This document shows positions 1 through 64,000 of a stretch of 64,000 nt of DNA, in pieces; within the stretch, counting starts at the first letter, position 1, and each line of letters starts with the position of its first letter. The stretch is from a virus, in IMG/VR virus record IMGVR_UViG_3300030060_004544, positions 6,179-70,178 of that record. One strand, given 5' to 3'. Both the position numbers and the translations under genes were made by a program. The notes beneath the pieces are model-generated. The model ran no database searches, had not been told where the DNA came from, and saw only the letters and a list, made by a program, of their open reading frames with translations.

Positions 1-1
1 A

Positions 2-49
2 AGATTAGATTTTATCAAAGGACCGAAAGTAGTTAAGGAATTTAAATAG
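2..49 (+). CDS. 3' end of a gene truncated by the window edge
   Basis: Open frame ...RLDFIKGPKVVKEFK ending at TAG 47-49, just before the groEL leader. Confidence 0.5.
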   Translation, partial: RLDFIKGPKVVKEFK

Positions 50-70
50 GAATAAAATAAATTTAATTAA

Positions 71-1636
71 ATGGAATATAATCAACCTAGTTTGATCGTA
101 AAAGATCTTACATTTAGCAATGATGCTAAGTGGAGAATTATTGAAGGTGTAGAAAAACTGAACAACGCAGTTAAGTCTACACTTGGAGCTTCAGGAAAAT
201 GTGTCATCTATGAAGATGCATTAGGTAAACCGGTGATAACAAAAGACGGTGTAACAGTAGCTGAATCTGTTGTCTTATTTGACCCGGTTGAAAATATAGG
301 TGCAACACTTATAAAAGAAGCGGCGAATAACACTGTGAAAGAAGCAGGTGACGGTACCACTACGGCTACTGTCCTTGCTCATTCGCTTTTAAAAATAGCA
401 AGTGCTAGAGAATCTGATAACGTTAGAGAAATAAAGCAAGGTATTAAAACAGCTACAGACAAAGTAATGACATACTTAGATAAGGTAAGCATCGATGTAA
501 ATGATGACTTGCTTGAAAATGTAGCTACAATATCTACTAATAATGACGAAGAGCTTGGCAAGTTTATATCATCAGCATATAAACAAGTAGGTAAAGATGG
601 TGTAGTGTTAATGGAAGAGTCACCAACAGGAGAAACATATGTTGATGTTGTTGATGGTATACAAATAAAATCTCCGTTAAAATCACCACATCTTGTTACA
701 GATAAAGATAGAGGTGTTGCAGAGCTAGATAATCCTCTAGTATTAATCACATCGTCACCAATACCTAATATACGTAAAATACAACCTATATTAGAACACT
801 GTATAAAGAAAAACAGATCTTTACTTATAGTTGGTGAACTAGAGCAACAGCCTAAAGCAGCATTATTAACAAACAAGGTTAAAGGTAATATAAAGGTTAA
901 CTTTATTGACTTACCTGGCTTTGGTCCTACTAAACAGGATAGCACTGAAGATTTAGCCATAGTAACAGGTGCTAAAGTTATTAATGAAGAGCTTGGTGAT
1001 GACTTTGATCTTATTGATGTAGATTGTCTTGGTGAAGCAGTGAAAACTGTTACAGATGACAAACATACGGTGTTTACTGTAAATAAATCAGGTAAAACCC
1101 TTAAAGATCGTATAAAACAAGTAAAAGATATAATAGGTAAGGAAACTAAAAATCCTTACTTAAAAAAGAAACAACAAGAAAGATTAGCAATACTTAATGG
1201 ATCAGTGGGGATTGTGTTTGTAGGAGCTGATAGTAAGGTAGAACTAAAAGAAAAGAAAGACAGGATAGAAGATGCAATATATGCTACAAAAGCAGCTTTA
1301 CAAGAAGGCATCGTTCCTGGAGGTGGTATAGCGTTACTTAATGCTAGTAACAATATAACGCCTAAAAATGTTGGAGAAGAATTATTATTACAGGCAATAC
1401 AAACACCTTTCAATACAATACTAGATAACGCAGGTATTGAAAAACCTACTAAACTAGTCAAAGGTCAAGGTATAAACGTAGTAACCGGTAAAAAGGTTAA
1501 TATGATTAAGTCTGGAATTATCGATCCGGTTTTGGTTACAAAATCGGCGCTGAAAAACGCTGTATCAGTAGTTAGTACTATTATATCAGCTGATTGTGTA
1601 ATATCTAATATGAGGATAAATGAAAGCAATAAATAG
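71..1636 (+). CDS. groEL: Phage-encoded group I chaperonin (Cpn60)
   Basis: [35 protein letters not shown] and GIIDP motifs; 521 aa; no C-terminal GGM tail. Confidence 0.97.
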
Positions 1637-1877
1637 TTTTTTAGTAGTAGATAAAATAAAAGAAAAGCCTAAAGCCGAAAAGGGATTTGTTTTGAGTGAG
1701 TCTCAAAATGAAGACATTAGGTTCTTAAAAGGCAAGGTGATCAGTGTTGGTGATCAAATCAAAGGTATTAAAGAAAATAATATAGTTTGGTATGATAAAA
1801 ACGCTGGACACGGAATAGAATTTGATGGTAACTACTTCTATGTAATAAAGCACGGGGATGTAGTTATTGTTGAATAG
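1620..1877 (+). CDS. groES: Co-chaperonin Cpn10
   Basis: 85 aa; mobile-loop-like KGFVLS, GKVISVG, C-terminal DVV; overlaps the groEL end. Confidence 0.88.
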   Translation: MKAINSFLVVDKIKEKPKAEKGFVLSESQNEDIRFLKGKVISVGDQIKGIKENNIVWYDKNAGHGIEFDGNYFYVIKHGDVVIVE

Positions 1878-1940
1878 TTAACAATTACAATTTAATATAG
1901 TCGTGCTGAAATTATTGTTTAACCTTTAAAAATTATCAAA

Positions 1941-2270
1941 ATGGCAAAGTTACAAGAGAAATTTTTAATTTTCATCGACGCTGCTGATGATGCTGCAATG
2001 TATCCTTTAAGTAATCTTTTAGGTATTACTGTTGCTTCTGATGGCCAGTTGTTGTTGAAATTTAAATCTTCAGTCGGTGGAAGCACAGGAACTGAGCATG
2101 ATAGCGTTGCTTTGACAATTACTGCTGACACTGAAAAAGCTGTCATGCAATCAATTGCTAAAGCGTGCGGTGATGCTTATTCTGATGCTGCTATCGTTAT
2201 TGCTGATGATGTAAACTCTGTTTACGTTAATAGTAATATTACTGCATGTGCAATCACACTTGATTCATAA
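1941..2270 (+). CDS. Hypothetical acidic protein, possibly a virion component
   Basis: 109-aa ORF with A-rich leader; TAATG coupling to next gene. Confidence 0.7.
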   Translation: MAKLQEKFLIFIDAADDAAMYPLSNLLGITVASDGQLLLKFKSSVGGSTGTEHDSVALTITADTEKAVMQSIAKACGDAYSDAAIVIADDVNSVYVNSNITACAITLDS

Positions 2271-2710
2271 TGCGAATAGACGCACAAGATTTGCGTGAAA
2301 TGAAACTGTTTAAGTATTACAGGCTCGTTAGAAAATGGGCCTGTAAAACTTACGGTTTAACAGACGCGGACCTTGAACTTTTGATATATTTAGACTGTAA
2401 AGACAGATTTACACGACAAGAGTTTATCGATGGCGTATATACAATGTCATGGGATAAACAGCGATGGGAACGATTACGATCACAAGGTTGGATCGAAGTA
2501 TGGAGACATCGCAACCGCACTTCAATTAAATTTTCTATTTTTAAAACTTCATTTAAATGTTCGCAATTAATAAGCAGAATATACCGCATACTATTAGGTG
2601 AGGAAGATTTACCAACTAGTGAGCGAAGTATATTTTTTAACAACAAATCATACACCGATAAAGTATTTAATAAAGCTATTGATGATATGATTAAAGATAT
2701 AGATCGATAA
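2270..2710 (+). CDS. Hypothetical protein, possible winged-helix DNA-binding fold
   Basis: GLTDADLELLIYL...RLRSQGWIEVW resembles a MarR-like wHTH. Confidence 0.55.
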   Translation: MRIDAQDLREMKLFKYYRLVRKWACKTYGLTDADLELLIYLDCKDRFTRQEFIDGVYTMSWDKQRWERLRSQGWIEVWRHRNRTSIKFSIFKTSFKCSQLISRIYRILLGEEDLPTSERSIFFNNKSYTDKVFNKAIDDMIKDIDR

Positions 2711-2728
2711 CAATTAAAATAAAAAATT

Positions 2729-3091
2729 ATGCCAGGAAAACACTACGATAATATGAAGCCTGAAAAAAGAGGGCCATATCTTATGAAACCAGGAGAAAAC
2801 AGTATGCCATCAAAGTTTGAAAAAGTAAACTTTAGAGATTCTGATTTAAAGAAAGCTGAAGGATTTCCAAACATGTATCCACAAAATTTTAACGCAGCTA
2901 GAGTTGCCGCTGTAAAAGCAGGTAAAGACTCTTTTAATGTAGGTGGTAAAGAATTTAAGGTAACTAGCAAAGCTGGTGCTGAAATGCATCATGCTGGACT
3001 GTATAAACCAGAAATGAAGCCTATGAAGTTTGCATCTGATGCACAAAGAAGAGCTGCATTTGCTAGTGGATACAAAGCCAAGGGTAAATAA
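2729..3091 (+). CDS. Hypothetical Lys/Pro/Met-rich protein
   Basis: 120-aa ORF with AAAAATTATG leader. Confidence 0.65.
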   Translation: MPGKHYDNMKPEKRGPYLMKPGENSMPSKFEKVNFRDSDLKKAEGFPNMYPQNFNAARVAAVKAGKDSFNVGGKEFKVTSKAGAEMHHAGLYKPEMKPMKFASDAQRRAAFASGYKAKGK

Positions 3092-3096
3092 AAATA

Positions 3097-3261
3097 ATGG
3101 CTAAAGCCTACCGTGGAGTACTAAAAGCTCGTATAAACAAATTATACGGAGGCGATGTAACCTGTGGTAAAGTTAAAAAGCTAAAGTCACGTAAAGGCGC
3201 GACTAAAAGAGATGTACAACTAGCAAATTGGTTTATCAATATGCACGACTGTAAAATATAA
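3097..3261 (+). CDS. Small basic hypothetical protein (54 aa, not in ORF track)
   Basis: MAKAYRGVLKARINKLYGGDVTCGKVKKLKSRKGATKRDVQLANWFINMHDCKI; fills the gap and is TAATG-coupled to the next ORF. Confidence 0.7.
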   Translation: MAKAYRGVLKARINKLYGGDVTCGKVKKLKSRKGATKRDVQLANWFINMHDCKI

Positions 3262-4274
3262 TGGGAATATTTAGCACTAAAAACAAATTTAAAATGGACG
3301 CGCTCAGAATAAAAGAGCGAGGTACCAAAGACACGCCAACTAACTTTTCAGAAAAAGCTGTAGCTTTTATGAAAGGTATGCCTGGTTATTATCCTCAAAT
3401 GCACGAAACAGATGCTGAAGGAAATAAAAAAATCCACGAAGACGATATAACAAATATAAAAGTTGTAGAAGGCGAAGGTGGTAGAAAACTTTATGGTGAA
3501 ATACTTGGTGATAAAAAGTTTGTTGGAGAAAAATCTGAAGATGTTTATGATGCTCTACAAAAAGAAATAGACTCTGGTTTTGCAGCAGAAAAAGGTTTTA
3601 AAGGCACTGATGTAAAAGAGTATGAAAAGTTCAAGCTTGATAAAATGGAAGGTAAAGATATTGAGCAAGAAAAAATAGAGGTTGAAAAAGAAATAAAGGA
3701 CGATACATTAGGTGGTACTAAAAAAGAAATTAAAGAAGTTGAAAGAAAAGAAAACTTCTTTGAAGGATTTGAAAACCAGTTTGAAATAGATGGTTCAAGA
3801 GGTGAAAATAAAGTATTATCAATACCTGTTGACTTTTCCGGTGGTAAATTAGATTTTAAAAGCGGTAAGACCATGAGATACTTACAAAGTAAAGATGGTC
3901 AAAAAATAGTAAGAGGTATGTCTGATATGTTAGGTAATATACAAAATGTTGTAAAAGAAAAGATACTAAGTAACATGTCAGATAGAGATAAAAAGATATT
4001 GGAATATTTTCCTGAAAGACTTAACGGTAGAGTTGAAAATGCTTTAAATAGTATTTTTGATGTAGGTCCTAATGATTCTAGAGCTTATGGTATAGCTAAT
4101 CCTTTATTTGCTATTATTGATACATATGCTAATAAACCTGAAAAACTTCAACAAATATTAGGTTCTCTTGGTTTAACACAAGAAGCAGGCACGGTTACAG
4201 AGCAACAAGAAGTTGAAACATCTACTGCTGGCACAGAGGGTTATGAAACTAACTGGAGACAAAGAAGAGACTAA
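3261..4274 (+). CDS. Hypothetical charged protein
   Basis: 337-aa ORF with TAATG overlaps at both ends. Confidence 0.7.
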   Translation: MGIFSTKNKFKMDALRIKERGTKDTPTNFSEKAVAFMKGMPGYYPQMHETDAEGNKKIHEDDITNIKVVEGEGGRKLYGEILGDKKFVGEKSEDVYDALQKEIDSGFAAEKGFKGTDVKEYEKFKLDKMEGKDIEQEKIEVEKEIKDDTLGGTKKEIKEVERKENFFEGFENQFEIDGSRGENKVLSIPVDFSGGKLDFKSGKTMRYLQSKDGQKIVRGMSDMLGNIQNVVKEKILSNMSDRDKKILEYFPERLNGRVENALNSIFDVGPNDSRAYGIANPLFAIIDTYANKPEKLQQILGSLGLTQEAGTVTEQQEVETSTAGTEGYETNWRQRRD

Positions 4275-4672
4275 TGAGCAAAATATTATCAAAAATCTTT
4301 GGTGACGCAGGTGGTAATGTTGTAGACAAGCTAGCTGGCGTTGCTGATAGATTCATAAGAACAAAAGACGAGAAAGCAAATTTTGAAAAAGAAATGACTC
4401 AGATATTTATTGAAGCTGAGTCTCAAATGCAAAAAAATGTCACCGAAAGGTGGAAAGCAGATTTAGAGCACGGAAACTGGTTAACGCGTTCAGTTCGTCC
4501 TCTCGTACTAGTATTCCTAATAGTGGCGACCGTGCTCATGGTATTTATAGATAGTGGATCTTTAGCATTTAACGTAGAAGAAAAGTGGACAGATTTACTT
4601 CAAATAATCTTGATCACCGTCATCGGATCCTATTTCGGCGGACGTAGTATCGAAAAAATAAGAAAAAAATAA
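4274..4672 (+). CDS. Holin, 3TM/GTA-holin-like
   Basis: RWKAD...WLTRSVRP followed by two hydrophobic helices and YFGGRSIEK basic tail. Confidence 0.75.
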   Translation: MSKILSKIFGDAGGNVVDKLAGVADRFIRTKDEKANFEKEMTQIFIEAESQMQKNVTERWKADLEHGNWLTRSVRPLVLVFLIVATVLMVFIDSGSLAFNVEEKWTDLLQIILITVIGSYFGGRSIEKIRKK

Positions 4673-4673
4673 T

Positions 4674-5021
4674 ATGCCTAAAATTAGTAAAATACAAGTA
4701 GACACTACCATCAATGATGGAGACAAGGTTTTAGGTTCTGATTCGTCAGGAGCAACTAGAAATTATACTTTAAAGCAAATAGCTGATTTCGTAGTTGAAT
4801 CAGGAGGATCACATAAACATCATCAAAACACAGACAGTGATACATGGACAATAGATCACGGTTTAGAGTTAGATGGTTATATACCAAGTGTCACCGTTAG
4901 ATTAGATGACGGAACACATGCTGATGTAGGAGCTTTTGGACAAGTAAAATACATCACTAAAAATCAATTAAAAATTTTCTTTGCAGCTAGTTATTCTGGC
5001 TTCGCATACATTAATAAATAA
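4674..5021 (+). CDS. Putative virion/tail-fibre accessory protein
   Basis: TWTIDHGL...PSVTV module typical of phage fibre adaptors. Confidence 0.55.
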   Translation: MPKISKIQVDTTINDGDKVLGSDSSGATRNYTLKQIADFVVESGGSHKHHQNTDSDTWTIDHGLELDGYIPSVTVRLDDGTHADVGAFGQVKYITKNQLKIFFAASYSGFAYINK

Positions 5022-5037
5022 AAACAAATAAAAAACT

Positions 5038-6918
5038 ATGGCAATACCTATTTTAAATCATTTAAACGTTAAAGGTAATATAAACCTTAACGATTATAAG
5101 CTTAACGATTTTGTCGTAGATCATTCTACCGAGGGCGATGCCGGTAATACTACAGGGAAGCTGATCTACGATTCAGGAACGTTAAAGTATTACGATGGCT
5201 CCGCGTGGCAGTCATTAGGAACTTCTTCAGGAACAATGAGTTCTTTTCAGTTAGAAGATGGAGATGGAGATGAAGTTACAATCTCAGACGCAAAAGAAGT
5301 TAAATTTATAGACGGTGCAGGTTTAAATATAAACTGGACAGACACATCTCATGGTACAGACGGTGATCCTTATGATCTTACATTTGAAATTGCATTATCT
5401 ACTAGTGACTTTACTAAACCCGCACCAGCTGATGGTGATGTGCTTTTAACATTAGACAGTGATGGATCAACCACTCAATTTACAGGTGTAGCAGAGCTTG
5501 CAACTTTATTTGCAGGAACTGGCTTAACAGCAACAAGCGGTGTTATCGCGGTTGACACGCTTAACCAAGATACTACTGGTACAGCTGCTAACGCAACAAA
5601 TGCTGCTCATGTAAGAGTTACTGATAATGAAAATACAGATGAAAATAATTTAATCACATTTGTTGAAGACGCAACAAGCTCTACTGGTGATGTAGGTCTT
5701 GAAATGGATGGTGATTTCCATTATAATCCTAGCTCTGGTACTGTAACCGCTACAATATTTAAAGGTAATATAGATGCTGTTGATGGTGATTTTGATGGAA
5801 CGTTAGAAGCAGATGCTTTAACAATTGGAGGCGTTGCAATAGCAGAATTTATACAAGATACTGTTGGAGCAATGTTTACTAGTAATACAGAAACAAGAAT
5901 TTCAGCAACCTATGAAGATGATGATGGAACTATAGATCTTGTTGTAGATGATATGACAGCTAACGATGATGTAGATGTTAATATTGCTAACTTAACAGCT
6001 AGACTTCCTCAAATTACAGAAAGTGTTACAATTGGTGATGCGACAGATGTTACTGTAACAACATCAGGTAACTTAGTTGTAACTGGTGATTTAACTGTAT
6101 CAGGTGATACTGTTTCAGCTAACGTAGCAACTTTAGATGTTGAAGATAAAAATATAACATTAAACAAATCAGGTGGCGATTCTAGCTCAACAGCAGACGG
6201 CGCAGGTATTACTATTCAAGATGCGGTAGATGCTTCAAATGACGCTACGTTATTATGGAACGCATCAAATGATAAATTTGTATTTTCACATTTAATAGAA
6301 GCACCAGGAACATCTATATTTTCTGCTCTTGATGTATCCGGTAATGTTGATATTGACGGAACAACTAATCTTGACGCTGTTGATATTGATGGTAATGTAC
6401 AATTAGACGGAACATTAAGCGTTGGTGTTGATGACACGGGTTATGATGTTAAATTCTTTGGCGCTACAGCTAGTAAGTACATGTTATGGGATGCTAGTGC
6501 GGATACTTTAATATTAACTGGAGAATTAGATGCCGGTTCATTAGATATTTCTGGTAACGCAGATATTGATGGTACATTAGAAGCTGATGCGATTACTGTC
6601 GATGGAACAGCACTTGATACGGTTATTGATAACAGAATTAAGGTTGTACAAAAAACTGCAACTATAGACGTTAGTTCGTTAACAAGTAACGTAAATAAAT
6701 GTAGCATTACTCACAGTATGAACTCAACTAACTTAATTATTAAGTTGTACGATAGCGTTACATTTTTAGATGTCTTCGCAGATGTTGATAGACTTAGTGT
6801 AAATCAAATACAAGTTGTTTTCTCTCATCAACCTAGTAACGACATTATAGTTGTTATTCAGGAAATAATTGGAGACAATATTGCCGCGGGATCAAATATT
6901 ACATACCCTGGCTCTTAA
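5038..6918 (+). CDS. Putative tail fibre / virion fibre protein, strongly acidic
   Basis: 626 aa, D/T/G-rich; GNLVVTGDLTVSG and VEDKNITLN fibre motifs; internal repeats DGTLEADA x2 and LD(V/I)SGNxDIDGT x2. Confidence 0.75.
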   Translation: MAIPILNHLNVKGNINLNDYKLNDFVVDHSTEGDAGNTTGKLIYDSGTLKYYDGSAWQSLGTSSGTMSSFQLEDGDGDEVTISDAKEVKFIDGAGLNINWTDTSHGTDGDPYDLTFEIALSTSDFTKPAPADGDVLLTLDSDGSTTQFTGVAELATLFAGTGLTATSGVIAVDTLNQDTTGTAANATNAAHVRVTDNENTDENNLITFVEDATSSTGDVGLEMDGDFHYNPSSGTVTATIFKGNIDAVDGDFDGTLEADALTIGGVAIAEFIQDTVGAMFTSNTETRISATYEDDDGTIDLVVDDMTANDDVDVNIANLTARLPQITESVTIGDATDVTVTTSGNLVVTGDLTVSGDTVSANVATLDVEDKNITLNKSGGDSSSTADGAGITIQDAVDASNDATLLWNASNDKFVFSHLIEAPGTSIFSALDVSGNVDIDGTTNLDAVDIDGNVQLDGTLSVGVDDTGYDVKFFGATASKYMLWDASADTLILTGELDAGSLDISGNADIDGTLEADAITVDGTALDTVIDNRIKVVQKTATIDVSSLTSNVNKCSITHSMNSTNLIIKLYDSVTFLDVFADVDRLSVNQIQVVFSHQPSNDIIVVIQEIIGDNIAAGSNITYPGS

Positions 6919-6932
6919 TAAATAATCAAATA

Positions 6933-6970
6933 AATATAGACGGTGCTACGGTACCGTCTGTATTATTTTA
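6933..6970 (+). terminator. Stem-loop with cUACGg tetraloop, probable intrinsic terminator
   Basis: AATATAGACGGTGC-TACG-GTACCGTCTGTATT followed by ATTTT, just after the fibre gene. Confidence 0.7.
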
Positions 6971-6980
6971 AATAAAATAT

Positions 6981-7382
6981 ATGGCAATACAGTTTTTGCA
7001 AGACACACTTATAAACGGTCATTTTAGTTTCCAGGAATCTGCATTTACAAGTGTAGTAGCTAGTGGTAATACACATACTGTAGACTTAACCGCAGACACT
7101 AATAACTATAAGGTAATTGCAAATAATGCAACAAACACCTTGGCTTTTAGTAATTTAAGCGATAAAGTTATTGGTAAAACAGGCTCTATAGCTATCCAAA
7201 ATCCAGCTAGTGTAGGATCTTTAGGTTGGGCAGCTTTACCCGCTACAGCTTATACTCCAGGTGGTGTAGCTATATCATTTGACACAAGTTCAAACGGCAT
7301 AGCTGTTATTTCTTACCTTGTAATGTCAGCAAATAAAGTATTAATAAACTATGTAGGAGACTTTGGTAGTTATCCTCAGTAA
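6981..7382 (+). CDS. Small beta-rich virion protein, candidate anchor for the Thr-rich filament
   Basis: 133 aa; VDL...N...TLAFSN...GKTGSIAI...W pattern of phage fibre adaptor domains; 11 nt upstream of zipper gene A. Confidence 0.55.
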   Translation: MAIQFLQDTLINGHFSFQESAFTSVVASGNTHTVDLTADTNNYKVIANNATNTLAFSNLSDKVIGKTGSIAIQNPASVGSLGWAALPATAYTPGGVAISFDTSSNGIAVISYLVMSANKVLINYVGDFGSYPQ

Positions 7383-7393
7383 AATCTAATTTA

Positions 7394-10288
7394 ATGAAGT
7401 GGTTATGGAATAAAATAGATTTCTGGAATACCGCGACTAGCAGAAGCACAACAGTTAGTACTTCTAAATCGACGGCTACAAGCAAATCCACAACTACTAC
7501 TTTTAACACAAGTAAGAGTACTACAACGGTATATAATACAAGTACTAATACTACAACTACTTTCAATACTAGTAAAAGTACAAGTACTGTTTTTAATACT
7601 AGTACTACAACTACTTTTGAAACTTCTAGGGAAACTACTGTATCAACCAGTAGATCAACTAGCACAGAGTTTAATACTAGCACATCTACAACTACAACCT
7701 TTGAAACTAGTAAGTCAACCACGACTACTTTCAATACTAGCACAACTACAACATTTGAAACATCTAGGCAGACAACAGTCTCTACTAGCAGATCAACTAC
7801 AACTACATTTAACACAAGTAAGTCTACAACCACTACTTTTGAAACTAGCAAGAGTACTACTACAACCTTTAATACAAGTACAACAACAACTTTTAATACT
7901 AGCAGGGAAACTACAATATCAACAAGTAGAACTACTCAAACTGCATATAACACTAGTAAAAGTACAACTACTATTTACGAAACTAGCAAAAGTACTACTA
8001 CTACATTTAACACTAGTACTACTACCACTTTTGAAACTAGTAGGGATACTACTGTGTCAACTAGTAGAAGTACAACAACAACTTTCAATACTACAAAAAG
8101 TACTACCACTACTTTTAATACAACAAAAAGTACTAGTACAGTATTCAATACAAGTACTACAACGACTTTTAATACAAGTAGAGAAACTACTATAAGTACA
8201 TCAAGATCAACTCAGACTACGTTTGCTACTAGCAAGTCTACATCTACTGTTTTCAATACTAGCACAACCACTACGTTTAATACAAGTAGAGAAACAACTA
8301 TAAGTACGTCTAGAAACACTACTACAACGTTCAACACTAGTAAATCTACATCTACAGTATTTAATACTAGCACGACTACTACTTTTGAAACAAGCAAACA
8401 AACAACTGTTTCAACTAGTAGAAGTACTACTACCACATTTAATACTAGCAAGAACACAACTACTACTTACAACACGACAAAGTCTACTAGTACGGTTTTT
8501 AACACAAGTACCACTACCACTTTCAACACTAGTAGAGAGACTACTATATCTACATCTAGATCTACAACGACTACGTTTAATACTAGTAAAAACACTACAA
8601 CGACTTTCAATACAACAAAGTCAACTAGCACTGTGTTTAATACTAGTACTGTTACAACGTTTAACACAACTAGAGAAACTACAGTATCAACTAGTAGAAA
8701 CACTACAACAACCTTTAATACAAGTAAAAATACGACAACTACGTTTAATACTACTAAGTCTACAAACACTGTATTTAACACGTCTACTACAACAACATAC
8801 AATACCACTAGAGAAACAACTATTTCAACTAGTAGAAACACAACAACAGTATACAATACTACTAAGTCTACGACCACAACGTTTAATACTACTAAAACAA
8901 CTAATACTGTATTTAACACAACAACTTTAACTACGTTTAGTACAACTACAACATATAATACAAGTAAATCAACTGCAACTAGCAGAAACACTACTGTATC
9001 TACTACTAGAACTACTGAAACCGCGTACAATACTACTAGAACTACACAAACTACTTTTAATACTTCAACAAGTACATCAACAAGTAGAGAAACTACTATA
9101 AGCACTAGTAGAAGCACCAACACTGTTTTTAACACAACTACACTGACAACATTTGGCACGCAAACAACTTTTAGCACTTCTAAGTCAACTCTTACTGTTT
9201 TTAATACTACTACTTTAACCACGTTTAATACAACAACGACTTTCAATACCACTAGGTCTACGAACACTGTATTTAACACCACTACTTTAACTACGTTTAA
9301 CACGGTAACAACTTTTAATACTACTAGAGATACTACTACGATATTTAGCACAACAACGTTAACCACGTTTGATACCACAACAACATTTTCTACTAGTACA
9401 CTAACAGAAACAATTTACAACACTAGTACTACTACTACCACTACAACAACGTTTAACACCAGTAGAAACACATCGGAAAGTAGAACTACAAGTACTACAA
9501 CAACATTTTCTACAACGACAGTTTTTAACACAACTAGAACTACTAACGTTAATTATGTTGTATGGGATGTGCAACAAGGAGATAGTAGTACTCTTGGTGC
9601 AGGTTATATATACAAACAAAACATATCACCTACTGGTGGAAGTAACATTGCTGCAAGTGAGGTTAGATTTAATAACCAACTTCCTGAAAATGCTAGTAAA
9701 GTATATATACATGAAGAAGATGATACAGGTTATAACCTTTATAACGCGTTTTCAAATGTAATGAATTTTGTTAACGCTGGTGGTGGAAATTATGCTAGAT
9801 TTCTTATAGCTGCTGACGTACTTCAAAAAGCTATTTCTTTTAAAGTTACCGGTGGATCATATAATTCTACTTTAGATTATTTTGAATTTGATCTAGCTGA
9901 AAACATATTTGTTGACACAGTTAAGTGTCCAGGTTATAACACATTTGTCTTAGAAGCAGGTGATACAAAATTAGAAGTATGGATGTGGAGAAGTGATGGT
10001 GCTGGTGGATACAGTACAACTACTACAACTACGTTTAGCACAAGTACGTTAACAACATTTAACACTGTAACAGTATATAACACTAGTAAAAGTACACAAA
10101 CAACGTTTAGTACATCTAAATCTACATCAACAAATAGAAATACTTCAGAAAGTAGAAGTACAACTACAACTTTTAATACTCTAAGATCAACCATAACACA
10201 ATACAATGCGTTTACTTTATACAATACATTTAGATCAACATTTACATCAGGCGGCGGTGGAGGCGGCTGTAGTAGAGGTTGTATATAA
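7394..10288 (+). CDS. Thr/Ser-rich repeat protein A (putative beta-zipper filament chain with an inserted globular domain)
   Basis: 964 aa: Trp-rich N-terminus, about 700 aa of TSKSTTTTFN/TSTTTTFN/TSRETTVS units, about 155-aa non-repetitive domain (9548-10012), second Thr-rich tract, ends GGGGGGCSRGCI. Confidence 0.85.
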   Translation: MKWLWNKIDFWNTATSRSTTVSTSKSTATSKSTTTTFNTSKSTTTVYNTSTNTTTTFNTSKSTSTVFNTSTTTTFETSRETTVSTSRSTSTEFNTSTSTTTTFETSKSTTTTFNTSTTTTFETSRQTTVSTSRSTTTTFNTSKSTTTTFETSKSTTTTFNTSTTTTFNTSRETTISTSRTTQTAYNTSKSTTTIYETSKSTTTTFNTSTTTTFETSRDTTVSTSRSTTTTFNTTKSTTTTFNTTKSTSTVFNTSTTTTFNTSRETTISTSRSTQTTFATSKSTSTVFNTSTTTTFNTSRETTISTSRNTTTTFNTSKSTSTVFNTSTTTTFETSKQTTVSTSRSTTTTFNTSKNTTTTYNTTKSTSTVFNTSTTTTFNTSRETTISTSRSTTTTFNTSKNTTTTFNTTKSTSTVFNTSTVTTFNTTRETTVSTSRNTTTTFNTSKNTTTTFNTTKSTNTVFNTSTTTTYNTTRETTISTSRNTTTVYNTTKSTTTTFNTTKTTNTVFNTTTLTTFSTTTTYNTSKSTATSRNTTVSTTRTTETAYNTTRTTQTTFNTSTSTSTSRETTISTSRSTNTVFNTTTLTTFGTQTTFSTSKSTLTVFNTTTLTTFNTTTTFNTTRSTNTVFNTTTLTTFNTVTTFNTTRDTTTIFSTTTLTTFDTTTTFSTSTLTETIYNTSTTTTTTTTFNTSRNTSESRTTSTTTTFSTTTVFNTTRTTNVNYVVWDVQQGDSSTLGAGYIYKQNISPTGGSNIAASEVRFNNQLPENASKVYIHEEDDTGYNLYNAFSNVMNFVNAGGGNYARFLIAADVLQKAISFKVTGGSYNSTLDYFEFDLAENIFVDTVKCPGYNTFVLEAGDTKLEVWMWRSDGAGGYSTTTTTTFSTSTLTTFNTVTVYNTSKSTQTTFSTSKSTSTNRNTSESRSTTTTFNTLRSTITQYNAFTLYNTFRSTFTSGGGGGGCSRGCI
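7436..9529 (+). repeat. Coding tandem repeat array of 80 even-length peptide units (46-aa and 36-aa super-repeats)
   Basis: 10-mer blocks occur in order 4,3,3,3,3,2,2,3,3,3,3 separated by 8+8 units; synonymous codons are diversified. Confidence 0.9.
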
Positions 10289-10299
10289 AATTAAATAAT

Positions 10300-11331
10300 A
10301 TGAATATACCTTATAGAACATCGGATACGCAACAAAATTATCATGCAGCTGATTTAACTTTTCGTGAAAATGGAGACATAGTCTGGACTAACCCTGTTAC
10401 TAATGAGATATGGGAAGTTATGATGGAGTGGGAAATACCAATCATGCAAAAAGCGGCAGAGGTGTGTGTTGACGCTGGTGCAGATGTTTTAGAGTGTGGT
10501 TTTGGCATGGGTATATTGTCAGACGCTATACAAGCTAGAAACCCAGGTACTCACACAATATGTGAAACGCATCCTCAAATAATACCTAAATTAAAAGCTT
10601 GGGCTGCAGATAAACCTAATGTAATTATCGTTGAAGACAAATGGTTGAGTTTGTTAAACGAGCGTAAAGGTTATGATGCAATACTAATGGACACATATGC
10701 AGACCCTGATTTACACCCTCATTTTAGATATTTTGTAAAACAAAAAGCAAAAGACGGAGCTAAAATAACATGGTGGAATTATAGTGGTGGAACAACAGAT
10801 GAGTATATGAAGTTTCACTGGGACGATGTAGTATTTCATAATGTAGCTATATCTCCACCTGAAAATCAGTATTATAATAGAAACGTGTATCCTGTTCCTG
10901 TTAAAGTTTACAATAGAGAAACAGGTTTTGGTGTATTATCAAGCTCTAGTTTTAATATAAGCGAAACAGAAAGCAAAGATCTACATGAAGTTAAATCATT
11001 TTTAACTTGTGATGTTTCAAATGGAACAAAAAGCGTTAAAAGTGTTGAAGGTGTTGAGAGATTAGCGATGTATTGCGAAGGTTTGTACACTTTAAATGAA
11101 AATTTAGTTATAGCTGGTTCACATCCTATATACGTAAAAAGAAATAATCAATGGACTACAGTTAAAGTAAATGAACTTGTAATTGGTGATAAACTATATG
11201 GTAAAAATGGAGAGGTTGAGCTAACAAGTAAAACTTTTGATTCGTCTGAAACAACAAGACAAATATATAAAGTAGTGCTTAATAACTATTTTGTTAACGA
11301 TATATTAGTGAAAGGAGGGTCTGATGCCTAA
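10300..11331 (+). CDS. RMT2/GAMT-like class I SAM methyltransferase fused to a degenerate Hint domain
   Basis: VMMEWEIPIM, VLECGFGMGI, HTICETHP, YDAILMDTY; C-terminal GSHPIYV...W..V..L.IGDKL...NYFVNDILV Hint pattern; ATG 10300 preferred over TTG 10279. Confidence 0.8.
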   Translation: MNIPYRTSDTQQNYHAADLTFRENGDIVWTNPVTNEIWEVMMEWEIPIMQKAAEVCVDAGADVLECGFGMGILSDAIQARNPGTHTICETHPQIIPKLKAWAADKPNVIIVEDKWLSLLNERKGYDAILMDTYADPDLHPHFRYFVKQKAKDGAKITWWNYSGGTTDEYMKFHWDDVVFHNVAISPPENQYYNRNVYPVPVKVYNRETGFGVLSSSSFNISETESKDLHEVKSFLTCDVSNGTKSVKSVEGVERLAMYCEGLYTLNENLVIAGSHPIYVKRNNQWTTVKVNELVIGDKLYGKNGEVELTSKTFDSSETTRQIYKVVLNNYFVNDILVKGGSDA

Positions 11332-13768
11332 TACTACTACTGTTTTCGGAACATCGAGGTTAACAACAATATCTGATTTTACTAATACTACTGTTTCTAC
11401 CAGTAGAAATACTACAACTACTTACACTACTAGTACTGTATACAATACGACAACTACTTTTAATACTACTACTAGTACAACCACTACGTATAATACTACT
11501 AAATCCACATCAACATCAAGAAATACTAGTTGGGCTACTAGTAGAAGTACTAGCACGGTTGTAGGTGCAGATATGGATGATGATGTAATGACTTTTTACA
11601 ACACTAGTACAAATACTTTAACGTCTAAAAGTACAAACACCACAACAACATACACTACAAGCACTACGTATCCTACAAGTAGATCAACAACAACAACTAC
11701 AAACTACAACACAAGTACTATTACGACAGAATCTAGTAACACTACAAGAGCTACATCAACTAGCAGAAATACTAGTTATGAAACTAGTAAAACTACAACT
11801 ACTACTTACAACACTACAAAATCTACATCAACAAGTAGAAACACCACTATTAGTACAAACAACAATACAACTACTACTTATAACACTACAAGAACTACAT
11901 CAACAAGTAGAAATACAACCGTATCTACTAATAGAAATACAACTACTACTTTCAACACAAGTACTATTACACAGACAAGTAGAAACACTTCATACAGCAC
12001 AAATAGAGATACAACAACGACATTTAATACTAGTACAACAACTACATTTAATACTACAACAACTTACAATACTAGTAGAAATACAACTACAACCTTTTCA
12101 ACAAGTACTAACACCGTAACTACGTTTAACACGCAGACGTTGACAACTTTTAACACTACAACTACTTTTAATACTAGTACTAATACGCAAACTAGTAGGA
12201 ACACAACTGTGTCTACAAATAAAAATACTACTACAACTTTTAACACAACAAAATCTACTACAACAACGTTTAATACGTCTAAATCAACAACAACGACGTT
12301 TAATACATCTACTACAACGACTTTTAACACGTCTAGAACAACAACTATTAGTACGAATAAAAATACCACTACAACGTTTAACACAACGAGAAGTACTCAA
12401 ACAACTTTTGCTACAAGTAAAAGTACTAGTACTGTGTTCAATACGTCTACAGTAACAACATTCAATACAAGTAGAACAACAACTGTTAGTACAAGTAGAA
12501 ATACAACAACAACCTTTAATACTACTAGGTCAACTCAAACTACATTTGCTACTAGTAAAAGTACCACAACAGTATTTAATACGAGTACAACTACTACTTT
12601 TAATACATCTAGATCTACCACGGTAAGTACAAGTAGAAACACCACGACTACTTTTAATACTACTAGAACTACGCAAACTACTTTTGCTACTAGTAAATCA
12701 ACTACTACAGTGTTTAACACCAGTACGACTACCACGTTTAACACATCAAGATCTACAACTATTAGCACAAGTAGAAATACTACAACTGTATACGCTACTA
12801 GTAAATCAACAACTACTACGTTTAATACGTCTACAACGACAACTTTCAACACTAGTAGATCTACTACAGTATCTACAAGTAGAAATACAACTACGACTTT
12901 TAATACTAGTAAAAATACAACCACAACATTTAACACTAGTACAACAACTACATTTAACACTAGTAGATCAACGACTGTTTCTACCAGTAGAAATACTACG
13001 ACTACGTTTAATACAACTAAAAGTACTACTACGACGTTTAATACTTCTAAAAGTACTACAACCGTATTTAACACATCAACTACGACAACATTTAATACTA
13101 GTAGGTCTACTACTATAAGCACATCTAGATCTACGACTACAATATTTAATACAAGTAAGTCTACTACTACTACGTTTCAAACAAGTACTAATACCACTAC
13201 GACTTTTAATACAAGTACGACTACCACTTTTGAAACTAGTAGATCAACAACTATAAGTACGTCAAGAAGTACAACGACCACGTTTAATACAACTAAATCT
13301 ACTACGACCACATTCAATACTAGTAAGAGTACAACAACGGTGTTTAATACTTCAACAACAACTACTTTTAATACTAGTAGAAGTACTACTGTTAGTACTA
13401 GTAGAAGTACAACAACTACTTTTAACACAACAAAAGCAACAACTACAAACTACAACACAAGTACTGACACGACTACTACTTTTAACACTAGTACGACTAC
13501 AACTTTTAATACCACTAGAGTTACAACAGTTAGTACGTCTAAAAATACTACGACTACATTTAACACGACTAAAACTACACAAACAACTTTTAGTACAAGT
13601 AAGAGTACCACCACAACTTTTAACACAACAAAGAGTACTACTACAATATTTAACACTACTACAGTGTTTAATACTAGTACAACTACTACGTTTGAAACTA
13701 ATACTAACTGGTATGATGGTGATCCTGGTAATTATGGTCAATTAGGTGATGTATCCTTTGATAGGTAG
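11324..13768 (+). CDS. Thr/Ser-rich repeat protein B (mirror partner of protein A)
   Basis: 814 aa of the same unit alphabet; short acidic loop GADMDDDVM; ends NWYDGDPGNYGQLGDVSFDR. Confidence 0.85.
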   Translation: MPNTTTVFGTSRLTTISDFTNTTVSTSRNTTTTYTTSTVYNTTTTFNTTTSTTTTYNTTKSTSTSRNTSWATSRSTSTVVGADMDDDVMTFYNTSTNTLTSKSTNTTTTYTTSTTYPTSRSTTTTTNYNTSTITTESSNTTRATSTSRNTSYETSKTTTTTYNTTKSTSTSRNTTISTNNNTTTTYNTTRTTSTSRNTTVSTNRNTTTTFNTSTITQTSRNTSYSTNRDTTTTFNTSTTTTFNTTTTYNTSRNTTTTFSTSTNTVTTFNTQTLTTFNTTTTFNTSTNTQTSRNTTVSTNKNTTTTFNTTKSTTTTFNTSKSTTTTFNTSTTTTFNTSRTTTISTNKNTTTTFNTTRSTQTTFATSKSTSTVFNTSTVTTFNTSRTTTVSTSRNTTTTFNTTRSTQTTFATSKSTTTVFNTSTTTTFNTSRSTTVSTSRNTTTTFNTTRTTQTTFATSKSTTTVFNTSTTTTFNTSRSTTISTSRNTTTVYATSKSTTTTFNTSTTTTFNTSRSTTVSTSRNTTTTFNTSKNTTTTFNTSTTTTFNTSRSTTVSTSRNTTTTFNTTKSTTTTFNTSKSTTTVFNTSTTTTFNTSRSTTISTSRSTTTIFNTSKSTTTTFQTSTNTTTTFNTSTTTTFETSRSTTISTSRSTTTTFNTTKSTTTTFNTSKSTTTVFNTSTTTTFNTSRSTTVSTSRSTTTTFNTTKATTTNYNTSTDTTTTFNTSTTTTFNTTRVTTVSTSKNTTTTFNTTKTTQTTFSTSKSTTTTFNTTKSTTTIFNTTTVFNTSTTTTFETNTNWYDGDPGNYGQLGDVSFDR
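11603..13696 (+). repeat. Coding tandem repeat array of 80 peptide units, reverse order of 7436-9529
   Basis: 10-mer blocks in order 3,3,3,3,2,2,3,3,3,3,4; 2094 nt, the same length as the array in gene A. Confidence 0.9.
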
Positions 13769-13771
13769 AAA

Positions 13772-13797
13772 AGCGTAAAAACGTGTAACTATTATAA
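13772..13797 (+). promoter_or_regulatory. Candidate phage promoter motif AGCG-N8-TGTAACTAT
   Basis: Intergenic; similar motifs at 14718, 42000 and 60762 (- strand). Confidence 0.45.
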
Positions 13798-13821
13798 TAC
13801 TAATAAATTAAATTTAATTAT

Positions 13822-14715
13822 ATGGAAATGTTTAATAGACGTGAGTTGGACAAAAGAATTGGCCATCTCAAAAAAAATAAAAAACTTGAAAGTTTAGAAC
13901 AAGTAGAAGGATACTTTATAAGAAAGTGTACTGAAGCTGGTATTGATTTTAGCTATGATGTTATGGCTGATGAAATGCCTCATTTTAAAACTTTAGCATA
14001 TACTGAGTTTGCTACTAGTTTTTACATGCAACCTCTAAACACAAAACTTAGATACGCTCAAATGATTGACGCATACGATGATGATTGTGATGTTGTTGAT
14101 TACTCATCTTATTTAATTGAAAATGTTATGAGTAAAAATGCTAATAAGTATCAAGATAGAGACTCTAAGTTTGATCAATATGAGCCGAAAGATAATATTG
14201 TTATATTACCTGGCTCAAATAAAGTAAAATCCAATATTTGCTTAAACAGATTAAAGTTTTTAGCAAATAAACATGGTAATAACATGTATTTTAAGCCACA
14301 TCCTATAACAACACATCAAATTATAGGTGAGTTAAAAGACTTTTTTGGCGACCAAAATATATTACCAAGGGATATAGATATGTATTATTATTTACAAAAA
14401 GCAAATAACGTATACACTACTCATATTAGTGAAAGTATGATATACGCGGCTGTTTTAGGTAAAAAAATTGAACCTATTGACGTTTGGAATAACATACAAA
14501 TGGGATCTTTTTATTGCATTAACAACCATTTGCTTGATAATCAACATGATATTAAAAATTATATCAATAAGTGTTTTTCAAGTCCAAAGTCTGGTATTAT
14601 AAACCCAGCTGTAGACAAAAATTGGAAAGAAAAAATAGATAAATACTTACAATACATACTTAAAAAACGAGAAATGTACAAAGACTGGTTTATAGCTGAA
14701 CCAAAAAAGAAGTAA
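13822..14715 (+). CDS. KpsS/KpsC (capsule synthesis)-like GT-B glycosyltransferase, probable CMP-sugar donor
   Basis: YFKPHP motif followed by LQKANNVYTTHISESMIYAAVLGKKI, matching the K.HP ... L...D.V.T..S...EA...GK.V pattern. Confidence 0.6.
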   Translation: MEMFNRRELDKRIGHLKKNKKLESLEQVEGYFIRKCTEAGIDFSYDVMADEMPHFKTLAYTEFATSFYMQPLNTKLRYAQMIDAYDDDCDVVDYSSYLIENVMSKNANKYQDRDSKFDQYEPKDNIVILPGSNKVKSNICLNRLKFLANKHGNNMYFKPHPITTHQIIGELKDFFGDQNILPRDIDMYYYLQKANNVYTTHISESMIYAAVLGKKIEPIDVWNNIQMGSFYCINNHLLDNQHDIKNYINKCFSSPKSGIINPAVDKNWKEKIDKYLQYILKKREMYKDWFIAEPKKK

Positions 14716-14717
14716 AA

Positions 14718-14744
14718 AGCGTGACAATTGCGTGATAATATAAA
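14718..14744 (+). promoter_or_regulatory. Candidate phage promoter motif AGCG-N9-CGTGATAAT
   Basis: Intergenic, ahead of the packaging operon. Confidence 0.45.
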
Positions 14745-14765
14745 AGAAAACTAAAATTTAATATA

Positions 14766-15005
14766 ATGGCAAAAAAAATAACAAAAAAAGAATTAGCTGA
14801 ACTACAAGATAATATAAAAAGTTTAAACAGCGTTCAAATTAAAATTGGTGAGCTTGAACTAGGTAAATTAAACTTAGCTGCTCAATTTAATCAACTAAAT
14901 AGTAACATGAAAGAGTTTCAGGCTAAACTTGAAGAAAAGTATGGCTCTGTAAACATTAATGTTAACACTGGAGAAATTAAAGATGAAACTAATAAGAAAA
15001 ATTAG
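14766..15005 (+). CDS. Small coiled-coil protein
   Basis: 79 aa with heptad pattern; ends LEEKYGSVNINVNTGEI. Confidence 0.7.
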   Translation: MAKKITKKELAELQDNIKSLNSVQIKIGELELGKLNLAAQFNQLNSNMKEFQAKLEEKYGSVNINVNTGEIKDETNKKN

Positions 15006-15201
15006 CATAGGTAGAGATTACAAGAACGATGCAATGCATTATTCAGTTGGTCAAGAAGTTTATGGTAATCATATTATATGTGACATCATAGAATCTAAAG
15101 ACAAGTTTAGTGTTTTAATTGAAAAAAACAACGAGGTTTTACCTTGGAAAGATTTTAATAAAAACATGGCTGTATCAGTTGAATATAATCTTGAGTATTA
15201 A
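14983..15201 (+). CDS. Hypothetical protein
   Basis: MKLIRKISIG...; TAATG coupling to next gene. Confidence 0.7.
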   Translation: MKLIRKISIGRDYKNDAMHYSVGQEVYGNHIICDIIESKDKFSVLIEKNNEVLPWKDFNKNMAVSVEYNLEY

Positions 15202-15779
15202 TGAAAGGAACGTTTTATTTTTTAATAAAACCTAAAACGCAACGATACAATAATACCAAGAAAATTGGTGATAAAGAACTTATTTTAAACTCTGAAATTT
15301 ACAACCATCAATATGTTAGCCGTGAGGCTGTTGTTGTAGGTTTACCTTCAGAGTTTAACTCACCAATTGAAGAAGGTGATGAAGTAATCGTGCATCATAA
15401 TGTATTTAGAAGATGGCACGATGCAAGAGGTAGAGAGCGTAATTCAGGTAGTTATATAAAAGAAGATTTATACAGAGTTAGTGTAGATCAGATATTTGCT
15501 TATAAAAAAATAGTAAACTGGCAAGCTTTACCAGGTTATTCATTTATAAAGCCCACACAAAAGCAAGATGGATCTGAAGCCGATCAAATAGGTATTGTAA
15601 AATATTCCGATGGTAGTTTTAAAAAAGGCGAACTAGTAGGTTATAATAAAGCAGCTGAATATGAGTTTATTATAGGCGCTGAAAGATTATACAGGGTTCC
15701 AAACATTTTTATTGAAATTAAATATGAGTACAAAGGAAAAGAAAAAGAATATAATCCAAGCTGGTTACAGAGCGGTTGA
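15201..15779 (+). CDS. GroES-like protein, probably two tandem domains
   Basis: FLIKP...ELIL...AVVVGLP...IEEGDEVIV then FIKP...GIVKY...KKGELVGY, i.e. the Cpn10 strand pattern twice. Confidence 0.5.
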   Translation: MKGTFYFLIKPKTQRYNNTKKIGDKELILNSEIYNHQYVSREAVVVGLPSEFNSPIEEGDEVIVHHNVFRRWHDARGRERNSGSYIKEDLYRVSVDQIFAYKKIVNWQALPGYSFIKPTQKQDGSEADQIGIVKYSDGSFKKGELVGYNKAAEYEFIIGAERLYRVPNIFIEIKYEYKGKEKEYNPSWLQSG

Positions 15780-15996
15780 CGAGTTGGTTAAGGTTGCTAA
15801 AGAGCCTATAGTAGAAACTGAAGATGATGTTTCTGCTGATAGATTAAAAAACGCTGCGGCCACAAAAAAACTAGCTATATTCGATGCTTTTGAAATACTT
15901 AACCGTATTGAAGCTGAACAAGCAATGCTTGATGGTGTTGTAAAAGAAACTAAGCAAGAGTCTTTTGGTGGTTTCGCAGAAAGAAGATCTAAGTAA
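15724..15996 (+). CDS. Helical protein, candidate terminase small subunit
   Basis: Immediately upstream of and TAATG-coupled to terL; function inferred from position only. Confidence 0.45.
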   Translation: MSTKEKKKNIIQAGYRAVDELVKVAKEPIVETEDDVSADRLKNAAATKKLAIFDAFEILNRIEAEQAMLDGVVKETKQESFGGFAERRSK

Positions 15997-18206
15997 TGTA
16001 TAATCAAAGTTTATGTGAAATTGTTAAGCCAATAAAATTAAACACAATTAAAAGGCTTAATAAAAAAAAGGCTTGGAAATATGGCTATAATAAAGAACAC
16101 GATGTTGTAGTTATTAGCAAAGATGGTACAATAGGTGATGTGTATAGCATACAAAACTTAAAAATAGCATTACCTAAGCAACCAAAGAAAGTACATAAGT
16201 TTGAAAAAAACAAATGGCAAGTTACGCCATATCCAAAAGAATTGAATCAAATAAAAACTATTTTTGATTGGAGAGATTACCCAGCTAATTTTAAAGAAAA
16301 GTATATAGATTACATAGAAGATGAGTTCAGAAGAAGAGAAAATGGTTTCTGGTTTTATAACAAGGGTGTTGCTACTTATATTAGCGGTACTCACTATATG
16401 TATCTCCAGTGGTCTAAAATAGACGTAGGTAAACCCGATTTTAGAGAAGCAAATAGATTATTTTATATATTTTGGGAAGCTTGTAAAGCTGATAGTAGAT
16501 GTTATGGTATGTGCTACCTTAAAAACAGACGATCTGGTTTTTCATTTATGGCTTCAGGTGAAACAGTTAATTTAGCTACAATATCAAGCGATGCAAGGTT
16601 TGGTATATTATCTAAATCAGGTGCTGATGCTAAAAAAATGTTTACTGACAAGGTTGTACCAATATCAGTTAATTATCCTTTCTTTTTCAAACCGATTCAA
16701 GATGGTATGGATCGACCAAAAACAGAGTTAGCTTATAGAGTACCAGCCTCAAAACTTACAAGAAGAAAAATAACAAGCAACGATAAACCTGAAGAGCTAA
16801 CAGGTCTTGATACGACGATAGACTGGAAAAACACGGGTGATAACAGTTATGATGGTGAAAAGCTAAAATTATTAGTACATGATGAATCTGGTAAGTGGGA
16901 AAGACCAGATAACATATTAAATAACTGGAGGGTAACAAAAACTACTTTACGATTAGGTAGTAGAATTATAGGAAAATGTATGATGGGATCAACGTGTAAC
17001 GCGTTAGACAAGGGTGGTGATAATTTTAAAAAGTTATATTATAATTCAGATGTTACTAAGCGAAACAGAAATGGTCAAACTAATTCGGGTTTGTACTCTT
17101 TTTTTATTCCAATGGAGTGGAACTATGAGGGTTTTATTGATGAATACGGGATACCTGTATTTGAAAATCCAGAAACAGAAGTATACGGTCCTCATAACGA
17201 TGTTATTGATACTGGAGTTATTGCGCACTGGCAAAACGAAGCGGATGGGTTAAAAAACGACCAAGATGCTTTAAACGAATATTATAGACAGTTTCCAAGA
17301 ACTGAAGAACACGCTTTCAGAGATGAAACTAAAAATAGTATATTTAATCTAGTAAAAATATACGAGCAAATTGATTATAATGAAATGCAAAGCAAACCCA
17401 TAAAAGGTAGTTTTGTATGGGAAAATGGTATTAAAGATACTAACGTTAGATTTTATCCAGATGAAACTGGTAGATTTAATTTATCTTGGGTTCCATCAGT
17501 TAATCTACAAAATAGATATTTTATTAAAAACGGTAAAAAATATCCTGGTAATGAGCACATAGGTGCTTTTGGTTGTGATAGTTATGACATATCAGGTACT
17601 GTTGATAATAGAGGTTCTAAAGGCGCTTTACACGGTTTAACTAAGTTTAGTATGGAAGACGCGCCGCCTAACGAGTTTTTTTTAGAATATATTGCAAGAC
17701 CTGATACAGCTGAAATGTTTTTTGAAGATGTATTAATGGCGTTGGTATTTTACGGCATGCCAATACTTGCAGAAAATAATAAACCTAGATTATTATACTA
17801 TTTAAAACGTAGAGGTTATAGAGGTTATTCAATGAATAGACCTGATAAGCTTTGGAACAAATTATCTACAGCTGAAAAAGAAATAGGAGGTATACCAAAC
17901 TCCAGTGAAGATATTAAACAAGCACATGCTGCAGCTATTGAAAGTTATATACAGCAGTACGTTGGTTTAAAAGAAGAGGGACAATATGGTAATATATCAT
18001 TTAATATAACTTTAAATGATTGGGCTAGATTTGATATTAATAATAGAACAAAGTTTGATGCTACTATTAGTTCAGGTTTAGCAATTATGGCTTGTAATAA
18101 AAATTTATATAGGCCAAGTCCAAAAAGAGAAAATACAACAATAAATTTTGGTTTTACAAAATACAACAATAAAGGTATGTCATCAAAACTGATAACTAAT
18201 GATTAA
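15996..18206 (+). CDS. terL: Terminase large subunit
   Basis: Walker A-like LKNRRSGFS, Walker B LLVHDESGK, GST coupling motif, nuclease FGCDSYD and FDATIS. Confidence 0.92.
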   Translation: MYNQSLCEIVKPIKLNTIKRLNKKKAWKYGYNKEHDVVVISKDGTIGDVYSIQNLKIALPKQPKKVHKFEKNKWQVTPYPKELNQIKTIFDWRDYPANFKEKYIDYIEDEFRRRENGFWFYNKGVATYISGTHYMYLQWSKIDVGKPDFREANRLFYIFWEACKADSRCYGMCYLKNRRSGFSFMASGETVNLATISSDARFGILSKSGADAKKMFTDKVVPISVNYPFFFKPIQDGMDRPKTELAYRVPASKLTRRKITSNDKPEELTGLDTTIDWKNTGDNSYDGEKLKLLVHDESGKWERPDNILNNWRVTKTTLRLGSRIIGKCMMGSTCNALDKGGDNFKKLYYNSDVTKRNRNGQTNSGLYSFFIPMEWNYEGFIDEYGIPVFENPETEVYGPHNDVIDTGVIAHWQNEADGLKNDQDALNEYYRQFPRTEEHAFRDETKNSIFNLVKIYEQIDYNEMQSKPIKGSFVWENGIKDTNVRFYPDETGRFNLSWVPSVNLQNRYFIKNGKKYPGNEHIGAFGCDSYDISGTVDNRGSKGALHGLTKFSMEDAPPNEFFLEYIARPDTAEMFFEDVLMALVFYGMPILAENNKPRLLYYLKRRGYRGYSMNRPDKLWNKLSTAEKEIGGIPNSSEDIKQAHAAAIESYIQQYVGLKEEGQYGNISFNITLNDWARFDINNRTKFDATISSGLAIMACNKNLYRPSPKRENTTINFGFTKYNNKGMSSKLITND

Positions 18207-20616
18207 AACAAAAGCAAAATCTACATTTCCAAGCCAGGCAGTGCCTGACGCTAAGAAGTCTAGTAAAGAATATGGCCTGCAAGTTGCAAGAGCTATTGAG
18301 CAAGAGTGGTTTAAAAGTGATCGCGGTTCTGACCGTTACTATGATACTCAATTAAAATATCATGAGCTAAGATTATACGCTCGTGGAGAGCAGAGTATAC
18401 AAAAATATAAAGATGAATTATCTATAAACGGTGATTTATCTTATCTTAATTTAGACTGGAAACCAGTGCCTATTATACCTAAATTTGTAGACATTGTTGT
18501 TAATGGTATACAAGAAAGAACTTATGACATAAAAGCATTTTCTATTGATCCTATAGCGGCTCAAGATAGAACAGATTATATAAAGAATATGCAAGAAGAC
18601 ATGAAGTTTAAATCATTTAAACTAAATGTACAAGCTCAAACTGGTGTAAACTCTTTTAAAAATGATGTTGAAAAAATACCAGAAAACGATGAAGAGCTTT
18701 CTGTTCACATGCAATTAAACTACAAGCAGTCTATTGAAATAGCTGAAGAAGAAGCTCTTGACAACGTAATGGCTCTTAATAAGTTTAACAACGTAAAGAA
18801 AAGATTAGATTACGACTTAGCTGTACTTGGTATTTCTTGTGTTAAAAACGGTTTTAATAAAGCTGAAGGTATTACAATTGAATACGTTGATCCTGCTAAT
18901 ATAGTGCACTCATATAGTGATTCACCTTATTTTGAAGATTTATATTATGTAGGTGAAGTAAAAAGAGTTTTAATAAAAGATCTTATAAAGCAATATCCTG
19001 ATATTACAAATGAGCAAATAAAAGATCTTGAAAAGAAATATAGTAATCAAAAGTTTGATAAATATGTTTATTATCCTGAAGATCAAAACGAAAAAGGTTA
19101 TATAAATGTATTATATTTTGAATATAAAACTTTTAATAGACAAACTTTTAAAATAAAGCAAACAGCATCTGGTGCTGATAAAGCTTTAAAAAAAGATGAT
19201 ACTTTTGATCCGCCTAAAGATGGTAGAGCAAGATTTGAAAAAGCTGATAGAGCTATTGAAGTTTTATACAGTGGTATAAAAGTTTTAAATCATGACATAA
19301 TATTAGACTGGAAAAAATGTGAAAACATGACAAGACCTAAGTCTGATATTACAAAAGTATCTATGAGTTACAGCATTGCTGCTCCTCGTATATATAAAGG
19401 TAGACCTGAGTCACTTGTTAGTCGTATGGTAAGTTTTGCTGATATGATACAGTTAACACATTTAAAGTTACAACAAGTGTTATCTAGAACTGTTCCAGAT
19501 GGTGTGTTTTTAGACGCTGATGGTTTAGCTGAAATAGATTTAGGCAACGGTACTAACTATAATCCACAAGAGGCATTAAATATGTATTTCCAAACTGGTA
19601 GTGTTATTGGTAGATCAATGACACAAGATGGTGACTTTAACAATGGTCGTATGCCAATACAAGAGTTACAGTCTTCAGGTGGTAATGCTAAAATAGCAGC
19701 ATTGATACAGTCTTACAATTATTATTTACAAATGATGAGAGATGTAACTGGTCTTAATGAAGCTAGAGATGCTAGTACTCCTGATAAAAATGCTTTAGTT
19801 GGTTTACAAAAATTAGCAGCGGCTAATAGTAATACAGCTACAAGACATATATTACAAGCTGGTTTATTCTTAGTATTAAAAACTGCAGAAGCTGTTTCAC
19901 TTAGAATATCTGATGTATTAGAATATTCTAGAGCTAGAAACCAATTTGTTTTATCGTTAGGTAGATTTAATGTTGGTACTTTAGATCAAGTTAAAGAATT
20001 ACACCTGCATGACTTTGGTATATTCTTAGAACTAGCACCTGATGAAGAAGAAAAACAAAGATTAGAAAATAATATTCAAATGGCTCTTCAACAACAACAA
20101 ATAAATTTAGAAGACGCTATTGATATTAGAGAAGTTAAAAACTTAAAACTAGCTAATCAAGTGTTAAAAATAAGAAAGAAAAAGAAACAAGAGTTAGACC
20201 AACAAATAGCTCAACAAAATATACAAGCTCAATCAGAAGCTAACGCTCAATCAGCTCAAGCAGCTGCGCAAGCTGAAGCACAAAAAAATCAAATAATCAC
20301 TGAACAAAAAGTTCAATTAGCTCAAGCAGAGTTTCAGTTTGGTACTCAAAAAATGGAAAGAGAAGCTGAAATTAAAAAAGAACTTATGGAACATGAGTTT
20401 AATTTAAACATGAGATTAAAAGACATGGAATCACAAGTGATTAAAGATAAAGAGCAATATAAAGAAGATCGTAAAGATGAACGTACTAGAATACAAGCTA
20501 GTCAACAGTCTGAGCTAATCGATCAAAGAAAAAAAGATTTACCAGCTAAAAAGTTTGAGTCCGCGGGCTTTGATAACTTAGGTGGTTTTGACTTAGAACA
20601 ATTTGAACCAAGATAA
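18199..20616 (+). CDS. Portal protein
   Basis: 805 aa after terL; PIIPKFVDIVVNG, MRDVTGLNEARD, Q-rich C-terminal coiled coil (barrel). Confidence 0.85.
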   Translation: MIKTKAKSTFPSQAVPDAKKSSKEYGLQVARAIEQEWFKSDRGSDRYYDTQLKYHELRLYARGEQSIQKYKDELSINGDLSYLNLDWKPVPIIPKFVDIVVNGIQERTYDIKAFSIDPIAAQDRTDYIKNMQEDMKFKSFKLNVQAQTGVNSFKNDVEKIPENDEELSVHMQLNYKQSIEIAEEEALDNVMALNKFNNVKKRLDYDLAVLGISCVKNGFNKAEGITIEYVDPANIVHSYSDSPYFEDLYYVGEVKRVLIKDLIKQYPDITNEQIKDLEKKYSNQKFDKYVYYPEDQNEKGYINVLYFEYKTFNRQTFKIKQTASGADKALKKDDTFDPPKDGRARFEKADRAIEVLYSGIKVLNHDIILDWKKCENMTRPKSDITKVSMSYSIAAPRIYKGRPESLVSRMVSFADMIQLTHLKLQQVLSRTVPDGVFLDADGLAEIDLGNGTNYNPQEALNMYFQTGSVIGRSMTQDGDFNNGRMPIQELQSSGGNAKIAALIQSYNYYLQMMRDVTGLNEARDASTPDKNALVGLQKLAAANSNTATRHILQAGLFLVLKTAEAVSLRISDVLEYSRARNQFVLSLGRFNVGTLDQVKELHLHDFGIFLELAPDEEEKQRLENNIQMALQQQQINLEDAIDIREVKNLKLANQVLKIRKKKKQELDQQIAQQNIQAQSEANAQSAQAAAQAEAQKNQIITEQKVQLAQAEFQFGTQKMEREAEIKKELMEHEFNLNMRLKDMESQVIKDKEQYKEDRKDERTRIQASQQSELIDQRKKDLPAKKFESAGFDNLGGFDLEQFEPR

Positions 20617-20627
20617 AATTAAAAATT

Positions 20628-20978
20628 ATGGCATGGAGATTTAACGACTATCCAGGTAATATAGCTGGATCAGTATTTTCAAAAGGTGGAGACGCGATAG
20701 TACCACCAGATAAGCACATTTTTGTAGCTATTACTACTTTAGCTGCTACTACATTTAGTAATACTACTGGATTAGTCGCTGAAGAAGCTACTAGATATGC
20801 TAACACAGAAGACGCTGCTGGTGACGCTGCTGCAGGATCTGAAACGTATAGTGAAGGATCAGGTGGTGAAGAAGTAGTAGTAGGTGATAGTTTTCCAGCA
20901 GGTATTGATATATTTGGTCAGTATACCAAAATCAATGTTAACTCTGGAAGTATCATAGCGTATTACGCTAAAAAATAA
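20628..20978 (+). CDS. Hypothetical virion protein
   Basis: 116 aa; ends FPAGIDIFGQYTKINVNSGSIIAY; lies in the head module. Confidence 0.6.
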   Translation: MAWRFNDYPGNIAGSVFSKGGDAIVPPDKHIFVAITTLAATTFSNTTGLVAEEATRYANTEDAAGDAAAGSETYSEGSGGEEVVVGDSFPAGIDIFGQYTKINVNSGSIIAYYAKK

Positions 20979-21010
20979 TATTTTTTTAAACAATTATATA
21001 ATATCTTATT

Positions 21011-22219
21011 ATGGAAAATGAAAACAAAGAAGTGGTTGAACAACCACAAGAACAGGCTGTTGAGCAAGAACCAAAAGCTCCAACTACAGAAAAAATAGTT
21101 GACGCTAAAGAAGTCGAAGCTCCAAAGCCTAAAAGAAAAAGTAACGCGTTTGATCAAGGCGCAGATACTATAAAGGTTGATATGAGTAAGCAACCTGAAA
21201 AAGCTACTGAAGAAAAAGTAGAAGAACCTGTTACTGAAAGTAAAAAAGAAGAGGTAGTTGAAGAAACACCTGTTATACAAGAAGTAACAGATGAAGAAGT
21301 AGAAGAAACAAACGATATTGTTAGCGAAGTTTATAAACAACAAAATAAAATTGTTGAAGAAAAACAAGAGCAACAAACTCCAGAAGTGGAACTACCAGAA
21401 AACGTTGAAGAACTCGTGAAGTTTATGAATGAGACTGGTGGAACGTTAGAGGATTATGTTCGCCTCAACGCGGATTACTCGAACGTAGATGGAGAAGCAC
21501 TCTTGCGAGAGTACTACAAATCTACGAAACCTCATCTTTCATCTGATGAAGTTAACTTTATGTTAGAAGATAACTTTAAATTTGATGAAGACGTAGATGA
21601 GCCTAGGGACATAAAAAGGAAACAGCTTGCTTATAAAGAAGCGGTTGCACAAGCCAAAAACCATTTAGATGGTCTGAAAGCACAATATTACAAGGAGGTC
21701 AAGTTGGGCTCTAAGTTAGCTCCAGAACAACAAAAGGCAATTGACTTTTTCAACCGTTACAATAATGAGCAGGCTCAGGTTACTGAACTAACTGCAAAGC
21801 AACAACAACACTTTAATCAACAAACTGATCAGGTTTTTAATGAGAAGTTCAAAGGTTTTGATTTTCAAGTTGGAGACAAAAAGTATCGTTACAACGTTAA
21901 AGATGCGCAACAAACAAGGGAGGCCCAGTCTGATGTTATAAATGTTTTTAGCAAGTATATTGATCAAAACAATATGCTACAAGACGCTAAGGGTTATCAT
22001 AAATCTTTATTTGCTGCACGAAACGCTGACGCTTTAGCTAATCATTTTTATGAGCAAGGCAAAGCTGACGCTGTCAAACAGTTAACTTCTGAAGCAAAGA
22101 ATATCAATGTTGACGGAAGAAAAACATCTGACGGTGTTGTTAATGTCGGTGGTCAAAAAGTGAAAGTGATAAGCGGCGACACTAGTTCTAGCCGAAAGTT
22201 TAAATTGAAAAATTACTAA
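21011..22219 (+). CDS. Putative capsid scaffolding protein
   Basis: Very acidic disordered N-terminus and helical C-terminus, directly before the capsid gene. Confidence 0.65.
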   Translation: MENENKEVVEQPQEQAVEQEPKAPTTEKIVDAKEVEAPKPKRKSNAFDQGADTIKVDMSKQPEKATEEKVEEPVTESKKEEVVEETPVIQEVTDEEVEETNDIVSEVYKQQNKIVEEKQEQQTPEVELPENVEELVKFMNETGGTLEDYVRLNADYSNVDGEALLREYYKSTKPHLSSDEVNFMLEDNFKFDEDVDEPRDIKRKQLAYKEAVAQAKNHLDGLKAQYYKEVKLGSKLAPEQQKAIDFFNRYNNEQAQVTELTAKQQQHFNQQTDQVFNEKFKGFDFQVGDKKYRYNVKDAQQTREAQSDVINVFSKYIDQNNMLQDAKGYHKSLFAARNADALANHFYEQGKADAVKQLTSEAKNINVDGRKTSDGVVNVGGQKVKVISGDTSSSRKFKLKNY

Positions 22220-22238
22220 AAATTAAAAATTAAAAATT

Positions 22239-23714
22239 ATGGCAACAGTAAGTTTTAGTGGACCAGCTGCCGGTTCGATAGTTTCTCCAGCGTATCAAAA
22301 GATGACGCTTGCGACTAACTACCTAGACTTTACATCATCTGATGTATTTGGCGACGGAACGAACGTAGCAGGTTGGGCACAACAATATCTTCCTGATTTA
22401 TATGAGCAGGAAGTAGACAGATATGGTAACAGAACCATCTCTGGATTTTTATCTATGCTTAGTGCTGAAATGCCTTTACAATCTGATCAAGTAATTTGGT
22501 CTGAGCAAGGTAGATTACACTTAGCATATAATGGTACTTGTGACACTACTAACGGTGCAGTAACTTCGATTACTGACATTGACGGTGGTTCAAGTGCAAA
22601 ACACGCAGTAAGAAAAGGAGCAACAGTTGTAGCTGTAGTAGAAAACGTAGTCTTCAAAGGTTATGTATCTGCTGGAATTGAAACTAGTGAAACTGGTCTT
22701 ACAATTTTACCTTACGGAGCAGAAAACATTGAAGATTTAGCTGGTATCTCAACTGGATCTCAAGCGATCAAGTTCTTCGTATATGGTTCTGAATTTGCAA
22801 AAGGATCTGACACTATGGGTAACTCCGTAGAGCCAAACTTCTTAACTTTCAACAATAGACCTATGATCATTAAAGATCACTTTGAAATCAATGGTTCTGA
22901 CACTGCTCAGATCGGTTGGATCGAAGTAGCTGGTGAGTCTGGACAAGGTGGATACTTATGGTATCTAAAATCTTCAGGTGATACTAGAGTGAGATTTAAC
23001 GATTACATGGAGATGACTATGGTTGAAGCTGAGAAAGTTGTAACAGGTTCTGGAACTGCAGACTCACAACTTCATGATCTTGGTTCAAGCGGTGTTGATG
23101 GTTTCAATGGTTCAGAAGGTATGTTCTCGGCTATCGAAAACAGAGGTATCGTAGCTACTAACTTAGTTGATAACGCGTCTGATGCATTAGCTGATTTCGA
23201 TTTATTATTAGCTGAGCTAGATAAGCAAGGTGCAATTGAAGAAAACATGTTATATCTTAACAGAACTTCAAACTTAATCTTTGATGATATGTTAGGTCAA
23301 ATTAATGCTAACTACGATGGTGGTACATCTTTCGGTGTATTTGAAAACTCATCTGACATGGCGTTAAACCTAGGATTCTCTGGATTTAGAAGAGGTTCTT
23401 ATGACTTCTACAAAACTGATTGGAAATACTTAAACGACGCTTCTACAAGAGGTTTAGTTGGTGGTATCAAAGGGGTAATTATTCCTGCAGGTACTTCTTC
23501 AGTATATGATCAGCAAGTGGGATCTAATGTAAGAAGACCTTTCTTACATGTTAGATATAGAGCAGGTCAAGCAGATGATAGAAAATTAAAGTCTTGGGTG
23601 ACTGGATCAGTTGGTGGACCAACTAGTTCAAGCATTGATAAGATGGAAATTCACTATCTATCTGAAAGATGTTTAGTAGTACAAGCTGCTAACAACTTTA
23701 TATTACTTAAGTAA
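22239..23714 (+). CDS. Major capsid protein
   Basis: 491 aa; position after portal/scaffold; high-expression-type codons (TTC, AAC, ATC); strong terminator downstream. Confidence 0.82.
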   Translation: MATVSFSGPAAGSIVSPAYQKMTLATNYLDFTSSDVFGDGTNVAGWAQQYLPDLYEQEVDRYGNRTISGFLSMLSAEMPLQSDQVIWSEQGRLHLAYNGTCDTTNGAVTSITDIDGGSSAKHAVRKGATVVAVVENVVFKGYVSAGIETSETGLTILPYGAENIEDLAGISTGSQAIKFFVYGSEFAKGSDTMGNSVEPNFLTFNNRPMIIKDHFEINGSDTAQIGWIEVAGESGQGGYLWYLKSSGDTRVRFNDYMEMTMVEAEKVVTGSGTADSQLHDLGSSGVDGFNGSEGMFSAIENRGIVATNLVDNASDALADFDLLLAELDKQGAIEENMLYLNRTSNLIFDDMLGQINANYDGGTSFGVFENSSDMALNLGFSGFRRGSYDFYKTDWKYLNDASTRGLVGGIKGVIIPAGTSSVYDQQVGSNVRRPFLHVRYRAGQADDRKLKSWVTGSVGGPTSSSIDKMEIHYLSERCLVVQAANNFILLK

Positions 23715-23723
23715 TATTTATAT

Positions 23724-23765
23724 TAAAGAGTTAGGCGCTTCGGCGCCTAGCCCTTTATTTTTATT
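23724..23765 (+). terminator. Intrinsic terminator with cUUCGg tetraloop
   Basis: TAAAGAGTTAGGCGC-TTCG-GCGCCTAGCCCTTTA followed by TTTTTATT. Confidence 0.88.
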
Positions 23766-23785
23766 AATTTTTATTATATTATATC

Positions 23786-24574
23786 ATGAAAAAAACAAAA
23801 ACAAAAGAAAAAGCTCCAGTTGTAACTAACGCTGAAGCTGTCCCAGCAAAACAAAGTTGGGTAGTAAAAGACAGGTTGTATGAATTAAACTTACAAGCAG
23901 TACCTCCTGTTTATATATTAAGATCTAGACAATTATTTTATTTTGACGAAAGCGTAGGATACGAAAGAGAGATAAAATATTGTAGAAATCAAAACACAGT
24001 ATTCGTTGATGAAATGAAAGGACCTCAAAGATTAGGTCATATTGTATTTAGAAACGGACAGCTGTTTGTAGAAAAAGAACAAACAACATTACAAAAATTT
24101 CTATCATTATACCACCCAGAAGCTGGTAGAACGTTTATAGAATTTAATGCTGATCAAGTAGCAGAAGAAGAAATTGATGTGTTAGAGTTACAATTAGAAG
24201 CTATGAACGCTGCTAAAACTTTAGATATTGATAGAATCGAAGCTATTGTAAGAACAGAGATCGGTAATGCAGTCAATAAGATGACTTCTAAGGAACTTAA
24301 ACGTGACGCAATGGTATTTGCTAGAAATAATCCAGAATTGTTCTTAGAACTCGCTACTGATGAAAATATCAATATTAGAAACATGGGTATTAGAGCTGTT
24401 GAAAAGAATATAATTAAATTATCTTCTGACAATAGATCTTTCAAGTGGGCAAATAACGATAGAAAATTATTTGATATACCGTTTGATGAAAATCCATATT
24501 CTGCTTTAGCCGCTTGGTTTAAAACAGATGAAGGTATTGAAGTTTACAAATTAGTTGAGAAAAAACTAAAATAA
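23786..24574 (+). CDS. Conserved-looking hypothetical protein of the head-tail region
   Basis: 262-aa ORF between capsid and tail ring genes. Confidence 0.65.
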   Translation: MKKTKTKEKAPVVTNAEAVPAKQSWVVKDRLYELNLQAVPPVYILRSRQLFYFDESVGYEREIKYCRNQNTVFVDEMKGPQRLGHIVFRNGQLFVEKEQTTLQKFLSLYHPEAGRTFIEFNADQVAEEEIDVLELQLEAMNAAKTLDIDRIEAIVRTEIGNAVNKMTSKELKRDAMVFARNNPELFLELATDENINIRNMGIRAVEKNIIKLSSDNRSFKWANNDRKLFDIPFDENPYSALAAWFKTDEGIEVYKLVEKKLK

Positions 24575-24580
24575 AAATCA

Positions 24581-24623
24581 TTTATAGAGGTGGTCATCTC
24601 TATGGGTGACCACTTACTATAAA
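24581..24623 (+). terminator. Intergenic stem-loop (terminator or RNA-processing site)
   Basis: TTTATAGAGGTGGTCATC...GGTGACCACTTACTATAAA inverted repeat; no + strand U-tract. Confidence 0.55.
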
Positions 24624-24632
24624 AAAGAAATT

Positions 24633-25382
24633 ATGGCAATAAACATAAATAAGGTATATAAATCAGTCTTGTCAATATTAAACAAAGAACAAAGAGGTTA
24701 TTTAACGCCGTCTGAGTATAATAATTTAGCAAGACAAGCACAACTAGAATTATTAGATAAGTTGTTTTACGACTATAACAGGTTTTTAAATATTGAAAAA
24801 GCTGGTAGAGTAAACGATGCTTTAGCTGATATACCTACAAAGATACAAGAACAGATAGATCCGTTTTATGCCCAAGATGATATTACATTAACAAATGGTG
24901 TTGGTACCTTACCAACAGATATATATAAAGTTATTGACATAACAATAACAGATGAAACTATTGAAGTAGAAAAAATAGATAAAAATAGATTACCTTACTT
25001 AAAATCTTCACCATTAACAAAACCAACTAAAGATTTTCCTGTATACTATCAGAGAGCTGCAGATATTATTGTAGAGCCTGCTTTTACCGATCAGAGTTGG
25101 ACATTAGGTAATTTAAGAATTAAATACATAAAAACACCAGCAGATCCTAGATGGGGTTATACTACAAACTCAACATATGGTACTCAAACTTATGATAGTA
25201 CAGCGTTTACAAACCAAACAAACACTCAAGGATCAACAAACTTTGTATTACATCCATCACAAGAAACAGAATTAATAATAAACATCTTAGCTTATACAGG
25301 ATTTATAATTAAAGATCCTAATGTGGTTCAGCAAGCTGTATCATTAGGTCAAGGTGCTCAAATGGCTAAACAACAACAATAA
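24633..25382 (+). CDS. Head-tail connector / tail ring protein
   Basis: MAININKVY...LNKEQRGYLTPSEYN...YIKTPADPRWGY; ATG 24633 lies after the hairpin. Confidence 0.65.
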   Translation: MAININKVYKSVLSILNKEQRGYLTPSEYNNLARQAQLELLDKLFYDYNRFLNIEKAGRVNDALADIPTKIQEQIDPFYAQDDITLTNGVGTLPTDIYKVIDITITDETIEVEKIDKNRLPYLKSSPLTKPTKDFPVYYQRAADIIVEPAFTDQSWTLGNLRIKYIKTPADPRWGYTTNSTYGTQTYDSTAFTNQTNTQGSTNFVLHPSQETELIINILAYTGFIIKDPNVVQQAVSLGQGAQMAKQQQ

Positions 25383-26500
25383 TGGGATTTTTAGGAACAA
25401 CAACAGCAAAACAATACTATAACAGTAGTCAAGAGTTTCCAAAAGTAGTAGGACAAACTGTATTTACGCTAACAGTAGCTAGTCTACCCGCTGCAGAAGC
25501 TGATTTTTTAGTATTTGTAGACGGTACTGAGGTAAATCCTAGTACATATTCATATGCAGGCCCAACAGGTGGTAATGCTGGTAAAATTACATTTACAACC
25601 GCACCTGACGGTATAGTATTAGTGAAACTAATTGATAGAAATTTAGGTGATTATAGATATATAAAATTAAAAGATATAGTTAATAACTTTATAATAGCTT
25701 ATGTTGGTAACGGTAAACTTATACCACACGCTAACAGATCTGAAGTTTTATTTCATATAAAAAGAGGTATACAAGAGTTTAGTTATGATATATCAAGATT
25801 AGAAAAAATACAAGAAGTTGACGTACCACCATCGTTAAAAATACCTATGCCACAAGATTATGTAAGTTATATTGGTATACATTGGGTCGATACAGCTGGT
25901 ATTGAACATCCAGTTTTTCCTGCAAGATTTACATCAAGACCATCAGAGTCTATAGCGCAGGATGGTGATGGTAATTATTTATTTGATGAAAATGAAGGCG
26001 TGTTAAATATGACGCCTGGTATAACTGTTGATAGATTCAACTCAAACTTTAATCAAGATTTGTTTGATGGAACAGTAACTAATGATGATTACTTTTTATA
26101 TACACATTATATAGCTAATAGACTAGCTTCTTTTTCAAATAGATATGGGGCTGAACCAGAACTTGCTAACTTAAATGGTGTTTTTACAATTGATGAAGTT
26201 GGTGGACAGTTTGGTTTTGACTCATCAATGAGTGGTAGAACTATAACAATAAAATACGTATCAGATGGTTTAGCAACTGATGGTGAAATGAAAGTGCATA
26301 AAATGGCTGAAGATGCTTTGTATAAATATGTGTTATTTGGTATGCTTTCAACAAGAACTAATATACCTGAATATATAGTTGCAAGATATAGAAAAGAAAG
26401 AAGAGCTGCGATGCGTAACGCTAAACTTAGGTTAACTAATATAAATATAAAAGAACTTACAAATGTAATGAGAGGTAAGTCAAAACAAATTAAACACTAA
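25382..26500 (+). CDS. Tail ring/tubular protein with an N-terminal beta-sandwich insert
   Basis: KRGIQEFSYD...PQDYVSY...YVSDGL; insert TVFTL...VFVDG...ITFTTAP. Confidence 0.62.
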   Translation: MGFLGTTTAKQYYNSSQEFPKVVGQTVFTLTVASLPAAEADFLVFVDGTEVNPSTYSYAGPTGGNAGKITFTTAPDGIVLVKLIDRNLGDYRYIKLKDIVNNFIIAYVGNGKLIPHANRSEVLFHIKRGIQEFSYDISRLEKIQEVDVPPSLKIPMPQDYVSYIGIHWVDTAGIEHPVFPARFTSRPSESIAQDGDGNYLFDENEGVLNMTPGITVDRFNSNFNQDLFDGTVTNDDYFLYTHYIANRLASFSNRYGAEPELANLNGVFTIDEVGGQFGFDSSMSGRTITIKYVSDGLATDGEMKVHKMAEDALYKYVLFGMLSTRTNIPEYIVARYRKERRAAMRNAKLRLTNINIKELTNVMRGKSKQIKH

Positions 26501-26503
26501 TAC

Positions 26504-29500
26504 ATGCCGAAAATAAAAAATATTTTTACTAAAGCTCGTATGAATAAAGATCTGGACGAAAGACTCGTTCCAGGTGGTGAATATAGAGAAGCTCAAAATA
26601 TATCTATAGCTACAAGTGAAGATTCAGACGTTGGAGCTATTGAAAATATTAGAGGTAATAAAAAACTTACAACTCAAGAGCTAAAAGATAAAGGTAATGT
26701 TGAAGACATGGCTACAATAGGTTCTTATGTAGATGTTTCTAACGATAGAATATTTTGGTTTACAACTTCATTTACTAGTAATTCACCAAACGCAGATATA
26801 CATACAATGCAGAGAGCATTGTTAGAGCATACTAAAGGAAGAATGAAGGTTGTCATGAAAGAAGGCAACAACACTGAAGAAGTTTTAGCAGAGGGCTTGT
26901 ATTTAAATTTTTCAAAAACACATCCTATAACAGGTGTAAACACTATAGGTAATTATTTATATTTTACAGATAACTACAACTCACCAAGGGTTATAGATAT
27001 AGATTTAGCTAGAACTAATACAAGTTATTATGTAGACGCGCAAGAAGAAAAAATATCAGTTGCAAAAGTAGCACCATATTTAGCACCAATGCTAAACAAG
27101 CCAAACACAATTGACGCTGCTGCTAGTATAGAGGGTGGTGGAACTGGTTATTCTGTAGCTAACGACTTAGCAACTACAGGTGGAACTGGTACTGGCTTAA
27201 AAGTAAATGTAACAACAGTAAACTCTGGAGTTATAACAGCTATTACAATATCAGAAGATGATATAGGTTATGGTTATAGCATAGATGATGTATTAACAAT
27301 AACAGGTGGCGGTGGTAATGCTACTATAAAATTAACAGCGTATCCTAATGTAGCAGATGGCCAAACATTAATAACATCTAATCCAAATGCTCTTGTAGGC
27401 GTTAAGTCTGATTATATGCAAGAGCGGTTTGTTAGGTTTGCGTATAGGTATAAATATAAAGATGGTACATATTCTATAATATCACCATTTACACAACCTG
27501 TATTTAAACCTTTAAACGCTGGTGTACTTAAATTTTCTCCTGACACAGCTGTAAACGCAACTACAAACGAACCTAAAGTAAATATATCTTCACAAAGTGT
27601 TGTTGAAACAGCTATTGTTCCTATAATGCAAAACGCTTATGATAAAGTTATAATGCGTATACCTTTACCAACAATATCAACGGGTTTTCTTTACTCTGAG
27701 CATATTTTAACTGAAAACCTAGTTACTACAACTTATGAAAATGACAAAGGTCTTAGAATAAAAGATATAGAAATATTACTAAAAGAATCAAATGGTATAT
27801 CTGTTAAACTTGTAGATACTATAAACATTGATGCTGCTAAAAACGAATCAACATCTCCATTTAGCATATACACAGTAACGCCAAAGCCAGGAGAACCTCG
27901 TTATAGACAAGCTATAGAGTATACATACAAAGCAAAAGAACCATTTAAAGTTTTACCAGAAAAACAATTGATAAGAGTTTCTGACGATGTTCCGGTTAGA
28001 GCAAAAGCTCAAGAAATAGTTGGCAATAGAGTAGTTTATGGAAATATAACATCAGGTTATGATATACCTAATGATGAAGCTGGTAATAAAGGTATAAGTT
28101 TCTTTTTATCAAGCGATAACAAAGGTAATGTAGAAAAAGGAGTTTTATCAGGACATTTTTATTATAACACACAATCGCATAGATTTCATACCGTAAAACA
28201 AAGAAGAACTTATCAAGCAGGTATAGTATTAACGGATGTTTTTGGCAGAATGTCACCGGTAATACCATCAACTTATAAAACTGATGACTTATCCGACACA
28301 CATACAGTAGTAGCTGAAACTGACGCGTATAATGCTAACACAGATGGTAGCTGGGAAAACACATTTAAAACATATGGTAAAGCTTTAAATATAGACTTTC
28401 AAGACTCTAGAATAGTACCAACATCACACACACATCAACCCGAAAATAATCCAAATGGTTGGTTTGCATGGAAAGTTGTAATTAAGCAGACAGAGCAAGA
28501 GTATTACAATGTTTATACTCAGCACCCAATGAACAACTGGTCGGTTACAGCTGGTAAAACTGTAACAACTAACCCTAATAATCCCCCACATGCTGACGAT
28601 ATGGATCAAATCATTGCTGGTCAATTTAGTCAAACTTCAAGATCAAGATCATGGTTTGCATTACATGGTGATAACATAAATAAAGTACCTAGATCTGTTA
28701 TAGATATTGATGAGTTTAAAGATGGTGTCGCTGGTTCAGAAGTACAGCTATATCCTAAGGTTGTACAGATAGATACGGTAAACCCTAATCCGGGTGGGAC
28801 ACACAGTGATTCTAAAATGGGTGTTGATGGTCAAGAGTATATTGATGTTATAAGTATTGGTGATGCTAAGTCACAAGGTTTATTTAGCATATCTAACGCT
28901 AAAAATGGTCCTTTTACTGATGGTAGACGTGAACCTAGAGGCTTACCAGATAGAGAAAGAGTGTATGACTTTTTACATGATGCAGAAAAAAATCCAACAG
29001 TAGCTGAAATACCAAACTTAGATAATGAAATAGTAGATGTAACTGGTGAGTTTACTACAAGTACAGGTACAGGTGGCGTTATTGCTGCAGCAGATGATCC
29101 ACAAGCTGATAGACCATTTGGTTATCCTCAGTCTAAAGACAAAGGTTTAACTGTTTTTGAAACAAAACCTTTTCAATCAAATTTAGATATATACTACGAA
29201 ACAGCAACTTGTGGTACTGTGACAGATCTTAACTCTCAATGTGAGGTTGCTTCTTCTGGACCAACTAATATAAAAATAATTAATACAGTTGAAAGAGAAG
29301 CTTATTCAGCAGGTTTAACAGCTAATTTTCCAGAAGGTTTTGATTACACAAATAACAGTAAATTACAAAAACAAATTGGCGAATTAATAGCAACTGTAGA
29401 TGACCCAACAAGTCAAGGTTATACTATATCAAACTTTCAATTAATGTCTATTACAAATAATGATGAAACTGATGGTGTTGATTTAGGTAAGTTTGAAATT

Positions 29501-30622
29501 GATCAAGAAGATGATATTACAGTAGTTAGACACTCTGCTAAACAGTCTACAGCAAGTGCCGCCAACGCTATTGATTTAACAGATGCCACTGTATCTACTA
29601 TAGTTAGATTTAAATATACAGAACTATTAGCTATATCATCAATAGGTACTAATCTTACAAATGAAGCAAGTGCAATAACATCAATAGCAAACACTGGCGC
29701 TGGTTTTTATAAAATTTGGTTTTACGATAACAGTGGTACAAATATTACTACACAAAGACAATGTGTTGTTCAAGTAGACGCTAATCATGATATAGTAGCT
29801 ATAACTAACGAACAAGCTGGAGCATCGGGTAATATTGATCCTAGATTTATGTTAAAAGTAGGTCATCAGTTTGCATTTAACAACGATAGCTCTGATGATT
29901 TTGATATTTTAATAAGAGCAACACAAAGTAATAATGCTTCTTCACTTGCAAATCTTACAGTCAGCGTAACAAATAGTAATCCTATTGGAACTAACGCTAA
30001 TGGATTTATAGATAATAATAGTACTTATGGTAGTGGTGGAAAAGGTTATCAAGTAGGTACTATAACAGCTGTTAATGGATCTGCAAACTCAGCACTTAAT
30101 AAAACAGGTATGACAGCTGCGTTAAGTGGAACAAACTCTAGTATGTTTAATATTTCACCAGCTTTAACAGACGGTAGCTTTACAATAAGAACAAATAGCA
30201 CGTTTACTTTTAGTGGTTTCTTTGGTAATGATAATATATCAGGAAAAGCATTAACTGTAGTATTTACAGATAACGGCGGCTTAACATCAGAAACTGGTCC
30301 ATCTGCTACACAGTTTACAATATTCCCAAGAGTATCAGTACCTATAGACGGTCACTATTTAGCAGATCCAGGGGATGCTTGTAGTATAAAATATAGTTTT
30401 CCAGCCACAACTTATTACGTTAAATCATCTACTGGTGGTGCTAGTGGTGCGGATGCTAGTCAAAGTGGTGGTGTAAACGCTGGTAATGTAGTACATACAG
30501 ATAAATTATTAAATAATCCAGTAGCAGCAGGAACATTTACAGTGTCCGGTTTAAATCCTAGACATGCAACTTCAAGTAGTGGTGTCATAGCATCAAGTAC
30601 ATATAATTGTCCAATAGCATAA
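26504..30622 (+). CDS. Tail nozzle/stabilization protein, N-terminal part with accessory domains
   Basis: RMNKDLDERL..GEYREAQN, LYFTDNYNSPRVI, RFAYRYKYKDGTYS motifs; Gly/Thr-rich inserts. Confidence 0.7.
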   Translation: MPKIKNIFTKARMNKDLDERLVPGGEYREAQNISIATSEDSDVGAIENIRGNKKLTTQELKDKGNVEDMATIGSYVDVSNDRIFWFTTSFTSNSPNADIHTMQRALLEHTKGRMKVVMKEGNNTEEVLAEGLYLNFSKTHPITGVNTIGNYLYFTDNYNSPRVIDIDLARTNTSYYVDAQEEKISVAKVAPYLAPMLNKPNTIDAAASIEGGGTGYSVANDLATTGGTGTGLKVNVTTVNSGVITAITISEDDIGYGYSIDDVLTITGGGGNATIKLTAYPNVADGQTLITSNPNALVGVKSDYMQERFVRFAYRYKYKDGTYSIISPFTQPVFKPLNAGVLKFSPDTAVNATTNEPKVNISSQSVVETAIVPIMQNAYDKVIMRIPLPTISTGFLYSEHILTENLVTTTYENDKGLRIKDIEILLKESNGISVKLVDTINIDAAKNESTSPFSIYTVTPKPGEPRYRQAIEYTYKAKEPFKVLPEKQLIRVSDDVPVRAKAQEIVGNRVVYGNITSGYDIPNDEAGNKGISFFLSSDNKGNVEKGVLSGHFYYNTQSHRFHTVKQRRTYQAGIVLTDVFGRMSPVIPSTYKTDDLSDTHTVVAETDAYNANTDGSWENTFKTYGKALNIDFQDSRIVPTSHTHQPENNPNGWFAWKVVIKQTEQEYYNVYTQHPMNNWSVTAGKTVTTNPNNPPHADDMDQIIAGQFSQTSRSRSWFALHGDNINKVPRSVIDIDEFKDGVAGSEVQLYPKVVQIDTVNPNPGGTHSDSKMGVDGQEYIDVISIGDAKSQGLFSISNAKNGPFTDGRREPRGLPDRERVYDFLHDAEKNPTVAEIPNLDNEIVDVTGEFTTSTGTGGVIAAADDPQADRPFGYPQSKDKGLTVFETKPFQSNLDIYYETATCGTVTDLNSQCEVASSGPTNIKIINTVEREAYSAGLTANFPEGFDYTNNSKLQKQIGELIATVDDPTSQGYTISNFQLMSITNNDETDGVDLGKFEIDQEDDITVVRHSAKQSTASAANAIDLTDATVSTIVRFKYTELLAISSIGTNLTNEASAITSIANTGAGFYKIWFYDNSGTNITTQRQCVVQVDANHDIVAITNEQAGASGNIDPRFMLKVGHQFAFNNDSSDDFDILIRATQSNNASSLANLTVSVTNSNPIGTNANGFIDNNSTYGSGGKGYQVGTITAVNGSANSALNKTGMTAALSGTNSSMFNISPALTDGSFTIRTNSTFTFSGFFGNDNISGKALTVVFTDNGGLTSETGPSATQFTIFPRVSVPIDGHYLADPGDACSIKYSFPATTYYVKSSTGGASGADASQSGGVNAGNVVHTDKLLNNPVAAGTFTVSGLNPRHATSSSGVIASSTYNCPIA

Positions 30623-30631
30623 AATTAAAAT

Positions 30632-31981
30632 ATGGGAGCAGTAATAGAATTAGCATTTTCAAACGCCATAATAATACAAGGTGGTAGAAGCGGAACAACA
30701 GAAACACCCGGTGTTTATCACATTGAGGAAAACAGAATAAAAGGTGAATATAATGGTATTCAAATGGATATTGGTGCTAGAGCTCACATAACAGATGAAG
30801 AGTATAAAAGTAGAGTAAGAGAAAACGCAATGATATATAGTGGTATATTCAATGCTAGAACTACTGTTAATGAGTTAAATCAATTTCCATCAGGTCAAGT
30901 AATAACAAGAGCTGTTGATATTAATAATGGTAGTATACAAAAACTACACGCAGAAGATACTAACTTAAATATATTTCAAGAGAATAAAGTTAATAGAGCT
31001 TTAATAGATAAAGACGCTATATTTACAGCTGAAGGACAACCTATTACAGCGTCAGGCGCTAATGTTATAGGTCAAATAACACCTTATGCTGGTAAGTATG
31101 GTATTGGTACAGATCCTGAAAGTTTTGCTTACTTTGGTAATAGAAAATATTTTGCAGATAGAAAAAGAGGTGTTATATGTAGACTAGCAGGTGGAGCAGG
31201 TGGTGGACAAGGCATAACTCCTATATCAGACGCTGGTATGAAAGACTGGTTTAAAGATAACCTAAAAGTGTGTGATACTATATATGGAGCGTTTGATGAG
31301 CAAAAGAAACAATACGTTATAACATTAGAAGGAACAGATATTGATGGAGGTGTAATAGCTTCTAGCGCAACAGCAACAGCCGATGTAACAACATTTGGTA
31401 CGCTAGCGTTTGACGAAAGAGCTAGTGGTTGGGTTAGTTTTTACACATACAAAGCAACACATGGTGTAAGTTTAAAAAATGAGTTTTATACATATAGCTC
31501 AGCAAACTTATATAGACAACATGATGAAACAGTGGCAAGAGGTAATTTTTATGACGCATCATTTAACGATCCATCGTATGTTAAGCTTCTATTTAACATG
31601 GAACCATCGTCAGTCAAAACATTTTTAACCCTTGATTACGAGGGAACTACTGGTTGGGGTATGACTAATTTTTCAACAGGTGGTTACGCTGTTTACGGAG
31701 CATCAGGTAACTATGATGACGTTAACACAGCATATGAGATACCTAAAGAAGGTACAACAATAGGAACAGGTGAAACTGTAGGATTTATTAAAAAAGAAAA
31801 CTTCTACTACAGTGAATTAAGAAATAAAGCTGTTGATTTTTATCAAGACAACAGCCACTTTCAAACATCTGGTTTAAAAGGATATTTTTCAAACATAACA
31901 ATGCAGTATTGGGAACCTAGTGAAAGTTCCAATGATCCAAAAGCTGAATTATTCTCAGTTAATGGTGAAGTTACTGTTTAA
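30632..31981 (+). CDS. Tail nozzle/stabilization protein, C-terminal-type part
   Basis: GSIQKL, GKYGIGTDPESFA, YFADRKRG, GWVSFYTY, KTFLTLDYEG, FIKKENFYY propeller-type motifs. Confidence 0.68.
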   Translation: MGAVIELAFSNAIIIQGGRSGTTETPGVYHIEENRIKGEYNGIQMDIGARAHITDEEYKSRVRENAMIYSGIFNARTTVNELNQFPSGQVITRAVDINNGSIQKLHAEDTNLNIFQENKVNRALIDKDAIFTAEGQPITASGANVIGQITPYAGKYGIGTDPESFAYFGNRKYFADRKRGVICRLAGGAGGGQGITPISDAGMKDWFKDNLKVCDTIYGAFDEQKKQYVITLEGTDIDGGVIASSATATADVTTFGTLAFDERASGWVSFYTYKATHGVSLKNEFYTYSSANLYRQHDETVARGNFYDASFNDPSYVKLLFNMEPSSVKTFLTLDYEGTTGWGMTNFSTGGYAVYGASGNYDDVNTAYEIPKEGTTIGTGETVGFIKKENFYYSELRNKAVDFYQDNSHFQTSGLKGYFSNITMQYWEPSESSNDPKAELFSVNGEVTV

Positions 31982-31996
31982 TAAAATTATAGTAAT

Positions 31997-33031
31997 ATGA
32001 GCATGGCTTTAATAGGAGCTGCTACTAACATAGTAGGTGGCTTGATACAAGGTTTCGGCGCTAAAAAAAGAGCTAGAGCAGCAAAAAAAAGATATAAGCA
32101 GGCTGAGCGAGCTTTCAATAATTTAAAAGCGCAGAGGCAAGGTTTAAATGATCTTGGCCAGTTGGCTAAAGATAGATCTGGCGATATAACAAATCCCTTT
32201 GCAAACATTGGCGTTGCCACACAGGCAGCTGAGTTTCAAGCAGAAGAAGCTGATGTTGCTTTAGCAAACACGTTAGATACTCTTAGAGCTACAGGCGCTG
32301 GTGCAGGTGGAGCTACGGCTTTAGCACAAGCAGCGTTAAGAAGTAAAAGAGATATTGGTGCTAGCATTGAAAAACAAGAAATACAAAGTCAAATGCTTAG
32401 AGCTCAAGGTCAACAAAAGGCTGAAGTAACAAGAGCACAAATAGGAGCGCAAGCCGATGCATTAAGAATGAGAGGTACTTCGTTTACACAACAAATGAGA
32501 GAGGCTAGACAATTTAGAGACGAAGATAGATCCGCAGCATTGTTAGATCAAGCTAGGATGAAAATGGAAGGTGCTCAACAAGCTTCACGTGCTGGTTTCG
32601 CTAGCGCATTAGGTAGCTTAGGTGGTATCGCGTTAGGTGGTATCGCTGGTGGTAAAGGATCATTAGCCAAAGCATTTGGTTTAGGTGGTGGTTCTGCAGG
32701 TGGTGGCGGTGGCAACGCTTTCTCAACTATTATGAGTGGTTTTAGCGGAGCATCAGGAACATCAACTTCAGCAAGTGGTCAATTTGGTTTTGATTACGAA
32801 CCTTTTGGAGGTCAATACGGATCTAGTGATAGACGACTTAAAAAAGATATTAAGTTTTTAAGACTTTCACCTAGCGGTTTAAAAATATATTCATTTAAAT
32901 ACATAAACGGAAACAAAAATTATCAAGGTGTAATGTCTGATGAAATACCACAATCAGCTGTTAAAAAAGATATAGATGGTTTCGATTTAGTAGATTACTC
33001 ACAACTAGACGTAGAGTTTAAACAAATATAA
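31997..33031 (+). CDS. Putative ejection (internal virion) protein with C-terminal peptidase S74-type domain
   Basis: A/G/Q-rich helical body with hydrophobic Gly-rich segments; SDRRLKKDI...IYSFKY...GVMSDE...VDYSQL. Confidence 0.72.
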   Translation: MSMALIGAATNIVGGLIQGFGAKKRARAAKKRYKQAERAFNNLKAQRQGLNDLGQLAKDRSGDITNPFANIGVATQAAEFQAEEADVALANTLDTLRATGAGAGGATALAQAALRSKRDIGASIEKQEIQSQMLRAQGQQKAEVTRAQIGAQADALRMRGTSFTQQMREARQFRDEDRSAALLDQARMKMEGAQQASRAGFASALGSLGGIALGGIAGGKGSLAKAFGLGGGSAGGGGGNAFSTIMSGFSGASGTSTSASGQFGFDYEPFGGQYGSSDRRLKKDIKFLRLSPSGLKIYSFKYINGNKNYQGVMSDEIPQSAVKKDIDGFDLVDYSQLDVEFKQI

Positions 33032-33033
33032 TT

Positions 33034-35094
33034 ATGAGTTATAGAAATCCAAGATTTTTTAAAGAAGATTACACGTTAATAAACAGAAGCTTTCAACAAG
33101 CTTTTACAGCTGCGTATAAAGGTGCACAAGACTTTTACGATAAAATAGAAGCAGAACAAAAAGAATATGAATCAGATGTTCAGGTAAGATCTGACTTAAT
33201 GAAACAAGATGTTGCTAATTTAAAAGACTTAGCAGCTGGCACACAAGCTGAAATATTAAAAACAGTAAATGAATTTTATGATGAAGCTACAAGAGTTGAT
33301 CTTGGTGGAGCTAAAAGACTTGGTTTATTTGCTAAAAACCTTGATCAAGAAAGAAGATCTAAAACAGATTTAGATTTAGCTGCGCAAAACTTTACAGCTG
33401 CAGCACAACCTTTAAATTCTTTATTTGGCATGTTAAATGACTTAGATGAAAAAGGTGGTTTAAACAAAAGTTCTGATACTTATTTAGAATTTGCAGCGGT
33501 TGTTCAAGCGGCAAGAAATGGGTTTAAAAAGTTTGATGCAACTGGACAAAAACAATTTTCATTTAACAAAACAGGCACTAATGAGTTTGATATGAACATT
33601 AGGATAGAAAATCCAAAGTGGCGTGAAGGTATGGACGAGTCTAAAAAATATATTAATGTTGATTCAAGATTACTAGCAACATACATAGGTAATAATAATC
33701 CAGAGCTTAAAGCTAGATATGATGAAGCTTATAGCGGTAAAGATGGTGTATTAGAAGGTTTAAAAGGTGAGTACACAACTAGAATGAACGAAATATATGC
33801 TAATAATAGTGTTCCTAGAAACTCTAAAGGTTTTGCTATAACGCCTGAAGATTTTTTAAAAGATGATGTAAAAGAATATGTAAATATTGTAAAAGGAGCT
33901 AGTGGCGATGAAACAATGATTACTGATATATTTAACAACAGTGTTGATTTTGGTACATCTAAAAGATTTGGCATGCTTACTAGTTTTGCAGCTGGAAAAC
34001 CTTTATTAGAAAATTTAGTAAAATTTGTAGATGAAGAAACTGATGATGTTAAGAAAAAAGAAATTGTAGCTGATTTGTTAGAAACTAAGCATAATGATAC
34101 TAGTTTAAACAGATCTTTGTTGTTAGAATTAGGCGTAAAAGAAGAAGATATTGCAGCAACTATTAAAGGTTTAAATAATCTTAAAAACGATATGGTTGCT
34201 GAACACTTATATGACGAAATATATAAAGATGGTTTAACTAGTAAATACAGAAGAGAAACCGCGCCTGAAGATGATGATGATGATGATGTAAAAGAAGGTA
34301 CTACTAAATTAAGTAGCGGTAAAGCGGTTGATGCTGGTGTTTATGACGAATTAAAATCTATATTTACAGAAGGTATAAAACCACATGATAGATTAAATAA
34401 AAATATACCTATTGATCAACTTCAAGAGGTAACAAAAGATGATATAGAAGCTATTAAAAAATTAGATCCTACTCTTTTTGCTCAAGCTGATAGTGGTAGA
34501 GAAAAAAGATGGTCACTTACAAAAGTTGCAACACTTGGAATATTAGGTGATCAAACATCTGAAGACTATATAAACAACGTTATACAAAAAGCTAAAAATA
34601 AAGAAACTTTAAACGAAGAAGAACAAATAGTTCTTGATCAGTATAGAAAATATAAACAAAAAGATACTTTTATAGAGTATCCTGATTTATCTCAATACTT
34701 AACTCATGTGAAAACAATACAGTTTGATCCTGTAAATAAAATATTTAATATTGAGTATGGTAAAGATGTTGATGATGATTCATTACCAAAAGAGATACCA
34801 ATGTTACAAAGAGATAAAGAAGGTAATTATATTCAAGGTAAAGGTTCTAGATATGGATTTAATACACTAGCCGCGGTTTTATTAAAAGGTTTAACAACGC
34901 CTAGTAAATTATCTACAGTAAAAGAAATATTAAGAAGTTTTATGGATGGTAACGAACCTGGTGTTGATGCTTTTGACTTTGATTTTGGTGTTAAATCAAA
35001 AGAAGATAAATTAATAAAAGATCAAGATGATTTCTTTGAAAATTTAGATAATCAGACAGACCCAATAGACGAGCTTATAAATTCAATTGATTAA
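33034..35094 (+). CDS. Putative internal virion/ejection protein
   Basis: 686-aa charged helical ORF between the pilot-like gene and the giant gene. Confidence 0.55.
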   Translation: MSYRNPRFFKEDYTLINRSFQQAFTAAYKGAQDFYDKIEAEQKEYESDVQVRSDLMKQDVANLKDLAAGTQAEILKTVNEFYDEATRVDLGGAKRLGLFAKNLDQERRSKTDLDLAAQNFTAAAQPLNSLFGMLNDLDEKGGLNKSSDTYLEFAAVVQAARNGFKKFDATGQKQFSFNKTGTNEFDMNIRIENPKWREGMDESKKYINVDSRLLATYIGNNNPELKARYDEAYSGKDGVLEGLKGEYTTRMNEIYANNSVPRNSKGFAITPEDFLKDDVKEYVNIVKGASGDETMITDIFNNSVDFGTSKRFGMLTSFAAGKPLLENLVKFVDEETDDVKKKEIVADLLETKHNDTSLNRSLLLELGVKEEDIAATIKGLNNLKNDMVAEHLYDEIYKDGLTSKYRRETAPEDDDDDDVKEGTTKLSSGKAVDAGVYDELKSIFTEGIKPHDRLNKNIPIDQLQEVTKDDIEAIKKLDPTLFAQADSGREKRWSLTKVATLGILGDQTSEDYINNVIQKAKNKETLNEEEQIVLDQYRKYKQKDTFIEYPDLSQYLTHVKTIQFDPVNKIFNIEYGKDVDDDSLPKEIPMLQRDKEGNYIQGKGSRYGFNTLAAVLLKGLTTPSKLSTVKEILRSFMDGNEPGVDAFDFDFGVKSKEDKLIKDQDDFFENLDNQTDPIDELINSID

Positions 35095-35096
35095 TT

Positions 35097-38000
35097 ATGT
35101 GGGAATTTAACGGTAAGAAGTTCACAAACGAGCAATTACAGTTAGCCGCAGACAAAGCAAACTTATCATTTGATGAGTTTGTAAGTAAATTGCGAGAAAA
35201 AGGTTTAACCGAAGTAAAGGTTGATAGAATAGGTGTAGATACACAAGAAGAAACTGGTTTCTTTGAAGAAATATTTACTAGTGGTAAAAGGTTTGTATCA
35301 GGTGGTGCAGGTGCTTTAGCAAGAATATCTCAAATACCAGCTCAAATAAACAGAGCTAAGTTTGTTGCTCGTATGGAACGTTTGCCTGATGATAATAAAT
35401 TAAAAGAATTTTACAATAACCTAGAACCTGAAAAACAAGATGAGTTTTTACAAAAATACGAAGGTATCATGGCTGGACGTATGCCTGGTAATATTCCAAT
35501 TGCGAAACTTGGCGAAAGTGGTTTAGAAGCTTCTGAAAAATTAAAAGATTATCAACAAGAAATAAATTCAAAACTACCACAATACAATAGAGCTTTATCA
35601 GAAGCTTATATAGCGGCTGCTAAAGGTGATATATCTGCTGTACCTGAGGTAATTGCAAGAACAATAACTAGTTCTGCAGAAGGTTTACCGTCATTGATAC
35701 AAGCAATGATTCCCTACATTGGTATACCTTCAGTAATACTAGGTAGCTCAGCAGAGGCTTCAACAGAGGCTATAGAAGAAGGTAAAAAAGTTGATCTTGA
35801 TAATTTAGCTTATTCAAGTTTTGTTGGTGTTGCAGAAGGTGCTTTAGAAACAGTAACTAGAGGTATTGGTAAAAGTATATTTGCAAACTTAAAAGGACAA
35901 GGTGCTGCTGTTGTAGAAAGAAGATTAAGAGATATATTTTTAAGAATAGGTAAAGACTATGGTAAAGAAGGTTTATCTGAAGGTACGTCAGCTGCATTAA
36001 GTAAAGCAGCTAAAGCTGTTTATATAGGTGACGCTGAAGGTTTTGATGAAATATTTAATTCAGTATTTGATGATTATGAAGTGCTAGATAACATACTTAT
36101 TGGTGGTGCTTTAGGTGGTAAAACAAGAGGTGGTGCTGAGTTGTTTATAGCTAAAAACAATAGAAGCATTAATAAAACATTAGACAATACAAATGTAAAT
36201 GATGTTAACTCTGCTTTTCAAAATGACAATGTAAATCAAGATGTAATAGATATAACTAGAAATAAAAATGCTAGTGCTAGATTAGATGCTGAGCTACAAC
36301 AAAAATTAGATAACGGAGAAATAACAGTAGAACAAAGAGATAAGGTAAAAAAGAATTTTAGTGATACACAATCAGCTGTAACACTAGCTGATAACCTAAA
36401 CATCGGTAAAGACTTAATACAAGAAACTGTAACGTTATTAAAAGAAAGAAATACTTTAGCTAGTAAAATAGAATTAGCTGGTGCTAATAAAGCTATAGTC
36501 GATGCTGAAATAAATAGATTAAAAGAAGTTGATGCTAGACTAGCAAAAATAAGTTCTGATAATCAATTAAATCTTACAACAGAAAAAGTTACTGACATAG
36601 TTAGTGGACTTGATAAAATAAATATAGAAATAGCAGAAAATCAAGATGCTGCCGATAAAATTGCTAAAGACAAAAACCTAGAAAAGAAAGCATCGTCACA
36701 ACAAGGATTTATACTTCAAGACCTTGAATCAGGTGAACAAACAATCGTTATAAATAAAGAGATCGCTGCAGAAGATGCAGCAGTAAATGTAGCTGCCCAT
36801 GAGTTATTACACGGTGTTTTATTTAATACTATTGGTAAAAACCCAGAAGCAGCTGAAGTTTTATCAGAAGCACTTAAAGTTGAAATAAATAAAATAGATA
36901 CTGATATATTAAAAGACAGTGATTTTAAAACTAGATTAGATGCTTATAAAAACGATCCAACAGCGATACAAGCCGAAGAAACTTTAACATTGTTTGCTGA
37001 TGCTGTAGCTAACGGTGAGATAAAATATAACGAAACTGTATTTACTAAAATAGGTGATATAGTTAGAAGAATACTACAACAAGCGGGTTTATCTGACATA
37101 AAGTTTAACACTTCAAGAGATGTATTTAATTTTATAAAAGATTATAATAAAAGTATTGTAAAAGGTCAGTTAACACAGGCACAAACAAAACTTACACAAG
37201 AAGCTGCTACAGGTGATTTAATATCTGACACACAAACAGATCAAGAAACTCAAATAAGAGAGTCAAAAGGCGCGTTAGATGTTATCAATAATATAATACC
37301 TAGTAATATAAAAACTAAAGAGCAGTTTCAAAACGACCCTAAAGTATTTGGTGATGCTTTTGCTGCTACAGAGCCAAACGGTGTTATAAGTAACTATGTT
37401 AAGTCTAGATCAACTAGTGTTGAGCAAGCAAATGCTACTATAAGAAATATACAAAGTAGATTAATGAACTTTGATCCAGCGTTTAACAAAACGTTTGGTG
37501 AGTTTGTTTTTGCTAATACTAATTTTGCTAAGCTAGATGCTAATAAAGAACTAGCTATAGAGTCAGCTAGAAAAGCTAGAGAAACTAGAATAGATCAGTC
37601 TACTAAACAAATAGCTGATACAGAAACAGAAACGCCAACAACACAAACAAGAGTATCACGTAAACTTAATGTATTAAAGCTAGATAAAGTAAATGAAGCT
37701 GATCTAGTTAAAGCTGTAAAAGTAAAAGAAGGTGATACATTTAAAGAAGTTATAAATAATAATACTGGTGAAATAGGTAGTAAAATATTTAACATACCAG
37801 CTAACAAAATAACAGACGGCACAAAGAACTTAACATACGCTAAGAAAATAACAGATGGTATACCTGAAAACTCTGAAGCTGGTAACATACAAGAGTTTTT
37901 TAGAGTTGGTCAGAATGCTGATAAATTTATAAAACTATTACCTGAAGAAAATGTTAGTGAAACAGATGCTGATATTAACCAGTTAGGTGAAAACATAGAT

Positions 38001-41000
38001 GTTGATAGAAATGTAAGTGGTTTATCTATAGGTATGAAAGGTAAAGTACTTAATTATTTTTATAATAAAACAAACAGAAGATCAAAAGGTTTAACATCAC
38101 AACCAACTATATGGGAACTAAAACCTGAGTTTAGAAACCCAACTGTAGAAACAATAAACAAATTAAAAGATGATTTAGGTATTACACCACCAGGCGAACT
38201 AAATAACTACAATAGAGATATTGGTCAGTTATTAAAAGGTGTAGCTAAAACATACGCGCAACAAGCTAGTTTATCATCAGCACAAAGAGTTTTAGAAGGT
38301 CAAACTAAAACAGCTAAAGATCCTGTAGCAGTTAAAAAGCAAACAGCTAATATAACAGCTGCACAAAAAACTAGAGTTGTATACAGTAAAAGAAATGGTA
38401 AACATGACAACTATATTACAAAATCTTGGAAAGATATTTCAACAGATAATAAACAAGATTGGTATGTAGTTAAGAAAGATCCGGAACGATATGCTAACGA
38501 CATAGTTAAAATAGCTAAGATATTTGAGAAAAAATTTGGATATGGTTTTTTAAGTAAAGCCATGTTAACAAATAAAGATGGTTTAGGTATAGGTGCAAGA
38601 AAGAAAAAAGATGCTGATGGAAATATTACTAACGAGGCGATTATAAAAGAAAATCAAAAAATATTTGATCAAATAAGCGCTATAATTACAAGAGAATTAC
38701 CAAACATAAGTAAGCAGTCTGAAGGCAAAAAACACGTTAAACAAAAGATAACAGCACAGTTTGCAAAAGATGCTACTAAAAAAGAAATGGAAGCAGCAAA
38801 TAAACAAAATATGAGGCTGTTTAAAGATATGTGGTCAACTATATATGATATGGTTCAAAGCGATAAATCATTAACACCTGCATTATTACATTTTCTTAAA
38901 AACGCTGTTAGCGAAGGTAGTCATATACAAAGGCTTGGCGCTGAGTATATTGGTGGTTACGTTGATAAATCTCAAATATCACATTTAGAACACGCATTAC
39001 AAAATGCTAACACAGCTAAAATGTTAATGGATGCCGCATTAAATCAATCAAAAAAAGACTTTAATAAAACATTTGAAGCTACCGTTAAAAATTATAAGAT
39101 TATAGGATTACCAAAGGCGCTTAATAACATATTAGATAAAACAGATTTTAAAAATAAAATGTCACTTGATCAAAGCTGGGATGTTTTTAATAATAACTGG
39201 TGGGAAAGATATTTTAATGAAGTAGTAGCTGCTGTAGATGGCGGTATAAATCCTGATTTAATTATAAAAAACGATGGCACAAGATTATCAGACGAAATTA
39301 ATGTTGACACGTATGGTAGATCAACAACACCTAACGTTTCAAAAGCTAAATTAAAAGCTAAAGTTGATTATCCTAAAGTTTTAAAATTCAGTAAATCAAC
39401 ACCTAATAAAGATAAAATAAGAAACGATTTAAATGATTTTGATCAAGCAAACCGTAACGCTAAAGATATTAACGCACCTAAAAAAGGTATAAGTATTTTT
39501 GATTTTGATGATACATTAGCCACAAGTAAAAGTAAAGTGCTCGTAACTATAGATGGTAAAACTACAAAAATAACACCAGCAGAATTTGCTAAACAACATA
39601 GTAAACTAGAAGAACAGGGTGCTACGTTTGATTTTAGTGAATTTAATAAGGTTGTTGGTGGTAAACCCGGACCATTAGCCGCTAAGCTTAAAAAAGCAAT
39701 AGATAAGTTTGGTAATAAAGACGTGTTTGTTTTAACAGCTAGACCACAAGCGTCAGCTAAAGCTATATATGAGTTTTTAAAAGGTATAGGTTTAGAAGTG
39801 CCTATAAAAAATATTACAGGTTTAGAAAACGGTACGCCTAAAGCTAAAGCTAAGTGGGTTGTTAGTAAAGCAGCAAAAGGTTACAATGATTTTTATTTTA
39901 CTGATGATGTATACAAAAACGTTAAAGCCGTTCAAGATGCTTTAGAAATATACGATGTTAAGTCTAAAACAAGAGTTGCATATGCTAATAGGCTTACTAA
40001 GCTTGATAGAGATTTTAACGACATACTTGAAGCTAAAACAGGTATAGGAGCAGAAAAAGTGTATAGCAAAGCAAAAGCAAAAGCAGTTGGATCAAGCAAA
40101 GGTAGATTTACATTTTTTATACCGCCATCAGCTGAAGATTTTGTAGGATTACTTTACAATACATTAGCTAAAGGTAAACTTGGTGATAATCAAATGGCTT
40201 GGTATAAAAAGAATTTATTAGATCCGTATGCTACAGCTATGGGTAATATATCAAGAGAGCGTACATCCTTGATGAACGATTACAAAGCTTTGAAAAATCA
40301 ACTAGAAGTAGTACCTAAAAACTTACAAAAGAAAATACCAGGTGAACCTTACACAAACGAACAAGCTGTAAGAGTTTATATATGGAATAAGCAAGGTATG
40401 ACAATACCTGGATTAAGTAAAGCTGATTTAAAACTATTAACAGATCATGTTGAAAGTAAACCTATTTACAAAGCTTTTGGTGATCAGTTAATAGCTATAA
40501 ATAAAGACGATGGTTATTCTGCTCCAAAAAGCAGTTGGTTAGCAGGTACTGTCACTACTGATTTAATGGATAACTTAGGTACTACAAAAAGAGCTAAACA
40601 TTTAGCAGAGTGGCAAAGAAATGTAAACACTATATTTTCTGAAAAGAATTTAAATAAAATGGAAGCCGCGTTTGGCTTAGCGCATAGACAAGCTTTGGAA
40701 GGTATACTTGAACGTATGAGAACTGGTAGAAACAGAAGTTTTCAAGGTGATTCATTAACTGGTCAAGTAACAGACTGGTTAACTAATAGTATTGGTACTA
40801 TTATGTTCTTTAACACAAGGTCTGCATTGCTACAAACAATATCTTCTGTTAACTTTATTAATTTTAAAGACAACAATATATTTGCAGCTGGTAAAGCATT
40901 TGCTAATCAAAAACAATATTGGAAAGACTTTATGTCATTAATGAACTCTGAGTTTTTAGTTGATAGACGTAGAGGTTTACAGATAAATGTTAACGAAGCA

Positions 41001-41993
41001 GATATTGCCAACATGGCAAGAGAAGGTGGTCCAAGAGGTGTTATAAGTAAATTACTAGAATTTGGATTTTTACCTACACAAATAGCTGATAGTTTTGCTA
41101 TTGCTTCAGGTGGTGCAAGTTTTTATAGAAACAGAATAAACAGATTAAAGAAACAGGGTCTAGATCAAAAAGCTGCAGAAGTACAAGCTATGAAAGATTT
41201 TAGAGAAATAGCTGAAGAGTCGCAGCAGTCTAGTAGACCTGATAGAATATCTGCTCAACAAGCTGGACCATTAGGTAGAATAATACTAGCATTTGGTAAC
41301 ACACCAATGCAGTATGCTAGATTAATAAAGAAAGCTGCTTCAGATCTTAAAAATAGAAGAGGTGATTGGAAAACTAATACTTCTAAAATAATTTATTATG
41401 CAGCTGTGCAGAACTTAATATTCAACGCGTTACAACAAGCTATATTTGCAATTGGTTTTGGTGATGTTGAAGAAGAAGATGAGTTAGAAAAATATCAAAG
41501 CATTGCAAATGGTATGGCTGATTCATTATTAAGAGGTGTTGGTATTGCTGGTGCATTTGTATCAGTAGGTAAAAACGCTATAATAAGAATAATTAACGAA
41601 TCAGAAAAACCTAATCCAAAGTATGAAAAAATAGGTTATGAACTAACTAGAATATCACCACCTATATCATCTAAATTGTCAAAGGTAAATCAAGCTGCTA
41701 GATCTTATCAGTGGAACAAAGAAGAGATGAAAGAAAAAGGTTTTTCTATTGATAACCCAGCGTTACTAGCAGGTGCAAATGTAATATCAGCAGCAACAAA
41801 TATACCGCTTGATAGATTAGTTAAGAAAACAAACAATGTTGTAAATGCTACATCAGATGATCTAGAAACATGGGAAAGACTTGCTTTATTAGGTGGTTGG
41901 CAAGACTGGGAAATAGGTTTAACTGATGATAAAGATAAAAAGAAAAAGAAAAAGAAAGCATCAACAACAGGAAAAAGAGAAAGAATTTTTTAA
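35097..41993 (+). CDS. Giant multidomain internal virion (polyvalent-type) protein with zincin and HAD domains
   Basis: 2298 aa; AAHELLHG...EE metallopeptidase motif near 36798; IFDFDDTLA / VLTAR / K / FTDD HAD motifs from 39501; helical C-terminal region. Confidence 0.75.
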   Translation: MWEFNGKKFTNEQLQLAADKANLSFDEFVSKLREKGLTEVKVDRIGVDTQEETGFFEEIFTSGKRFVSGGAGALARISQIPAQINRAKFVARMERLPDDNKLKEFYNNLEPEKQDEFLQKYEGIMAGRMPGNIPIAKLGESGLEASEKLKDYQQEINSKLPQYNRALSEAYIAAAKGDISAVPEVIARTITSSAEGLPSLIQAMIPYIGIPSVILGSSAEASTEAIEEGKKVDLDNLAYSSFVGVAEGALETVTRGIGKSIFANLKGQGAAVVERRLRDIFLRIGKDYGKEGLSEGTSAALSKAAKAVYIGDAEGFDEIFNSVFDDYEVLDNILIGGALGGKTRGGAELFIAKNNRSINKTLDNTNVNDVNSAFQNDNVNQDVIDITRNKNASARLDAELQQKLDNGEITVEQRDKVKKNFSDTQSAVTLADNLNIGKDLIQETVTLLKERNTLASKIELAGANKAIVDAEINRLKEVDARLAKISSDNQLNLTTEKVTDIVSGLDKINIEIAENQDAADKIAKDKNLEKKASSQQGFILQDLESGEQTIVINKEIAAEDAAVNVAAHELLHGVLFNTIGKNPEAAEVLSEALKVEINKIDTDILKDSDFKTRLDAYKNDPTAIQAEETLTLFADAVANGEIKYNETVFTKIGDIVRRILQQAGLSDIKFNTSRDVFNFIKDYNKSIVKGQLTQAQTKLTQEAATGDLISDTQTDQETQIRESKGALDVINNIIPSNIKTKEQFQNDPKVFGDAFAATEPNGVISNYVKSRSTSVEQANATIRNIQSRLMNFDPAFNKTFGEFVFANTNFAKLDANKELAIESARKARETRIDQSTKQIADTETETPTTQTRVSRKLNVLKLDKVNEADLVKAVKVKEGDTFKEVINNNTGEIGSKIFNIPANKITDGTKNLTYAKKITDGIPENSEAGNIQEFFRVGQNADKFIKLLPEENVSETDADINQLGENIDVDRNVSGLSIGMKGKVLNYFYNKTNRRSKGLTSQPTIWELKPEFRNPTVETINKLKDDLGITPPGELNNYNRDIGQLLKGVAKTYAQQASLSSAQRVLEGQTKTAKDPVAVKKQTANITAAQKTRVVYSKRNGKHDNYITKSWKDISTDNKQDWYVVKKDPERYANDIVKIAKIFEKKFGYGFLSKAMLTNKDGLGIGARKKKDADGNITNEAIIKENQKIFDQISAIITRELPNISKQSEGKKHVKQKITAQFAKDATKKEMEAANKQNMRLFKDMWSTIYDMVQSDKSLTPALLHFLKNAVSEGSHIQRLGAEYIGGYVDKSQISHLEHALQNANTAKMLMDAALNQSKKDFNKTFEATVKNYKIIGLPKALNNILDKTDFKNKMSLDQSWDVFNNNWWERYFNEVVAAVDGGINPDLIIKNDGTRLSDEINVDTYGRSTTPNVSKAKLKAKVDYPKVLKFSKSTPNKDKIRNDLNDFDQANRNAKDINAPKKGISIFDFDDTLATSKSKVLVTIDGKTTKITPAEFAKQHSKLEEQGATFDFSEFNKVVGGKPGPLAAKLKKAIDKFGNKDVFVLTARPQASAKAIYEFLKGIGLEVPIKNITGLENGTPKAKAKWVVSKAAKGYNDFYFTDDVYKNVKAVQDALEIYDVKSKTRVAYANRLTKLDRDFNDILEAKTGIGAEKVYSKAKAKAVGSSKGRFTFFIPPSAEDFVGLLYNTLAKGKLGDNQMAWYKKNLLDPYATAMGNISRERTSLMNDYKALKNQLEVVPKNLQKKIPGEPYTNEQAVRVYIWNKQGMTIPGLSKADLKLLTDHVESKPIYKAFGDQLIAINKDDGYSAPKSSWLAGTVTTDLMDNLGTTKRAKHLAEWQRNVNTIFSEKNLNKMEAAFGLAHRQALEGILERMRTGRNRSFQGDSLTGQVTDWLTNSIGTIMFFNTRSALLQTISSVNFINFKDNNIFAAGKAFANQKQYWKDFMSLMNSEFLVDRRRGLQINVNEADIANMAREGGPRGVISKLLEFGFLPTQIADSFAIASGGASFYRNRINRLKKQGLDQKAAEVQAMKDFREIAEESQQSSRPDRISAQQAGPLGRIILAFGNTPMQYARLIKKAASDLKNRRGDWKTNTSKIIYYAAVQNLIFNALQQAIFAIGFGDVEEEDELEKYQSIANGMADSLLRGVGIAGAFVSVGKNAIIRIINESEKPNPKYEKIGYELTRISPPISSKLSKVNQAARSYQWNKEEMKEKGFSIDNPALLAGANVISAATNIPLDRLVKKTNNVVNATSDDLETWERLALLGGWQDWEIGLTDDKDKKKKKKKASTTGKRERIF

Positions 41994-41999
41994 ATTATT

Positions 42000-42029
42000 A
42001 GCGAAAACAAGTGATTACTTAAACTATAA
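42000..42029 (+). promoter_or_regulatory. Candidate phage promoter motif AGCG-N6-AGTGATTAC
   Basis: Intergenic, ahead of the envelope/lysis cluster; weaker match. Confidence 0.35.
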
Positions 42030-42043
42030 CAACTTTACTACAG

Positions 42044-43237
42044 ATGAAACAAATTTTAACAATATTAGCATTATTAATAAGCTTTAATTCAATAGCTCAA
42101 GATCAAAAGAAAAACTTTTTTAAAGAGTTATATAAAGATTTTTTAAAGTACGGAACTTTTTATGCTGCCGGTAACATAGGTAACGCAAAAGAAGAACAAC
42201 CTAAATATTTCATACGTACAAATCCTGATGATTTCTACGCAATACCAGATGTTGTAGATCAAACAATATATCACCCATTTGATTATAGATATGGTGTAGG
42301 TATACGTAAATTAGCTAGATTTGGTTATGAAATTAAACCTGGTAATTTCTGGACTGGTAACAACAAAATAGAAAAACAAGTAGCTTTATCAGCGCCCACA
42401 TCAGCTGTACAAGGTCTAGAATACATGCTACATTGGGAAAAAGAACGAAGAAACGGTAACGAGTTTGATAATAAAAGATTATTTATAAGACATACTGGTG
42501 ATTATCATATAGCTAAGTTTGAAGCTAGAGAAGCTGGTAATGTTGGTTTTCAATATACATCTGGTGAATTAAGAGCCAGGTTACCTATTGGTAAGAAATT
42601 TAGTATATCTGCTGGCGCAATATATAGAACACATCAACGTCCTTACGGTTATAATCCTGTAGAAATATGGTTAAACGAAACTGACGAAGACGGAGGTATA
42701 GTAAACTATTGGTATACTTTAGGTTTTGACTATGGCTATGATGATTGGTATTACTCAGGCGATGATGAAACAGGTAACTTTGTTAGTGATTGGTACTGGA
42801 CTAATCCTGAAGGTCAGATCGTTGCTTGGACTGACGCACAGTTTAGAGATCTTGTAATGCCTGGTTTGTTAAACCGATATAATCAAGAAGCATGGGCTGG
42901 GCTTGATGCTTTTGCTGAGATCGCACCAATCGTCGGTTTTGACTTTTACCATTATAAAAATAACTTCTGGTTTCATGCGTTTGGCAGTTGGATATTACCT
43001 TATCACAAATATGTACAAGGTAACGAAGACTTTAGCTATTTACATAGAAACAGCTGGGGTAAAGGCGGTCATAATAATAATTTAGCTGGAGAGCAATGGA
43101 GCGATTACCAAGCCGGCATGGTATTTGGTGTTAAGATTAGTAAATCAATCGGTGTGTTTATCGAAGGTGAATATACTAAATTCTGGGACTCAGAAATATT
43201 TAACTCAAACTTTGGAATTAACTACACATTTAGATAA
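42044..43237 (+). CDS. Exported protein, probable outer-membrane beta-barrel
   Basis: Signal peptide MKQILTILALLISFNSIAQ; aromatic alternating strands; C-terminal FGINYTFR. Confidence 0.6.
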   Translation: MKQILTILALLISFNSIAQDQKKNFFKELYKDFLKYGTFYAAGNIGNAKEEQPKYFIRTNPDDFYAIPDVVDQTIYHPFDYRYGVGIRKLARFGYEIKPGNFWTGNNKIEKQVALSAPTSAVQGLEYMLHWEKERRNGNEFDNKRLFIRHTGDYHIAKFEAREAGNVGFQYTSGELRARLPIGKKFSISAGAIYRTHQRPYGYNPVEIWLNETDEDGGIVNYWYTLGFDYGYDDWYYSGDDETGNFVSDWYWTNPEGQIVAWTDAQFRDLVMPGLLNRYNQEAWAGLDAFAEIAPIVGFDFYHYKNNFWFHAFGSWILPYHKYVQGNEDFSYLHRNSWGKGGHNNNLAGEQWSDYQAGMVFGVKISKSIGVFIEGEYTKFWDSEIFNSNFGINYTFR

Positions 43238-43239
43238 TC

Positions 43240-43524
43240 ATGGCAAAACAAATTGGAGAAGAAACTAAAATAACATTAGATTTAAAAACATTAGGCACAA
43301 TAGCGGTAGGCATAGCAGCTATGGTTGGTATGTGGTTTGCTTTACAAGCTGACATAGCATTAGCAAAAGAACTACCTGAGCCAGTTATTGACAGAATAGA
43401 ATATGATTTAAAAGACGAGTTAATACGTCAAACAATAATGGATACTCAAGAAGATGTAGAGGCAATGAGAGATCAACTAGATAAGATCGATGAAAGATTA
43501 TATGAAATACAAAAAAATAAATAA
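43240..43524 (+). CDS. Single-TM coiled-coil membrane protein
   Basis: TM LGTIAVGIAAMVGMWFAL followed by a coiled coil. Confidence 0.65.
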   Translation: MAKQIGEETKITLDLKTLGTIAVGIAAMVGMWFALQADIALAKELPEPVIDRIEYDLKDELIRQTIMDTQEDVEAMRDQLDKIDERLYEIQKNK

Positions 43525-43934
43525 TGAAATACTTAACTTTATTCTTAATACCTTTTTTAACATTTAGTCAATCTGATGTACCTGAAGAGTATTGGATAGA
43601 TGATTCTAATTTTGAAGATAAAATAAACAGTCACAATGCTTTTGGTGATGATGAAACAAAACCTATTGTTGTAGAGTTTTGGGCTAAATTTAATGAAGCT
43701 AATTGCTTTGCTGAGTGGGAAACAATAGAAGATGCTGTCTATTATAGAGTTGACATATCAAAAGCTCCTGAAGCAAAAAAGAAATATAGGGTTCGTATGG
43801 CACCCACGTTAATAATATTTAAAGACGGTATAAAAGAAACTGTTTTTAAAGCTGGTTTAGATTTAATGCTACCAGCAGATTTAAACGATATTCAAGAAGC
43901 CATTGATGAAATTAATAATGCAAGTAAATTTTAA
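43524..43934 (+). CDS. Exported thioredoxin-fold protein lacking CxxC
   Basis: Signal peptide; PIVVEFWAKFN in place of WCxxC; YRVD...YRVRMAPTLIIFKDG. Confidence 0.7.
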   Translation: MKYLTLFLIPFLTFSQSDVPEEYWIDDSNFEDKINSHNAFGDDETKPIVVEFWAKFNEANCFAEWETIEDAVYYRVDISKAPEAKKKYRVRMAPTLIIFKDGIKETVFKAGLDLMLPADLNDIQEAIDEINNASKF

Positions 43935-44301
43935 AATATGTGTCCTTTTTGTCCTGTCTGCATTTGTAAGTAATGCACAATTATATAAAGAAAAAGATAA
44001 ACAACTACACTTTGCGGCTGGCAATATAGCTGGAGCTGCGGGTTATGCTTTTTCTTTTAACCAACATCAAGATAAAAAAAGAGCAATTATTACGGGTGTA
44101 TGCACTGCTTTTGCTGCTGGTGTTATGAAAGAATTTAGTGATGCTGCGCTTGGAGGTTATGTAGAGCTTGAAGATGTTTTAGCAACAACACTTGGTGGTA
44201 TAACTATAACTGCCACAATACCGTTATTTCAAAATAAAAAAAGAAGATACGGACCTAAAAAATATAGAAAACCTAAATCAAAACGAAAATGTGGAATTTA
44301 A
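43918..44301 (+). CDS. Membrane protein, YfiM/DUF2279-like
   Basis: DKQLHFAAG...KE..D...EDVLAT with hydrophobic helices; start uncertain (43903 or 43918). Confidence 0.55.
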   Translation: MQVNFKICVLFVLSAFVSNAQLYKEKDKQLHFAAGNIAGAAGYAFSFNQHQDKKRAIITGVCTAFAAGVMKEFSDAALGGYVELEDVLATTLGGITITATIPLFQNKKRRYGPKKYRKPKSKRKCGI

Positions 44302-44432
44302 CTAAAGAATATTGGAAAGACGTATGGACTTTACTGTGGAGTAAAACTACAGTAGATGATATTATAATAGCTAAAGCAGCTAAAATAAAAGCTAAAGCTA
44401 GAGCCGTCAAAAACGCAATTAAAAATGGATAA
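44289..44432 (+). CDS. Small Trp-rich/basic protein (47 aa, not in ORF track)
   Basis: MWNLTKEYWKDVWTLLWSKTTVDDIIIAKAAKIKAKARAVKNAIKNG; overlaps both neighbours. Confidence 0.6.
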   Translation: MWNLTKEYWKDVWTLLWSKTTVDDIIIAKAAKIKAKARAVKNAIKNG

Positions 44433-44886
44433 AATAAGTAAACATATAAGTTACAAAGAAGGTGTATACAGTATAACCGCTTTGAGACTTGGTTTAAAAA
44501 ACGATCCCTCTGATGCTCATTTACAAAACATGAAGCTATTAGCAGAAAAAGTATTTGAGCCTCTTAGAATGCACGTAGGAGGTCCTATAAAGATAAATTC
44601 GTTTTATCGTGGACCAGAACTTAACGCTGCGATAGGTGGATCAGCAAAATCACAGCATTGTCACGGGCAAGCAGTAGATATTGATGATACTTTTGGTCAC
44701 ATGAAAAACTGTGATATGTTTAAGTTTATTAGAGAAAACTTAGAGTTTGATCAAATGATATGGGAGTTTGGTGATGATAGTAATCCAGCTTGGGTGCATG
44801 TAAGCTATGTTAATCCTGGTGAAAACAGAAAAAGATGTTTAAAGGCATATCGTGAAAACGGTAAGACTAAATACATGGTAATATGA
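44425..44886 (+). CDS. Peptidase M15A-family endolysin
   Basis: INSFYR...NAAIGG...SQHCHGQAVD...WVHVS zinc-binding H/D/H motif. Confidence 0.85.
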   Translation: MDKISKHISYKEGVYSITALRLGLKNDPSDAHLQNMKLLAEKVFEPLRMHVGGPIKINSFYRGPELNAAIGGSAKSQHCHGQAVDIDDTFGHMKNCDMFKFIRENLEFDQMIWEFGDDSNPAWVHVSYVNPGENRKRCLKAYRENGKTKYMVI

Positions 44887-45320
44887 CAGATAAGCAAAGA
44901 GACTTAGGCAGAGTAATATCAATAACAATTTTACTAGCAATATTATTATTTGCTATGTTAGCTAGTTGTTCACCTTATTACTATCAAAGCAAAGGGCCTC
45001 AAGTAACTCATGTGTTAGCGTTAACTGAAGATGGTGATACTTTAAAAATACCTATCAAAGATATAAGACCTAATGTAATTTATAATGTAGTTGGTTATGA
45101 CTGGTATAGACCATACAGTGGTTATTATACTAGATGGGATAAACCATATTACCACCCAGCTTTGTACAACGTGCCTAAACCTACATCCAATGGTAATAGT
45201 AATTATAATAATAACAATAATAACAATACGCCAACTATTACGAGACCGCCGGATAGACCAGTAATAAATCCACCAAATCCACCAAATCCAGTAATTGTAA
45301 ATCCTAGAAAGAAAAATTAA
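44883..45320 (+). CDS. Lipoprotein with Asn/Pro-rich tail, spanin-like candidate
   Basis: Hydrophobic stretch ending in lipobox LASC; Pro-rich C-terminus; ATGA overlap with endolysin. Confidence 0.55.
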   Translation: MTDKQRDLGRVISITILLAILLFAMLASCSPYYYQSKGPQVTHVLALTEDGDTLKIPIKDIRPNVIYNVVGYDWYRPYSGYYTRWDKPYYHPALYNVPKPTSNGNSNYNNNNNNNTPTITRPPDRPVINPPNPPNPVIVNPRKKN

Positions 45321-45322
45321 TT

Positions 45323-45595
45323 ATGCCAGCTAAAAGAAAAAGAAAACCAGACGTAAGAAAAACTACTAAAGGTAAGAACAGAAACTTTAGAACTACTAAA
45401 GAAGGCGCTGGTATGACTAAAAAGGGTGTTGCAGCTTATAGACGTAAAAACCCTGGTAGTAAATTAAAAACAGCAGTAACAGGTAAAGTAAAACCTGGTA
45501 GTAAAGCTGCTAAACGTAGAAAATCATTTTGCGCTAGATCAAAGGGTTGGACCAGTGAAAGAGGTCGAGCTGCTAGACGTAGATGGAAATGTTAA
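45323..45595 (+). CDS. Small very basic phage protein
   Basis: GAGMTKKGVAAYRRKNPGSKLKTAV...KRRKSFCAR...RRWKC. Confidence 0.75.
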   Translation: MPAKRKRKPDVRKTTKGKNRNFRTTKEGAGMTKKGVAAYRRKNPGSKLKTAVTGKVKPGSKAAKRRKSFCARSKGWTSERGRAARRRWKC

Positions 45596-45599
45596 TATT

Positions 45600-45770
45600 A
45601 TGAAATCAAGAGGATTAGGAGATACAATACATAAATTCACTACTAAGACTGGTATTAAGTCTGCTGTAGATAGAGTGTCAAAAGGTTTAAACATACCATG
45701 TGGATGTGAAGGCAGGCGTAAAGCTATGAACACCTTATTTCCATATTCTTATGGTGGTAAAAAGAAATAA
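45600..45770 (+). CDS. Small basic protein with CGC motif
   Basis: MKSRGLGDTIHKFTTKTGIK...PCGCEGRRKAMN. Confidence 0.7.
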   Translation: MKSRGLGDTIHKFTTKTGIKSAVDRVSKGLNIPCGCEGRRKAMNTLFPYSYGGKKK

Positions 45771-45771
45771 T

Positions 45772-45999
45772 ATGTGGACATTATTTAAAGATAAAAACGA
45801 TATTAACGAAAAAAATATAGTGGGCTTTGCTTCATTTATAGTTATGGTATTATTTGCTGTAGCTGATTTGTTAACAAGCCTTATAGCAGATAAAGATCTT
45901 ATTATAAATGAGGTTGTTTACAATTCATTTGTATGGGTTACTTTAGGATGCTTTGGTATAAGTTCAATTGAAAAATTTAAAGGCAATGGGAAAAATTAG
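45772..45999 (+). CDS. Small two-TM membrane protein, holin-like
   Basis: Two hydrophobic helices and GISSIEKF basic tail. Confidence 0.6.
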   Translation: MWTLFKDKNDINEKNIVGFASFIVMVLFAVADLLTSLIADKDLIINEVVYNSFVWVTLGCFGISSIEKFKGNGKN

Positions 46000-46126
46000 T
46001 CCAGCTTGTAAAAGCGCAGCAAAAAGAAAATTTAAGGTATGGCCTAGTGCTTATGCTTCAGGATGGGGTGTAAGATGTACTAAAAAAGGTGGACCAGGTA
46101 AAATGGGTAAAGGTGGCAAAAAGTAA
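45986..46126 (+). CDS. Small basic protein (46 aa, not in ORF track)
   Basis: MGKISPACKSAAKRKFKVWPSAYASGWGVRCTKKGGPGKMGKGGKK. Confidence 0.7.
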   Translation: MGKISPACKSAAKRKFKVWPSAYASGWGVRCTKKGGPGKMGKGGKK

Positions 46127-46220
46127 AAAGAAAGGTAGATGCTGGCCAGGATATGCACCTGTAAAGGGTAAAAAGCCATTTTCACCAGGTAGTTGTAAAA
46201 AAATTAAAAAAAGAAAGTAA
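46113..46220 (+). CDS. Small basic CWxGY protein (35 aa, GTG start, not in ORF track)
   Basis: MAKSKKKGRCWPGYAPVKGKKPFSPGSCKKIKKRK; TAATG coupling to next ORF. Confidence 0.62.
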   Translation: MAKSKKKGRCWPGYAPVKGKKPFSPGSCKKIKKRK

Positions 46221-46615
46221 TGGGATTTAAGATGAAACCGTTTCATCAGTTACTAAGCTTGCATCCAAGCTCTAATAAACTAGATAATGTTATTAAACTT
46301 GTTGATATGCCTAGTAAAAAACACTGGGGTTATATTGATGAGAATAAAACTATATTTGTAAATAAAAATTTAAAACCTAAACAAATGCAAGAAACTATAA
46401 AGCATGAAAAAGGTCATAAATTACAAATGAGTTTGGCTGGTAACGATCACGAGCCACAATTACAGTTTAACAGTTTATATTATAAATGGAAATCTAATCC
46501 AGGAGGTAAATCATTAAAGATCGCTACTGATTATATAAATACAAAAAGTAGAGGTTTACCTTGGGAAAAAAATAACGCAGGAACAAATAAAAAATCAAAT
46601 AATGAAAAAGCATAA
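46220..46615 (+). CDS. Small HExxH metallopeptidase-like protein
   Basis: WGYI...TIFVNKNL...ETIKHEKGH...LPWE. Confidence 0.6.
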   Translation: MGFKMKPFHQLLSLHPSSNKLDNVIKLVDMPSKKHWGYIDENKTIFVNKNLKPKQMQETIKHEKGHKLQMSLAGNDHEPQLQFNSLYYKWKSNPGGKSLKIATDYINTKSRGLPWEKNNAGTNKKSNNEKA

Positions 46616-46724
46616 AATGTATTGTAAGGACGGATCTGTCCATGATGTAAGTAGTGTTAAAAAACACAAAGCACTTATGAAAAAAGGGTGCGGACACAAA
46701 CCTATTAAAAATGCCAAAAAGTAA
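46602..46724 (+). CDS. Small His/Cys/Lys-rich protein (40 aa, not in ORF track)
   Basis: MKKHKMYCKDGSVHDVSSVKKHKALMKKGCGHKPIKNAKK; bridges neighbouring ORFs. Confidence 0.6.
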   Translation: MKKHKMYCKDGSVHDVSSVKKHKALMKKGCGHKPIKNAKK

Positions 46725-46965
46725 AATAAAAGGCGGAGGGACTAAAAAAGTCTGTTTACCATACAATAAATATAAAAGTATGAGTAAAGCCGAAAAGCAA
46801 AAAGTTATACGTGCTAAACGTAAAGCTGCTGCTTCAGGTAAATATAAAAGATCTAGTAAATCTAATGTCAAAGGCGCTAGAAAAAAAGGCGCTACATTAA
46901 GAGACTGGTTTCAAAAAGAAAAATGGGTTAACATAGCCAACGGTAAACCGTGTGGAGCTAAGTAG
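46711..46965 (+). CDS. Small very basic protein
   Basis: VCLP..K...MSKAEK...RAKRKA and LRDWFQKEKWVNI..GKPCG; last + strand gene. Confidence 0.7.
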   Translation: MPKSKIKGGGTKKVCLPYNKYKSMSKAEKQKVIRAKRKAAASGKYKRSSKSNVKGARKKGATLRDWFQKEKWVNIANGKPCGAK

Positions 46966-47782
46966 CTTTTACCCTTTTCTTATAGTATTTAGTACGCTCA
47001 GGTGAACATATAACCATAGGCATATTCTTTGCCCAACCTGTGTACTTAATTTTCTTTTCATTTAAATCACTTAATATATGCCAAGTCAATTGACCAGTTC
47101 TTGCTAGCCAAGAAACAAATTGTTCTTCGAGATGATGTGAATGAGCGCTGTGAGGTCTAGCATATATTGGTAAATGCCAGCTATGTGGATCGTGAGCGCT
47201 TATCTCTTCTTTACCTGTTTTTTTATTGTGACCTACTCTTCTTGTTACTGTTGACTTAGCAAAAAAATCAAAACCTATTATTGAAAGACTTTTATAAGTC
47301 TTTATTTTTTCTATAAACCAAGCTATTGCTAAAAACCCAGTAGAAGGTCTTTGTTTTGATGTTAACACATCCATATCATAAACCTTCATAGTATCTATTA
47401 TTTCTTTGTCAGTATACATTTGTTTGTAACCATATTTTATCAACTCTTCGCATATGTGTTTTTCAATCACAAACTCTTTTACTTTAAAATTACCTCTTGA
47501 TCTATTTATTAATATAGTAGTTTTTTCAAACTTACCACCAGGTTTAAATTCTTCTATTTTCTTTTTAAAAGCATGAGATCTAAATTGTCCTGTTATCCAT
47601 ATATCACATTTAGAACCTAACGACTTTTCTTGCTCTTCAGTAGCCTCTAATGCTCTACCAAACTTAACAACTATATCATGGCTGTCTATAAAATCTTTAT
47701 TTTTATACGCCATCATCTCAACAGAGTTGCCTACAAAAATAACTGATTTATTTTTTACTAACTCTTTAATATATTTCTCCAT
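46958..47782 (-). CDS. GT29 (sialyltransferase)-like glycosyltransferase, probable CMP-Kdo donor
   Basis: Sialylmotif L-like SVIFVGNS...IDSHDIVVKFG...GSKCD, motif S-like RPSTGF...IIGFDFF, VS-like HSHHLE. Confidence 0.75.
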   Translation of the reverse strand: MEKYIKELVKNKSVIFVGNSVEMMAYKNKDFIDSHDIVVKFGRALEATEEQEKSLGSKCDIWITGQFRSHAFKKKIEEFKPGGKFEKTTILINRSRGNFKVKEFVIEKHICEELIKYGYKQMYTDKEIIDTMKVYDMDVLTSKQRPSTGFLAIAWFIEKIKTYKSLSIIGFDFFAKSTVTRRVGHNKKTGKEEISAHDPHSWHLPIYARPHSAHSHHLEEQFVSWLARTGQLTWHILSDLNEKKIKYTGWAKNMPMVICSPERTKYYKKRVKAT

Positions 47783-48414
47783 TCATCTGCAAATTCACAA
47801 TCTTTATACTCTTCAAACCAAGGTCCACCATTTGTAAAGTGTATACCTTTAGCTGGATTTTTCTTGGAGTAAGGTTGTTCACTTACTAAATGATTCCAAG
47901 TTTTATCTATTTCACTTATTTTATTACCAGCCCAAGCTAACTGGTGTAGATCTGCTGCACTAGCATTATCTAAATATTCTTTTGTTAAAATGTCTTTTAG
48001 TTTTTCATTGTTAAAAACCATTAATGAACTCCAGTTTTTTCTTGGATAAGACTTGTTAACAATACCGTTCATCTTTGTTTGTTGAATATCGTAGTACTTA
48101 TGTTTTACACAAGCTACTAAATCGTCTTCTTTTAAATAATCAAAAACCTTAGCAACATCATCTCTAAATATAAAATCATTATCACAAAACATAGATAGAC
48201 CTTTGTATTTAGACATAAGTGGTGTATAAAAACGTGTAAATGAAAACTCTGTTGATTCACCTTCTGTTTCTTTTCTACCGTATATATCTTTACTTATTAA
48301 CTTGTGTTTATATAAAGGAATTATCTTTATGTTTTTATTATGTTTTTTTATAGATTTATAACAGGCTTTAGTTGCCTCTGGGTATCGACTATCATGTCCT
48401 ATAAATACTCTCAT
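47758..48414 (-). CDS. GT-A fold (GT8-like) glycosyltransferase
   Basis: VFIGHD, STEFSFTRF, DxD in FCDNDF, YPRKNWSSLMVFN, WNHLV, HFTNGGPW. Confidence 0.8.
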   Translation of the reverse strand: MRVFIGHDSRYPEATKACYKSIKKHNKNIKIIPLYKHKLISKDIYGRKETEGESTEFSFTRFYTPLMSKYKGLSMFCDNDFIFRDDVAKVFDYLKEDDLVACVKHKYYDIQQTKMNGIVNKSYPRKNWSSLMVFNNEKLKDILTKEYLDNASAADLHQLAWAGNKISEIDKTWNHLVSEQPYSKKNPAKGIHFTNGGPWFEEYKDCEFADEWRNILKS

Positions 48415-49163
48415 ACTAATTGTTTTAATATTTCTTCAAATTTATCTAACTTAATCATATTAGACCCATCACTCCATGCTGCACTAGGATTTTCGTGTAC
48501 TTCAAAAAAGTAACCGTCAACGCCAACTGCTTTTGCAGCTTTTGCAATATGTATAGCATAGCGTGGTTGACCAGCCGTTGTGCTGCCTGAATTAGGTCTT
48601 TGTGTTGAGTGCGTACAGTCTATTATAACTGGTACGTCTAATTCTTTCATGTCTATGATCTGTCTAAAATCTACAACAAGATCACCCATACCAAACATAC
48701 TACCTCTTTCAGTTAGCATAATATTATTATTACCTGTACTTTTAACTTTATTAACAGCGTGTATCATATTGCTACCATTTATAAACTGTCCTTTTTTAAT
48801 ATTAACATTTTTAAACGTGTGACCCGCAGCAACTAATAAATCAGTTTGTCTACATAAATAAGCTGGTATTTGTATAATATCTACAACATCAGCTAACTTA
48901 TCTGCTTGCCAAGGTTCATGTATATCTGTTGTAATCTTACAACCATCTAGCTCTTTCAACTCAGCAAATATATCTATAGCTTTATCTATGCCAATACCTC
49001 GTTTAGAGTTTACAGATGTTCTATTAGCCTTGTCAAATGAAGCTTTGAAATAATAATCAAAACCATACTTATCTGCTAGCTCTGAGCATTTGTTAGATAT
49101 TTCATGCGCTTGTATTCTACCTTCTAGACTACATGGTCCAGCTATCAATATAGGTTTTTTCAT
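48411..49163 (-). CDS. kdsA: Kdo-8-phosphate synthase, metal-dependent type
   Basis: IAGPCS, KASFDKANRTS, QIPAYLCRQTDL, NIKKGQF, TERG, DCTHSTQRP, FFEVH, SDG. Confidence 0.96.
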   Translation of the reverse strand: MKKPILIAGPCSLEGRIQAHEISNKCSELADKYGFDYYFKASFDKANRTSVNSKRGIGIDKAIDIFAELKELDGCKITTDIHEPWQADKLADVVDIIQIPAYLCRQTDLLVAAGHTFKNVNIKKGQFINGSNMIHAVNKVKSTGNNNIMLTERGSMFGMGDLVVDFRQIIDMKELDVPVIIDCTHSTQRPNSGSTTAGQPRYAIHIAKAAKAVGVDGYFFEVHENPSAAWSDGSNMIKLDKFEEILKQLV

Positions 49164-49789
49164 TTAGTAAAATTTACTATAAGTTTATGTTTTGGTATAT
49201 ATTTTCTTATTAATTTTTTCCACTTATCTGGGTGCATTAATGTAACATGCATGTTTTCACCGTTATCAAAATGCGCGTGTGAAGGTGACATAGGTATAGA
49301 CATAACTATAACACCGCATGTGCAAGTTAAATCTGCTAGATCTCTAAGTAAAGCTGGTAACTCTTCTAACGGAACGTGCTCTACAACATCACAACATACT
49401 GTCATATCAAATTTAGCCTGTGGTGGTCTAACGTGGTATATAGGGTGACATGGGTCATACCTATAAAAACCAGCAACGTTTTCACCTAAAAACTCCATCA
49501 ATGTCATAGCGTCATATTTATCTGGAACTCTTTTGCCTGGCCTTGTGTATTTTTCACCATTATATATTCCTTTTCTTTTATGCCAAACTTGAGCAGAGCC
49601 ACAACCATAGTCTAATATCATTGAGCCTGGATTTTCACTTATCCATTTTTTTGTTGGATGTAATATTGTTTTCCAACCACTACCATCGCCATAACCACCT
49701 TCAACCTTAGTTCTCCAACTACCGTCACGTTCTTTTATTTTATATGCAGCGCCTTGGTGTAATGCTTTGTATTTTTCTCCGTATTTCAT
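49160..49789 (-). CDS. Class I SAM-dependent methyltransferase, probably glycan-modifying
   Basis: ILDYGCG, YDP, FDMTVCCDVVEHVP, HVTLMHPDKW; between kdsA and kdsB. Confidence 0.8.
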   Translation of the reverse strand: MKYGEKYKALHQGAAYKIKERDGSWRTKVEGGYGDGSGWKTILHPTKKWISENPGSMILDYGCGSAQVWHKRKGIYNGEKYTRPGKRVPDKYDAMTLMEFLGENVAGFYRYDPCHPIYHVRPPQAKFDMTVCCDVVEHVPLEELPALLRDLADLTCTCGVIVMSIPMSPSHAHFDNGENMHVTLMHPDKWKKLIRKYIPKHKLIVNFTK

Positions 49790-50424
49790 TTTATATCTTT
49801 ATAAGTATTAACTTCTACTCCATCGTATGTAGTTTCAACTACATCAATATCATATAAACCTAATATTCTGTTTTGTTCTAAGTTTTCTAATTTATATTTA
49901 TCTTTCATAACTCTATATGCTTTTAACATATAAGGTTTATAAGCGTATATACCTAAATGTCTATCGCCATAACCTATGTCAGATCTTGTAAACCACATTG
50001 CTTTACCATTTTGATGTATAACTTTTACATCATCTGGTTTAGCACCCTTTGTGTAAGCGGTTAAACAGACTACATCTTTTTTATTTAATGCTTTTATTAT
50101 AGGTCTCATTGTATCTAAATTTATATCTAACATATCACCTTGCACGTTTAATATGTAATCATATTCATTTACTAAATCTAATACAACTCTCTTAGATAAT
50201 CTATGTGTACCGTTATCAGCTTTACCCGTTTGTATACACCATTTAATTGGAAACAGTTTAGCAATACGCTTACTGTCTGTCGCTACAAATGTATCATATC
50301 CCATCATACGTACTTTATCAAACACAAGACGTATCAAAGGTTCATCATCGAACTTCATCAACATTTTGTGTTTGATTCTAGTACTATTAAGTCTTGCTGG
50401 TATAACTACCGCTATGTTTTTCAT
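49786..50424 (-). CDS. kdsB: CMP-Kdo synthetase (cytidylyltransferase)
   Basis: VIPARLNSTRIKHK, VATD, NGTHR, LNVQGD, HLGIYAY, ENLEQNRIL. Confidence 0.92.
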   Translation of the reverse strand: MKNIAVVIPARLNSTRIKHKMLMKFDDEPLIRLVFDKVRMMGYDTFVATDSKRIAKLFPIKWCIQTGKADNGTHRLSKRVVLDLVNEYDYILNVQGDMLDINLDTMRPIIKALNKKDVVCLTAYTKGAKPDDVKVIHQNGKAMWFTRSDIGYGDRHLGIYAYKPYMLKAYRVMKDKYKLENLEQNRILGLYDIDVVETTYDGVEVNTYKDIK

Positions 50425-50765
50425 ATCTTAGTACCAGCTGTTCTTCTTATTATATCATCGTGATTAAACTCAGCCCAATATAATTCAAAAGCAACACCAT
50501 CTTCAACACCCTCAAACTGATGTATTTTACCAGGTTTTACCATAGTAAAATCACCTGCTTCAAGTATTGTTTCATCAACAAGACCTTGATCTTCTTGCCA
50601 TACTCTGACAAGCATCTTACCGGACTCTACAAAAAATCCGTTCCATTTAAATCTATGCTCGTGTTCAGAGCATTTAAATCCTTTATTAAATTGTATTCGG
50701 TGAAACTCCATGACGCCGTTTTTATGGATCATTTCTGTTTTACCCCATATTTTACCTGCTTTCAT
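50421..50765 (-). CDS. Cupin, possible sugar isomerase/epimerase
   Basis: KIWG...CSEHEHRFK...FVESG...LEAGD...VKPGKIHQF. Confidence 0.78.
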   Translation of the reverse strand: MKAGKIWGKTEMIHKNGVMEFHRIQFNKGFKCSEHEHRFKWNGFFVESGKMLVRVWQEDQGLVDETILEAGDFTMVKPGKIHQFEGVEDGVAFELYWAEFNHDDIIRRTAGTKI

Positions 50766-50952
50766 TTATTATCTTTTGTAATTTTTCTTTATCACCAAAC
50801 AATACTAAACAATCGTAATCTTTAGTTTCAATATCCTCTATCTTTTCTACGTTATCAATAACCCATTTAGCGCAAAACGCATTATTTAAATTAGCCATTA
50901 ATCTTGAGTTTCTAATATTGTAAGGAGCTTCTACTATTGCTACTCTATTCAT
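50752..50952 (-). CDS. Hypothetical protein
   Basis: 66-aa ORF overlapping both neighbours. Confidence 0.6.
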   Translation of the reverse strand: MNRVAIVEAPYNIRNSRLMANLNNAFCAKWVIDNVEKIEDIETKDYDCLVLFGDKEKLQKIINESR

Positions 50953-51782
50953 TTTTTTAAATTATTAAAATAAGTTTTTTTCCAATTGCTACCACCCATC
51001 CTAAACCTTTTAGGCACTTCGTTTGTGCGGTAACCTTTTTTATTAAAATACAAATCTTTTGGCACCCAATCATACCATTTAGGTCTGTACATACCTTTAC
51101 CCTTTGCCGTTATATTAAACTTTTTTAACGTTTGATTTTTTTTATTTGCAAAGTGTATACTTATAGATATTCTAGGTGTAAGTGATTCAGCTTTGTGATA
51201 CCTGTATTGTGGTATATACAATAAATCACCAGGTTCTAAAACAAACTCATCAACTACTTTACCAGGCTCTCTATTAGGAGCTGAGTTTTCATATATAGTC
51301 CATTTAACTTTACCCTCAGTGTGAAACAAAAAGTTTTCTGTTTGATCACAATGCGCTGGAAACCCAACAGCATCTTTTTTACTTGAGCAATATATATTAA
51401 CTGTACCTCTATTAAAGTATCTTTCAAACTCGTTACATATCGCAACAAACTTTTCTTTCGTGTACTCAGCACCTGGTAATACAAATGTTTTACCTGACTG
51501 CCAAAATTCAAACAATTCTTCTTTGCTCAACATTGGTAATTTTAATTTACCTGATTTAACTTTGTTTAAACACCAGCTTTTACCTTTGCCGTCATAGTCT
51601 AATACTTGTAAATGATTTAAATTATCTGGGTAATTGTTCATTACGTTATTAAAATCGTTCCATTTAAATAATGTTTTAAATATATTTCTTCTAATAACTA
51701 AATGTTTTTTACCCCAGTAATGCAGCCAAAACCTCTTAGGATCGACTGGGTTTAATATGTCTTTTAATGTTATATTATCCAT
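50949..51782 (-). CDS. JmjC (cupin_4/RoxA-like) 2-oxoglutarate/Fe(II) oxygenase
   Basis: FWLHYWGKKHLVI, GFPAHCD (HxD), GKVKW, LEPGDLLYIP...H. Confidence 0.85.
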   Translation of the reverse strand: MDNITLKDILNPVDPKRFWLHYWGKKHLVIRRNIFKTLFKWNDFNNVMNNYPDNLNHLQVLDYDGKGKSWCLNKVKSGKLKLPMLSKEELFEFWQSGKTFVLPGAEYTKEKFVAICNEFERYFNRGTVNIYCSSKKDAVGFPAHCDQTENFLFHTEGKVKWTIYENSAPNREPGKVVDEFVLEPGDLLYIPQYRYHKAESLTPRISISIHFANKKNQTLKKFNITAKGKGMYRPKWYDWVPKDLYFNKKGYRTNEVPKRFRMGGSNWKKTYFNNLKK

Positions 51783-53496
51783 CGCAACTTAAACAGTTAG
51801 GGTCCATAGCTTGAGATGCAATATCACCTCTTAATACAGACTCGGTTCTCATGTAATATAGAGTTTTAATTCCTTTTTTCCAAGCTTCTAAATGTACTTT
51901 ATTAATCCATTTAGGATCTGCTTGTGAAGGAAAAGCTAAATTCAAGCTTACAGACTGATCTATATATTGCTGTCTGATACCAGCTTGATTAACTAACTCT
52001 AGTTGATTAATTTCTTTAAAAGTTTTGTAAACTTCTTTTATAGGTATGTCGTGTTCTCCTATAGTAATTTTGTCTAATGCTTTGATACCTTGTATCGAAC
52101 CACCGTCTTTTAAAATTTGTTTCCATATTTTTTCTGTGTTCAAACCATGCTTGTCTAACTCAGCTACTAGAGTTGGATTTTTGCGGATGAAAGTTCCTTT
52201 TGCACTTTGGTCTGTAAAGACGTTAGCTGCCCACGGTTCAATCCCCGGGGATATATTCCCAGCGAGCTTGCTATTAGATACAGTGGGAGCAATAGCACGT
52301 AAGTGGGTATTGCGAAAGCCAGTACCGACACACCAAAGAGGTTCTCCATAAGCAGAAGCAAGAGCCATTGAAGCTCTTTCAGACTCGATTTTAATTTGAC
52401 TAAAAATTCTTCTTGTTTCATATTGTGCTAATAATCCTTCAAACGGAAAGCCTTTTTGCTGTAGATAAGTATGCCAACCTAAAACACCTAAACCAAGTGC
52501 TCTACCTTTTTCAGCAGATCTTACAGCATTTTCAAAGCCTCTCCTGTTTTTTGCTTTTTGTATAAATTCCTCTAAAACACCATCTAAAAACCATACACTA
52601 TCATATATTAAGTTTGAGTCTTTCCACTCGTGGTACTTAGCTAGATTTAAACTAGATAAGCAACATACAAAGCTATGATTTTCATCTGTGTGTAAAACTA
52701 TCTCTGAACATATATTAGTCATAAAGACCTTCAGAGCGTTATCCTTATAAGCTGAAGGGTTGTTTTTATTTACATTACCCTTGTACATTATATAAGGTTC
52801 ACCAGTTGCTTTACGTTTCTGTAGTAGTTTACCCCATTTACGTCTTGCAACTTTATCACCGTCTCTAAGTTTACGCATAAACTTATCACCGATTATAGTA
52901 CATTGATGTAGGTTTAATGATTGTCTATTAACATCGCCTTTTGGCTCTCTTATTTCTAACCAGTCTTCCCAGTCTTTGTGATCTATATTTAAGTTAACTG
53001 ATGCAGCGCCTCTACGTACAGCTCCTTGATTAGTTGCTAGTATCGTAGAGTCATATATTTTACAAAAAGGTACAACACCATCTGATGTACCATTCATTGT
53101 AATTTCTGCGCCAGCTGGTCTGATCATATTTAAACCAACACCAACTCCACCACCGTGTTTAGCTAGTAACATCATTTCTAGGTTTTTCTGCCCTATATCT
53201 AATATACTATCTGCGACATCAATGCCAAAGCAGGATATTGGTAATCCTCTTTCAGTACCTGTATTTGATAACACTGGAGAGGCTAGACATAACCAGCCTT
53301 TCCATATGTAATCAAAAAATATATCAGCCATTTCTGGCTTTTTTAAACGTCTTGCTACAGTTGTAGCTACACGTTGATATGCTTCACGTGGTGTTTCTCC
53401 ATTGTATAGATAACCACCAGTTATTGTTTTTTTATATACGTCAGCGTCTGCCCAGTCCGGGTAATCAACGCCTTTTTTCCATCTGTTACTCCACAT
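51775..53496 (-). CDS. nrdA: Ribonucleotide reductase class Ia alpha subunit, short form
   Basis: PISCF, TNICSEI, VCCLSSLNL, AIAPTVS, TLYYMR, C-terminal CLSCDG; ATG 53496 preferred. Confidence 0.95.
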   Translation of the reverse strand: MWSNRWKKGVDYPDWADADVYKKTITGGYLYNGETPREAYQRVATTVARRLKKPEMADIFFDYIWKGWLCLASPVLSNTGTERGLPISCFGIDVADSILDIGQKNLEMMLLAKHGGGVGVGLNMIRPAGAEITMNGTSDGVVPFCKIYDSTILATNQGAVRRGAASVNLNIDHKDWEDWLEIREPKGDVNRQSLNLHQCTIIGDKFMRKLRDGDKVARRKWGKLLQKRKATGEPYIMYKGNVNKNNPSAYKDNALKVFMTNICSEIVLHTDENHSFVCCLSSLNLAKYHEWKDSNLIYDSVWFLDGVLEEFIQKAKNRRGFENAVRSAEKGRALGLGVLGWHTYLQQKGFPFEGLLAQYETRRIFSQIKIESERASMALASAYGEPLWCVGTGFRNTHLRAIAPTVSNSKLAGNISPGIEPWAANVFTDQSAKGTFIRKNPTLVAELDKHGLNTEKIWKQILKDGGSIQGIKALDKITIGEHDIPIKEVYKTFKEINQLELVNQAGIRQQYIDQSVSLNLAFPSQADPKWINKVHLEAWKKGIKTLYYMRTESVLRGDIASQAMDPNCLSCDG

Positions 53497-53501
53497 ATTA
53501 T

Positions 53502-54470
53502 TTACCAAATATTTTCAAAATCTTCTCCTTCGTTCGCTTTGCTGTAGTCTGTTGGCCTAATAGCAAAAAAGTCGGTATGAGTATGCCCACCAGTAAGATG
53601 ATAAAACCAATCCAACTTTTCCGAGGCTTTTTCGTCGTATTCAAATTCTTCTGCGAGCTCTTTGTATCCGAGCTCAACAAGTTTTTCATTTATTCTTTTC
53701 TTTATAAATTGTTTTAAGTCATAAGATTTCATACCCTCAATATCACCTGCCTCAAACATCTTGTCAATATATTTCATTTCAGCATCATGCATTACATGAG
53801 CTGCTTCTACAATATGTGGTTTACAAGACTCTTTTAAAAAGTCTTTTTCTTCACACATGTGTCTGAATAGTCTACAGCCCATACGACTGTGTAACGATTC
53901 ATCTCTCACGCTCCATTTCATTTGTTGTCCTATACCTTTTAATAAGTTTCTCATTTGAAAACTATATAATACCGCAAACGCAGAGTATAATGAAACACCT
54001 TCTGCAAACGCACTAAATACAGCTAATGATTTACCTATTTCAACAGGATCAGTACCTTCATAAGCCACAAGATTATCAAATCTTTCTGCTGTTGCAGGTT
54101 CATGTAAAAAAGCTTCAAAGTCTTCAAGACCTAAAGTTTCATTTAAATAACTATATGCTACAGCGTGTATTGTTTCTTGTGATCCAAACATCATTGCCAT
54201 TTGTTGTATTTCATGTTTAGGAAACCATGATACAACTTTTTGTGTCCAATAATCTGACACAGCACATTCAGTTTGTGCAAAGCCTAACAGTATATTACCT
54301 ACTAAACTTTTTTCTTCTTCTGTAAGTTTTTCGTTCCAGTCTTTAACATCACCTGACATAGGTATTTCTGTGTGTAACCAAAACGCTTGAGCTTGTTTCA
54401 ACCAACCCTCAGTATAATACTCAGGGTACTCAAAAGGTTTGTATGCTATTCTGTTGTCAAATAATCCCAT
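53502..54470 (-). CDS. nrdB: Ribonucleotide reductase class I beta subunit
   Basis: QETIHAVAYS, AEGVSLYSAF, RDESLH, DFFAIRPTDY. Confidence 0.95.
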   Translation of the reverse strand: MGLFDNRIAYKPFEYPEYYTEGWLKQAQAFWLHTEIPMSGDVKDWNEKLTEEEKSLVGNILLGFAQTECAVSDYWTQKVVSWFPKHEIQQMAMMFGSQETIHAVAYSYLNETLGLEDFEAFLHEPATAERFDNLVAYEGTDPVEIGKSLAVFSAFAEGVSLYSAFAVLYSFQMRNLLKGIGQQMKWSVRDESLHSRMGCRLFRHMCEEKDFLKESCKPHIVEAAHVMHDAEMKYIDKMFEAGDIEGMKSYDLKQFIKKRINEKLVELGYKELAEEFEYDEKASEKLDWFYHLTGGHTHTDFFAIRPTDYSKANEGEDFENIW

Positions 54471-54473
54471 TTA

Positions 54474-54614
54474 TTAGTATTGAAAGGTTAAACAAATATC
54501 AAATATAAATACATAAAATACGTGATCTATCTTATTGTTTTCTACATCTGGATACGATCTATATCCAAATAAAAGTCCTGTAAACAGGCCAAAACTTAGT
54601 TCCCATTTTTTCAT
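54474..54614 (-). CDS. Small hydrophobic protein (46 aa, not in ORF track)
   Basis: MKKWELSFGLFTGLLFGYRSYPDVENNKIDHVFYVFIFDICLTFQY; ATGA overlap with upstream gene. Confidence 0.6.
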   Translation of the reverse strand: MKKWELSFGLFTGLLFGYRSYPDVENNKIDHVFYVFIFDICLTFQY

Positions 54615-54748
54615 CTTCCTTGTCCTCTATAAGCAGTACCATTATAATACTTACCGTTTTTGTTTTTTGTGTTTCTGTTTTTACTATGTACGCCTGGTCT
54701 TTTCTTTTTAGGTTTCCATTTGTACGTCATTAATGTTAATCGTGCCAT
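54611..54748 (-). CDS. Small basic protein ending YRGQGR (45 aa, not in ORF track)
   Basis: MARLTLMTYKWKPKKKRPGVHSKNRNTKNKNGKYYNGTAYRGQGR. Confidence 0.68.
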   Translation of the reverse strand: MARLTLMTYKWKPKKKRPGVHSKNRNTKNKNGKYYNGTAYRGQGR

Positions 54749-54915
54749 GGTAAATTATACTTTAAATATTGTTCTTTTAAATGTTTATACTTTAAATAAC
54801 CTCTTTGTGTTATTGTCCACTTAATAAAAGTATCAATTTTTCTTAACGCATACATGCGTCTTGCTATCTCCTTGCTCCTTTGTTTTTCAAAATTAGCCTT
54901 ACTGTTTCGTCGCAT
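54736..54915 (-). CDS. Small basic hypothetical protein (59 aa, not in ORF track)
   Basis: MRRNSKANFEKQRSKEIARRMYALRKIDTFIKW...; fills the gap, start uncertain. Confidence 0.45.
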   Translation of the reverse strand: MRRNSKANFEKQRSKEIARRMYALRKIDTFIKWTITQRGYLKYKHLKEQYLKYNLPWHD

Positions 54916-55325
54916 TCTTTTTGATTTTGTGGTTTATACAATATAACATTAGGTAAATGTTCTTTAACATACTTCTTAAACATTTTCCAACGTAAAGGAA
55001 AACTTTCGTTTGCTCTACCTTTACACTCAATAATAAAGCCTTGACCCATAAAGTCTGGTGTATAAGATATGTTTAATATTTTCTTATGCCCACGATCTTT
55101 ATAATCACCTTTACCATTAGCACATCTCTCATAAGCTGATGTATCAAACTGGTATGAAGGAAATATTTCATAAGTATGTCCTTCATATACAGCTTGTATT
55201 TTTGCTTTTTTAAGAGCTAAGTGCATATACTTTTCTAGTCCTGACGCAAAGGTTATCCCGTCACAAGTAACTTTTTTACTTGTAACAGGTCCTTTTTTTC
55301 TTTTATAATTCCTCTTCCTCATCAT
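54864..55325 (-). CDS. T7 endonuclease I-like PD-(D/E)XK nuclease / junction resolvase
   Basis: FASGLE...YTPDF...IIECKG. Confidence 0.8.
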   Translation of the reverse strand: MMRKRNYKRKKGPVTSKKVTCDGITFASGLEKYMHLALKKAKIQAVYEGHTYEIFPSYQFDTSAYERCANGKGDYKDRGHKKILNISYTPDFMGQGFIIECKGRANESFPLRWKMFKKYVKEHLPNVILYKPQNQKECDETVRLILKNKGARR

Positions 55326-55572
55326 GTATAACAAATTGTTTTAATGCAGCTTCTTCAATCTCTTCTGTCAAACATCTTTTTGCTGCTTCAATATACAACA
55401 ACGCATCCATGATCTCTTCTTGTACATCAGTTAAAAACATGTGTAAGTCTTTCTTACCTGTGTCTATTTCGTTTTCCATTGTTTGACCGTATTTCTTTTG
55501 GCCAACAATGCTACGTTTGTCCATCTTCCTTAGTACTGCTTGTACTATCTTATCTTTAGTCTTAATCTTCAT
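55303..55572 (-). CDS. Small all-alpha protein, MazG/dNTP pyrophosphatase-like
   Basis: RSIVGQKKYG...QEEIMDALLY acidic helix motif. Confidence 0.5.
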   Translation of the reverse strand: MKIKTKDKIVQAVLRKMDKRSIVGQKKYGQTMENEIDTGKKDLHMFLTDVQEEIMDALLYIEAAKRCLTEEIEEAALKQFVIHDEEEEL

Positions 55573-56353
55573 TTTTAACAAACGTTCCATTAACCATTTT
55601 ACCTGTACGTTTTGATATTACGTTGTATGCGTCAGCTATACAAGTTTCAATATGTACATTATTTAAATGTGCTAAGTTAGTTAATACTACAACCATATCA
55701 CCAATAGCATCAATAACTTCTGCTTGGTCTTTTTCTAAGGTAGCTTTAGCTAACTCTCCCATTTCTTCTTGGAGTTTAATTAATTGAGTTTTAGTATCAC
55801 CTTTGTCATATATACCTCTTTCATCAGCCCATTGCCTGATAAGCTCAAACATTTTTAAAGGTTTTTTAGAACATTTTACTGGAGTTGGTTTTGCAAAAAC
55901 ATCATTGTTATCGTAAAACCTAGCAAATGCTTTATTATATACATAGCTTCTATTATTATTAAACATAGAAACTTTTACGTTTTTCATTATCCAGTCTATT
56001 GTTTTAGGTGTTATATCTAACTGACCGTGATCAGTATTCCAAGACATACCTATGTTATCAAACAATTGACCTTTTAATTTATCCACTGGACATGGAAACG
56101 TTGTGGTCTGTTCAGTTATATTTATATTCATATTCGATTTAGATTTAAGTTTTTTATATGGCACCATATCTACACGGTAACCATATTCTCTTTGTAATTT
56201 TCTCTCTTTTGTAGATATATAATCTACATCAGTAGAGCTTTCTAGTACTTCATATTCATCAGGACTATAACCTTGTTGAACTGTGACCCGGTTATTAAGA
56301 TCACAGGTAACACCGATTTTTTTACCTGGAATATGATAAATATAATACGTCAT
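55562..56353 (-). CDS. GIY-YIG-like domain fused to MazG-like NTP pyrophosphohydrolase
   Basis: N-terminal YYIYHI..KKIGVT.DL..R...E; C-terminal WADERGI...KLQEEMGELA...DAIGD. Confidence 0.75.
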   Translation of the reverse strand: MTYYIYHIPGKKIGVTCDLNNRVTVQQGYSPDEYEVLESSTDVDYISTKERKLQREYGYRVDMVPYKKLKSKSNMNINITEQTTTFPCPVDKLKGQLFDNIGMSWNTDHGQLDITPKTIDWIMKNVKVSMFNNNRSYVYNKAFARFYDNNDVFAKPTPVKCSKKPLKMFELIRQWADERGIYDKGDTKTQLIKLQEEMGELAKATLEKDQAEVIDAIGDMVVVLTNLAHLNNVHIETCIADAYNVISKRTGKMVNGTFVKNED

Positions 56354-56991
56354 AATTTGTCGTTATATATATGCATGTTATGTGCGTGGTGGTAATACCA
56401 CCCGATGTCCATAGACAATCTCTCTGCAACATATTTTTGTAACATACTAAAACAGTATTGATCGTTACAAAAACCGTACCAGAGGTCATTAGAACGCATA
56501 TAAACAGACATATTCAGTTTATCATTAAGTATTGTAAATTGAACAGCATACGTACAAGGGGTATCTTTCTTGTAGTTGTTATGCTCTTTACAATCGTATA
56601 TGCTAATTGCAGCGTGTCTAGTTTCTTTATGTTTTCTTAGCTTTTTAATAACATATTCTAATTGGTTATTACGTTGCCATTGCCAACCATAATTACTATT
56701 AACTAAACCTTTGCGATTAGACATCTTTACCCATATTGGTGGTATCTTACCATATATAGTACCTAACTTTGCGATACTATTATCTCCTGATAAATACCAT
56801 TGCCATTCAGCTTCAGCATAATCAGCTTTCCAATTACGATCTGGATTTGTAATATGATTATCCATAGGATTTTCAATTCTAAAACCACAGTTAAATATAG
56901 CTTTAGTGTTATCAAAATCAACACCTGTTTCTATTATGTGATCCCATAAGTAATTGTACGCATGATTAGCGTTAAAAAAATTATTTTGCAT
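56350..56991 (-). CDS. Thymidylate-synthase-fold enzyme with dCMP-type signature (dCMP hydroxymethylase/methylase-like)
   Basis: DTPCT catalytic Cys; MRSNDLWYGFCND with Asp at the E. coli ThyA Asn177 position; HNMHIY. Confidence 0.78.
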   Translation of the reverse strand: MQNNFFNANHAYNYLWDHIIETGVDFDNTKAIFNCGFRIENPMDNHITNPDRNWKADYAEAEWQWYLSGDNSIAKLGTIYGKIPPIWVKMSNRKGLVNSNYGWQWQRNNQLEYVIKKLRKHKETRHAAISIYDCKEHNNYKKDTPCTYAVQFTILNDKLNMSVYMRSNDLWYGFCNDQYCFSMLQKYVAERLSMDIGWYYHHAHNMHIYNDKL

Positions 56992-57259
56992 ATTTCTTAT
57001 AATAATATAATTGATATTCGCTTACCTTTTCCCATATTCTAGTTGGTCCATAAACATGAGGTGTTGTGCCTAATTTCTTACGATTAGGATATTTACCTTT
57101 TTCTATATCTATATACCAAATAGGCTCTCCCCATTTAGCTTGTCTAGGTGTTATACATATATCGTTTTCGTAACACCAAAGCAAAGCTTTTTCTTCTTCA
57201 TCAGTTCGGACATACTCGCCCATACTGTATTTTTTATTCCCACGGAAGGCTGCTGTCAT
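56981..57259 (-). CDS. Hypothetical protein
   Basis: 92-aa ORF overlapping both neighbours. Confidence 0.6.
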   Translation of the reverse strand: MTAAFRGNKKYSMGEYVRTDEEEKALLWCYENDICITPRQAKWGEPIWYIDIEKGKYPNRKKLGTTPHVYGPTRIWEKVSEYQLYYYKKYAK

Positions 57260-58964
57260 CTTTGTTTTCGTCTAACACATTAACCTGTGGTACAAATGAA
57301 CCTGATCTTGGTTCCCAAGTAAAAAACGATTCAGCACCGTTTTCACCAAGGTTTTGAAACTTAACTTTTAATACTTTAACTTTAGTATTTTTAGCTTCAT
57401 AATCTCTATGTACCAACAAACCATGATAACTTGCATCATACCATTCGCCACCACCTTTTATATTATACATAGTTGGTTCTTGTATTTTACCATTTTGATC
57501 TCTCATCATCTTTGTTGGATGTGCTACTATAAACGTTAAAACGTCATACTTTTTACAGAACTGCTCTATCTTTGATAAGTAGTCCATAGTATATCTATTA
57601 ACATCATCTGACACGGCATTTGCATCTCTTATTTTATTATAAGGATCTATTACAAGGCATTTAATACCTTTACGTTTAACTAGCTCAGCGCCTTTACGTA
57701 ATACAGACTCTAAACTATATTTATCCATATCGATAAAATAATAATTATCATTAACGTGATCAGATACTTCTTTCCATCTACCACTTCCAATATCGCTAGG
57801 ATTAGGCATGTCACCCCATGTTTTACGCATGAGCTTGTGAGCATGTAAATAAATAGGTGCGTTTTCAGGACTAGCAAAAGCTGTCTTCCAACCGTACATT
57901 TTATTATACCCTACCACCATTTGATCGACAAAATCAGACTTCCCACTGCTAGGAATACCAGTAACAGTAATAAACTGTCCAGTATAAGTGCTGAATACTT
58001 CGTCGAAATTTTTGAGCCCAACTTGGAAGCCCGGTTTAAAACCATGTTTAACAAAGTCTTTAAGATCATTTTCAATGTGTTTTAGTGTTGTTACATTTTC
58101 TAGCGGAACTTGCGTTGCGCTGTGTATAGCATTAGCAAGCTCGTTGCTGCCATACTTTATTAAGTACTCGTTTGCGTCTTTACAATCGTTAAAATCAACT
58201 AGATAACAATTTTCAGCCCCAAGCCTACGTATAAACTCTTGTTTTAACATAGTGCCAGGTTCATCAGCATCTACAGCTAGTATTATTTTTTCTTTATCTT
58301 CAAAATAATCTATACAGTTATCTAAGTAATCTAGGTTATTGTGATTTAATGTAGCACCATTTGGAACTGATATAACGTTTCTTATACCTGATTCATGTAA
58401 TGATAATACATCTATTTCGCCTTCAACTATTACACAGGTTGTGTGACCAACAATACTATTAATATTATAAAATACTTTTTCAGCACCTTTATACAACTTA
58501 AAGTTTTTAGCACCGTCACGGTATTTAACATTTATTAGTTGGTTACCTATAAAATAATTGAACTTAATCGTGTTCTCTTCTTTGCCAGTTTGAGGCATAT
58601 ACTCAGGACCTTCAGAAACATTTAATGCTTCTAAAGTACCCTGAGATATTCCTCTAGACTTAAACCATTCTATAACTTTACTACTGGGAGTTTTGTGTGT
58701 CTTAGTTGAAAAACTAGGACGTACGTATTCACGCTCACTAGCTCCCTTACGTTTGTAAGTATGTAGTTGATAAGTTGTATTACAGTTATGGCAAGTACCG
58801 AGACCACGTTCCCAATCATAACTAGAGCATTTAAGCTTCTGGTTCTTGGGTTTCCTGTCGTGGGAACACAGAGGACAAATCCCCTGTGTTTTACCTACGT
58901 CAAGATTATATTGATTGAACTCATCAATCAAAAAGCCATTGATCTCTTTATCTTCTACTTGCAT
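57234..58964 (-). CDS. Primase-helicase (T7 gp4/Twinkle-like)
   Basis: Zn finger CPLC...CHNC, TOPRIM VEGEID / DADEPG / KDANE, Walker A GIPSSGKS, VIDPYN, VAHP. Confidence 0.93.
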   Translation of the reverse strand: MQVEDKEINGFLIDEFNQYNLDVGKTQGICPLCSHDRKPKNQKLKCSSYDWERGLGTCHNCNTTYQLHTYKRKGASEREYVRPSFSTKTHKTPSSKVIEWFKSRGISQGTLEALNVSEGPEYMPQTGKEENTIKFNYFIGNQLINVKYRDGAKNFKLYKGAEKVFYNINSIVGHTTCVIVEGEIDVLSLHESGIRNVISVPNGATLNHNNLDYLDNCIDYFEDKEKIILAVDADEPGTMLKQEFIRRLGAENCYLVDFNDCKDANEYLIKYGSNELANAIHSATQVPLENVTTLKHIENDLKDFVKHGFKPGFQVGLKNFDEVFSTYTGQFITVTGIPSSGKSDFVDQMVVGYNKMYGWKTAFASPENAPIYLHAHKLMRKTWGDMPNPSDIGSGRWKEVSDHVNDNYYFIDMDKYSLESVLRKGAELVKRKGIKCLVIDPYNKIRDANAVSDDVNRYTMDYLSKIEQFCKKYDVLTFIVAHPTKMMRDQNGKIQEPTMYNIKGGGEWYDASYHGLLVHRDYEAKNTKVKVLKVKFQNLGENGAESFFTWEPRSGSFVPQVNVLDENKDDSSLPWE

Positions 58965-58973
58965 TTATAATAT

Positions 58974-59291
58974 TTAAAACGGTAAATCATCTTTTACAGC
59001 CGCAACTGGTTGCTGCACATTTACAGAGCTGTCATTTTGTGGATTACCAACAGGTTCTGGGAACGTGCCGTTTGTCCAAACAACTCTACAGTTGCCAAGG
59101 TAAGTTTTAGCTACTTTCGCATCTCTTTCTTCCTTGCTCTGATCTACAATAACTGGACCTTGATTACCAAATTGATCAGGTTCGTCGTTAACTGAGATAC
59201 TAATTGGTAAGTATTTACCTTTCTTACCTGTGATAATTTTATCTTTAGGTATTTCTGATAGGTTAATACTAGTTTTAATAATTCCTGCCAT
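58974..59291 (-). CDS. Putative single-stranded DNA-binding protein
   Basis: GKKGKYL...DQFGN...YLGN core and acidic DDLPF C-terminus. Confidence 0.7.
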   Translation of the reverse strand: MAGIIKTSINLSEIPKDKIITGKKGKYLPISISVNDEPDQFGNQGPVIVDQSKEERDAKVAKTYLGNCRVVWTNGTFPEPVGNPQNDSSVNVQQPVAAVKDDLPF

Positions 59292-59293
59292 AA

Positions 59294-59461
59294 TTAATAA
59301 GCATTTAATTGGTTAAACATTCTAGACATTTGTGCTTTTGTAGCACCAGTGCCTCTTCTTAAATTGTCAACAGCTTTAACGTGTGATTGATTTGCGTAAA
59401 AGTTGTTAACGCTTGTTGTCATGCCTGTTACGTCGCATGTTCTTTTTCTAGTTCTTGCCAT
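59294..59461 (-). CDS. Small hypothetical protein (55 aa, not in ORF track)
   Basis: MARTRKRTCDVTGMTTSVNNFYANQSHVKAVDNLRRGTGATKAQMSRMFNQLNAY; fills the gap. Confidence 0.65.
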   Translation of the reverse strand: MARTRKRTCDVTGMTTSVNNFYANQSHVKAVDNLRRGTGATKAQMSRMFNQLNAY

Positions 59462-59470
59462 ATTATTAAA

Positions 59471-60202
59471 TTAAAGTGTTTTGCTTATGAAATATTGCTG
59501 TGGATTAAAATCCTTGGTTTTATAGAACAGCTCATAAGCATCTTCTGCTCTATTAACCTTGTCTTGTCCTGACGCGTAAAACTCCGCCGAACAGTCAAAC
59601 ACTCCTATTTGGTGCGTTGTCTTGTCGATAACTAAGAATATCATTTCGTAGCCAAACAATTGACTATATATGTACGCTTGTGCATCGTAATTATACCTAA
59701 ATGCATTTGACCTAAATTTGTTTATATCTGCTGTAGTCTTCAAATCAACTATAACGTTATCATCATGATTAACAATGTCTGCTTTACCTTTCCAGGTATA
59801 TTTATTTAGTTTGGCAACACCCGGTACTTCATGCTCTACATTAGCACCTTTGATTAAATTTTTGCAAACTTCATTACTCATAATTTTTTCAGTCATAAGT
59901 TCGATATGATCAACTTCATGTTGTAATAAACATAATTCGCCTTCAGACATCTCTTTATACAATTTAGTATTTCTAGTTGATGATTGTATCACTTTATACT
60001 TTTTCAGTTTATCTGGTTCTAGTATAGCTGTGTGAAAATAACCACCTACTAAAAATGCAGATGTTTGTTTTGACGGTTGGCCATAAGCTAATGGGTTTTT
60101 TAACAACACACCAATATCAGAAGTACTTAAAAAATTCCTACCAAAATCTCCATAATAATCTTCATCATTACGTAGCTTTTTTAGGATCTCCTCTTTTGTC
60201 AT
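59471..60202 (-). CDS. RecE/DUF3799-like PD-(D/E)XK exonuclease
   Basis: LSTSDI, GGYFHTAILEP, KGKAD...IVDLKTT, YDAQAYIY. Confidence 0.82.
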   Translation of the reverse strand: MTKEEILKKLRNDEDYYGDFGRNFLSTSDIGVLLKNPLAYGQPSKQTSAFLVGGYFHTAILEPDKLKKYKVIQSSTRNTKLYKEMSEGELCLLQHEVDHIELMTEKIMSNEVCKNLIKGANVEHEVPGVAKLNKYTWKGKADIVNHDDNVIVDLKTTADINKFRSNAFRYNYDAQAYIYSQLFGYEMIFLVIDKTTHQIGVFDCSAEFYASGQDKVNRAEDAYELFYKTKDFNPQQYFISKTL

Positions 60203-60203
60203 A

Positions 60204-60713
60204 CTATAGTGTTAGTTGTTTTTCTAGTTCAGGAGTAAGTTTATATTTTTTCTTTATCGCATCTAACGTACCGCCAGATTTAATATACTTTTTAGCTGCA
60301 TCCATATCGAAGTCAGACTTGTGATTATTTGTAGCATCACTGTCTTGAGTATCATCGATAAGAAACAAATTACCTAAAGCGTATTTCTTACCATAGGATG
60401 ATGCGCTACCAAACTGTTGTGGAGTTTGCATACCCTTTTGCATTAAGTCTACGCCGACTATAGCAGACGTTGATAACGTCATACCTTTTTCGTCGTGTAT
60501 TGTAGCTGTTGATTTTAGTACTGGAACACCGTTAGTATCTGCTATTAACTTTTCATTAACAGTAACGGTCACATTGTACTTTAGTAAGAAAGGCTTTATT
60601 GATTCAAGTATATCTTCAGCACTACGAAAATAGTACTTACCGAAAGAATTAAATCTACTCTTTTTAGCCTTGAGCTCAGTTTGAATCTGAGCCAGTTTTT
60701 GTTGTAAAGTCAT
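60204..60713 (-). CDS. ERF-family single-strand annealing protein
   Basis: NSFGKYYFRSAEDI, QQFGSASSYGKKYALGNLFLIDD..DSD. Confidence 0.88.
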   Translation of the reverse strand: MTLQQKLAQIQTELKAKKSRFNSFGKYYFRSAEDILESIKPFLLKYNVTVTVNEKLIADTNGVPVLKSTATIHDEKGMTLSTSAIVGVDLMQKGMQTPQQFGSASSYGKKYALGNLFLIDDTQDSDATNNHKSDFDMDAAKKYIKSGGTLDAIKKKYKLTPELEKQLTL

Positions 60714-60739
60714 ATTATAAAATTAAATTGTCTATATCT

Positions 60740-60762
60740 ATAATTACATATTGGTGAACGCT
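60740..60762 (-). promoter_or_regulatory. Candidate phage promoter motif AGCG-N10-TGTAATTAT
   Basis: Intergenic on the - strand, upstream of the ERF/replication operon. Confidence 0.45.
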
Positions 60763-60788
60763 ATTTAACTAATTGTTCACTCTATAAC

Positions 60789-61559
60789 TTAAAGATAATC
60801 AAGCACTTGCGTGTAATCTACATTATCAATAAGCTTTTGTACTGCTTGCTTTTTTACTTGCGAAACTCGCACATAAGCACTGCTGCCTTGTATACCTAGT
60901 TTACTAGCTATTGTCTTAGCATCATGCTTGTCACAGTCTAAACCATAACTCATACGTAACACTTCATACTCCTTATTGTTTAGATGTTTTTTAAGTAAAC
61001 CTTTTAGATATTGATTTAACATACCTACGTTATACGGTTCTGACTTATCAGGTATCTGCGCAGCCCAGTCTTCATTAAGATCTGTTTTCTTTTCATCAAT
61101 ACTTAAAAATATACTATTGAAAAACATTTCAACCATTTTTTTATTGTGACCAAAATTTTTACGTATTTCATTAAGCTTGTGTTCAGGTATTCTCATGTTA
61201 CCACGATTAATATCTACAGCTCTACGTATTGCACCTTTGATACGTTTTGAGAAAAATGATTTTAAAGTTTTTTCTTGGTCTTCAGATTCTAATAACATTG
61301 AACGATCAAGCTTACCAACAGCTAGTGTTAAACCAGCGTTACCTTCTTGTATCAGATCAAGTATAGTCATTACACCTGAGGCTTGTTGACTAGTTGAAAA
61401 CTTTCTTGCAACGTTCTCTACTAGCGGTAAAAAACAAGTTACCATTTGTTTATCGTCGTATACAGTGTAATCACCATTTGTTATTTCTGGTAATCTAGCT
61501 GTTAACTCTTGAACTTCGTTTTTGTACCTTATATAATTATCTAAATTATACTTCTTCAT
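60789..61559 (-). CDS. Sigma-70-family RNA polymerase sigma factor
   Basis: LPLVENVARKF, DLIQEGNAGL, RIKGAIRRA, MRIPEH; region 4 EYEVLRMSYGL...RVSQVKKQAVQKL. Confidence 0.88.
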   Translation of the reverse strand: MKKYNLDNYIRYKNEVQELTARLPEITNGDYTVYDDKQMVTCFLPLVENVARKFSTSQQASGVMTILDLIQEGNAGLTLAVGKLDRSMLLESEDQEKTLKSFFSKRIKGAIRRAVDINRGNMRIPEHKLNEIRKNFGHNKKMVEMFFNSIFLSIDEKKTDLNEDWAAQIPDKSEPYNVGMLNQYLKGLLKKHLNNKEYEVLRMSYGLDCDKHDAKTIASKLGIQGSSAYVRVSQVKKQAVQKLIDNVDYTQVLDYL

Positions 61560-62151
61560 TTAACATTTGTTTTTCTTGTTTTAATTCATCACACATGTGG
61601 CGATGTATTGTTCTTGTAGAGCAATTAAGCAAACCAGCAATACGACTGATAGTAATTTTCTTACCCCAGTCGTTTAAGTCTAACATAGTTTGATATATCA
61701 TCTCTTTGTCTATGCTTGATCTGCCTATTAATTGACCTACAATTTTTAATTTACCACTCAAGTCTAAACCTGAATAGTCTTTAAATACTACTTTGCGTAG
61801 CTTGTTTGCGGGTGGATCACCACCCTGTTTTAATACATCTTCTATCATTTCATCTAGTAATCGCTGTTTAATGAAGAAGGTAACAAAACCATTTTCTTTA
61901 TTGGCTATAAATCTAAAAACATGTTTTAATTCTATATGTTCATTTAGATAATACAATACAAGCATGTGCCACTTCAACGATTTGTATGTAGTTATTTTAG
62001 CCTTGCTGTTAAACAAGTGATAACACTCATACGTACCATTTTCGTAGTATTTATACTGATTAGTTTCAATGGTAGGTACGTCATTTATAGGATCTCTTCT
62101 ATATACGATGTATCTATCATTTAACCATTTTATATTTCTATCGTGTGACAT
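61546..62151 (-). CDS. Hypothetical protein with C-terminal HTH
   Basis: KITISRIAGLLNCSTRTIHRH. Confidence 0.65.
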   Translation of the reverse strand: MSHDRNIKWLNDRYIVYRRDPINDVPTIETNQYKYYENGTYECYHLFNSKAKITTYKSLKWHMLVLYYLNEHIELKHVFRFIANKENGFVTFFIKQRLLDEMIEDVLKQGGDPPANKLRKVVFKDYSGLDLSGKLKIVGQLIGRSSIDKEMIYQTMLDLNDWGKKITISRIAGLLNCSTRTIHRHMCDELKQEKQMLNEEV

Positions 62152-62172
62152 TAGCCTATTACTAATTATATC

Positions 62173-62526
62173 TTATAACCTATTGTCATCATCGATTATT
62201 TCGATTCTGACATTTTCCCATTTACCACCTGTCATATCCTCATTGACTAAAAAGTCAATACGTGATAACCACCTGCGGTTCATTCTGTCTTGTACGGTCC
62301 ATATACCGTCAAGATTACCAGCTCCGGTAACTTTAACTTTTACGCCAAACGTTAAACCTTTAGCTTCTAAATCTCTTGATACAGCTATCCACCTATGTTT
62401 TTGTGGATTACTAAGATCTATTTTTTTATTGCTAGCCGTTATATCAGGAGTACTATCCGTCTGTTCCGGTGTAGCATGATAAATCGTCGCTGTAACCAAA
62501 ATGATCTTTAATGTATTTAGTATCAT
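62173..62526 (-). CDS. 3D-domain (MltA/RlpA-like) protein
   Basis: VTATIY...QTDSTPDITAS...IAVSRDL...VQDRMN...RIDFL. Confidence 0.75.
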   Translation of the reverse strand: MILNTLKIILVTATIYHATPEQTDSTPDITASNKKIDLSNPQKHRWIAVSRDLEAKGLTFGVKVKVTGAGNLDGIWTVQDRMNRRWLSRIDFLVNEDMTGGKWENVRIEIIDDDNRL

Positions 62527-62992
62527 ATAATTGTTCTTTGTTATGCGCTATATGTTTTTTGTCATACACGTAGTATAACCAGTACGCGTGTATAGCACAA
62601 TCACGCTTAAACTCATCAGGCATAGCCTGTGGTGGTTGTATAAACTTACCATCAGGCATACCAAATGGACAGAGCTCTAATGGCTCTTTACATTTAGTTA
62701 TTGTCAAATGAGTTTTATTATATCTTTTATTATATTCATCACCTAATGCTATCATATGATTATATAGCCAATAGTATTGTTTTATATTTTTTCTACACCA
62801 TATTGTTGATGGGTGGTTGTAATGAGCTGTTTTATAAGGAATATAATCAGACTTATAACCAACCTCTTCTGCCCAATGGTGATGAGCTGTGCAAAGCATT
62901 TGTGCCGATTCAAGTATCATTTTAACTACATGTTTATTATATTGTAGTCTAGCTGCTTTGTCAGGACATTTATCTAAATAAAATATATTCAT
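62453..62992 (-). CDS. Pyrimidine-dimer DNA glycosylase-like protein (DenV/Pyr_excise-type)
   Basis: MNIFYLD...KHVVKMILESAQML...NHPSTIW...EY..RY.K.H...PPQAMP. Confidence 0.75.
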   Translation of the reverse strand: MNIFYLDKCPDKAARLQYNKHVVKMILESAQMLCTAHHHWAEEVGYKSDYIPYKTAHYNHPSTIWCRKNIKQYYWLYNHMIALGDEYNKRYNKTHLTITKCKEPLELCPFGMPDGKFIQPPQAMPDEFKRDCAIHAYWLYYVYDKKHIAHNKEQLYDTKYIKDHFGYSDDLSCYTGTDG

Positions 62993-63129
62993 AAAGTTTC
63001 TCGTATCATTACGTCAGTAAGTTTATCACATAACGCGTCATAATCTTTCTCGTTAATACTATATTCTTGTTTGCCATTTACAGTAACCTGGACTTTAAAT
63101 AGCACATCGTTTTTAAATTGTCTACTCAT
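62989..63129 (-). CDS. Small hypothetical protein
   Basis: MSRQFKNDVLFKV...; ATG overlaps the ligase stop. Confidence 0.55.
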   Translation of the reverse strand: MSRQFKNDVLFKVQVTVNGKQEYSINEKDYDALCDKLTDVMIRETL

Positions 63130-63952
63130 AGTTTCGTAAAGCTTTGTATAGCGGGTGTCTGTATGAACCTGCTTGTGTTCGTTGAAAATAAGTAAACGTC
63201 GCACGCTTACCAATATAATCTTGTATATTAGTTAGCATATGTGCTAGATCTTTGTACGTATAGCCTTTGCCTGGAGGACAACCAAACTGTACGCCTTCAT
63301 CATCTAGCATTAAGAATTTGCCGAGCGTGCCTGAACGCTTACCTTTACCTACTTCGTAACCTATGATAGTTGCTTCGGTATCACTAAAGTCTTTAAACTT
63401 CATTAGATCGTAAGACCTACCGTGTTTGTATACACCGTTAAGTCTGATGATAGAACCTTCGTAGCCCTCACTAAGATATGCCGCATGGAAGTCTCTAGCA
63501 GCTTCATAGCTGTGGACAGGATCAGCATGAACATACTTGATCTGAGCATCATAGATGTTAGAACAAATAAGCTGATCTCGTCTAGTATCATATGAATCAT
63601 ATCTATCATCGATATAATCATAGCAATGAAACTGCACGAGATGCTGAGCATCACGTCTATCAGTATCGGTAGGCTTTTGCTTACGAACTAATGATATTAT
63701 CTTTTCAAAATCACGTTTTAGTTTGTGATTGTATAACTCACCGTCAAGCACAATATCAGGATGTTGCTTAAAGAACGATTGTAACGCCATTTCAATATGT
63801 TTGACGTTCATAAATTTTTTACCGGTACGTGAGAACGCACCATCTTTTGTAAACACGCAGCGAACGCCGTCGAGTTTAGGTTGTATGTACACAGGTTGTG
63901 ACCAGTCAACACGACTGTCATTGAACTTATGTGCTAGCATTGGTTTTATCAT
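63122..63952 (-). CDS. ATP-dependent DNA ligase, minimal form
   Basis: KPMLA, QPKLDGVR (KxDG), LDGELY, EGSIIR, LMKFK, OB domain ending YRHP. Confidence 0.93.
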   Translation of the reverse strand: MIKPMLAHKFNDSRVDWSQPVYIQPKLDGVRCVFTKDGAFSRTGKKFMNVKHIEMALQSFFKQHPDIVLDGELYNHKLKRDFEKIISLVRKQKPTDTDRRDAQHLVQFHCYDYIDDRYDSYDTRRDQLICSNIYDAQIKYVHADPVHSYEAARDFHAAYLSEGYEGSIIRLNGVYKHGRSYDLMKFKDFSDTEATIIGYEVGKGKRSGTLGKFLMLDDEGVQFGCPPGKGYTYKDLAHMLTNIQDYIGKRATFTYFQRTQAGSYRHPLYKALRNYE

Positions 63953-64000
63953 AGGTTATTAAGTTTATTTTCTACTATTTCTATTCTTCGTTTTATTATT
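63949..64000 (-). CDS. 3' end of a gene truncated by the window edge
   Basis: ...IIKRRIEIVENKLNNL-TGA with ATGA overlap onto the ligase start. Confidence 0.45.
   Translation of the reverse strand, partial: IIKRRIEIVENKLNNL

What the first reader, a model, noticed from the sequence alone, without database searches (positions are those of the whole stretch)
7394..13768. Two proteins that are protein-level 'reverse complements': a programmed antiparallel beta-zipper of 698 residues
Seen: both Thr-rich proteins parse into even-length units starting with T. These are 10-mers (TSKSTTTTFN), aromatic 8F/6F units (TSTTTTFN, TTTTFN) and basic-type 8R/6K units (TSRETTVS, TSKSTA). Read N->C, A (7436-9529) is 8R,6K, then 10-mer blocks 4,3,3,3,3,2,2,3,3,3,3 each separated by 8F,8R, then 8F,6F,6K,8R,10,10,6K,8R,10,8F,6F,10,8F,6F,10,8F,6F,10,8F,6F,10,12,6K,6K,6F,6F. 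Read C->N, B (13696-11603) gives the same lengths in the same order, with every F-type unit swapped for a K/R-type unit and vice versa. Both arrays have 80 units and 2094 nt. A few basic-type units carry T instead of K/R at position 3. Inference: A and B pair antiparallel as a two-chain beta-ribbon in which K/R at position 3 meets F/Y at the penultimate position (cation-pi), and the aperiodic unit order fixes a unique register. At 0.33-0.35 nm per residue this is up to about 230-245 nm if fully extended. This differs from canonical parallel homotrimeric phage fibres, and I do not recognise a described system like it.
Basis: partly seen in the sequence, partly recalled or inferred. Interest (0 to 1): 0.97.

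Follow-up and report, generated by a model that had tools for sequence, protein, structure and literature searches.

The report
Mirror-coded two-gene phage fibre duplex
Two neighbouring threonine-rich proteins of an uncultured marine phage match residue by residue when one is read backwards (Lys/Arg opposite Phe/Tyr, Thr opposite Thr), and related phages change both genes in step, which points to a very long two-chain zipper-like fibre of a design I found in no paper or database searched.

Summary
With A (7394-10288) read forwards and B (11324-13768) read backwards in the register i+j=807, 108 Lys/Arg residues face Phe/Tyr/Trp. The next best register gives 70, neighbouring registers 0-3, and the best parallel register 38. 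Unit-order shuffles reach at most 52. There is no DNA-level complementarity.

The decisive evidence is co-evolution. In 24 distinct A/B pairs from uncultured phage contigs (A 354-1328 aa), the cognate partner is the best or tied-best match in 24 of 24 rows and columns. The lengths of A and B correlate at r=0.94. Indels of 10, 14 and 36 residues are mirrored between the two genes. Class changes coincide at paired positions (6 observed, 0.21 expected).

My best reading (about 0.6) is that A and B zip antiparallel, residue by residue, into a long beta ladder that forms a virion fibre. The end formed by the A N-terminus and B C-terminus is conserved. The other end is variable and carries a globular domain.

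Half of the relatives' A chains end in a Peptidase_S74-like chaperone domain, so a trimer of duplexes (A3B3) is plausible. Structure, stoichiometry and length are not shown.

This scan noted the same design earlier on other phage genomes (unchecked AI notes).

The parts
7394..7435 (+). A, N-terminal anchor (aa 1-14). The motif is conserved in all relatives and I read it as the virion-proximal end.
   Evidence: The motif W-x-x-I-D-F-W-N-T picked up 35 IMG/VR stretches. In register it faces the aromatic-rich C-terminus of B.
7436..9529 (+). A, main Thr-rich array (aa 15-712, 698 aa) built of even-length units of 6, 8, 10 and 12 residues.
   Evidence: All K/R/F/Y lie on odd positions. The array pairs with B 94-791 at i+j=807.
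9539..10009 (+). A, globular insert near the distal end (aa 716-872).
   Evidence: It is 70-76% identical in L001 and L002 and is replaced by other domains in other lineages. No Pfam or PHROG match. The AF2 model is unusable, pLDDT 33.
10010..10249 (+). A, distal array (aa 873-952), which pairs with B aa 1-78.
   Evidence: The register lenA-9 gives 10 pairs against 5 for the next register in W, and 8-12 against 4-7 in four relatives.
10250..10288 (+). A, C-terminal Gly6-Cys-x-Arg-Gly-Cys-Ile tail and stop codon. It overhangs the N-terminus of B.
   Evidence: S74-less relatives end in similar Gly-rich tails.
10300..11331 (+). M, a methyltransferase of the guanidinoacetate N-methyltransferase type with a C-terminal Hint-like domain, encoded between A and B.
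   Evidence: PDB guanidinoacetate N-methyltransferase 1p1b, E 3.8e-11, over aa 37-174. There is also a weak match to an intein-bearing TFIIB chain, E 0.086. A gene of 185-358 aa lies between A and B in 8 of 8 loci whose ORFs I listed. The L016 and L018 versions align to the methyltransferase part.
11324..11557 (+). B, N-terminal (distal) array, aa 1-78.
11558..11602 (+). B, short acidic spacer (aa 79-93) opposite A's globular insert.
11603..13696 (+). B, main Thr-rich array (aa 94-791, 698 aa), the mirror complement of A's array.
13697..13768 (+). B, C-terminal anchor (aa 792-814) and stop codon. It is conserved in relatives and faces A's N-terminus.
13822..14715 (+). A 297-aa protein that always follows B. 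I treat it as a candidate KpsC/KpsS-like transferase (a lead only).
   Evidence: phrog_26179, function unknown. 369 relatives at E<=1e-5, none with a Pfam family. One Atlas cluster at rank 21, score 0.95, has PF05159 on 13% of its members. A Thr-rich ORF lies upstream in 14 of 14 loci that hold upstream sequence.

Best explanation
A and B are the two chains of one elongated virion fibre. They lie antiparallel and in register along their whole repeat regions, about 700 residue pairs plus about 80 beyond a globular insert.

Every second residue forms one face. That face is a Thr ladder punctuated by cross-chain Lys/Arg-to-Phe/Tyr pairs. The other face is Ser/Thr/Asn.

The non-periodic order of unit lengths, and of 'aromatic-only' and 'basic-only' short units, acts as a code that allows only one register and only the cognate partner.

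The conserved end (A N-terminus plus B C-terminus) attaches to the particle. The variable end (A C-terminal region plus B N-terminus, with a globular domain) is distal and probably binds the host.

The pairing is inferred from co-evolution. The beta-ladder geometry, the stoichiometry (AB, or three AB duplexes as A3B3) and the length are inferred, not shown.

The methyltransferase between the genes and the transferase-like gene after B probably modify the fibre. That is an inference from conserved gene order only.
For: (1) There is a unique antiparallel register with 108 complementary pairs, in one gapless segment. Of the 349 odd-face pairs, 199 are Thr-Thr and 107 are Lys/Arg-aromatic.

(2) The match is not produced by nucleic-acid pairing. 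Watson-Crick complementarity in the mirrored register is 38%, against 35.9 +/- 1.8% over 140 other registers. There are no long inverted repeats.

(3) In 24 distinct complete pairs from IMG/VR contigs, the cognate partner gives the best or tied-best count in 24 of 24 rows and 24 of 24 columns. Examples are L038 at 86 against at most 43, and L037 at 77 against at most 36. The lengths of A and B correlate at r=0.943.

(4) Indels are mirrored. W against L002 shows +14 at about A683 and +14 at B117, which mirrors A690. W against L029 shows -36 at A273 and -36 at B496 (mirror 311), plus +14/+14. W against L030 and L036 shows -10/-10 at mirrored places.

(5) W against L001 shows 12 class changes in A and 12 in B. 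Six fall on the same pair, where 0.21 are expected (hypergeometric 5e-9), and all six keep complementarity.

(6) In L037 the globular domain sits in B (about aa 80-270) instead of A. That is the same distal place on the other chain.

(7) Fibre context. The genes lie between a tail-fibre-like gene and the terminase. Twelve of 24 A chains end in a domain that matches the C-termini of virion structural and tail-fibre PHROGs. Relatives of that domain match Peptidase_S74 in 22 of 30 members.

(8) The strict two-residue alternation with no phase slip, the near absence of Gly and Pro, and 13-15% hydrophobic residues fit an extended strand better than a folded core.
Against: There is no physical evidence of binding, of beta structure or of presence in virions. 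The phage is uncultured, and cultured relatives (Flavobacterium elemo phages) lack the module.

Asn at the end of almost every unit could mark turns rather than a continuous strand.

In distant lineages the proximal half is only weakly complementary, and the register shifts by 1-10 residues at a few points.

In W, 21 K/R/F/Y/W positions face a neutral residue, and 3 pairings are same-type K/R/F/Y/W clashes, in the terminal anchors.

A free two-stranded ribbon about 250 nm long with two polar faces has no solved precedent that I know of (recalled). Some higher-order packing would probably be needed.
Confidence: 0.6

Rival explanations
1. The pairing is the same, but the fibre is a trimer of duplexes (A3B3). 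Three A chains are held parallel by the C-terminal chaperone domain. Three antiparallel B chains fill the gaps, giving a six-stranded antiparallel needle or tube like a greatly lengthened, two-gene version of the T4 gp37 needle. This is a variant of the best explanation, not its opposite.
For: Twelve of 24 A chains end in the S74-like motif. The family matches Peptidase_S74 in 22 of 30 members. The T5 pb1 chaperone of this kind is trimeric (abstract of PMC4690869, seen in the listing). The gp37 needle is a six-stranded antiparallel beta needle made by three chains (passage in PMC9659904).
Against: W's own A has no such domain. The S74 matches of L018 and L038 themselves are below Pfam's cut-off, 12.3 and 15.5 bits against 22. 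The fold search of the domain model found nothing. No second, symmetry-related register stands out in the counts.
Confidence: 0.3
2. A and B each fold on their own into a repeat rod, either a beta meander or a solenoid with one strand per unit. The two rods then pack side by side in opposite directions. The mirror would then reflect matching of unit widths and charges, not a continuous strand-to-strand ladder. The fibre would be about 40 nm long, not about 250 nm.
For: The units are discrete (6, 8, 10 or 12 residues). They start with Thr and mostly end in Asn, a turn-friendly residue. Within blocks of 10-mers, consecutive units could also pair K with F inside one chain (my own reasoning from the sequence).
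Against: The runs of aromatic-only units in A and basic-only units in B have their complement only in the other chain. The match is gapless at residue level over about 700 positions in 7 of the first 10 pairs. A constant solenoid perimeter is hard to reconcile with unit lengths and super-repeat lengths (36, 46, 56) that vary along the chain. The hydrophobic content is too low for a core.
Confidence: 0.15
3. The proteins are mucin-like scaffolds for phage-encoded glycosylation and methylation and do not pair. The repeat grammar would be a recognition pattern for the modifying enzymes.
For: Ser plus Thr make up 64-66% of the arrays. A methyltransferase and a transferase-like gene are always adjacent. 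KdsA-like and cytidylyltransferase genes lie elsewhere in the window.
Against: This reading does not explain the mirror complementarity, the mirrored indels or the cognate specificity. There is no Pro, and the alternation is strict. Modification and pairing are not mutually exclusive.
Confidence: 0.05
4. The mirror is a by-product of a mutational mechanism, such as an inverted duplication or gene conversion between the genes, and has no function.
For: AAA (Lys) and TTT (Phe) are reverse complements, so an inverted copy read in frame would swap K and F (my own reasoning).
Against: Both genes are on the same strand. An inverted copy would turn Thr codons into Ser, Cys, Gly or Arg codons. Nucleotide complementarity in register is at background level. 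Arg, not Lys, is the commoner partner of Phe: 55 F-R pairs against 42 F-K. The pattern is maintained through independent changes in 24 lineages.
Confidence: 0.02

Closest known systems
Needle domain of the phage T4 long-tail-fibre tip, gp37 (Bartual et al. 2010, as described in a passage of PMC9659904; iron sites in a passage of PMC6957217)
   Same: Both are thin all-beta fibre segments in which strands running out to the tip and back lie antiparallel side by side. In both, the receptor-binding part sits at the far end.
   Different: In gp37 one chain makes both the outgoing and the returning path, three chains give six strands, the needle is short, and it is stabilised by His-bound iron. Here the two directions are two gene products. 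The paired length is about 780 residues. The arrays hold no His. The register is set by a Lys/Arg-aromatic pattern. No sequence similarity was found.
Trimeric phage fibres and spikes with a C-terminal intramolecular chaperone (Peptidase_S74: K1F endosialidase, T5 pb1; abstracts of PMC4690869 and PMC8326128 in the listing)
   Same: A has a conserved N-terminal anchor and a variable distal end. In 12 of 24 relatives A has a C-terminal domain of this kind after a Gly-rich linker.
   Different: Those fibres are parallel homotrimers of one gene product, often with a triple beta-helix of constant repeat. Here a second, antiparallel chain co-evolves with the first, and unit lengths vary along the chain. 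W's own A lacks the domain.
Spectrin alpha/beta antiparallel heterodimer, and obligate heterodimeric coiled coils such as keratins (recalled, not checked here)
   Same: Two different long repeat proteins lie side by side, antiparallel in spectrin, with matched repeat numbers to make one filament.
   Different: Those are alpha-helical with repeats of about 106 or 7 residues. This fibre is Thr-rich with a two-residue alternation, and its complementarity is readable residue by residue.
Tandem beta-zipper of bacterial fibronectin-binding proteins, and single-layer beta-sheet rods such as SasG/Aap and OspA (recalled, not checked here)
   Same: A polar, extended chain is stabilised by antiparallel strand-to-strand hydrogen bonding without a hydrophobic core.
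   Different: Those involve short segments docking on folded modules, or one chain folding on itself. None is a two-gene, hundreds-of-residues mirror code.

Membership tests
Peptidase_S74 intramolecular-chaperone fibres (PF13884) | The C-terminal domain matches PF13884 at or above the gathering score (22 bits). | tested here: not met
   The window's A has no Pfam match and ends in a Gly-rich tail. Relatives L018 and L038 score 12.3 and 15.5 bits. Of a 30-member alignment of that domain, 22 match at E<=0.01, best 7.7e-7. Of 10 longer family members, 1 scores 21.7 bits.
Peptidase_S74 intramolecular-chaperone fibres (PF13884) | A Ser/Lys auto-cleavage motif stands at the start of the domain, after a Gly-rich linker (motif recalled). 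| tested here: inconclusive
   In alignment A5, Ser31 and Asp32 are nearly invariant and Lys36 is invariant. Cleavage itself is not testable here, and the window's A lacks the domain.
Peptidase_S74 intramolecular-chaperone fibres (PF13884) | Parallel homotrimer of one gene product. | not testable with these tools
   The complex job gave no verdict. The monomer model of the domain (pLDDT 63.7) found no fold match.
T4 gp37-type needle | One chain runs out and back, and His-x-His iron sites line the needle. | tested here: not met
   The two directions are separate genes. There is no His in either 698-residue array. No Pfam match.
Triple beta-helix or beta-solenoid repeat fibres, and TxT ice-binding solenoids | Constant coil or repeat length, with Gly, Cys or hydrophobic residues at fixed inward positions. 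| tested here: not met
   Unit lengths of 6, 8, 10 and 12 and super-repeats of 36, 46 and 56 residues vary along the chain. Each array holds one Gly or Pro, no Cys, and 13-15% hydrophobic residues.
Mucin-like O-glycosylated disordered regions | Ser/Thr/Pro-rich composition, no fixed residue periodicity, and dense glycosylation. | tested here: inconclusive
   The arrays are Ser/Thr-rich (64-66%) but have 0-1 Pro and a strict two-residue alternation. Glycosylation is not testable. The neighbouring transferase-like gene is only a lead.
Guanidino-group N-methyltransferases (GAMT/RMT2 type), for the gene between A and B | Sequence similarity to solved GAMT over the SAM-binding domain. | tested here: met
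   PDB 1p1b, 1khh, 1xcj and 3orh match at E 4e-11 to 2e-10 over aa 37-174. Pfam gives only a weak Methyltransf_25 match. The substrate is unknown.

The most novel reading that the evidence does not exclude
A natural 'protein duplex'. Two different polypeptides pair antiparallel over 500-1100 residues through a readable residue code: Thr with Thr, Lys/Arg with Phe/Tyr/Trp, and unit lengths as spacers. The code fixes both register and partner much as base pairing does for nucleic acids. It builds ultra-thin fibres hundreds of nanometres long on marine phages and evolves by mirrored indels in two genes. A dedicated guanidino-type methyltransferase and a sugar transferase may tune the pairs. If true, it is a new principle of fibre construction and a ready-made template for programmable beta-sheet nanomaterials.
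Probability: 0.5. Interest if true: 0.95.

Novelty: categorically new. Interest (0 to 1): 0.88.

Why it matters
Known phage fibres are parallel homotrimers whose register comes from identical chains. Here the sequences alone, across 24 lineages, argue for a heteromeric, antiparallel, sequence-coded pairing over many hundreds of residues.

If confirmed, it would be a new way to build a long thin protein filament. It would also give a natural rule set for partner- and register-specific beta-strand pairing, a long-standing design problem. It could explain how some abundant marine phages extend their reach for hosts.

The module is common. The gene that always follows B has 369 relatives at E<=1e-5 in marine metagenomes. 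The A anchor motif occurs on 35 IMG/VR stretches. It was absent from 185,579 prokaryote genomes in two pattern scans.

The functional class, a virion fibre, is probably ordinary. The construction principle is what is new. My searches (passages) found no description of it.

Tried and rejected
Complex prediction of A505-716 with B91-302 (4-row alignments A2 and A3) returned 'no answer', ipSAE 0.00 in both runs, and the controls were not run. This is neither support nor evidence against binding.

AF2 of A's globular insert gave pLDDT 33.4 and is unusable. AF2 of the S74-like domain of L038 gave pLDDT 63.7. A Foldseek search of PDB with that model gave no match at E<=0.001. PDB profile searches with alignments A4 and A5 found nothing meaningful.

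Pfam and PHROGs give nothing for A or B.

tblastn against cultured phages found nothing with A, with B's tail or with the upstream 133-aa protein. The region 9550-11600 has no DNA match there. The elemo phage region upstream of its terminase holds no such gene pair.

The search for homologous proteins with A's globular region found nothing at E<=0.001.

I tested and rejected a nucleic-acid hairpin. I also tested self-pairing of A with A or B with B as the conserved feature and rejected it. It reaches 72-78 in the periodic W group but only 20-36 in the aperiodic lineages, where A-B reaches 39-86.

Literature searches for threonine-rich phage fibres, antiparallel heterodimeric fibres and the motif TTTTFN returned nothing relevant. 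The tail-fibre atlas preprint contains none of 'antiparallel', 'heteromer' or 'threonine'.

Supplementary files were not needed and were not opened.

Rows dropped before the 24-pair count:
- 13 of the 28 loci L064-L091 (12 where A or B runs off the locus end, plus L067, whose complete A has no B within the locus)
- L051 and L056, near-duplicates of L001 and L037
- L081, identical to L071

L065 and L072 are near-identical to each other and tie.
Full report
WHAT IS THERE

The window is 64 kb of a 70,178-base IMG/VR virus record rated complete. It is a phage with a GroEL gene, a large terminase and a portal. Its nearest cultured relatives are Flavobacterium 'elemo', Cellulophaga, Tenacibaculum and Maribacter phages, at 66-69% DNA identity over the terminase and portal.

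A tail-fibre-like 626-aa gene and a 133-aa gene come first. Four genes then follow on the + strand:
- A, 7394-10288, 964 aa
- M, 10300-11331
- B, 11324-13768, 814 aa
- a 297-aa gene, 13822-14715

The terminase starts at 15996. A and B have no Pfam or PHROG match.

CHECK OF THE OBSERVATION

I then tested the claim without any parsing. For every register i+j=c, I counted positions where Lys/Arg in one chain faces Phe/Tyr/Trp in the other.
- c=807 gives 108 pairs.
- c=805, 806, 808 and 809 give 0, 3, 1 and 1.
- The next best registers, 761 and 853, give 70 and 69 and are one 46-residue super-repeat away.
- The best parallel register gives 38.

A gapped local alignment driven only by this pairing rule returns a single gapless segment, A17-715. 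It scores 512, against 27 in the parallel orientation.

Shuffling the order of B's units gives a mean of 36.4 and a maximum of 52 in 2000 trials. In the 204-residue aperiodic zone, 25 pairs are observed against a mean of 4.9, and 0 of 5000 shuffles reach 25. Shuffling only the order of super-repeats reaches 108 in 4 of 2000 trials. The aperiodic part therefore carries the register information.

Within the arrays, all K/R/F/Y/W residues lie on odd positions and none on even positions: 115 in A and 113 in B. Thr holds 220 of 349 odd positions in each chain. In register, the odd face is 199 Thr-Thr pairs and 107 cation-aromatic pairs out of 349. The even face is Ser, Thr and Asn.

Beyond A's 157-residue globular insert, the mirror resumes. 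A's last array faces B's first 78 residues in the register lenA-9. That register gives 10 pairs against 5 for the next one in W, and 8-12 against 4-7 in four relatives. This confirms the companion note e1-6208001.

IT IS A PROTEIN-LEVEL PROPERTY

In the mirrored register, 38.2% of bases are Watson-Crick complementary. The background over 140 other registers is 35.9 +/- 1.8%, with a maximum of 41.4% elsewhere. The longest inverted repeats are 16-27 nt. An inverted duplication would not keep Thr codons. Arg is a commoner partner of Phe than Lys is, with 55 F-R pairs against 42 F-K.

CO-EVOLUTION

Four scans supplied related loci:
- A's globular insert as query
- a degenerate pattern for an 8F-8R unit pair, 19 stretches
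- the gene after B, 25 IMG/VR loci and 18 metagenome loci
- A's N-terminal anchor motif, 35 stretches

I dropped loci where a gene runs off the end, and duplicates. That left 24 distinct complete pairs, with A of 354-1328 aa and B of 410-1163 aa.

In every pair one antiparallel register stands out. Examples are L038 at 86 against 32, L037 at 77 against 43, and L018 at 39 against 15. In the 24x24 cross table, the cognate partner is the best or tied-best in 24 of 24 rows and 24 of 24 columns. The ties are among near-identical relatives. The lengths of A and B correlate at r=0.943.

Indels are mirrored:
- L002 has +14 residues near A683 and +14 at B117, whose mirror position is A690.
- L029 lacks 36 residues at A273 and 36 at B496 (mirror A311). 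It also has the +14/+14 pair.
- L030 and L036 lack 10 residues at A239 and at B557 (mirror 250). L030 lacks 10 more at A359 and B449, and L036 at A451 and B354.

W and L001 have the same lengths. Between them, 12 positions change class in A and 12 in B. Six fall on the same pair, where 0.21 are expected (hypergeometric 5e-9). All six keep complementarity: three gains, two losses and one swap. Three further single changes complete a previously half-empty pair.

Self-pairing (A with A, or B with B) is high only where the array is periodic. It is low (20-36) in the aperiodic lineages, where A-B stays at 39-86.

Results against a perfect picture:
- In W, 21 K/R/F/Y/W positions face a neutral residue.
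- In L002 the inserted basic unit has its Arg two positions off.
- In L016 and L018 the register shifts at two points each, by 10 and 1 residues in L016 and by 1 and 1 in L018.
- In the longest and most distant pairs, the proximal half is only weakly complementary, and the register moves by 1-10 residues.

POLARITY AND CONTEXT

The end formed by A's N-terminus and B's C-terminus is conserved in all lineages. The other end is variable:
- a 157-aa insert in the W group
- other inserts in L030 and L036
- a small Cys-bracketed domain in L016, L018 and L038
- in L037, a large insert carried by B instead of A, at the equivalent distal place

This is the usual logic of a receptor-binding fibre, with a conserved attachment end and a variable tip.

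Twelve of 24 A chains end, after a Gly-rich linker, in a roughly 75-residue domain.
- It matches the C-termini of PHROGs annotated as virion structural, DNA-ejection and tail-fibre proteins, E 2e-11 to 0.04.
- L018 and L038 score 12.3 and 15.5 bits on Peptidase_S74, against a cut-off of 22.
- A profile of the domain finds 2489 proteins, nearly always at their C-terminal end.
- 22 of 30 aligned members match Peptidase_S74 at E<=0.01.
- Only 1 of 10 longer members comes close to the cut-off.

In T5 pb1 such a domain is a trimeric intramolecular chaperone (abstract of PMC4690869, listing). The window's own A lacks the domain and ends in Gly6-CSRGCI.

NEIGHBOURING GENES

A gene lies between A and B in 8 of 8 loci whose ORFs I listed. 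The gap sizes fit such a gene in 14 of the 15 further complete pairs. L066 is the exception.

In the window, the N-terminal domain of this gene matches guanidinoacetate N-methyltransferase structures at E 4e-11. Its C-terminal domain matches an intein-bearing chain only weakly, E 0.086. The short L016 and L018 versions align to the methyltransferase part at E 5e-5 and 2e-3.

The 297-aa gene after B has 369 relatives at E<=1e-5, all without a Pfam family. Its only functional lead is an Atlas cluster at score 0.95 that has Capsule_synth (PF05159) on 13% of its members. Elsewhere the window encodes a KdsA-like DAHP_synth_1 protein, a CTP_transf_3 cytidylyltransferase, a JmjC protein, a cupin and another methyltransferase.

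That these enzymes modify the fibre is an inference from gene order only.

HOW IT MOST LIKELY WORKS

Shown: there is a one-to-one antiparallel correspondence between the residues of A and B, and selection maintains it.

Inferred: the two chains form an antiparallel beta ladder. Directly opposite residues in such a ladder point to the same face. Odd positions would therefore form a Thr ladder with Lys/Arg-aromatic cross-pairs, and even positions a Ser/Thr/Asn face.

Three features fit a continuous strand. All unit lengths are even, which keeps the alternation in phase for 698 residues. Gly and Pro are almost absent. Hydrophobic content is 13-15%.

The variable unit and super-repeat lengths argue against a solenoid of constant perimeter. 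The aromatic-only and basic-only runs argue against pairing within one chain.

At 0.33-0.35 nm per residue, the main array would span 230-245 nm, and the distal array about 26 nm more. A tilted or coiled arrangement would be shorter. The oligomeric state is open. The S74-like domain in half of the lineages makes three duplexes around one axis plausible, comparable in topology to the six-stranded antiparallel needle of T4 gp37 (passage in PMC9659904). The complex prediction gave no verdict.

COMPARISON AND NOVELTY

The closest solved thing is the gp37 needle. It differs in being one chain that runs out and back, a trimer, short and iron-stabilised. The arrays here contain no His.

S74-chaperoned fibres share the anchor, tip and chaperone logic but are parallel homotrimers. 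Spectrin alpha/beta and tandem beta-zippers are analogies that I recall and did not check.

I found no description of a two-gene mirror-coded fibre in the searches, nor in the passages searched in the fibre atlas preprint.

Two pattern scans of 185,579 prokaryote genomes found nothing. Cultured phages in the collection lack the module.

EARLIER NOTES OF THIS SCAN

The scan has reported the same design on other phage genomes. The notes cover two-gene duplexes in T4-like and jumbo phages, single-chain fold-back versions, and the module 'fibre, methyltransferase, fibre, transferase'. These are AI notes and not independent evidence. They gave me the pointer to PMC9659904. I did not test whether those loci are homologous to this one.

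VERDICT

The construction principle appears undescribed in print.

Noticed in passing
window 10300-11331; L016, L018, L037, L038 between A and B: A methyltransferase of the guanidinoacetate N-methyltransferase type is always encoded between the two fibre genes. It carries an extra C-terminal Hint-like domain (gaps of about 1.0-1.1 kb) in lineages whose A chain lacks the S74-like end. It is methyltransferase-only (gaps of about 0.55 kb) where A has that end. L016 and L066 are exceptions.
   Followed up: partly
L037 7563-9944 (B) and 4674-6497 (A): In this lineage the large globular insert sits in B, near its N-terminus, instead of in A near its C-terminus. That is the same distal place of the paired fibre, on the other chain.
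   Followed up: partly
L069, L075, L080, L082, L083, L090: In several distant lineages the best register changes by exactly 1 about midway along the arrays (for example 699 to 700, and 637 to 638). This would flip which face the residues point to. The proximal halves also show weaker complementarity. I have no explanation.
   Followed up: no
L066 (A 354 aa, B 410 aa): This is a short version of the pair with only 9 nt between the genes and no methyltransferase. Its register offset is 135 from B's end instead of 6-18, and both proteins have different C-terminal ends.
   Followed up: no
window 46958-51782 (- strand): A gene cluster holds a KdsA-like DAHP_synth_1 protein (48411-49163), a methyltransferase (49160-49789), a CTP_transf_3 cytidylyltransferase (49786-50424), a cupin (50421-50765) and a JmjC protein (50949-51782). 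Ribonucleotide reductase genes follow (51775-54470). It could supply an activated ulosonic acid for fibre glycosylation.
   Followed up: partly
window 71-1636: A phage-encoded GroEL-type chaperonin (Cpn60_TCP1, E 3e-49; phrog_5725). It is shared with the elemo phages, which also carry GroES.
   Followed up: no
window 10250-10285 and the A C-termini of L029, L030, L036, L037: A chains without the S74-like end finish in a conserved Gly-run followed by Cys-x-Arg-Gly-Cys-Ile/Gln. This could be a disulfide or metal cap at the fibre tip.
   Followed up: no
window 35097-41993: A 2298-aa ORF in the structural module. I did not examine it.
   Followed up: no

Follow-up and report, generated by a model that had tools for sequence, protein, structure and literature searches.

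Two threonine-rich phage proteins in mirror register, probable strands of one antiparallel fibre

The A-M-B locus and its neighbours

The window analyzed here is a stretch of 64,000 nucleotides from a viral record (IMGVR_UViG_3300030060_004544, positions 6,179 to 70,178), in which two neighbouring threonine-rich genes, A and B, are separated by a third one, M, and accompanied by the features collected in Table 1. The gene order A-M-B is kept in 49 related loci, a methyltransferase gene stands between A and B in every locus, and in all loci the A/B genes lie between a 626-aa fibre-like protein and the terminase, within a fibre-like block just upstream of the latter. The carriers form a clade of marine phages that is widespread but uncultured, with Flavobacteriia as the probable hosts. 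Neither A nor B matched a Pfam or PHROG family (E<=0.01), megablast against 50,697 phage records gave no match, and both M and the ~110-aa domain encoded upstream of A are absent from the cultured phages searched. One locus, L033, was considered as an M locus lacking B and discarded, as B is interrupted there and its '345-aa ORF' is an off-frame shadow.

Table 1. Features of the A-M-B locus (positions are those of the window).
Feature	Position	Strand	Remarks
133-aa protein, candidate adaptor	6981-7382	+	~110-aa domain, found by BLASTP across related loci
A gene	7394-10288	+	threonine-rich; neighbour of B
A residues 1-11 (MKWLWNKIDFW), N-terminal clasp, aromatic/basic	7394-7426	+	kept across subfamilies; faces B C-terminal tail; proposed proximal end
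A residues 12-718, Thr-rich array	7427-9547	+	even-length units, 46- or 36-aa super-repeat; mirror register with B 792-89
A residues 719-873, inserted globular domain	9548-10012	+	left outside the zipper; hypervariable when relatives are compared
A residues 874-952, distal repeat segment	10013-10249	+	mirror-paired with B 80-1
A tail GGGGGGCSRGCI and stop	10250-10288	+	putative overhang past B N-terminus at the tip; motif G(n)-C-x-R-G-C-x
M, 350 aa	10279-11331	+	overlaps both A stop and B start
M N-terminal GAMT-like class I methyltransferase	~10417-10833	+	homology to GAMT
M C-terminal Hint-like region	~10846-11298, boundaries uncertain	+	weak intein profile match
B gene	11324-13768	+	threonine-rich; neighbour of A
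B residues 1-80, distal repeat segment	11324-11563	+	begins with conserved MPNTTT; mirror-paired with A 952-874
B residues 81-89 (GADMDDDVM), short loop outside the repeats	11564-11590	+	faces base of A inserted domain
B residues 90-792, Thr-rich array	11591-13699	+	mirror-paired with A 718-12
B residues 793-814 (NWYDGDPGNYGQLGDVSFDR region) and stop, conserved C-terminal clasp	13700-13768	+	proposed proximal end
297-aa protein	13822-14715	+	predicted GT-B-like fold; position directly 3' of B conserved

The ~110-aa domain of the 133-aa protein adjoins A upstream in all 24 of the 24 related loci listed (BLASTP E 1e-17 to 1e-71), where it forms the C-terminus of proteins of variable length (124-1422 aa); the protein itself had no Pfam, PHROG or cultured-phage match. 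From this co-occurrence, the role in anchoring a fibre that had been proposed for it is plausible. Downstream of B, the model of the 297-aa protein (pLDDT 80.5) has Kdo transferases as its nearest structures (KrkA, E 2.2e-5; KpsC, E 8.3e-4; TM 0.33-0.45); the protein may be a fibre-modifying enzyme. As to transcription, a 199-nt metatranscriptome contig (X20) covers positions 9822-10015 with 5 differences, and the remaining X20 pieces, of 35-40 nt, lie on repeats; all of them could represent DNA carry-over, and none was counted as expression.

Mirror register of A and B

When A and B are set head to tail, so that the sum of their residue positions (pA + pB) is constant, aromatic residues face Lys or Arg, Asn faces Ser, and Thr faces Thr. 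At a sum of 807, aromatics of A stand opposite 54 of the 60 Lys/Arg of B, and 54 aromatics of B stand opposite Lys/Arg of A; in the offset scan, these 54 + 54 coincidences compare with 36 at the next best offset and with 29-31 at the best parallel ones. A was then aligned with reversed B by residue class only. For the window's pair, the mirror alignment reached a score of 504 and 120 aromatic-basic pairs, where the parallel one gave 135 and 71. The mirror alignment is flush at both ends: it runs ungapped from A12/B792 to A718/B89, leaves A 719-866 looped out opposite B88, and continues ungapped to the B N-terminus, the A insert being its only large gap. N:S pairs, which the alignment does not score, are enriched 2.7-3.5 fold. 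Moreover, 98% of the aromatic/basic residues lie on one residue parity and 99-100% of the Asn on the other, and for that reason both chains look like continuous beta-strands, with an aromatic/cationic face and a Ser/Thr/Asn face.

The alignment was challenged with several controls, all of which share the aromatic/basic scoring that had been devised after the pattern was seen. Shuffling the unit order of B lowered the score to 278 +/- 10, leaving the observed value more than 20 SD above. About half the cognate score was obtained when A or B was aligned with its own reversed sequence, and likewise for distant non-cognate pairs; cross-scores with the close relatives L031 and L028 nearly equalled the cognate ones. 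The regular array of the window alone (B reads 4,2,4) does not discriminate the orientation; the discrimination is provided by the relatives, the irregular regions and the insert. Correlation of k-mer positions is a noisy measure, uninformative for the window (r=-0.04) and negative in 21 of the 25 pairs listed, duplicates included, the non-negative ones being L020, L038, L039 and L044. A DNA-level palindrome as the source of the mirror was discarded, since the inverted repeats found have imperfect arms of only 16-27 nt. Prediction of a complex between A 640-964 and B 1-167 from 6-row alignments reached a score of 0.02 where the mark is 0.32; the partner stayed below pLDDT 50, and the run gives no verdict.

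We then turned to related viral contigs (loci with L-numbers), which provide 23 distinct A/B pairs. Mirror alignment beat parallel alignment in 23 of 23, by 2-4 fold, and in L036 internal gaps reaching 6 residues are absent over 1667/1661 aa. The lengths of A and B correlate with r = 0.93 as they stand and 0.999 after removal of the looped-out stretches, over a range of 434-1667 aa. Counts of the 46- and 36-aa super-repeats covary as well, A read forward equalling B read in reverse (3,3,2 in L006; 4,1,3 in L007; 3,4,2 in L009).

It could be argued that A and B do not bind at all, and that the mirror is a by-product of independent constraints acting on paralogous low-complexity proteins, such as spacing rules of a modifying enzyme or the folding of lone beta-solenoids. 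In fact, both arrays come from one forward repeat, and the canonical 46-aa unit is by its nature complementary to its own mirror image, so that the repeat itself contributes some of the mirror signal (A against reversed A, 338). However, we regard this explanation as very improbable, since it cannot account for the mirrored, position-specific indels that covary among close relatives, the length match, the excess of cognate over non-cognate and self scores, or the distance from the unit-order shuffles. As for solenoids, Thr-rich ice-binding and ice-nucleation proteins have repeats dominated by Thr, with a short, even period and flat faces of Thr, and the A/B repeats resemble them in these respects. 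Nevertheless, ice-binding solenoids are single chains of constant coil length, whereas A and B mix super-repeats of 46, 36 and other lengths and are mirror-constrained by a partner.

The insert and the distal segment

The earlier note had A's non-repetitive domain interrupting the array opposite the acidic loop of B, with mirror symmetry resuming beyond it. Its coordinates translate into the residues given in Table 1, and both statements were borne out: the domain (148-155 aa) leaves the gap at A719-866 that faces B88, and the distal segment past it pairs ungapped down to the B N-terminus. All 10 aromatic-to-Lys/Arg pairs there fall at a single offset, compared with 5 at the best parallel offset and with a mean of 3.5 and a maximum of 6 in 300 residue shuffles, each taken at its best offset. 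None of the 300 shuffles reached the observed value in 9 of the 10 insert-carrying loci, the exception being L034 (P=0.09). The unit lists originally proposed needed correction. Past the insert, A was re-parsed as 8,8,6,10,6,6,10,10,6,9, in agreement with the former list from the second unit onward; B read backwards gives 4,8,6,6,10,6,6,8,10,8,8, where one 6-unit and one 8-unit had been missed. The mirror match is exact at the level of residues, not of unit boundaries. Likewise, the acidic character of the opposite loop holds in the closest relatives (GADMDDDVM/PADMDDDVM) and fails in L006 and L009, and in the A-side loops of L015, L019 and L034.

Alignment of insert and loop positions in homologues had been named beforehand as a test, and it was observed: the residues remaining to the tip past the insert, on the A and B sides, are 88/74, 89/76, 90/74, 86/76, 88/76, 110/96, 100/94, 100/94, 103/88 and 73/68. 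Homologues with the insert swapped were also looked for and found; in L014, L015, L019 and L034 the domain sits in B instead of A, at the mirrored place, and it is homologous across A and B carriers (E 1e-8 to 3e-13). Such switching between chains at a mirrored position further argues against A and B being unbound paralogues. It amounts to a rare natural experiment, in which one domain occupies an unchanged physical site on one strand or the other, and supports a hairpin. On the other hand, a fused A-B form, the other kind of homologue to be searched for, was found neither among the related loci nor in a search for longer proteins.

A structure model of the insert was obtained with medium confidence (pLDDT 71.8). 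Its search against BFVD returned 45 matches at E<=0.001, the best at 5e-8 with TMq up to 0.61, to viral collagen-repeat and tail-fibre proteins, and this shared predicted fold (E 5e-8 to 1e-3, TMq 0.4-0.6) would place the insert in the family of viral fibre modules. Nothing in the PDB fell below E 0.05, and a word-based search gave no homologue. An HMM profile reached 1096 representative proteins, which makes the domain family a widespread one; it often occurs as 3-8 tandem copies in proteins of 600-3200 aa. Collagen-repeat fibres differ in having Gly-X-Y triple-helix or other homotrimeric shafts, while here a single copy is carried by either zipper chain. Based on the resemblance of this medium-confidence model to modules of such proteins, binding of a receptor or glycan by the insert is plausible, as the earlier note had suggested.

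The A/B pair might, nonetheless, serve something other than a host-recognition tail fibre: a capsid or head fibre, an adhesin of particles or mucus-like matrix, or a structure in or on the infected cell, with the insert as an assembly or oligomerisation knob. We consider this unlikely. The proteins show no homology to known tail-fibre families, the insert has its fold relatives in collagen-like fibres, among heads or modules that usually serve trimerisation or adhesion, and a glycosyltransferase-like gene is present together with a Kdo-type sugar pathway, all of which would suit that option. However, the genes are located in the fibre-like block upstream of the terminase, beside the 626-aa fibre-like protein, and the insert is hypervariable between phages that share 86-98% identity in M, as is typical of receptor-binding parts.

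M, the Gly-Cys tail and the proposed fibre

Residues 47-185 of M align, SAM motif included, with structures of guanidinoacetate N-methyltransferase (GAMT; PDB 3orh, 1xcj), the single sequence giving E 4e-11 and the profile 2.8e-17, and the motif ECGFGMG is invariant in 18 of 18 M homologues; by homology and motif I, the N-terminal domain belongs to the GAMT/RMT2-like class I SAM methyltransferases. Yeast Rmt2, a delta-N-arginine methyltransferase, is a relative. Unlike GAMT, M is phage-encoded, lies between two fibre genes, and comes with a Hint-like fusion or with a second methyltransferase-like gene alongside. From the chemistry of the family and the many Arg residues that A and B contain, M may methylate a guanidino-type substrate. 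Its metagenomic homologues fall in 93 clusters, none with a functional name, and nearly all carry the precomputed label PF27704.1.

The C-terminal region of M weakly resembles bacterial intein-like/Hint domains (Intein_splicing, PT-HINT, Vint; 9hth, 5o9i, 2lwy). Its profile matched 9hth at E 2.9e-4, 2jmz at 0.11 and 2lwy at 0.15; in Pfam, where no match reached the gathering score, Intein_splicing appeared in 8 of 18 homologues (best E 0.0053) and PT-HINT in 3 of the 18. The terminal Asn is invariant (18/18) and the His of a TxxH-like block is found in 12 of 18; in contrast to inteins, a +1 nucleophile is lacking in 16 of 18, the other two having Ser, and no clear N-terminal nucleophile was seen in the region. 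Block B aligns ~90 residues into the TFIIB intein, and thus the conserved Cys244 is probably not residue 1. The Hint-like domain is missing from a whole subgroup of loci. The tail motif G(n)-C-x-R-G-C-x of A occurs in frame in 17 of the 19 loci where the middle gene has this domain, with one more in a shifted frame, and in 0 of the 5 loci without it. A C-terminal domain of ~75 aa in A (L037, L038, L043, L044), considered as a cis Hint as 2 of 4 end in 'HNC', was rejected on account of its small size and of an end motif that varies (LNC, LVC, FSC). A fusion of A and M by frameshift was also rejected, since the M frame opens only a few codons before the M start in most loci; longer fused M forms (614-2000 aa) were not found, which is itself weak evidence.

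The earlier note proposed that the A C-terminus lies beside the B N-terminus, and the Trp-rich A N-terminus beside the B C-terminus, and the mirror alignment, flush at both ends, supports this geometry. A and B share no homology with fibre or receptor-binding families in Pfam or PHROG; they combine location in a fibre gene block with one conserved end, putatively for attachment, and one variable end, putatively distal. Overall, we think it probable, on the strength of the residue pattern and its conservation, that A and B together build a heterodimeric fibre in which they run antiparallel and in register as its two strands, making a giant two-chain hairpin with a hypervariable tip and a conserved base. 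The chains would zip by cross-strand pairing, probably through cation-pi and Thr-Thr contacts, so that register and length would be set by the code. The base would consist of the A N-terminus and the B C-terminus, and the far end of the A C-terminus and the B N-terminus, a placement suggested by the variability gradient, in which conservation gives way to variability from the N-terminus of A to its C-terminus and in the opposite sense along B. The fibre-module-like domain of ~150 aa would be looped out of one chain 65-130 residues before the tip, facing a short loop in the other, and would most likely serve host recognition. The Gly-Cys tail of A would overhang the tip, with a possible functional tie to the Hint-like domain of M, whose methyltransferase probably modifies the fibre, Arg or Lys being the likeliest acceptors.

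The sequence fixes no polarity, and the hairpin could be real with the Gly-Cys tail/Hint end on the virion and the Trp/Tyr-rich end free. This would agree with the conserved motifs at the presumed tip (MPNTTT at the start of B, G(n)-CxRGC at the end of A) and with the ability of Hint-like domains to form covalent links, which is established for Hedgehog and inteins. Yet the reversed arrangement is quite unlikely, for variability concentrates at the Gly-Cys end, the fibre-module-like domain that hops between chains is located there, and the conserved upstream domain adjoins the gene end encoding the A N-terminus.

Among the closest known architectures is the gp37 needle at the tip of the phage T4 long tail fibre (PDB 2XGF), whose chain reaches the distal tip and then returns antiparallel to itself. 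Gp37 is one gene, a homotrimer with a within-chain fold-back over a few hundred residues and His-x-His iron sites. The proposed A/B fibre would share with it the thinness, the antiparallel outgoing and returning segments and a host-recognition part near the tip. It differs in having two genes with a methyltransferase gene between them, in containing 1 His in A and 0 in B and hence no HxH metal-binding repeats, and in pairing by an aromatic/basic, Asn/Ser and Thr/Thr code over 800-1660 residues. At the level of listings and abstracts, the literature searched holds no description of such a two-chain mirror-coded fibre, and the two-gene design was likewise not found in Pfam or PHROG searches. If fully extended, a two-stranded ribbon of ~800 residues would measure ~270 nm, a seemingly large figure for a podovirus-like phage, and the packing is therefore likely to be more compact or of higher order.

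More tentatively, a protein-protein code akin to base pairing, matching aromatics to Lys/Arg, Asn to Ser and Thr to Thr, may set the register of an antiparallel beta-ribbon of 430-1660 residues, with M methylating the Arg/Lys partners and so tuning the cation-pi rungs, and with the knob switching strand at the same rung near the tip.

If the two-chain fibre is correct, its length, register and partner specificity would be written as a simple residue-pair code over two genes, one that natural variants of 434 to 1667 residues all follow, and the switching insert would mark the likely host-recognition site. It would provide a direct test of how ladders of cation-pi and Thr-Thr contacts lend stability to beta-ribbons of great length, as well as a programmable beta-zipper that protein designers could take as a scaffold ready for use, and it would represent a new structural principle for phage appendages.

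Mirror relation between A and B in the window

The neighbouring Thr-rich proteins A and B, read as an antiparallel two-chain fibre, were compared at all mirror and parallel offsets, counting coincidences of aromatic residues with Lys/Arg. In one mirror register (summed residue positions, pA+pB=807), 54 aromatics of A each fall opposite one of the 60 Lys/Arg in B, and 54 Lys/Arg of A each opposite one of its 72 aromatics, against 34-36 coincidences at the runner-up mirror offset and 29-31 at the best parallel one. When A was aligned globally with reversed B, residue classes alone (aromatic, basic, other) being scored, the result was 120 aromatic-basic pairs and a score of 504, as compared to 71 pairs and a score of 135 in the parallel orientation. 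Features that the alignment did not score were enriched as well: Asn lies opposite Ser at 2.7-3.5 times expectation, and Thr opposite Thr at 1.5 times. Moreover, in each chain 98% of aromatic and basic residues fall on one residue parity over approximately 800 residues, and 99-100% of the Asn residues on the opposite parity; all units are therefore of even length. Each chain can be read as an uninterrupted alternating strand whose two faces are aromatic/cationic/Thr and Ser/Thr/Asn.

The class alignment is ungapped from A12 to A718, leaves A 719-866 looped out opposite B88, and is ungapped again to the B N-terminus, where MPNTTTVF of B faces ...FRSTFTS of A and the Gly-Cys tail of A overhangs. 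This is the arrangement proposed in an earlier note, in which a non-repetitive domain of A (9548-10012, A residues 719-873) was set opposite the loop GADMDDDVM of B (11564-11590, B residues 81-89), with mirror symmetry resuming beyond; the coordinates proved right. Post-insert A and the first 88 residues of B form 10 aromatic-basic pairs at a single ungapped offset, B having 12 such residues there. Shuffling the B residues and taking the best offset (300 trials) gave 3.5 pairs on average and never more than 6, and the best parallel offset gave 5, so mirror symmetry does resume past the looped-out domain. The unit lists of the note required correction: that for post-insert A holds from the second unit on (our parse: 8,8,6,10,6,6,10,10,6,9, then GGGGGGCSRGCI), and that for reversed B had omitted one 6-unit and one 8-unit (our parse from the loop: 4,8,6,6,10,6,6,8,10,8,8). 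The true regularity sits below unit level.

Aligning A with reversed A, or B with reversed B, gave 55-72% of the cognate A:B score, and distant non-cognate A/B pairs gave 47-71%; the closely related viral loci L031 and L028 cross-scored at 87-98%, as expected. When the unit order of B was shuffled (40 shuffles per locus), scores fell from 504 to 278 +/- 10 in the window, from 244 to 123 +/- 8 in L031, from 342 to 165 +/- 11 in L018 and from 111 to 66 +/- 6 in L020. At the DNA level, inverted repeats are imperfect and span 16-27 nt, with nothing beyond; the mirror is therefore a property of the protein level, kept by selection. The canonical 46-aa repeat is self-mirror-complementary (aromatics at 10, 20, 28 and 46; basics at 4, 14, 32 and 40), and the regular array of the window, in which B reads 4,2,4, does not by itself tell the two orientations apart; it is the relatives, the irregular regions and the insert that do so.

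Related loci, inserted domain and polarity

Using M, the protein encoded between A and B, as query, 49 related viral loci were found, in which the gene order (a protein ending in a 110-aa domain, A, M, B, a protein of ~300 aa) is kept wherever the contig extends. From these, 25 complete A/B pairs were extracted and 23 distinct pairs aligned, and the mirror score exceeded the parallel score 2-4 fold in all 23. L036 (1667/1661 aa), L032 (1424/1425), L031 (576/577), L028 and L018 align without any internal gap of at least 6 residues. The lengths of A and B correlate with r=0.93 as they stand and with r=0.999 without looped-out stretches of at least 40 aa, the differences ranging from -37 to +12 residues. 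In addition, among phages with M proteins 86-98% identical, the counts of 46- and 36-aa super-repeats vary yet covary in mirror order: 3,3,2 in L006 for A forward and B reversed (B forward being 2,3,3), 4,1,3 in L007 and 3,4,2 in L009.

Insert and loop positions also correspond in homologues, as the distance from insert or loop to the tip (A C-terminus and B N-terminus) covaries between chains: 88/74, 89/76, 90/74, 86/76, 88/76, 110/96, 100/94, 100/94, 103/88 and 73/68. Four loci (L014, L015, L019 and L034) have the arrangement swapped, B carrying the globular domain and A a short loop, at the mirrored place. The B-borne domains of L014, L019 and L034 match A-borne inserts (BLAST, E 4e-8 to 3e-13); that of L015 has no BLAST match to them and is grouped with them through alignments alone. 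Such a switch of chain at a constant physical rung is difficult to account for unless the chains form a hairpin.

The AF2 model of the insert (10-row alignment; pLDDT 71.8, pTM 0.74) is mostly beta. A Foldseek search of PDB found nothing below E 0.05, the top entry being an atadenovirus fibre head. In BFVD, 45 structures matched with E<=0.001 (lowest E 5e-8, TMq reaching 0.61), and nearly all belong to viral collagen-triple-helix-repeat or tail-fibre proteins. A profile search retrieved 1096 representative proteins with E<=0.001, of which 181 reach E<=1e-10; many of the 1096 have 600-3200 aa and 3-8 tandem copies. A Pfam scan of seven of them gave no name for the domain itself, with separate matches in four (DUF5907, CBM_5_12, Collagen and, more weakly, others). 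No other part of A diverges as much among close relatives: identity is 22-78% in the insert and 90-100% in the N-terminal half. Together, these results identify the insert as a fast-evolving module associated with fibres; the receptor- or glycan-binding role proposed for it in the note is a reasonable inference.

Across subfamilies, the A N-terminus (MKWLWNKIDFW-type) and the B C-terminus (W-Y-D-G-D...-type or SWY...-type) are conserved, and the variable parts are the C-terminal third of A and the N-terminal third of B. The 133-aa protein preceding A consists of a ~110-aa domain that elsewhere forms the C-terminus of proteins of 124-1422 aa. Each of the 24 related loci listed (e.g., L018:1518-5786) encodes this domain immediately before A; it could be assigned to no family and matched nothing in cultured phages. 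The conserved ends and this upstream domain support placing the base at the A N-terminus and B C-terminus, and the tip at the variable end. By gene adjacency, the 133-aa protein is a candidate adaptor. The B C-terminus (13700-13765) has a conserved D-G-D-P-G-N-Y-G-Q-L-G-D, which we take to resemble a possible Ca-binding loop. A short-fibre subgroup (L020, L024 and L033; A 434 aa, B 506-513 aa) has an extra ~70-aa globular domain, unrelated to the tip insert, at the B C-terminus (residues ~438-513 in L020 and L024; L033:2327-2632), the proposed base end. The A:B pair could form an extended two-stranded ribbon (~270 nm if fully extended), a ribbon bundle or paired meanders.

The methyltransferase protein and the A tail

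Residues 47-185 of M are homologous to guanidinoacetate N-methyltransferase (GAMT; E 4e-11 with the single sequence, 2.8e-17 with a profile). Its C-terminal region weakly matches intein/Hint entries (9hth, E 2.9e-4; TFIIB intein, E 0.008), and Pfam Intein_splicing was weakly matched in 8 of 18 M homologues. In this putative Hint-like region the terminal Asn is invariant, the TxxH His occurs in 12/18 and a +1 nucleophile in just 2/18. In the alignment with the TFIIB intein, block B of this region falls ~90 residues in, so that residue 1 is probably not the conserved Cys244. The homologues of M group into 93 clusters, all metagenomic and none functionally named, nearly all homologues bearing the precomputed label PF27704.1.

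Five loci are without the Hint-like domain: L037, L038, L043 and L044 have a GAMT-like gene and a second, divergent methyltransferase-like gene between A and B, and L068 has the divergent one alone, without the GAMT-like gene. There, A ends in a ~75-aa Cys-flanked domain that replaces the tail motif G(n)-CxRGCx, followed by a Gly-rich tail in four of the five. Of the 19 distinct Hint-like loci, 17 have the motif in frame and another, L029, has it in a shifted frame; it is absent from all five loci above. Being present with or without the Hint-like domain, the methyltransferase is the constant companion of the A/B pair; judging from the sequences, the Hint-like domain and the A tail are a linked, replaceable tip accessory. 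Methylation strengthens cation-pi pairing in beta-hairpins, and we hypothesize that Arg or Lys methylation by M would strengthen the aromatic contacts.

Gene block and sugar genes

The viral record is of 70 kb and rated complete, the window covering most of it. Its large terminase shares 46-63% identity with the terminases of Flavobacterium, Cellulophaga, Tenacibaculum and Maribacter phages and of one uncultured podovirus, and contigs from marine metagenome runs of three further studies hold related DNA (90-99% identity). The literature listings searched give no account of such fibres.

Genes of the fibre-like block and of the predicted sugar operon in the window
Feature	Position	Strand	Remark
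Fibre-like protein, 626 aa	5038-6918	+	upstream of terminase
133-aa protein	6981-7382	+	upstream of terminase
A, 964 aa	7394-10288	+	upstream of terminase; 40% Thr
M, 350 aa	10279-11331	+	upstream of terminase
B, 814 aa	11324-13768	+	upstream of terminase; 48% Thr
297-aa protein	13822-14715	+	upstream of terminase
Large terminase	15996-18206
Operon	46958-51782	-
ORF of the operon	46961-47782	-	no Pfam match
ORF of the operon	47761-48414	-	no Pfam match
KdsA-like DAHP_synth_1 (E 6.5e-60), KdsB-like cytidylyltransferase (E 4.7e-22), methyltransferase, cupin, JmjC protein	48414-51782	-	Pfam

A and B had no family match in Pfam or PHROG scans, and share a common forward super-repeat of 138 nt (46 aa; units 10+10+8+10+8). 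The overlaps of A with M (10 nt) and of M with B (8 nt) suggest coupled translation of the three genes. Long ORFs of 'VVVLVL' and 'LLQL' type (7306-9378 and 12064-13741; minus strand and other plus frames) were not accepted as genes, since they shadow the Thr-codon repeats; an ORF of this kind hides an interrupted B gene in L033. The 626-aa protein is Asp/Thr/Gly-rich, contains bactofilin-like repeats that are weak, and has matches in two PHROGs whose function is unknown.

In every locus the 297-aa protein is encoded immediately after B, and distant homologues of it occur in phages of Caulobacter and Vibrio. The structures closest to its AF2 model (pLDDT 80.5) are the Kdo transferases KrkA and KpsC and other GT-B enzymes, at low TM-scores (0.33-0.45), and the protein may glycosylate the fibre. 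The minus-strand operon is, by its gene content, a predicted phage-encoded CMP-ulosonic-acid pathway, which could feed this GT-like protein. Given the Kdo-type genes and the GT-like protein, a glycosylated Ser/Thr/Asn face of the fibre is worth considering.

Follow-up and report, generated by a model that had tools for sequence, protein, structure and literature searches.

A GAMT-family methyltransferase fused to an inactivated Hint domain in a conserved tail-fibre cassette of an uncultured marine phage

A conserved three-gene cassette in the tail-fibre region

The 64,000-nucleotide stretch of DNA analyzed here (hereinafter, the window) comes from an uncultured marine phage and contains, in the tail-fibre region, a conserved cassette of three genes, all on the plus strand. 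The middle gene encodes a two-domain protein, denoted MT-Hint, that consists of a SAM-dependent methyltransferase of the GAMT (guanidinoacetate methyltransferase) family and a Hint (bacterial-intein-like) domain; no description of such a fusion was found in literature searches. The first gene (7394..10288) encodes protein A, a Thr/Ser-rich repeat protein of 964 aa with a globular insert at approximately residues 718-869. The protein ends with SGGGGGGCSRGCI, the stop codon is TAA at 10286-10288, and the C-terminal tail, SGGGGGG-C-S-R-G-C-I (10247..10285), fits the pattern Gn-C-x-R-[G/N]-C-x followed by a stop. The third gene (11324..13768) encodes protein B, another Thr/Ser-rich repeat protein (814 aa) that starts with MPNTTT; A and B each contain about 37 Arg residues in TSRxT contexts. 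Directly after B lies a 297-aa ORF of phrog_26179 (13822..14715, plus strand), which retains this position in the related loci L026, L104 and L148.

The MT-Hint ORF was called from a TTG codon (10279..11331, 350 aa), from which residues are numbered throughout. The homologues begin at MNIPY, that is, at ATG 10300, and therefore this ATG is most likely the true start, which gives a gene at 10300..11331 and a protein of 343 aa. A start at 10250, as given in the preliminary description of the locus, falls inside the sequence coding for the tail of A. The ATG of B is located inside the end of MT-Hint and overlaps its stop by 8 nt (ATGCCTAA); the same gap of -8 is found in all 27 Hint-fused loci in which B is visible. 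MT-Hint is translationally coupled to B.

Thr/Ser-rich giants are encoded on both flanks in 27 of the 29 Hint-fused loci, the remaining two being cut or frameshifted, and A carries the CxR[G/N]C tail in 27 of 28 such loci, with L011 as the exception. Among the 23 distinct A tails, the G, C, R and C positions are all invariant. A search with the DNA pattern of the tail alone retrieved 16 viral contigs, every one with an MT-Hint gene directly downstream. Tails combining poly-G and R are rare elsewhere (6 of 805 other frames), and in the six frames of the window the copy in A is the only one that fits the Gn-C-x-R-[G/N]-C-x tail and the CxR[GN]C motif. MT-Hint is tightly associated with the Gly-rich C-x-R-G-C tail of A, and the functional link with the Thr-rich proteins on either side, which had been proposed from the sequence alone, is supported by the conserved flanks and by the predictive power of the tail. 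A single branch of the tree accounts for the gain of the Hint domain, for the Thr-rich flanks and for the CxRGC tail, so that this association represents essentially one evolutionary event followed by retention.

The methyltransferase domain belongs to the GAMT family

All the motifs listed in the preliminary description are present in MT-Hint: VMMEWEIPIM (residues 47-56), VLECGFGMG (70-78), HTICETHP (92-99) and YDAILMDTY (132-140) in the methyltransferase domain, followed by GVLSSSSFNISETESKDLHEV, which begins at residue 218, AGSH (279-282) and the C-terminal end ...ILVKGGSDA. The motif and fold matches far exceed chance. The N-terminal domain (10312..10914, plus strand; residues 12-212) is a class I SAM methyltransferase of the GAMT family (Pfam PF27704, GuanidinoAc_N-MeTrfase). 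A phmmer comparison with the GAMT chains in PDB yielded an E-value of 4e-11. In the fold comparisons, 3orh is matched with an E-value of 4e-10, the identity to GAMT is approximately 22-25%, and the structural model superimposes on 1xcj with a VIA Z-score of 21.1 (rmsd 2.9, 195 residues), compared to about 15.5 for the best non-GAMT methyltransferase. The match covers the N-terminal lid region of GAMT (model residues 12-212 against 10-235 of the 1xcj chain). PF27704 is annotated, in precomputed assignments, on 91 of 93 homologues and is also named in the Atlas rows; it is through these that the window protein is assigned to the Pfam family. The earlier assignment of this domain is upheld.

Conservation was assessed on 98 distinct two-domain sequences. 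In the phmmer alignment, E52 (10432..10434) corresponds to E45 of GAMT and D138-T139-Y140 (10690..10698) to D134-T135-Y136; E45 and D134 are the acids that presumably hold the guanidino group. E52 is present in all 98 two-domain sequences as well as in 21 of 21 sequences of clade I and 17 of 17 of clade II, the two methyltransferase-only clades, which also keep the other active-site residues. D138, T139 and Y140 are found in 94, 95 and 98 of the 98 two-domain sequences, respectively, D138 and T139 being invariant in clades I and II; E96, G74 and G76 are present in 98 of 98. The SAM-binding glycine loop and the residues matching E45 and D134 of GAMT are intact. MT-Hint thus resembles the characterized GAMT enzymes (EC 2.1.1.2; 1xcj, 3orh, 1khh) in the overall fold, including the N-terminal region, in the presence of the GxGxG loop, and in the conservation of the counterparts of E45, E89 and D134-T135-Y136. 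Unlike GAMT, it is viral, resides in a tail-fibre cassette, is fused to a Hint domain and has no amidinotransferase partner in the genome.

These similarities bear on an explanation in which MT-Hint is an auxiliary metabolic gene, namely an N-methyltransferase of free guanidinoacetate, or of a different small guanidino compound, through which the virus alters the metabolism of the host in the manner suggested for the ocean viral 'GAMT' (K00542). The Pfam family, the best structural match with the lid included, the retained counterparts of the substrate-binding acids and the UniProt name of a phage homologue, 'putative guanidinoacetate methyltransferase', all fit this explanation, as does clade I, which has no Gly-Arg tail nearby. 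Viral GAMT, only putatively the same family as MT-Hint, has been reported to show the highest enrichment (85.4-fold) of all auxiliary metabolic genes in ocean viromes, with creatine synthesis as the interpretation (PMC11360552). However, the gene is located inside the tail-fibre module in the 29 Hint-fused loci and in 15 methyltransferase-only loci (of 51); in MT-Hint the enzyme is joined to a domain of the protein type, and the gene goes together with a tail motif of the neighbouring protein in all 16 retrieved contigs. Furthermore, the amidinotransferase family PF02274, which could make guanidinoacetate, is absent from the complete 70-kb genome, and the cellular relatives that were confirmed, at least nine, are distant. 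The genomic context argues against a putative guanidinoacetate-to-creatine activity of MT-Hint, and we consider the metabolic role distinctly unlikely.

A Hint domain devoid of catalytic residues

The C-terminal domain (10921..11328, plus strand; residues 215-350) is identified as a catalytically dead Hint domain by both structure and sequence homology. Its structure, predicted with pLDDT of about 83-97 across most of the domain, superimposes on BIL2 (6y75) with a Z-score of 18.3 (rmsd 1.9, 132 residues); other Hint-fold matches, all to approximately residues 215-350, include 2lwy (Z 17.6), inteins (Z 15-17) and Hedgehog 1at0 (Z 15.8). A phmmer search of 1.8 billion proteins with the C-terminal part alone retrieved Hint-domain proteins with E-values of 1e-10 to 1e-8, which carry PT-HINT, Hint_2 and Intein_splicing domains; 8 of the 10 matched proteins that were scanned exceed a Hint-family cut-off. 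The direct Pfam match of the domain itself is to PT-HINT only and is weak (E 0.12, 13 bits vs a cut-off of 27.7). The Hint fold, initially recognized by the spacing of its blocks, is thus corroborated by structure and, indirectly through these proteins, by sequence homology.

Hint position 1, which is Cys in active relatives, is occupied by G218 (10930..10932), as established from a MAFFT alignment with active relatives and from the residue-1 ranges of Hedgehog C258 and 4oz6. Across the family, this position is Gly in 97 of 98 sequences and Ala in one, and the adjacent positions 217 and 219 contain no Cys, Ser or Thr either. The block B TxxH is replaced by AGSH (11113..11124); in the 98 sequences, the first residue of this block is T in 77, S in 10, A in 9 and V in 2, and the His position is H in 47, Q in 33 and another residue in 18. 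The terminal His-Asn is replaced by K345-G346 (11311..11316), and among the 98 Hint sequences the penultimate His is found in none and the terminal Asn in only 9. None of the 98 members retains Cys1 or the penultimate His, and most also lack the terminal Asn; the domain therefore cannot self-cleave, every residue required for this reaction having been lost. The earlier diagnosis of a dead Hint in the window protein extends to the whole family, the active C...HN set being complete in none of the 98 sequences. Splicing would also require a nucleophile further downstream, but the chain stops 3-6 residues past the His-Asn position. The class-3 mechanism requires a block F Cys that replaces Cys1 (PMC2807308); the C-terminal half of this Hint domain contains no conserved Cys, the only conserved Cys columns being 244 and 266 in the N-terminal half, which covary (CC in 77 sequences, SA in 10).

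The domain shares the fold, block order and C-terminal placement with BIL and PT-HINT domains (e.g., BUBL BIL2 of Tetrahymena, 6y75, and the BIL of Clostridium thermocellum, 2lwy), from which it differs in being inert and in its location behind an enzyme instead of a secreted or toxin domain. The tail of A mimics the poly-Gly|Cys junctions of the nearest active Hint relatives (HNKGGGGCF arrays; P0106), and the block B Thr and His are present in 77 and 47 of the 98 sequences, respectively. It could be conceived that the Gly|Cys junction of A supplies the nucleophile in trans and undergoes an N-to-S acyl shift with the help of the Hint scaffold, resulting in release of the C-terminal hexapeptide or in ligation of A to another protein, for example, B. 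We regard such chemistry as highly improbable: the Hint owns a complete first strand that aligns to those of active relatives and hence is not a split domain, 51 of the 98 sequences have another residue in place of the block B His (Gln in 33), the window copy also lacks the Thr, and zero conserved catalytic residues remain.

Sister clades and related fibre modules

The methyltransferase family is represented in three clades, of which clades II and III group with a support of 99 (clade I and clade II comprise 25 and 19 rows, respectively). Clades I and II lack the Thr-rich proteins that the preliminary description termed zipper proteins; the methyltransferase family predates these proteins. Loss of the gene from most homologous zipper loci, which the preliminary description named as a refutation of its interpretation, is partly observed: the methyltransferase domain is present in 0 of 50 viral records with B-like Thr-rich proteins that were searched in full. 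These records are mostly fragments, and the similarity is of low complexity. In clade II, 17 loci encode a downstream BACON-domain protein that ends with Gn-RG-xx-P and is unrelated to protein A in BLASTP comparison, and the neighbours of clade I have no Gly-Arg tail. Given that clade I possesses the same active-site residues with no such tail nearby, the common substrate of the family may differ from the tail.

The slot of the methyltransferase gene is the same in all three clades, after the fibre gene. In all 29 Hint-fused loci and in the 15 methyltransferase-only loci whose neighbours were read (15 of 51), it lies within the tail-fibre module and immediately follows a fibre-like gene, which the methyltransferase coding sequence usually overlaps or abuts. 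The presence of the family in this module beside a conserved partner protein, in every locus with neighbours read, points to a structural or maturation role.

Related modules carry active-type domains at the equivalent place. In G032/L182, a Thr-rich A-like protein contains an active-looking cis Hint (Cys1, TxxH, HN), and the next gene is B-like; P0115 shows the same architecture. Members of the clade-II partner family encoded without a methyltransferase gene between the partner and the fibre gene (P0105, L183) have a C-terminal Hint of the active type. In L148, a motif similar to the S74 'chaperone of endosialidase' directly follows the poly-Gly of A, with a weak score (E 0.034, 14.9 bits vs the Pfam cut-off of 22 bits).

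These arrangements bring up the possibility that MT-Hint is a fibre-assembly factor in which the pseudo-Hint replaces, in trans, a cis intramolecular chaperone for the folding or oligomerization of A and/or B, with the methyltransferase acting not specifically on the tail Arg but on the repeat arginines of A and B, on another virion protein, or on the N-terminus of B. This role is compatible with the self-cleaving modules found at the equivalent C-terminal site in related loci (a Hint in G032 and in P0115, and the weak S74-like motif in L148), with the position after the fibre gene in all three clades, with the tight coupling to B and with the numerous TSRxT arginines of A and B. The parallel with the Peptidase_S74 C-terminal chaperone of tail fibres and endosialidases is one of similar position, the pseudo-Hint possibly being a trans version; the folds are different and non-homologous, and S74 is a self-cleaving cis domain as opposed to the inert trans pseudo-Hint. 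However, the L148 match is below the Pfam cut-off, and a chaperone role alone leaves the fully conserved catalytic residues unexplained. Moreover, Arg and Lys interchange freely in the repeats (e.g., 11 R->K vs 22 R->R between B and its homologue from L004), and therefore an Arg-specific modification there is not conserved. We consider this explanation rather unlikely as a whole. The assembly role that the preliminary description put forward, next to a putative tip-cap function, gains indirect support from the cis self-cleaving Hint and S74-like domains of related modules, whereas the accompanying proposal that methylation of zipper arginines tunes cation-pi pairing finds no support, given the R/K interchange; the invariant Arg is found, instead, in the tail of A (23 of 23).

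A tentative model for MT-Hint function

Taken with this genomic context, the domain composition suggests that MT-Hint probably modifies or helps to assemble the neighbouring fibre proteins rather than making creatine. Tentatively, and with less than even confidence, we propose that the pseudo-Hint docks the enzyme on the tail of A, leading to methylation of the invariant Arg. Under this model, the dead Hint would have descended from self-cleaving C-terminal Hint modules, which related phages carry in cis on comparable proteins of the fibre module. Acting now in trans, it would serve for docking or as a chaperone and would recognize the C-terminus of A, a tail resembling a Hint junction, with poly-Gly followed by Cys. 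Docking would position the methyltransferase to modify the tail Arg, conceivably on the internal (delta) guanidino nitrogen by analogy with the chemistry of GAMT and yeast Rmt2, and the modification might serve fibre maturation or receptor binding. A more specific version, which we consider doubtful, holds that the pseudo-intein is a targeting domain, such that a fibre Hint was captured by a GAMT-type enzyme, reads the former junction-like tail Gn|C-x-R-G-C and methylates its Arg. The lid region aligned in the model fits an enclosed small-molecule pocket, which speaks against the tail Arg as the substrate. The active sites of clade I without a Gly-Arg tail, the lack of CxRGC in L011 and the origin of the Hint, the flanks and the tail on one branch also weigh against the model.

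Several known systems offer parallels to the docking model. The yeast enzyme Rmt2, whose protein-Arg methylation is the chemistry proposed for MT-Hint, is not known to have a Hint domain or a Gly-rich tail substrate. Rmt2 is a GAMT-related delta-N methyltransferase of protein Arg that targets Arg67 of ribosomal protein L12 and is described as specific to fungi and plants (PMC3365026). A precedent for phage adsorption that depends on tail-protein methylation comes from mycobacteriophages, in which a tail protein reportedly needs host MepM-dependent methylation for cell binding; unlike the case considered here, that enzyme is host-encoded, represents another type of methyltransferase and involves an ELS motif, not an Arg tail (PMC13445384). 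With eukaryotic PRMTs, the resemblance lies in the target and not in the enzyme. PRMTs act on Gly-Arg-rich (RGG) motifs, and in the flexible Gly-rich tail of A the candidate Arg is likewise followed by Gly; the enzyme lineage and the predicted nitrogen are different, and no PRMT appears among the 50 structural matches listed for the MT-Hint model.

A structural or maturation role would change the interpretation of the ocean viral GAMT signal, and the published creatine reading looks doubtful. If the targeting-domain version of the model is correct, the viral AMG described as the most enriched in the oceans would serve virion maturation and not creatine synthesis, and MT-Hint would be the first protein-arginine (delta-N) methyltransferase encoded by a virus. 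Literature searches found no description of an arginine methyltransferase that a phage encodes within its fibre module, and a proteomics study states that the Cellulophaga phages it examined are not known to encode methyltransferases (PMC13288928). Strictly conserved although devoid of catalytic residues, and paired with a junction-like tail on the adjacent protein, the Hint domain would clearly exemplify the conversion of an autoprocessing domain to recognition, with the invariant Gly-flanked Arg of A as a directly testable candidate substrate.

A further point against the model is that Gly-rich ...P tails may simply represent the ends left after maturation in proteins whose counterparts elsewhere have a cleavable module. 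In L183, the fibre whose gene precedes that of the clade-II-type partner contains an S74-type SDRKLK motif, and the only feature it has in common with the upstream fibres of clade II is a coiled-coil-like ...EAVKELK... ending.

Domain architecture of MT-Hint

The gene studied here, MT-Hint (ORF 10279..11331), is flanked by two giant ORFs rich in Thr/Ser: A, of 964 aa (7394..10288), and B, of 814 aa (11324..13768). Because its homologs begin with MNIPY, translation probably starts from the ATG at 10300, which lies 11 nt after the TAA of A; residues are numbered from the TTG at 10279. The preliminary description had proposed a methyltransferase fused to a dead Hint domain, and all the motifs that it listed are found in the protein. 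Residues 47-184 match solved chains of guanidinoacetate N-methyltransferase (GAMT; E 4e-11). In an AlphaFold2 model computed from 33 homologs (mean pLDDT 89.2), residues 12-212 superpose on GAMT 1xcj (Z 21.1, rmsd 2.9, 195 residues), with non-GAMT methyltransferases reaching up to about Z 15.5, and a Foldseek check agreed with this superposition. Sequence alignment equates E52, E96 and D138-T139-Y140 with E45, E89 and D134-T135-Y136 of GAMT, of which E45 and D134 are the residues that we take to be catalytic. Homologs fall in the precomputed Pfam family PF27704, named GuanidinoAc_N-MeTrfase in the Atlas rows. The PHROGs search assigned no family to MT-Hint, A or B, an NCBIfam search gave noise-level methyltransferase matches only, and tblastn against 50,697 phage records yielded a single distant match, to an uncultured phage of 635 kb. 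A search for longer fusions of the protein was negative, a result that is weak as evidence. The methyltransferase domain has distant relatives in cells, with at least nine confirmed loci (L082-L090, 29-49% identity) in metagenome-assembled genomes of Alphaproteobacteria, Chlamydiae, Gammaproteobacteria and others; none of these nine has the Hint part.

Residues 215-350 of the model superpose on the bacterial intein-like (BIL) BIL2 domain 6y75 (Z 18.3, rmsd 1.9, 132 residues), and also on a Clostridium BIL domain (Z 17.6), many inteins (Z 15-17) and Hedgehog (Z 15.8). Pfam returned PT-HINT alone, at E 0.12, for this part. A full-library phmmer search with the same residues retrieved 43 proteins at E <= 0.001, and all ten non-family hits that were scanned have Hint-family Pfam matches, eight of them above the curated cut-off. 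The structural ranges for Hedgehog and 4oz6 place model residue 218 at C258 and residue 1, respectively. Aligned to active relatives, the domain in the window carries Gly for Cys1, A-G-S-H for T-x-x-H and K-G for H-N.

These losses extend through a set of 98 distinct two-domain sequences, which combines 73 library proteins, the proteins of the 29 loci and that of the window after removal of duplicates. Hint position 1 is Gly in 97 and Ala in one; the block B Thr is T in 77, S in 10, A in 9 and V in 2; the block B His is H in 47, Q in 33 and another residue in 18; the penultimate His is replaced throughout (K 56, R 29, G 9, Q 2, gap 2); and the terminal Asn is present in 9. In contrast to these positions, the methyltransferase active-site residues are nearly invariant in the same set. 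Inteins without Cys1 exist, yet they require another nucleophile (PMC2807308). The only conserved Cys residues of the domain are C244 and C266, which covary and both lie in its N-terminal half, and a class-3 intein mechanism was rejected on this ground. Given the replaced catalytic positions and this restriction of the conserved Cys, the diagnosis of a dead Hint domain is correct, and it applies to the whole family; we refer to the domain as pseudo-Hint.

Conserved gene cassette and the tail of protein A

An IMG/VR pattern scan identified relatives on at least 484 contigs, and the best 80 were retained for a methyltransferase-domain tree (quick IQ-TREE), which resolved three clades. Among these best 80 of at least 484, clade III (36 rows, support 96) includes all 29 Hint-fused genes, 27 of which are flanked on both sides by Thr/Ser-rich giants; of the two exceptions, L024 runs off its contig, and L026, which begins at the edge of its contig, has a frameshift in B. 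In the same best-80 set, B begins with MPNTTT or MANTTT, and its overlap with the upstream gene measures 8 nt in 27 of 27 Hint-fused loci, as does that of the MT-Hint stop with the ATG of B in the window, so that the two genes are coupled. The ending Gn-C-x-R-[G/N]-C-x-stop is shared by the A proteins of 27 of 28 such loci. The sole exception, L011, has a poly-Gly with one Arg and terminates in DAP. No variation occurs at G, G, C, R and C in 23 distinct A tails.

The association also holds in the opposite direction. When the whole viral collection was searched with a degenerate DNA pattern of the tail alone, 16 contigs matched; 15 were already in the methyltransferase list, and in the 16th, L104, the tail is likewise immediately followed by the gene. 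Such a tail is unique among the 218 frames of the window. In a nested clade III lineage (L028, L037-40 and L045) the Hint has been lost. L037-40 and L045 also have an A tail without cysteines, followed by a second, distant methyltransferase-like ORF, and in L028 both the Thr/Ser-rich flanks and the Gly-rich tail are missing.

Clade II (19 rows; II+III support 99, among the best 80 of at least 484) consists of genes for the methyltransferase only, located between a large fiber-like gene and a BACON-domain protein of ~190-210 aa. The latter is conserved inside the clade, shows no kinship to A by BLASTP, and terminates in Gn-RG-xx-P in 17 loci; a poly-Gly plus Arg tail occurs in only 6 of 805 other frames of these loci. 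Clade I (25 rows of the same best 80) has identical active-site residues and the same gene position, with its own conserved downstream partner; no Gly-Arg tail was found on the neighbors in clade I loci.

The final D-A-stop of MT-Hint overlaps the M-P-N of B, and in loci ending with D-G-stop, B begins with M-A-N. Within this region (11308..11331), the last codons of pseudo-Hint (K-G-G) spell AAAGGAGGG, beginning 12 nt 5' of the ATG of B. Overlapping coding together with this ribosome-binding-like site may therefore account for part of the C-terminal conservation of pseudo-Hint.

Two further roles for cysteines were considered and rejected: pairing of C244/C266 with the two Cys of the A tail, given that loci with Ser/Ala at these positions retain the CSRGC tail, and CSRGCI of A as the missing first Hint strand, given that the domain already has a first strand of its own, which can be aligned in full to active relatives.

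Proposed mechanism and substrate

The preliminary description suggested methylation of arginines in the repeats of the "zipper" proteins A and B. This target is disfavored: R and K swap freely in the repeats of close homologs, and the enzyme family predates these proteins. What was observed in the sequence is confirmed, and its interpretation is supported in part. We propose instead that pseudo-Hint binds the junction-like tail of A in trans and that the enzyme methylates the invariant tail Arg; a Gly-flanked Arg in a flexible tail is the type of residue through which a protein could enter a GAMT-like pocket. If the chemistry resembles that of GAMT and Rmt2, the methyl group would go to the internal guanidino nitrogen; Rmt2 acts on Arg67 of L12 and yields delta-N-methylarginine (PMC3365026). 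Against the tail Arg as substrate stand clade I, which has no such tail, the missing cysteines in L011, and the origin of the Hint, flanks and tail on one tree branch. A complex prediction for MT-Hint and the last 50 residues of A scored 0.15 (mark 0.32), which is evidence neither way.

An alternative role comes from PMC11360552, in which viral GAMT is the most enriched ocean auxiliary metabolic gene and creatine synthesis is proposed. If that GAMT covers the present family, this reading is doubtful for the gene in the window, because of the constant tail-fiber position and because no amidinotransferase family was found in this genome. For Cellulophaga phages, which are 'not known to encode methyltransferases', methylated Lys and Arg have been detected on structural proteins (PMC13288928), and PMC13445384 describes a host enzyme that methylates a mycobacteriophage tail protein, adsorption depending on the methylation. 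Our literature search found no report of a methyltransferase-Hint fusion. MT-Hint is a new architecture of two known domains and brings a specific, testable substrate hypothesis.

Probable origin of the Hint domain

With B as the query, 77 loci with Thr-rich repeat proteins were collected, and an HMM scan found a match within 2.5 kb in six. Many flanks were too short, and therefore whole records were searched for 50 of the 71 loci without a nearby match; left out were ten loci matching only the last 19 residues of B (mostly known cassette contigs) and eleven within L170-L181 (L172 being counted among the ten). The methyltransferase domain was found in none of these 50 records, only three of which are at least 90% complete. 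One of them, G032 (L182), matched the Hint part only. Its Thr-rich A-like protein (920..4555, 1211 aa) ends in an apparently active cis Hint that has Cys1, T-x-x-H and H-N; a 27-residue Cys-rich peptide comes next, and then a B-like gene (4595..7000). No methyltransferase was found on this 78.5-kb contig. The protein P0115 is built in the same way. Two members of the clade II partner family, P0105 and L183, carry a C-terminal active-type Hint, with no methyltransferase between the partner protein and the fiber gene. L148 is a complete relative of 68 kb that shares the same backbone; there, the poly-Gly of A is followed by an S74-like chaperone motif (weak match, E 0.034), and A and B are separated only by a distant methyltransferase-like ORF. 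From these endings, fiber-module proteins of these phages have a poly-Gly end with an optional self-cleaving module after it, and pseudo-Hint most likely derives from one such module.

The nearest active relatives of pseudo-Hint are P0097-P0107, metagenomic proteins with two to five tandem Hint domains, HNKGGGGCF junctions and, in some, CAP or Tim44-like ends. Small fiber-module proteins terminating in an active-type Hint (...HNK-stop) are represented by L183 (2670..4993), P0105, P0127 and P0101; they are located directly 3' of an S74-type tail fiber, and in methyltransferase-bearing loci the same family ends in Gn-RG-xx-P instead of Hint. In L182, a collagen-like Gly-x-y fiber is encoded upstream of the A-like gene. 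In L148 (2189..7083), the S74-like motif of A is SDRRLK. The ORF between A and B of L148 (191 aa) gave no match with the GAMT-like methyltransferase HMM, its kinship being judged by eye from sequence; its homolog in L037 (8552..9109) is a distant GAMT-like relative (HMM E 1.9e-5).

Proteins A and B and the phage genome

A and B share a repeat grammar in which aromatic residues recur at intervals of 10, 8 or 18 residues, as do K/R residues; the common spacings are nearly all even, consistent with long beta-strands that have a single aromatic/basic face. A contains a single globular insert (about residues 718-869) without a clear structural match. In the predicted fold of its C-terminal 265 residues (mean pLDDT 50) the insert alone is modeled and the tail is disordered; a wide structural search with this model gave no clear fold (best Z 5.9). 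An ESM Atlas search for B returned unnamed viral clusters only. The N-terminus of A (MKWLWNKIDFWNT) is found again in L037 and L148.

The source IMG/VR record (70,178 bp) is rated 100% complete, the window being most of it, and encodes GroEL, a holin, a GroES-like protein, the large terminase and the portal. Flavobacterium podophages are distant kin only (~72% identity across 0.5 kb of the terminase gene). The same genome encodes the giant repeat proteins, a phage GroEL (71..1636; phrog_5725, E 1e-131) and a GroES-like protein (15201..15779; E 3e-13). A 297-aa ORF (13822..14715; phrog_26179, unknown function) without a Pfam match lies 3' of B in the window, L026, L104 and L148; it is followed by a 79-aa ORF and then the GroES-like gene, both common to clade I and II phages. 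A 2298-aa ORF (35097..41993, + strand) is located in the structural region.
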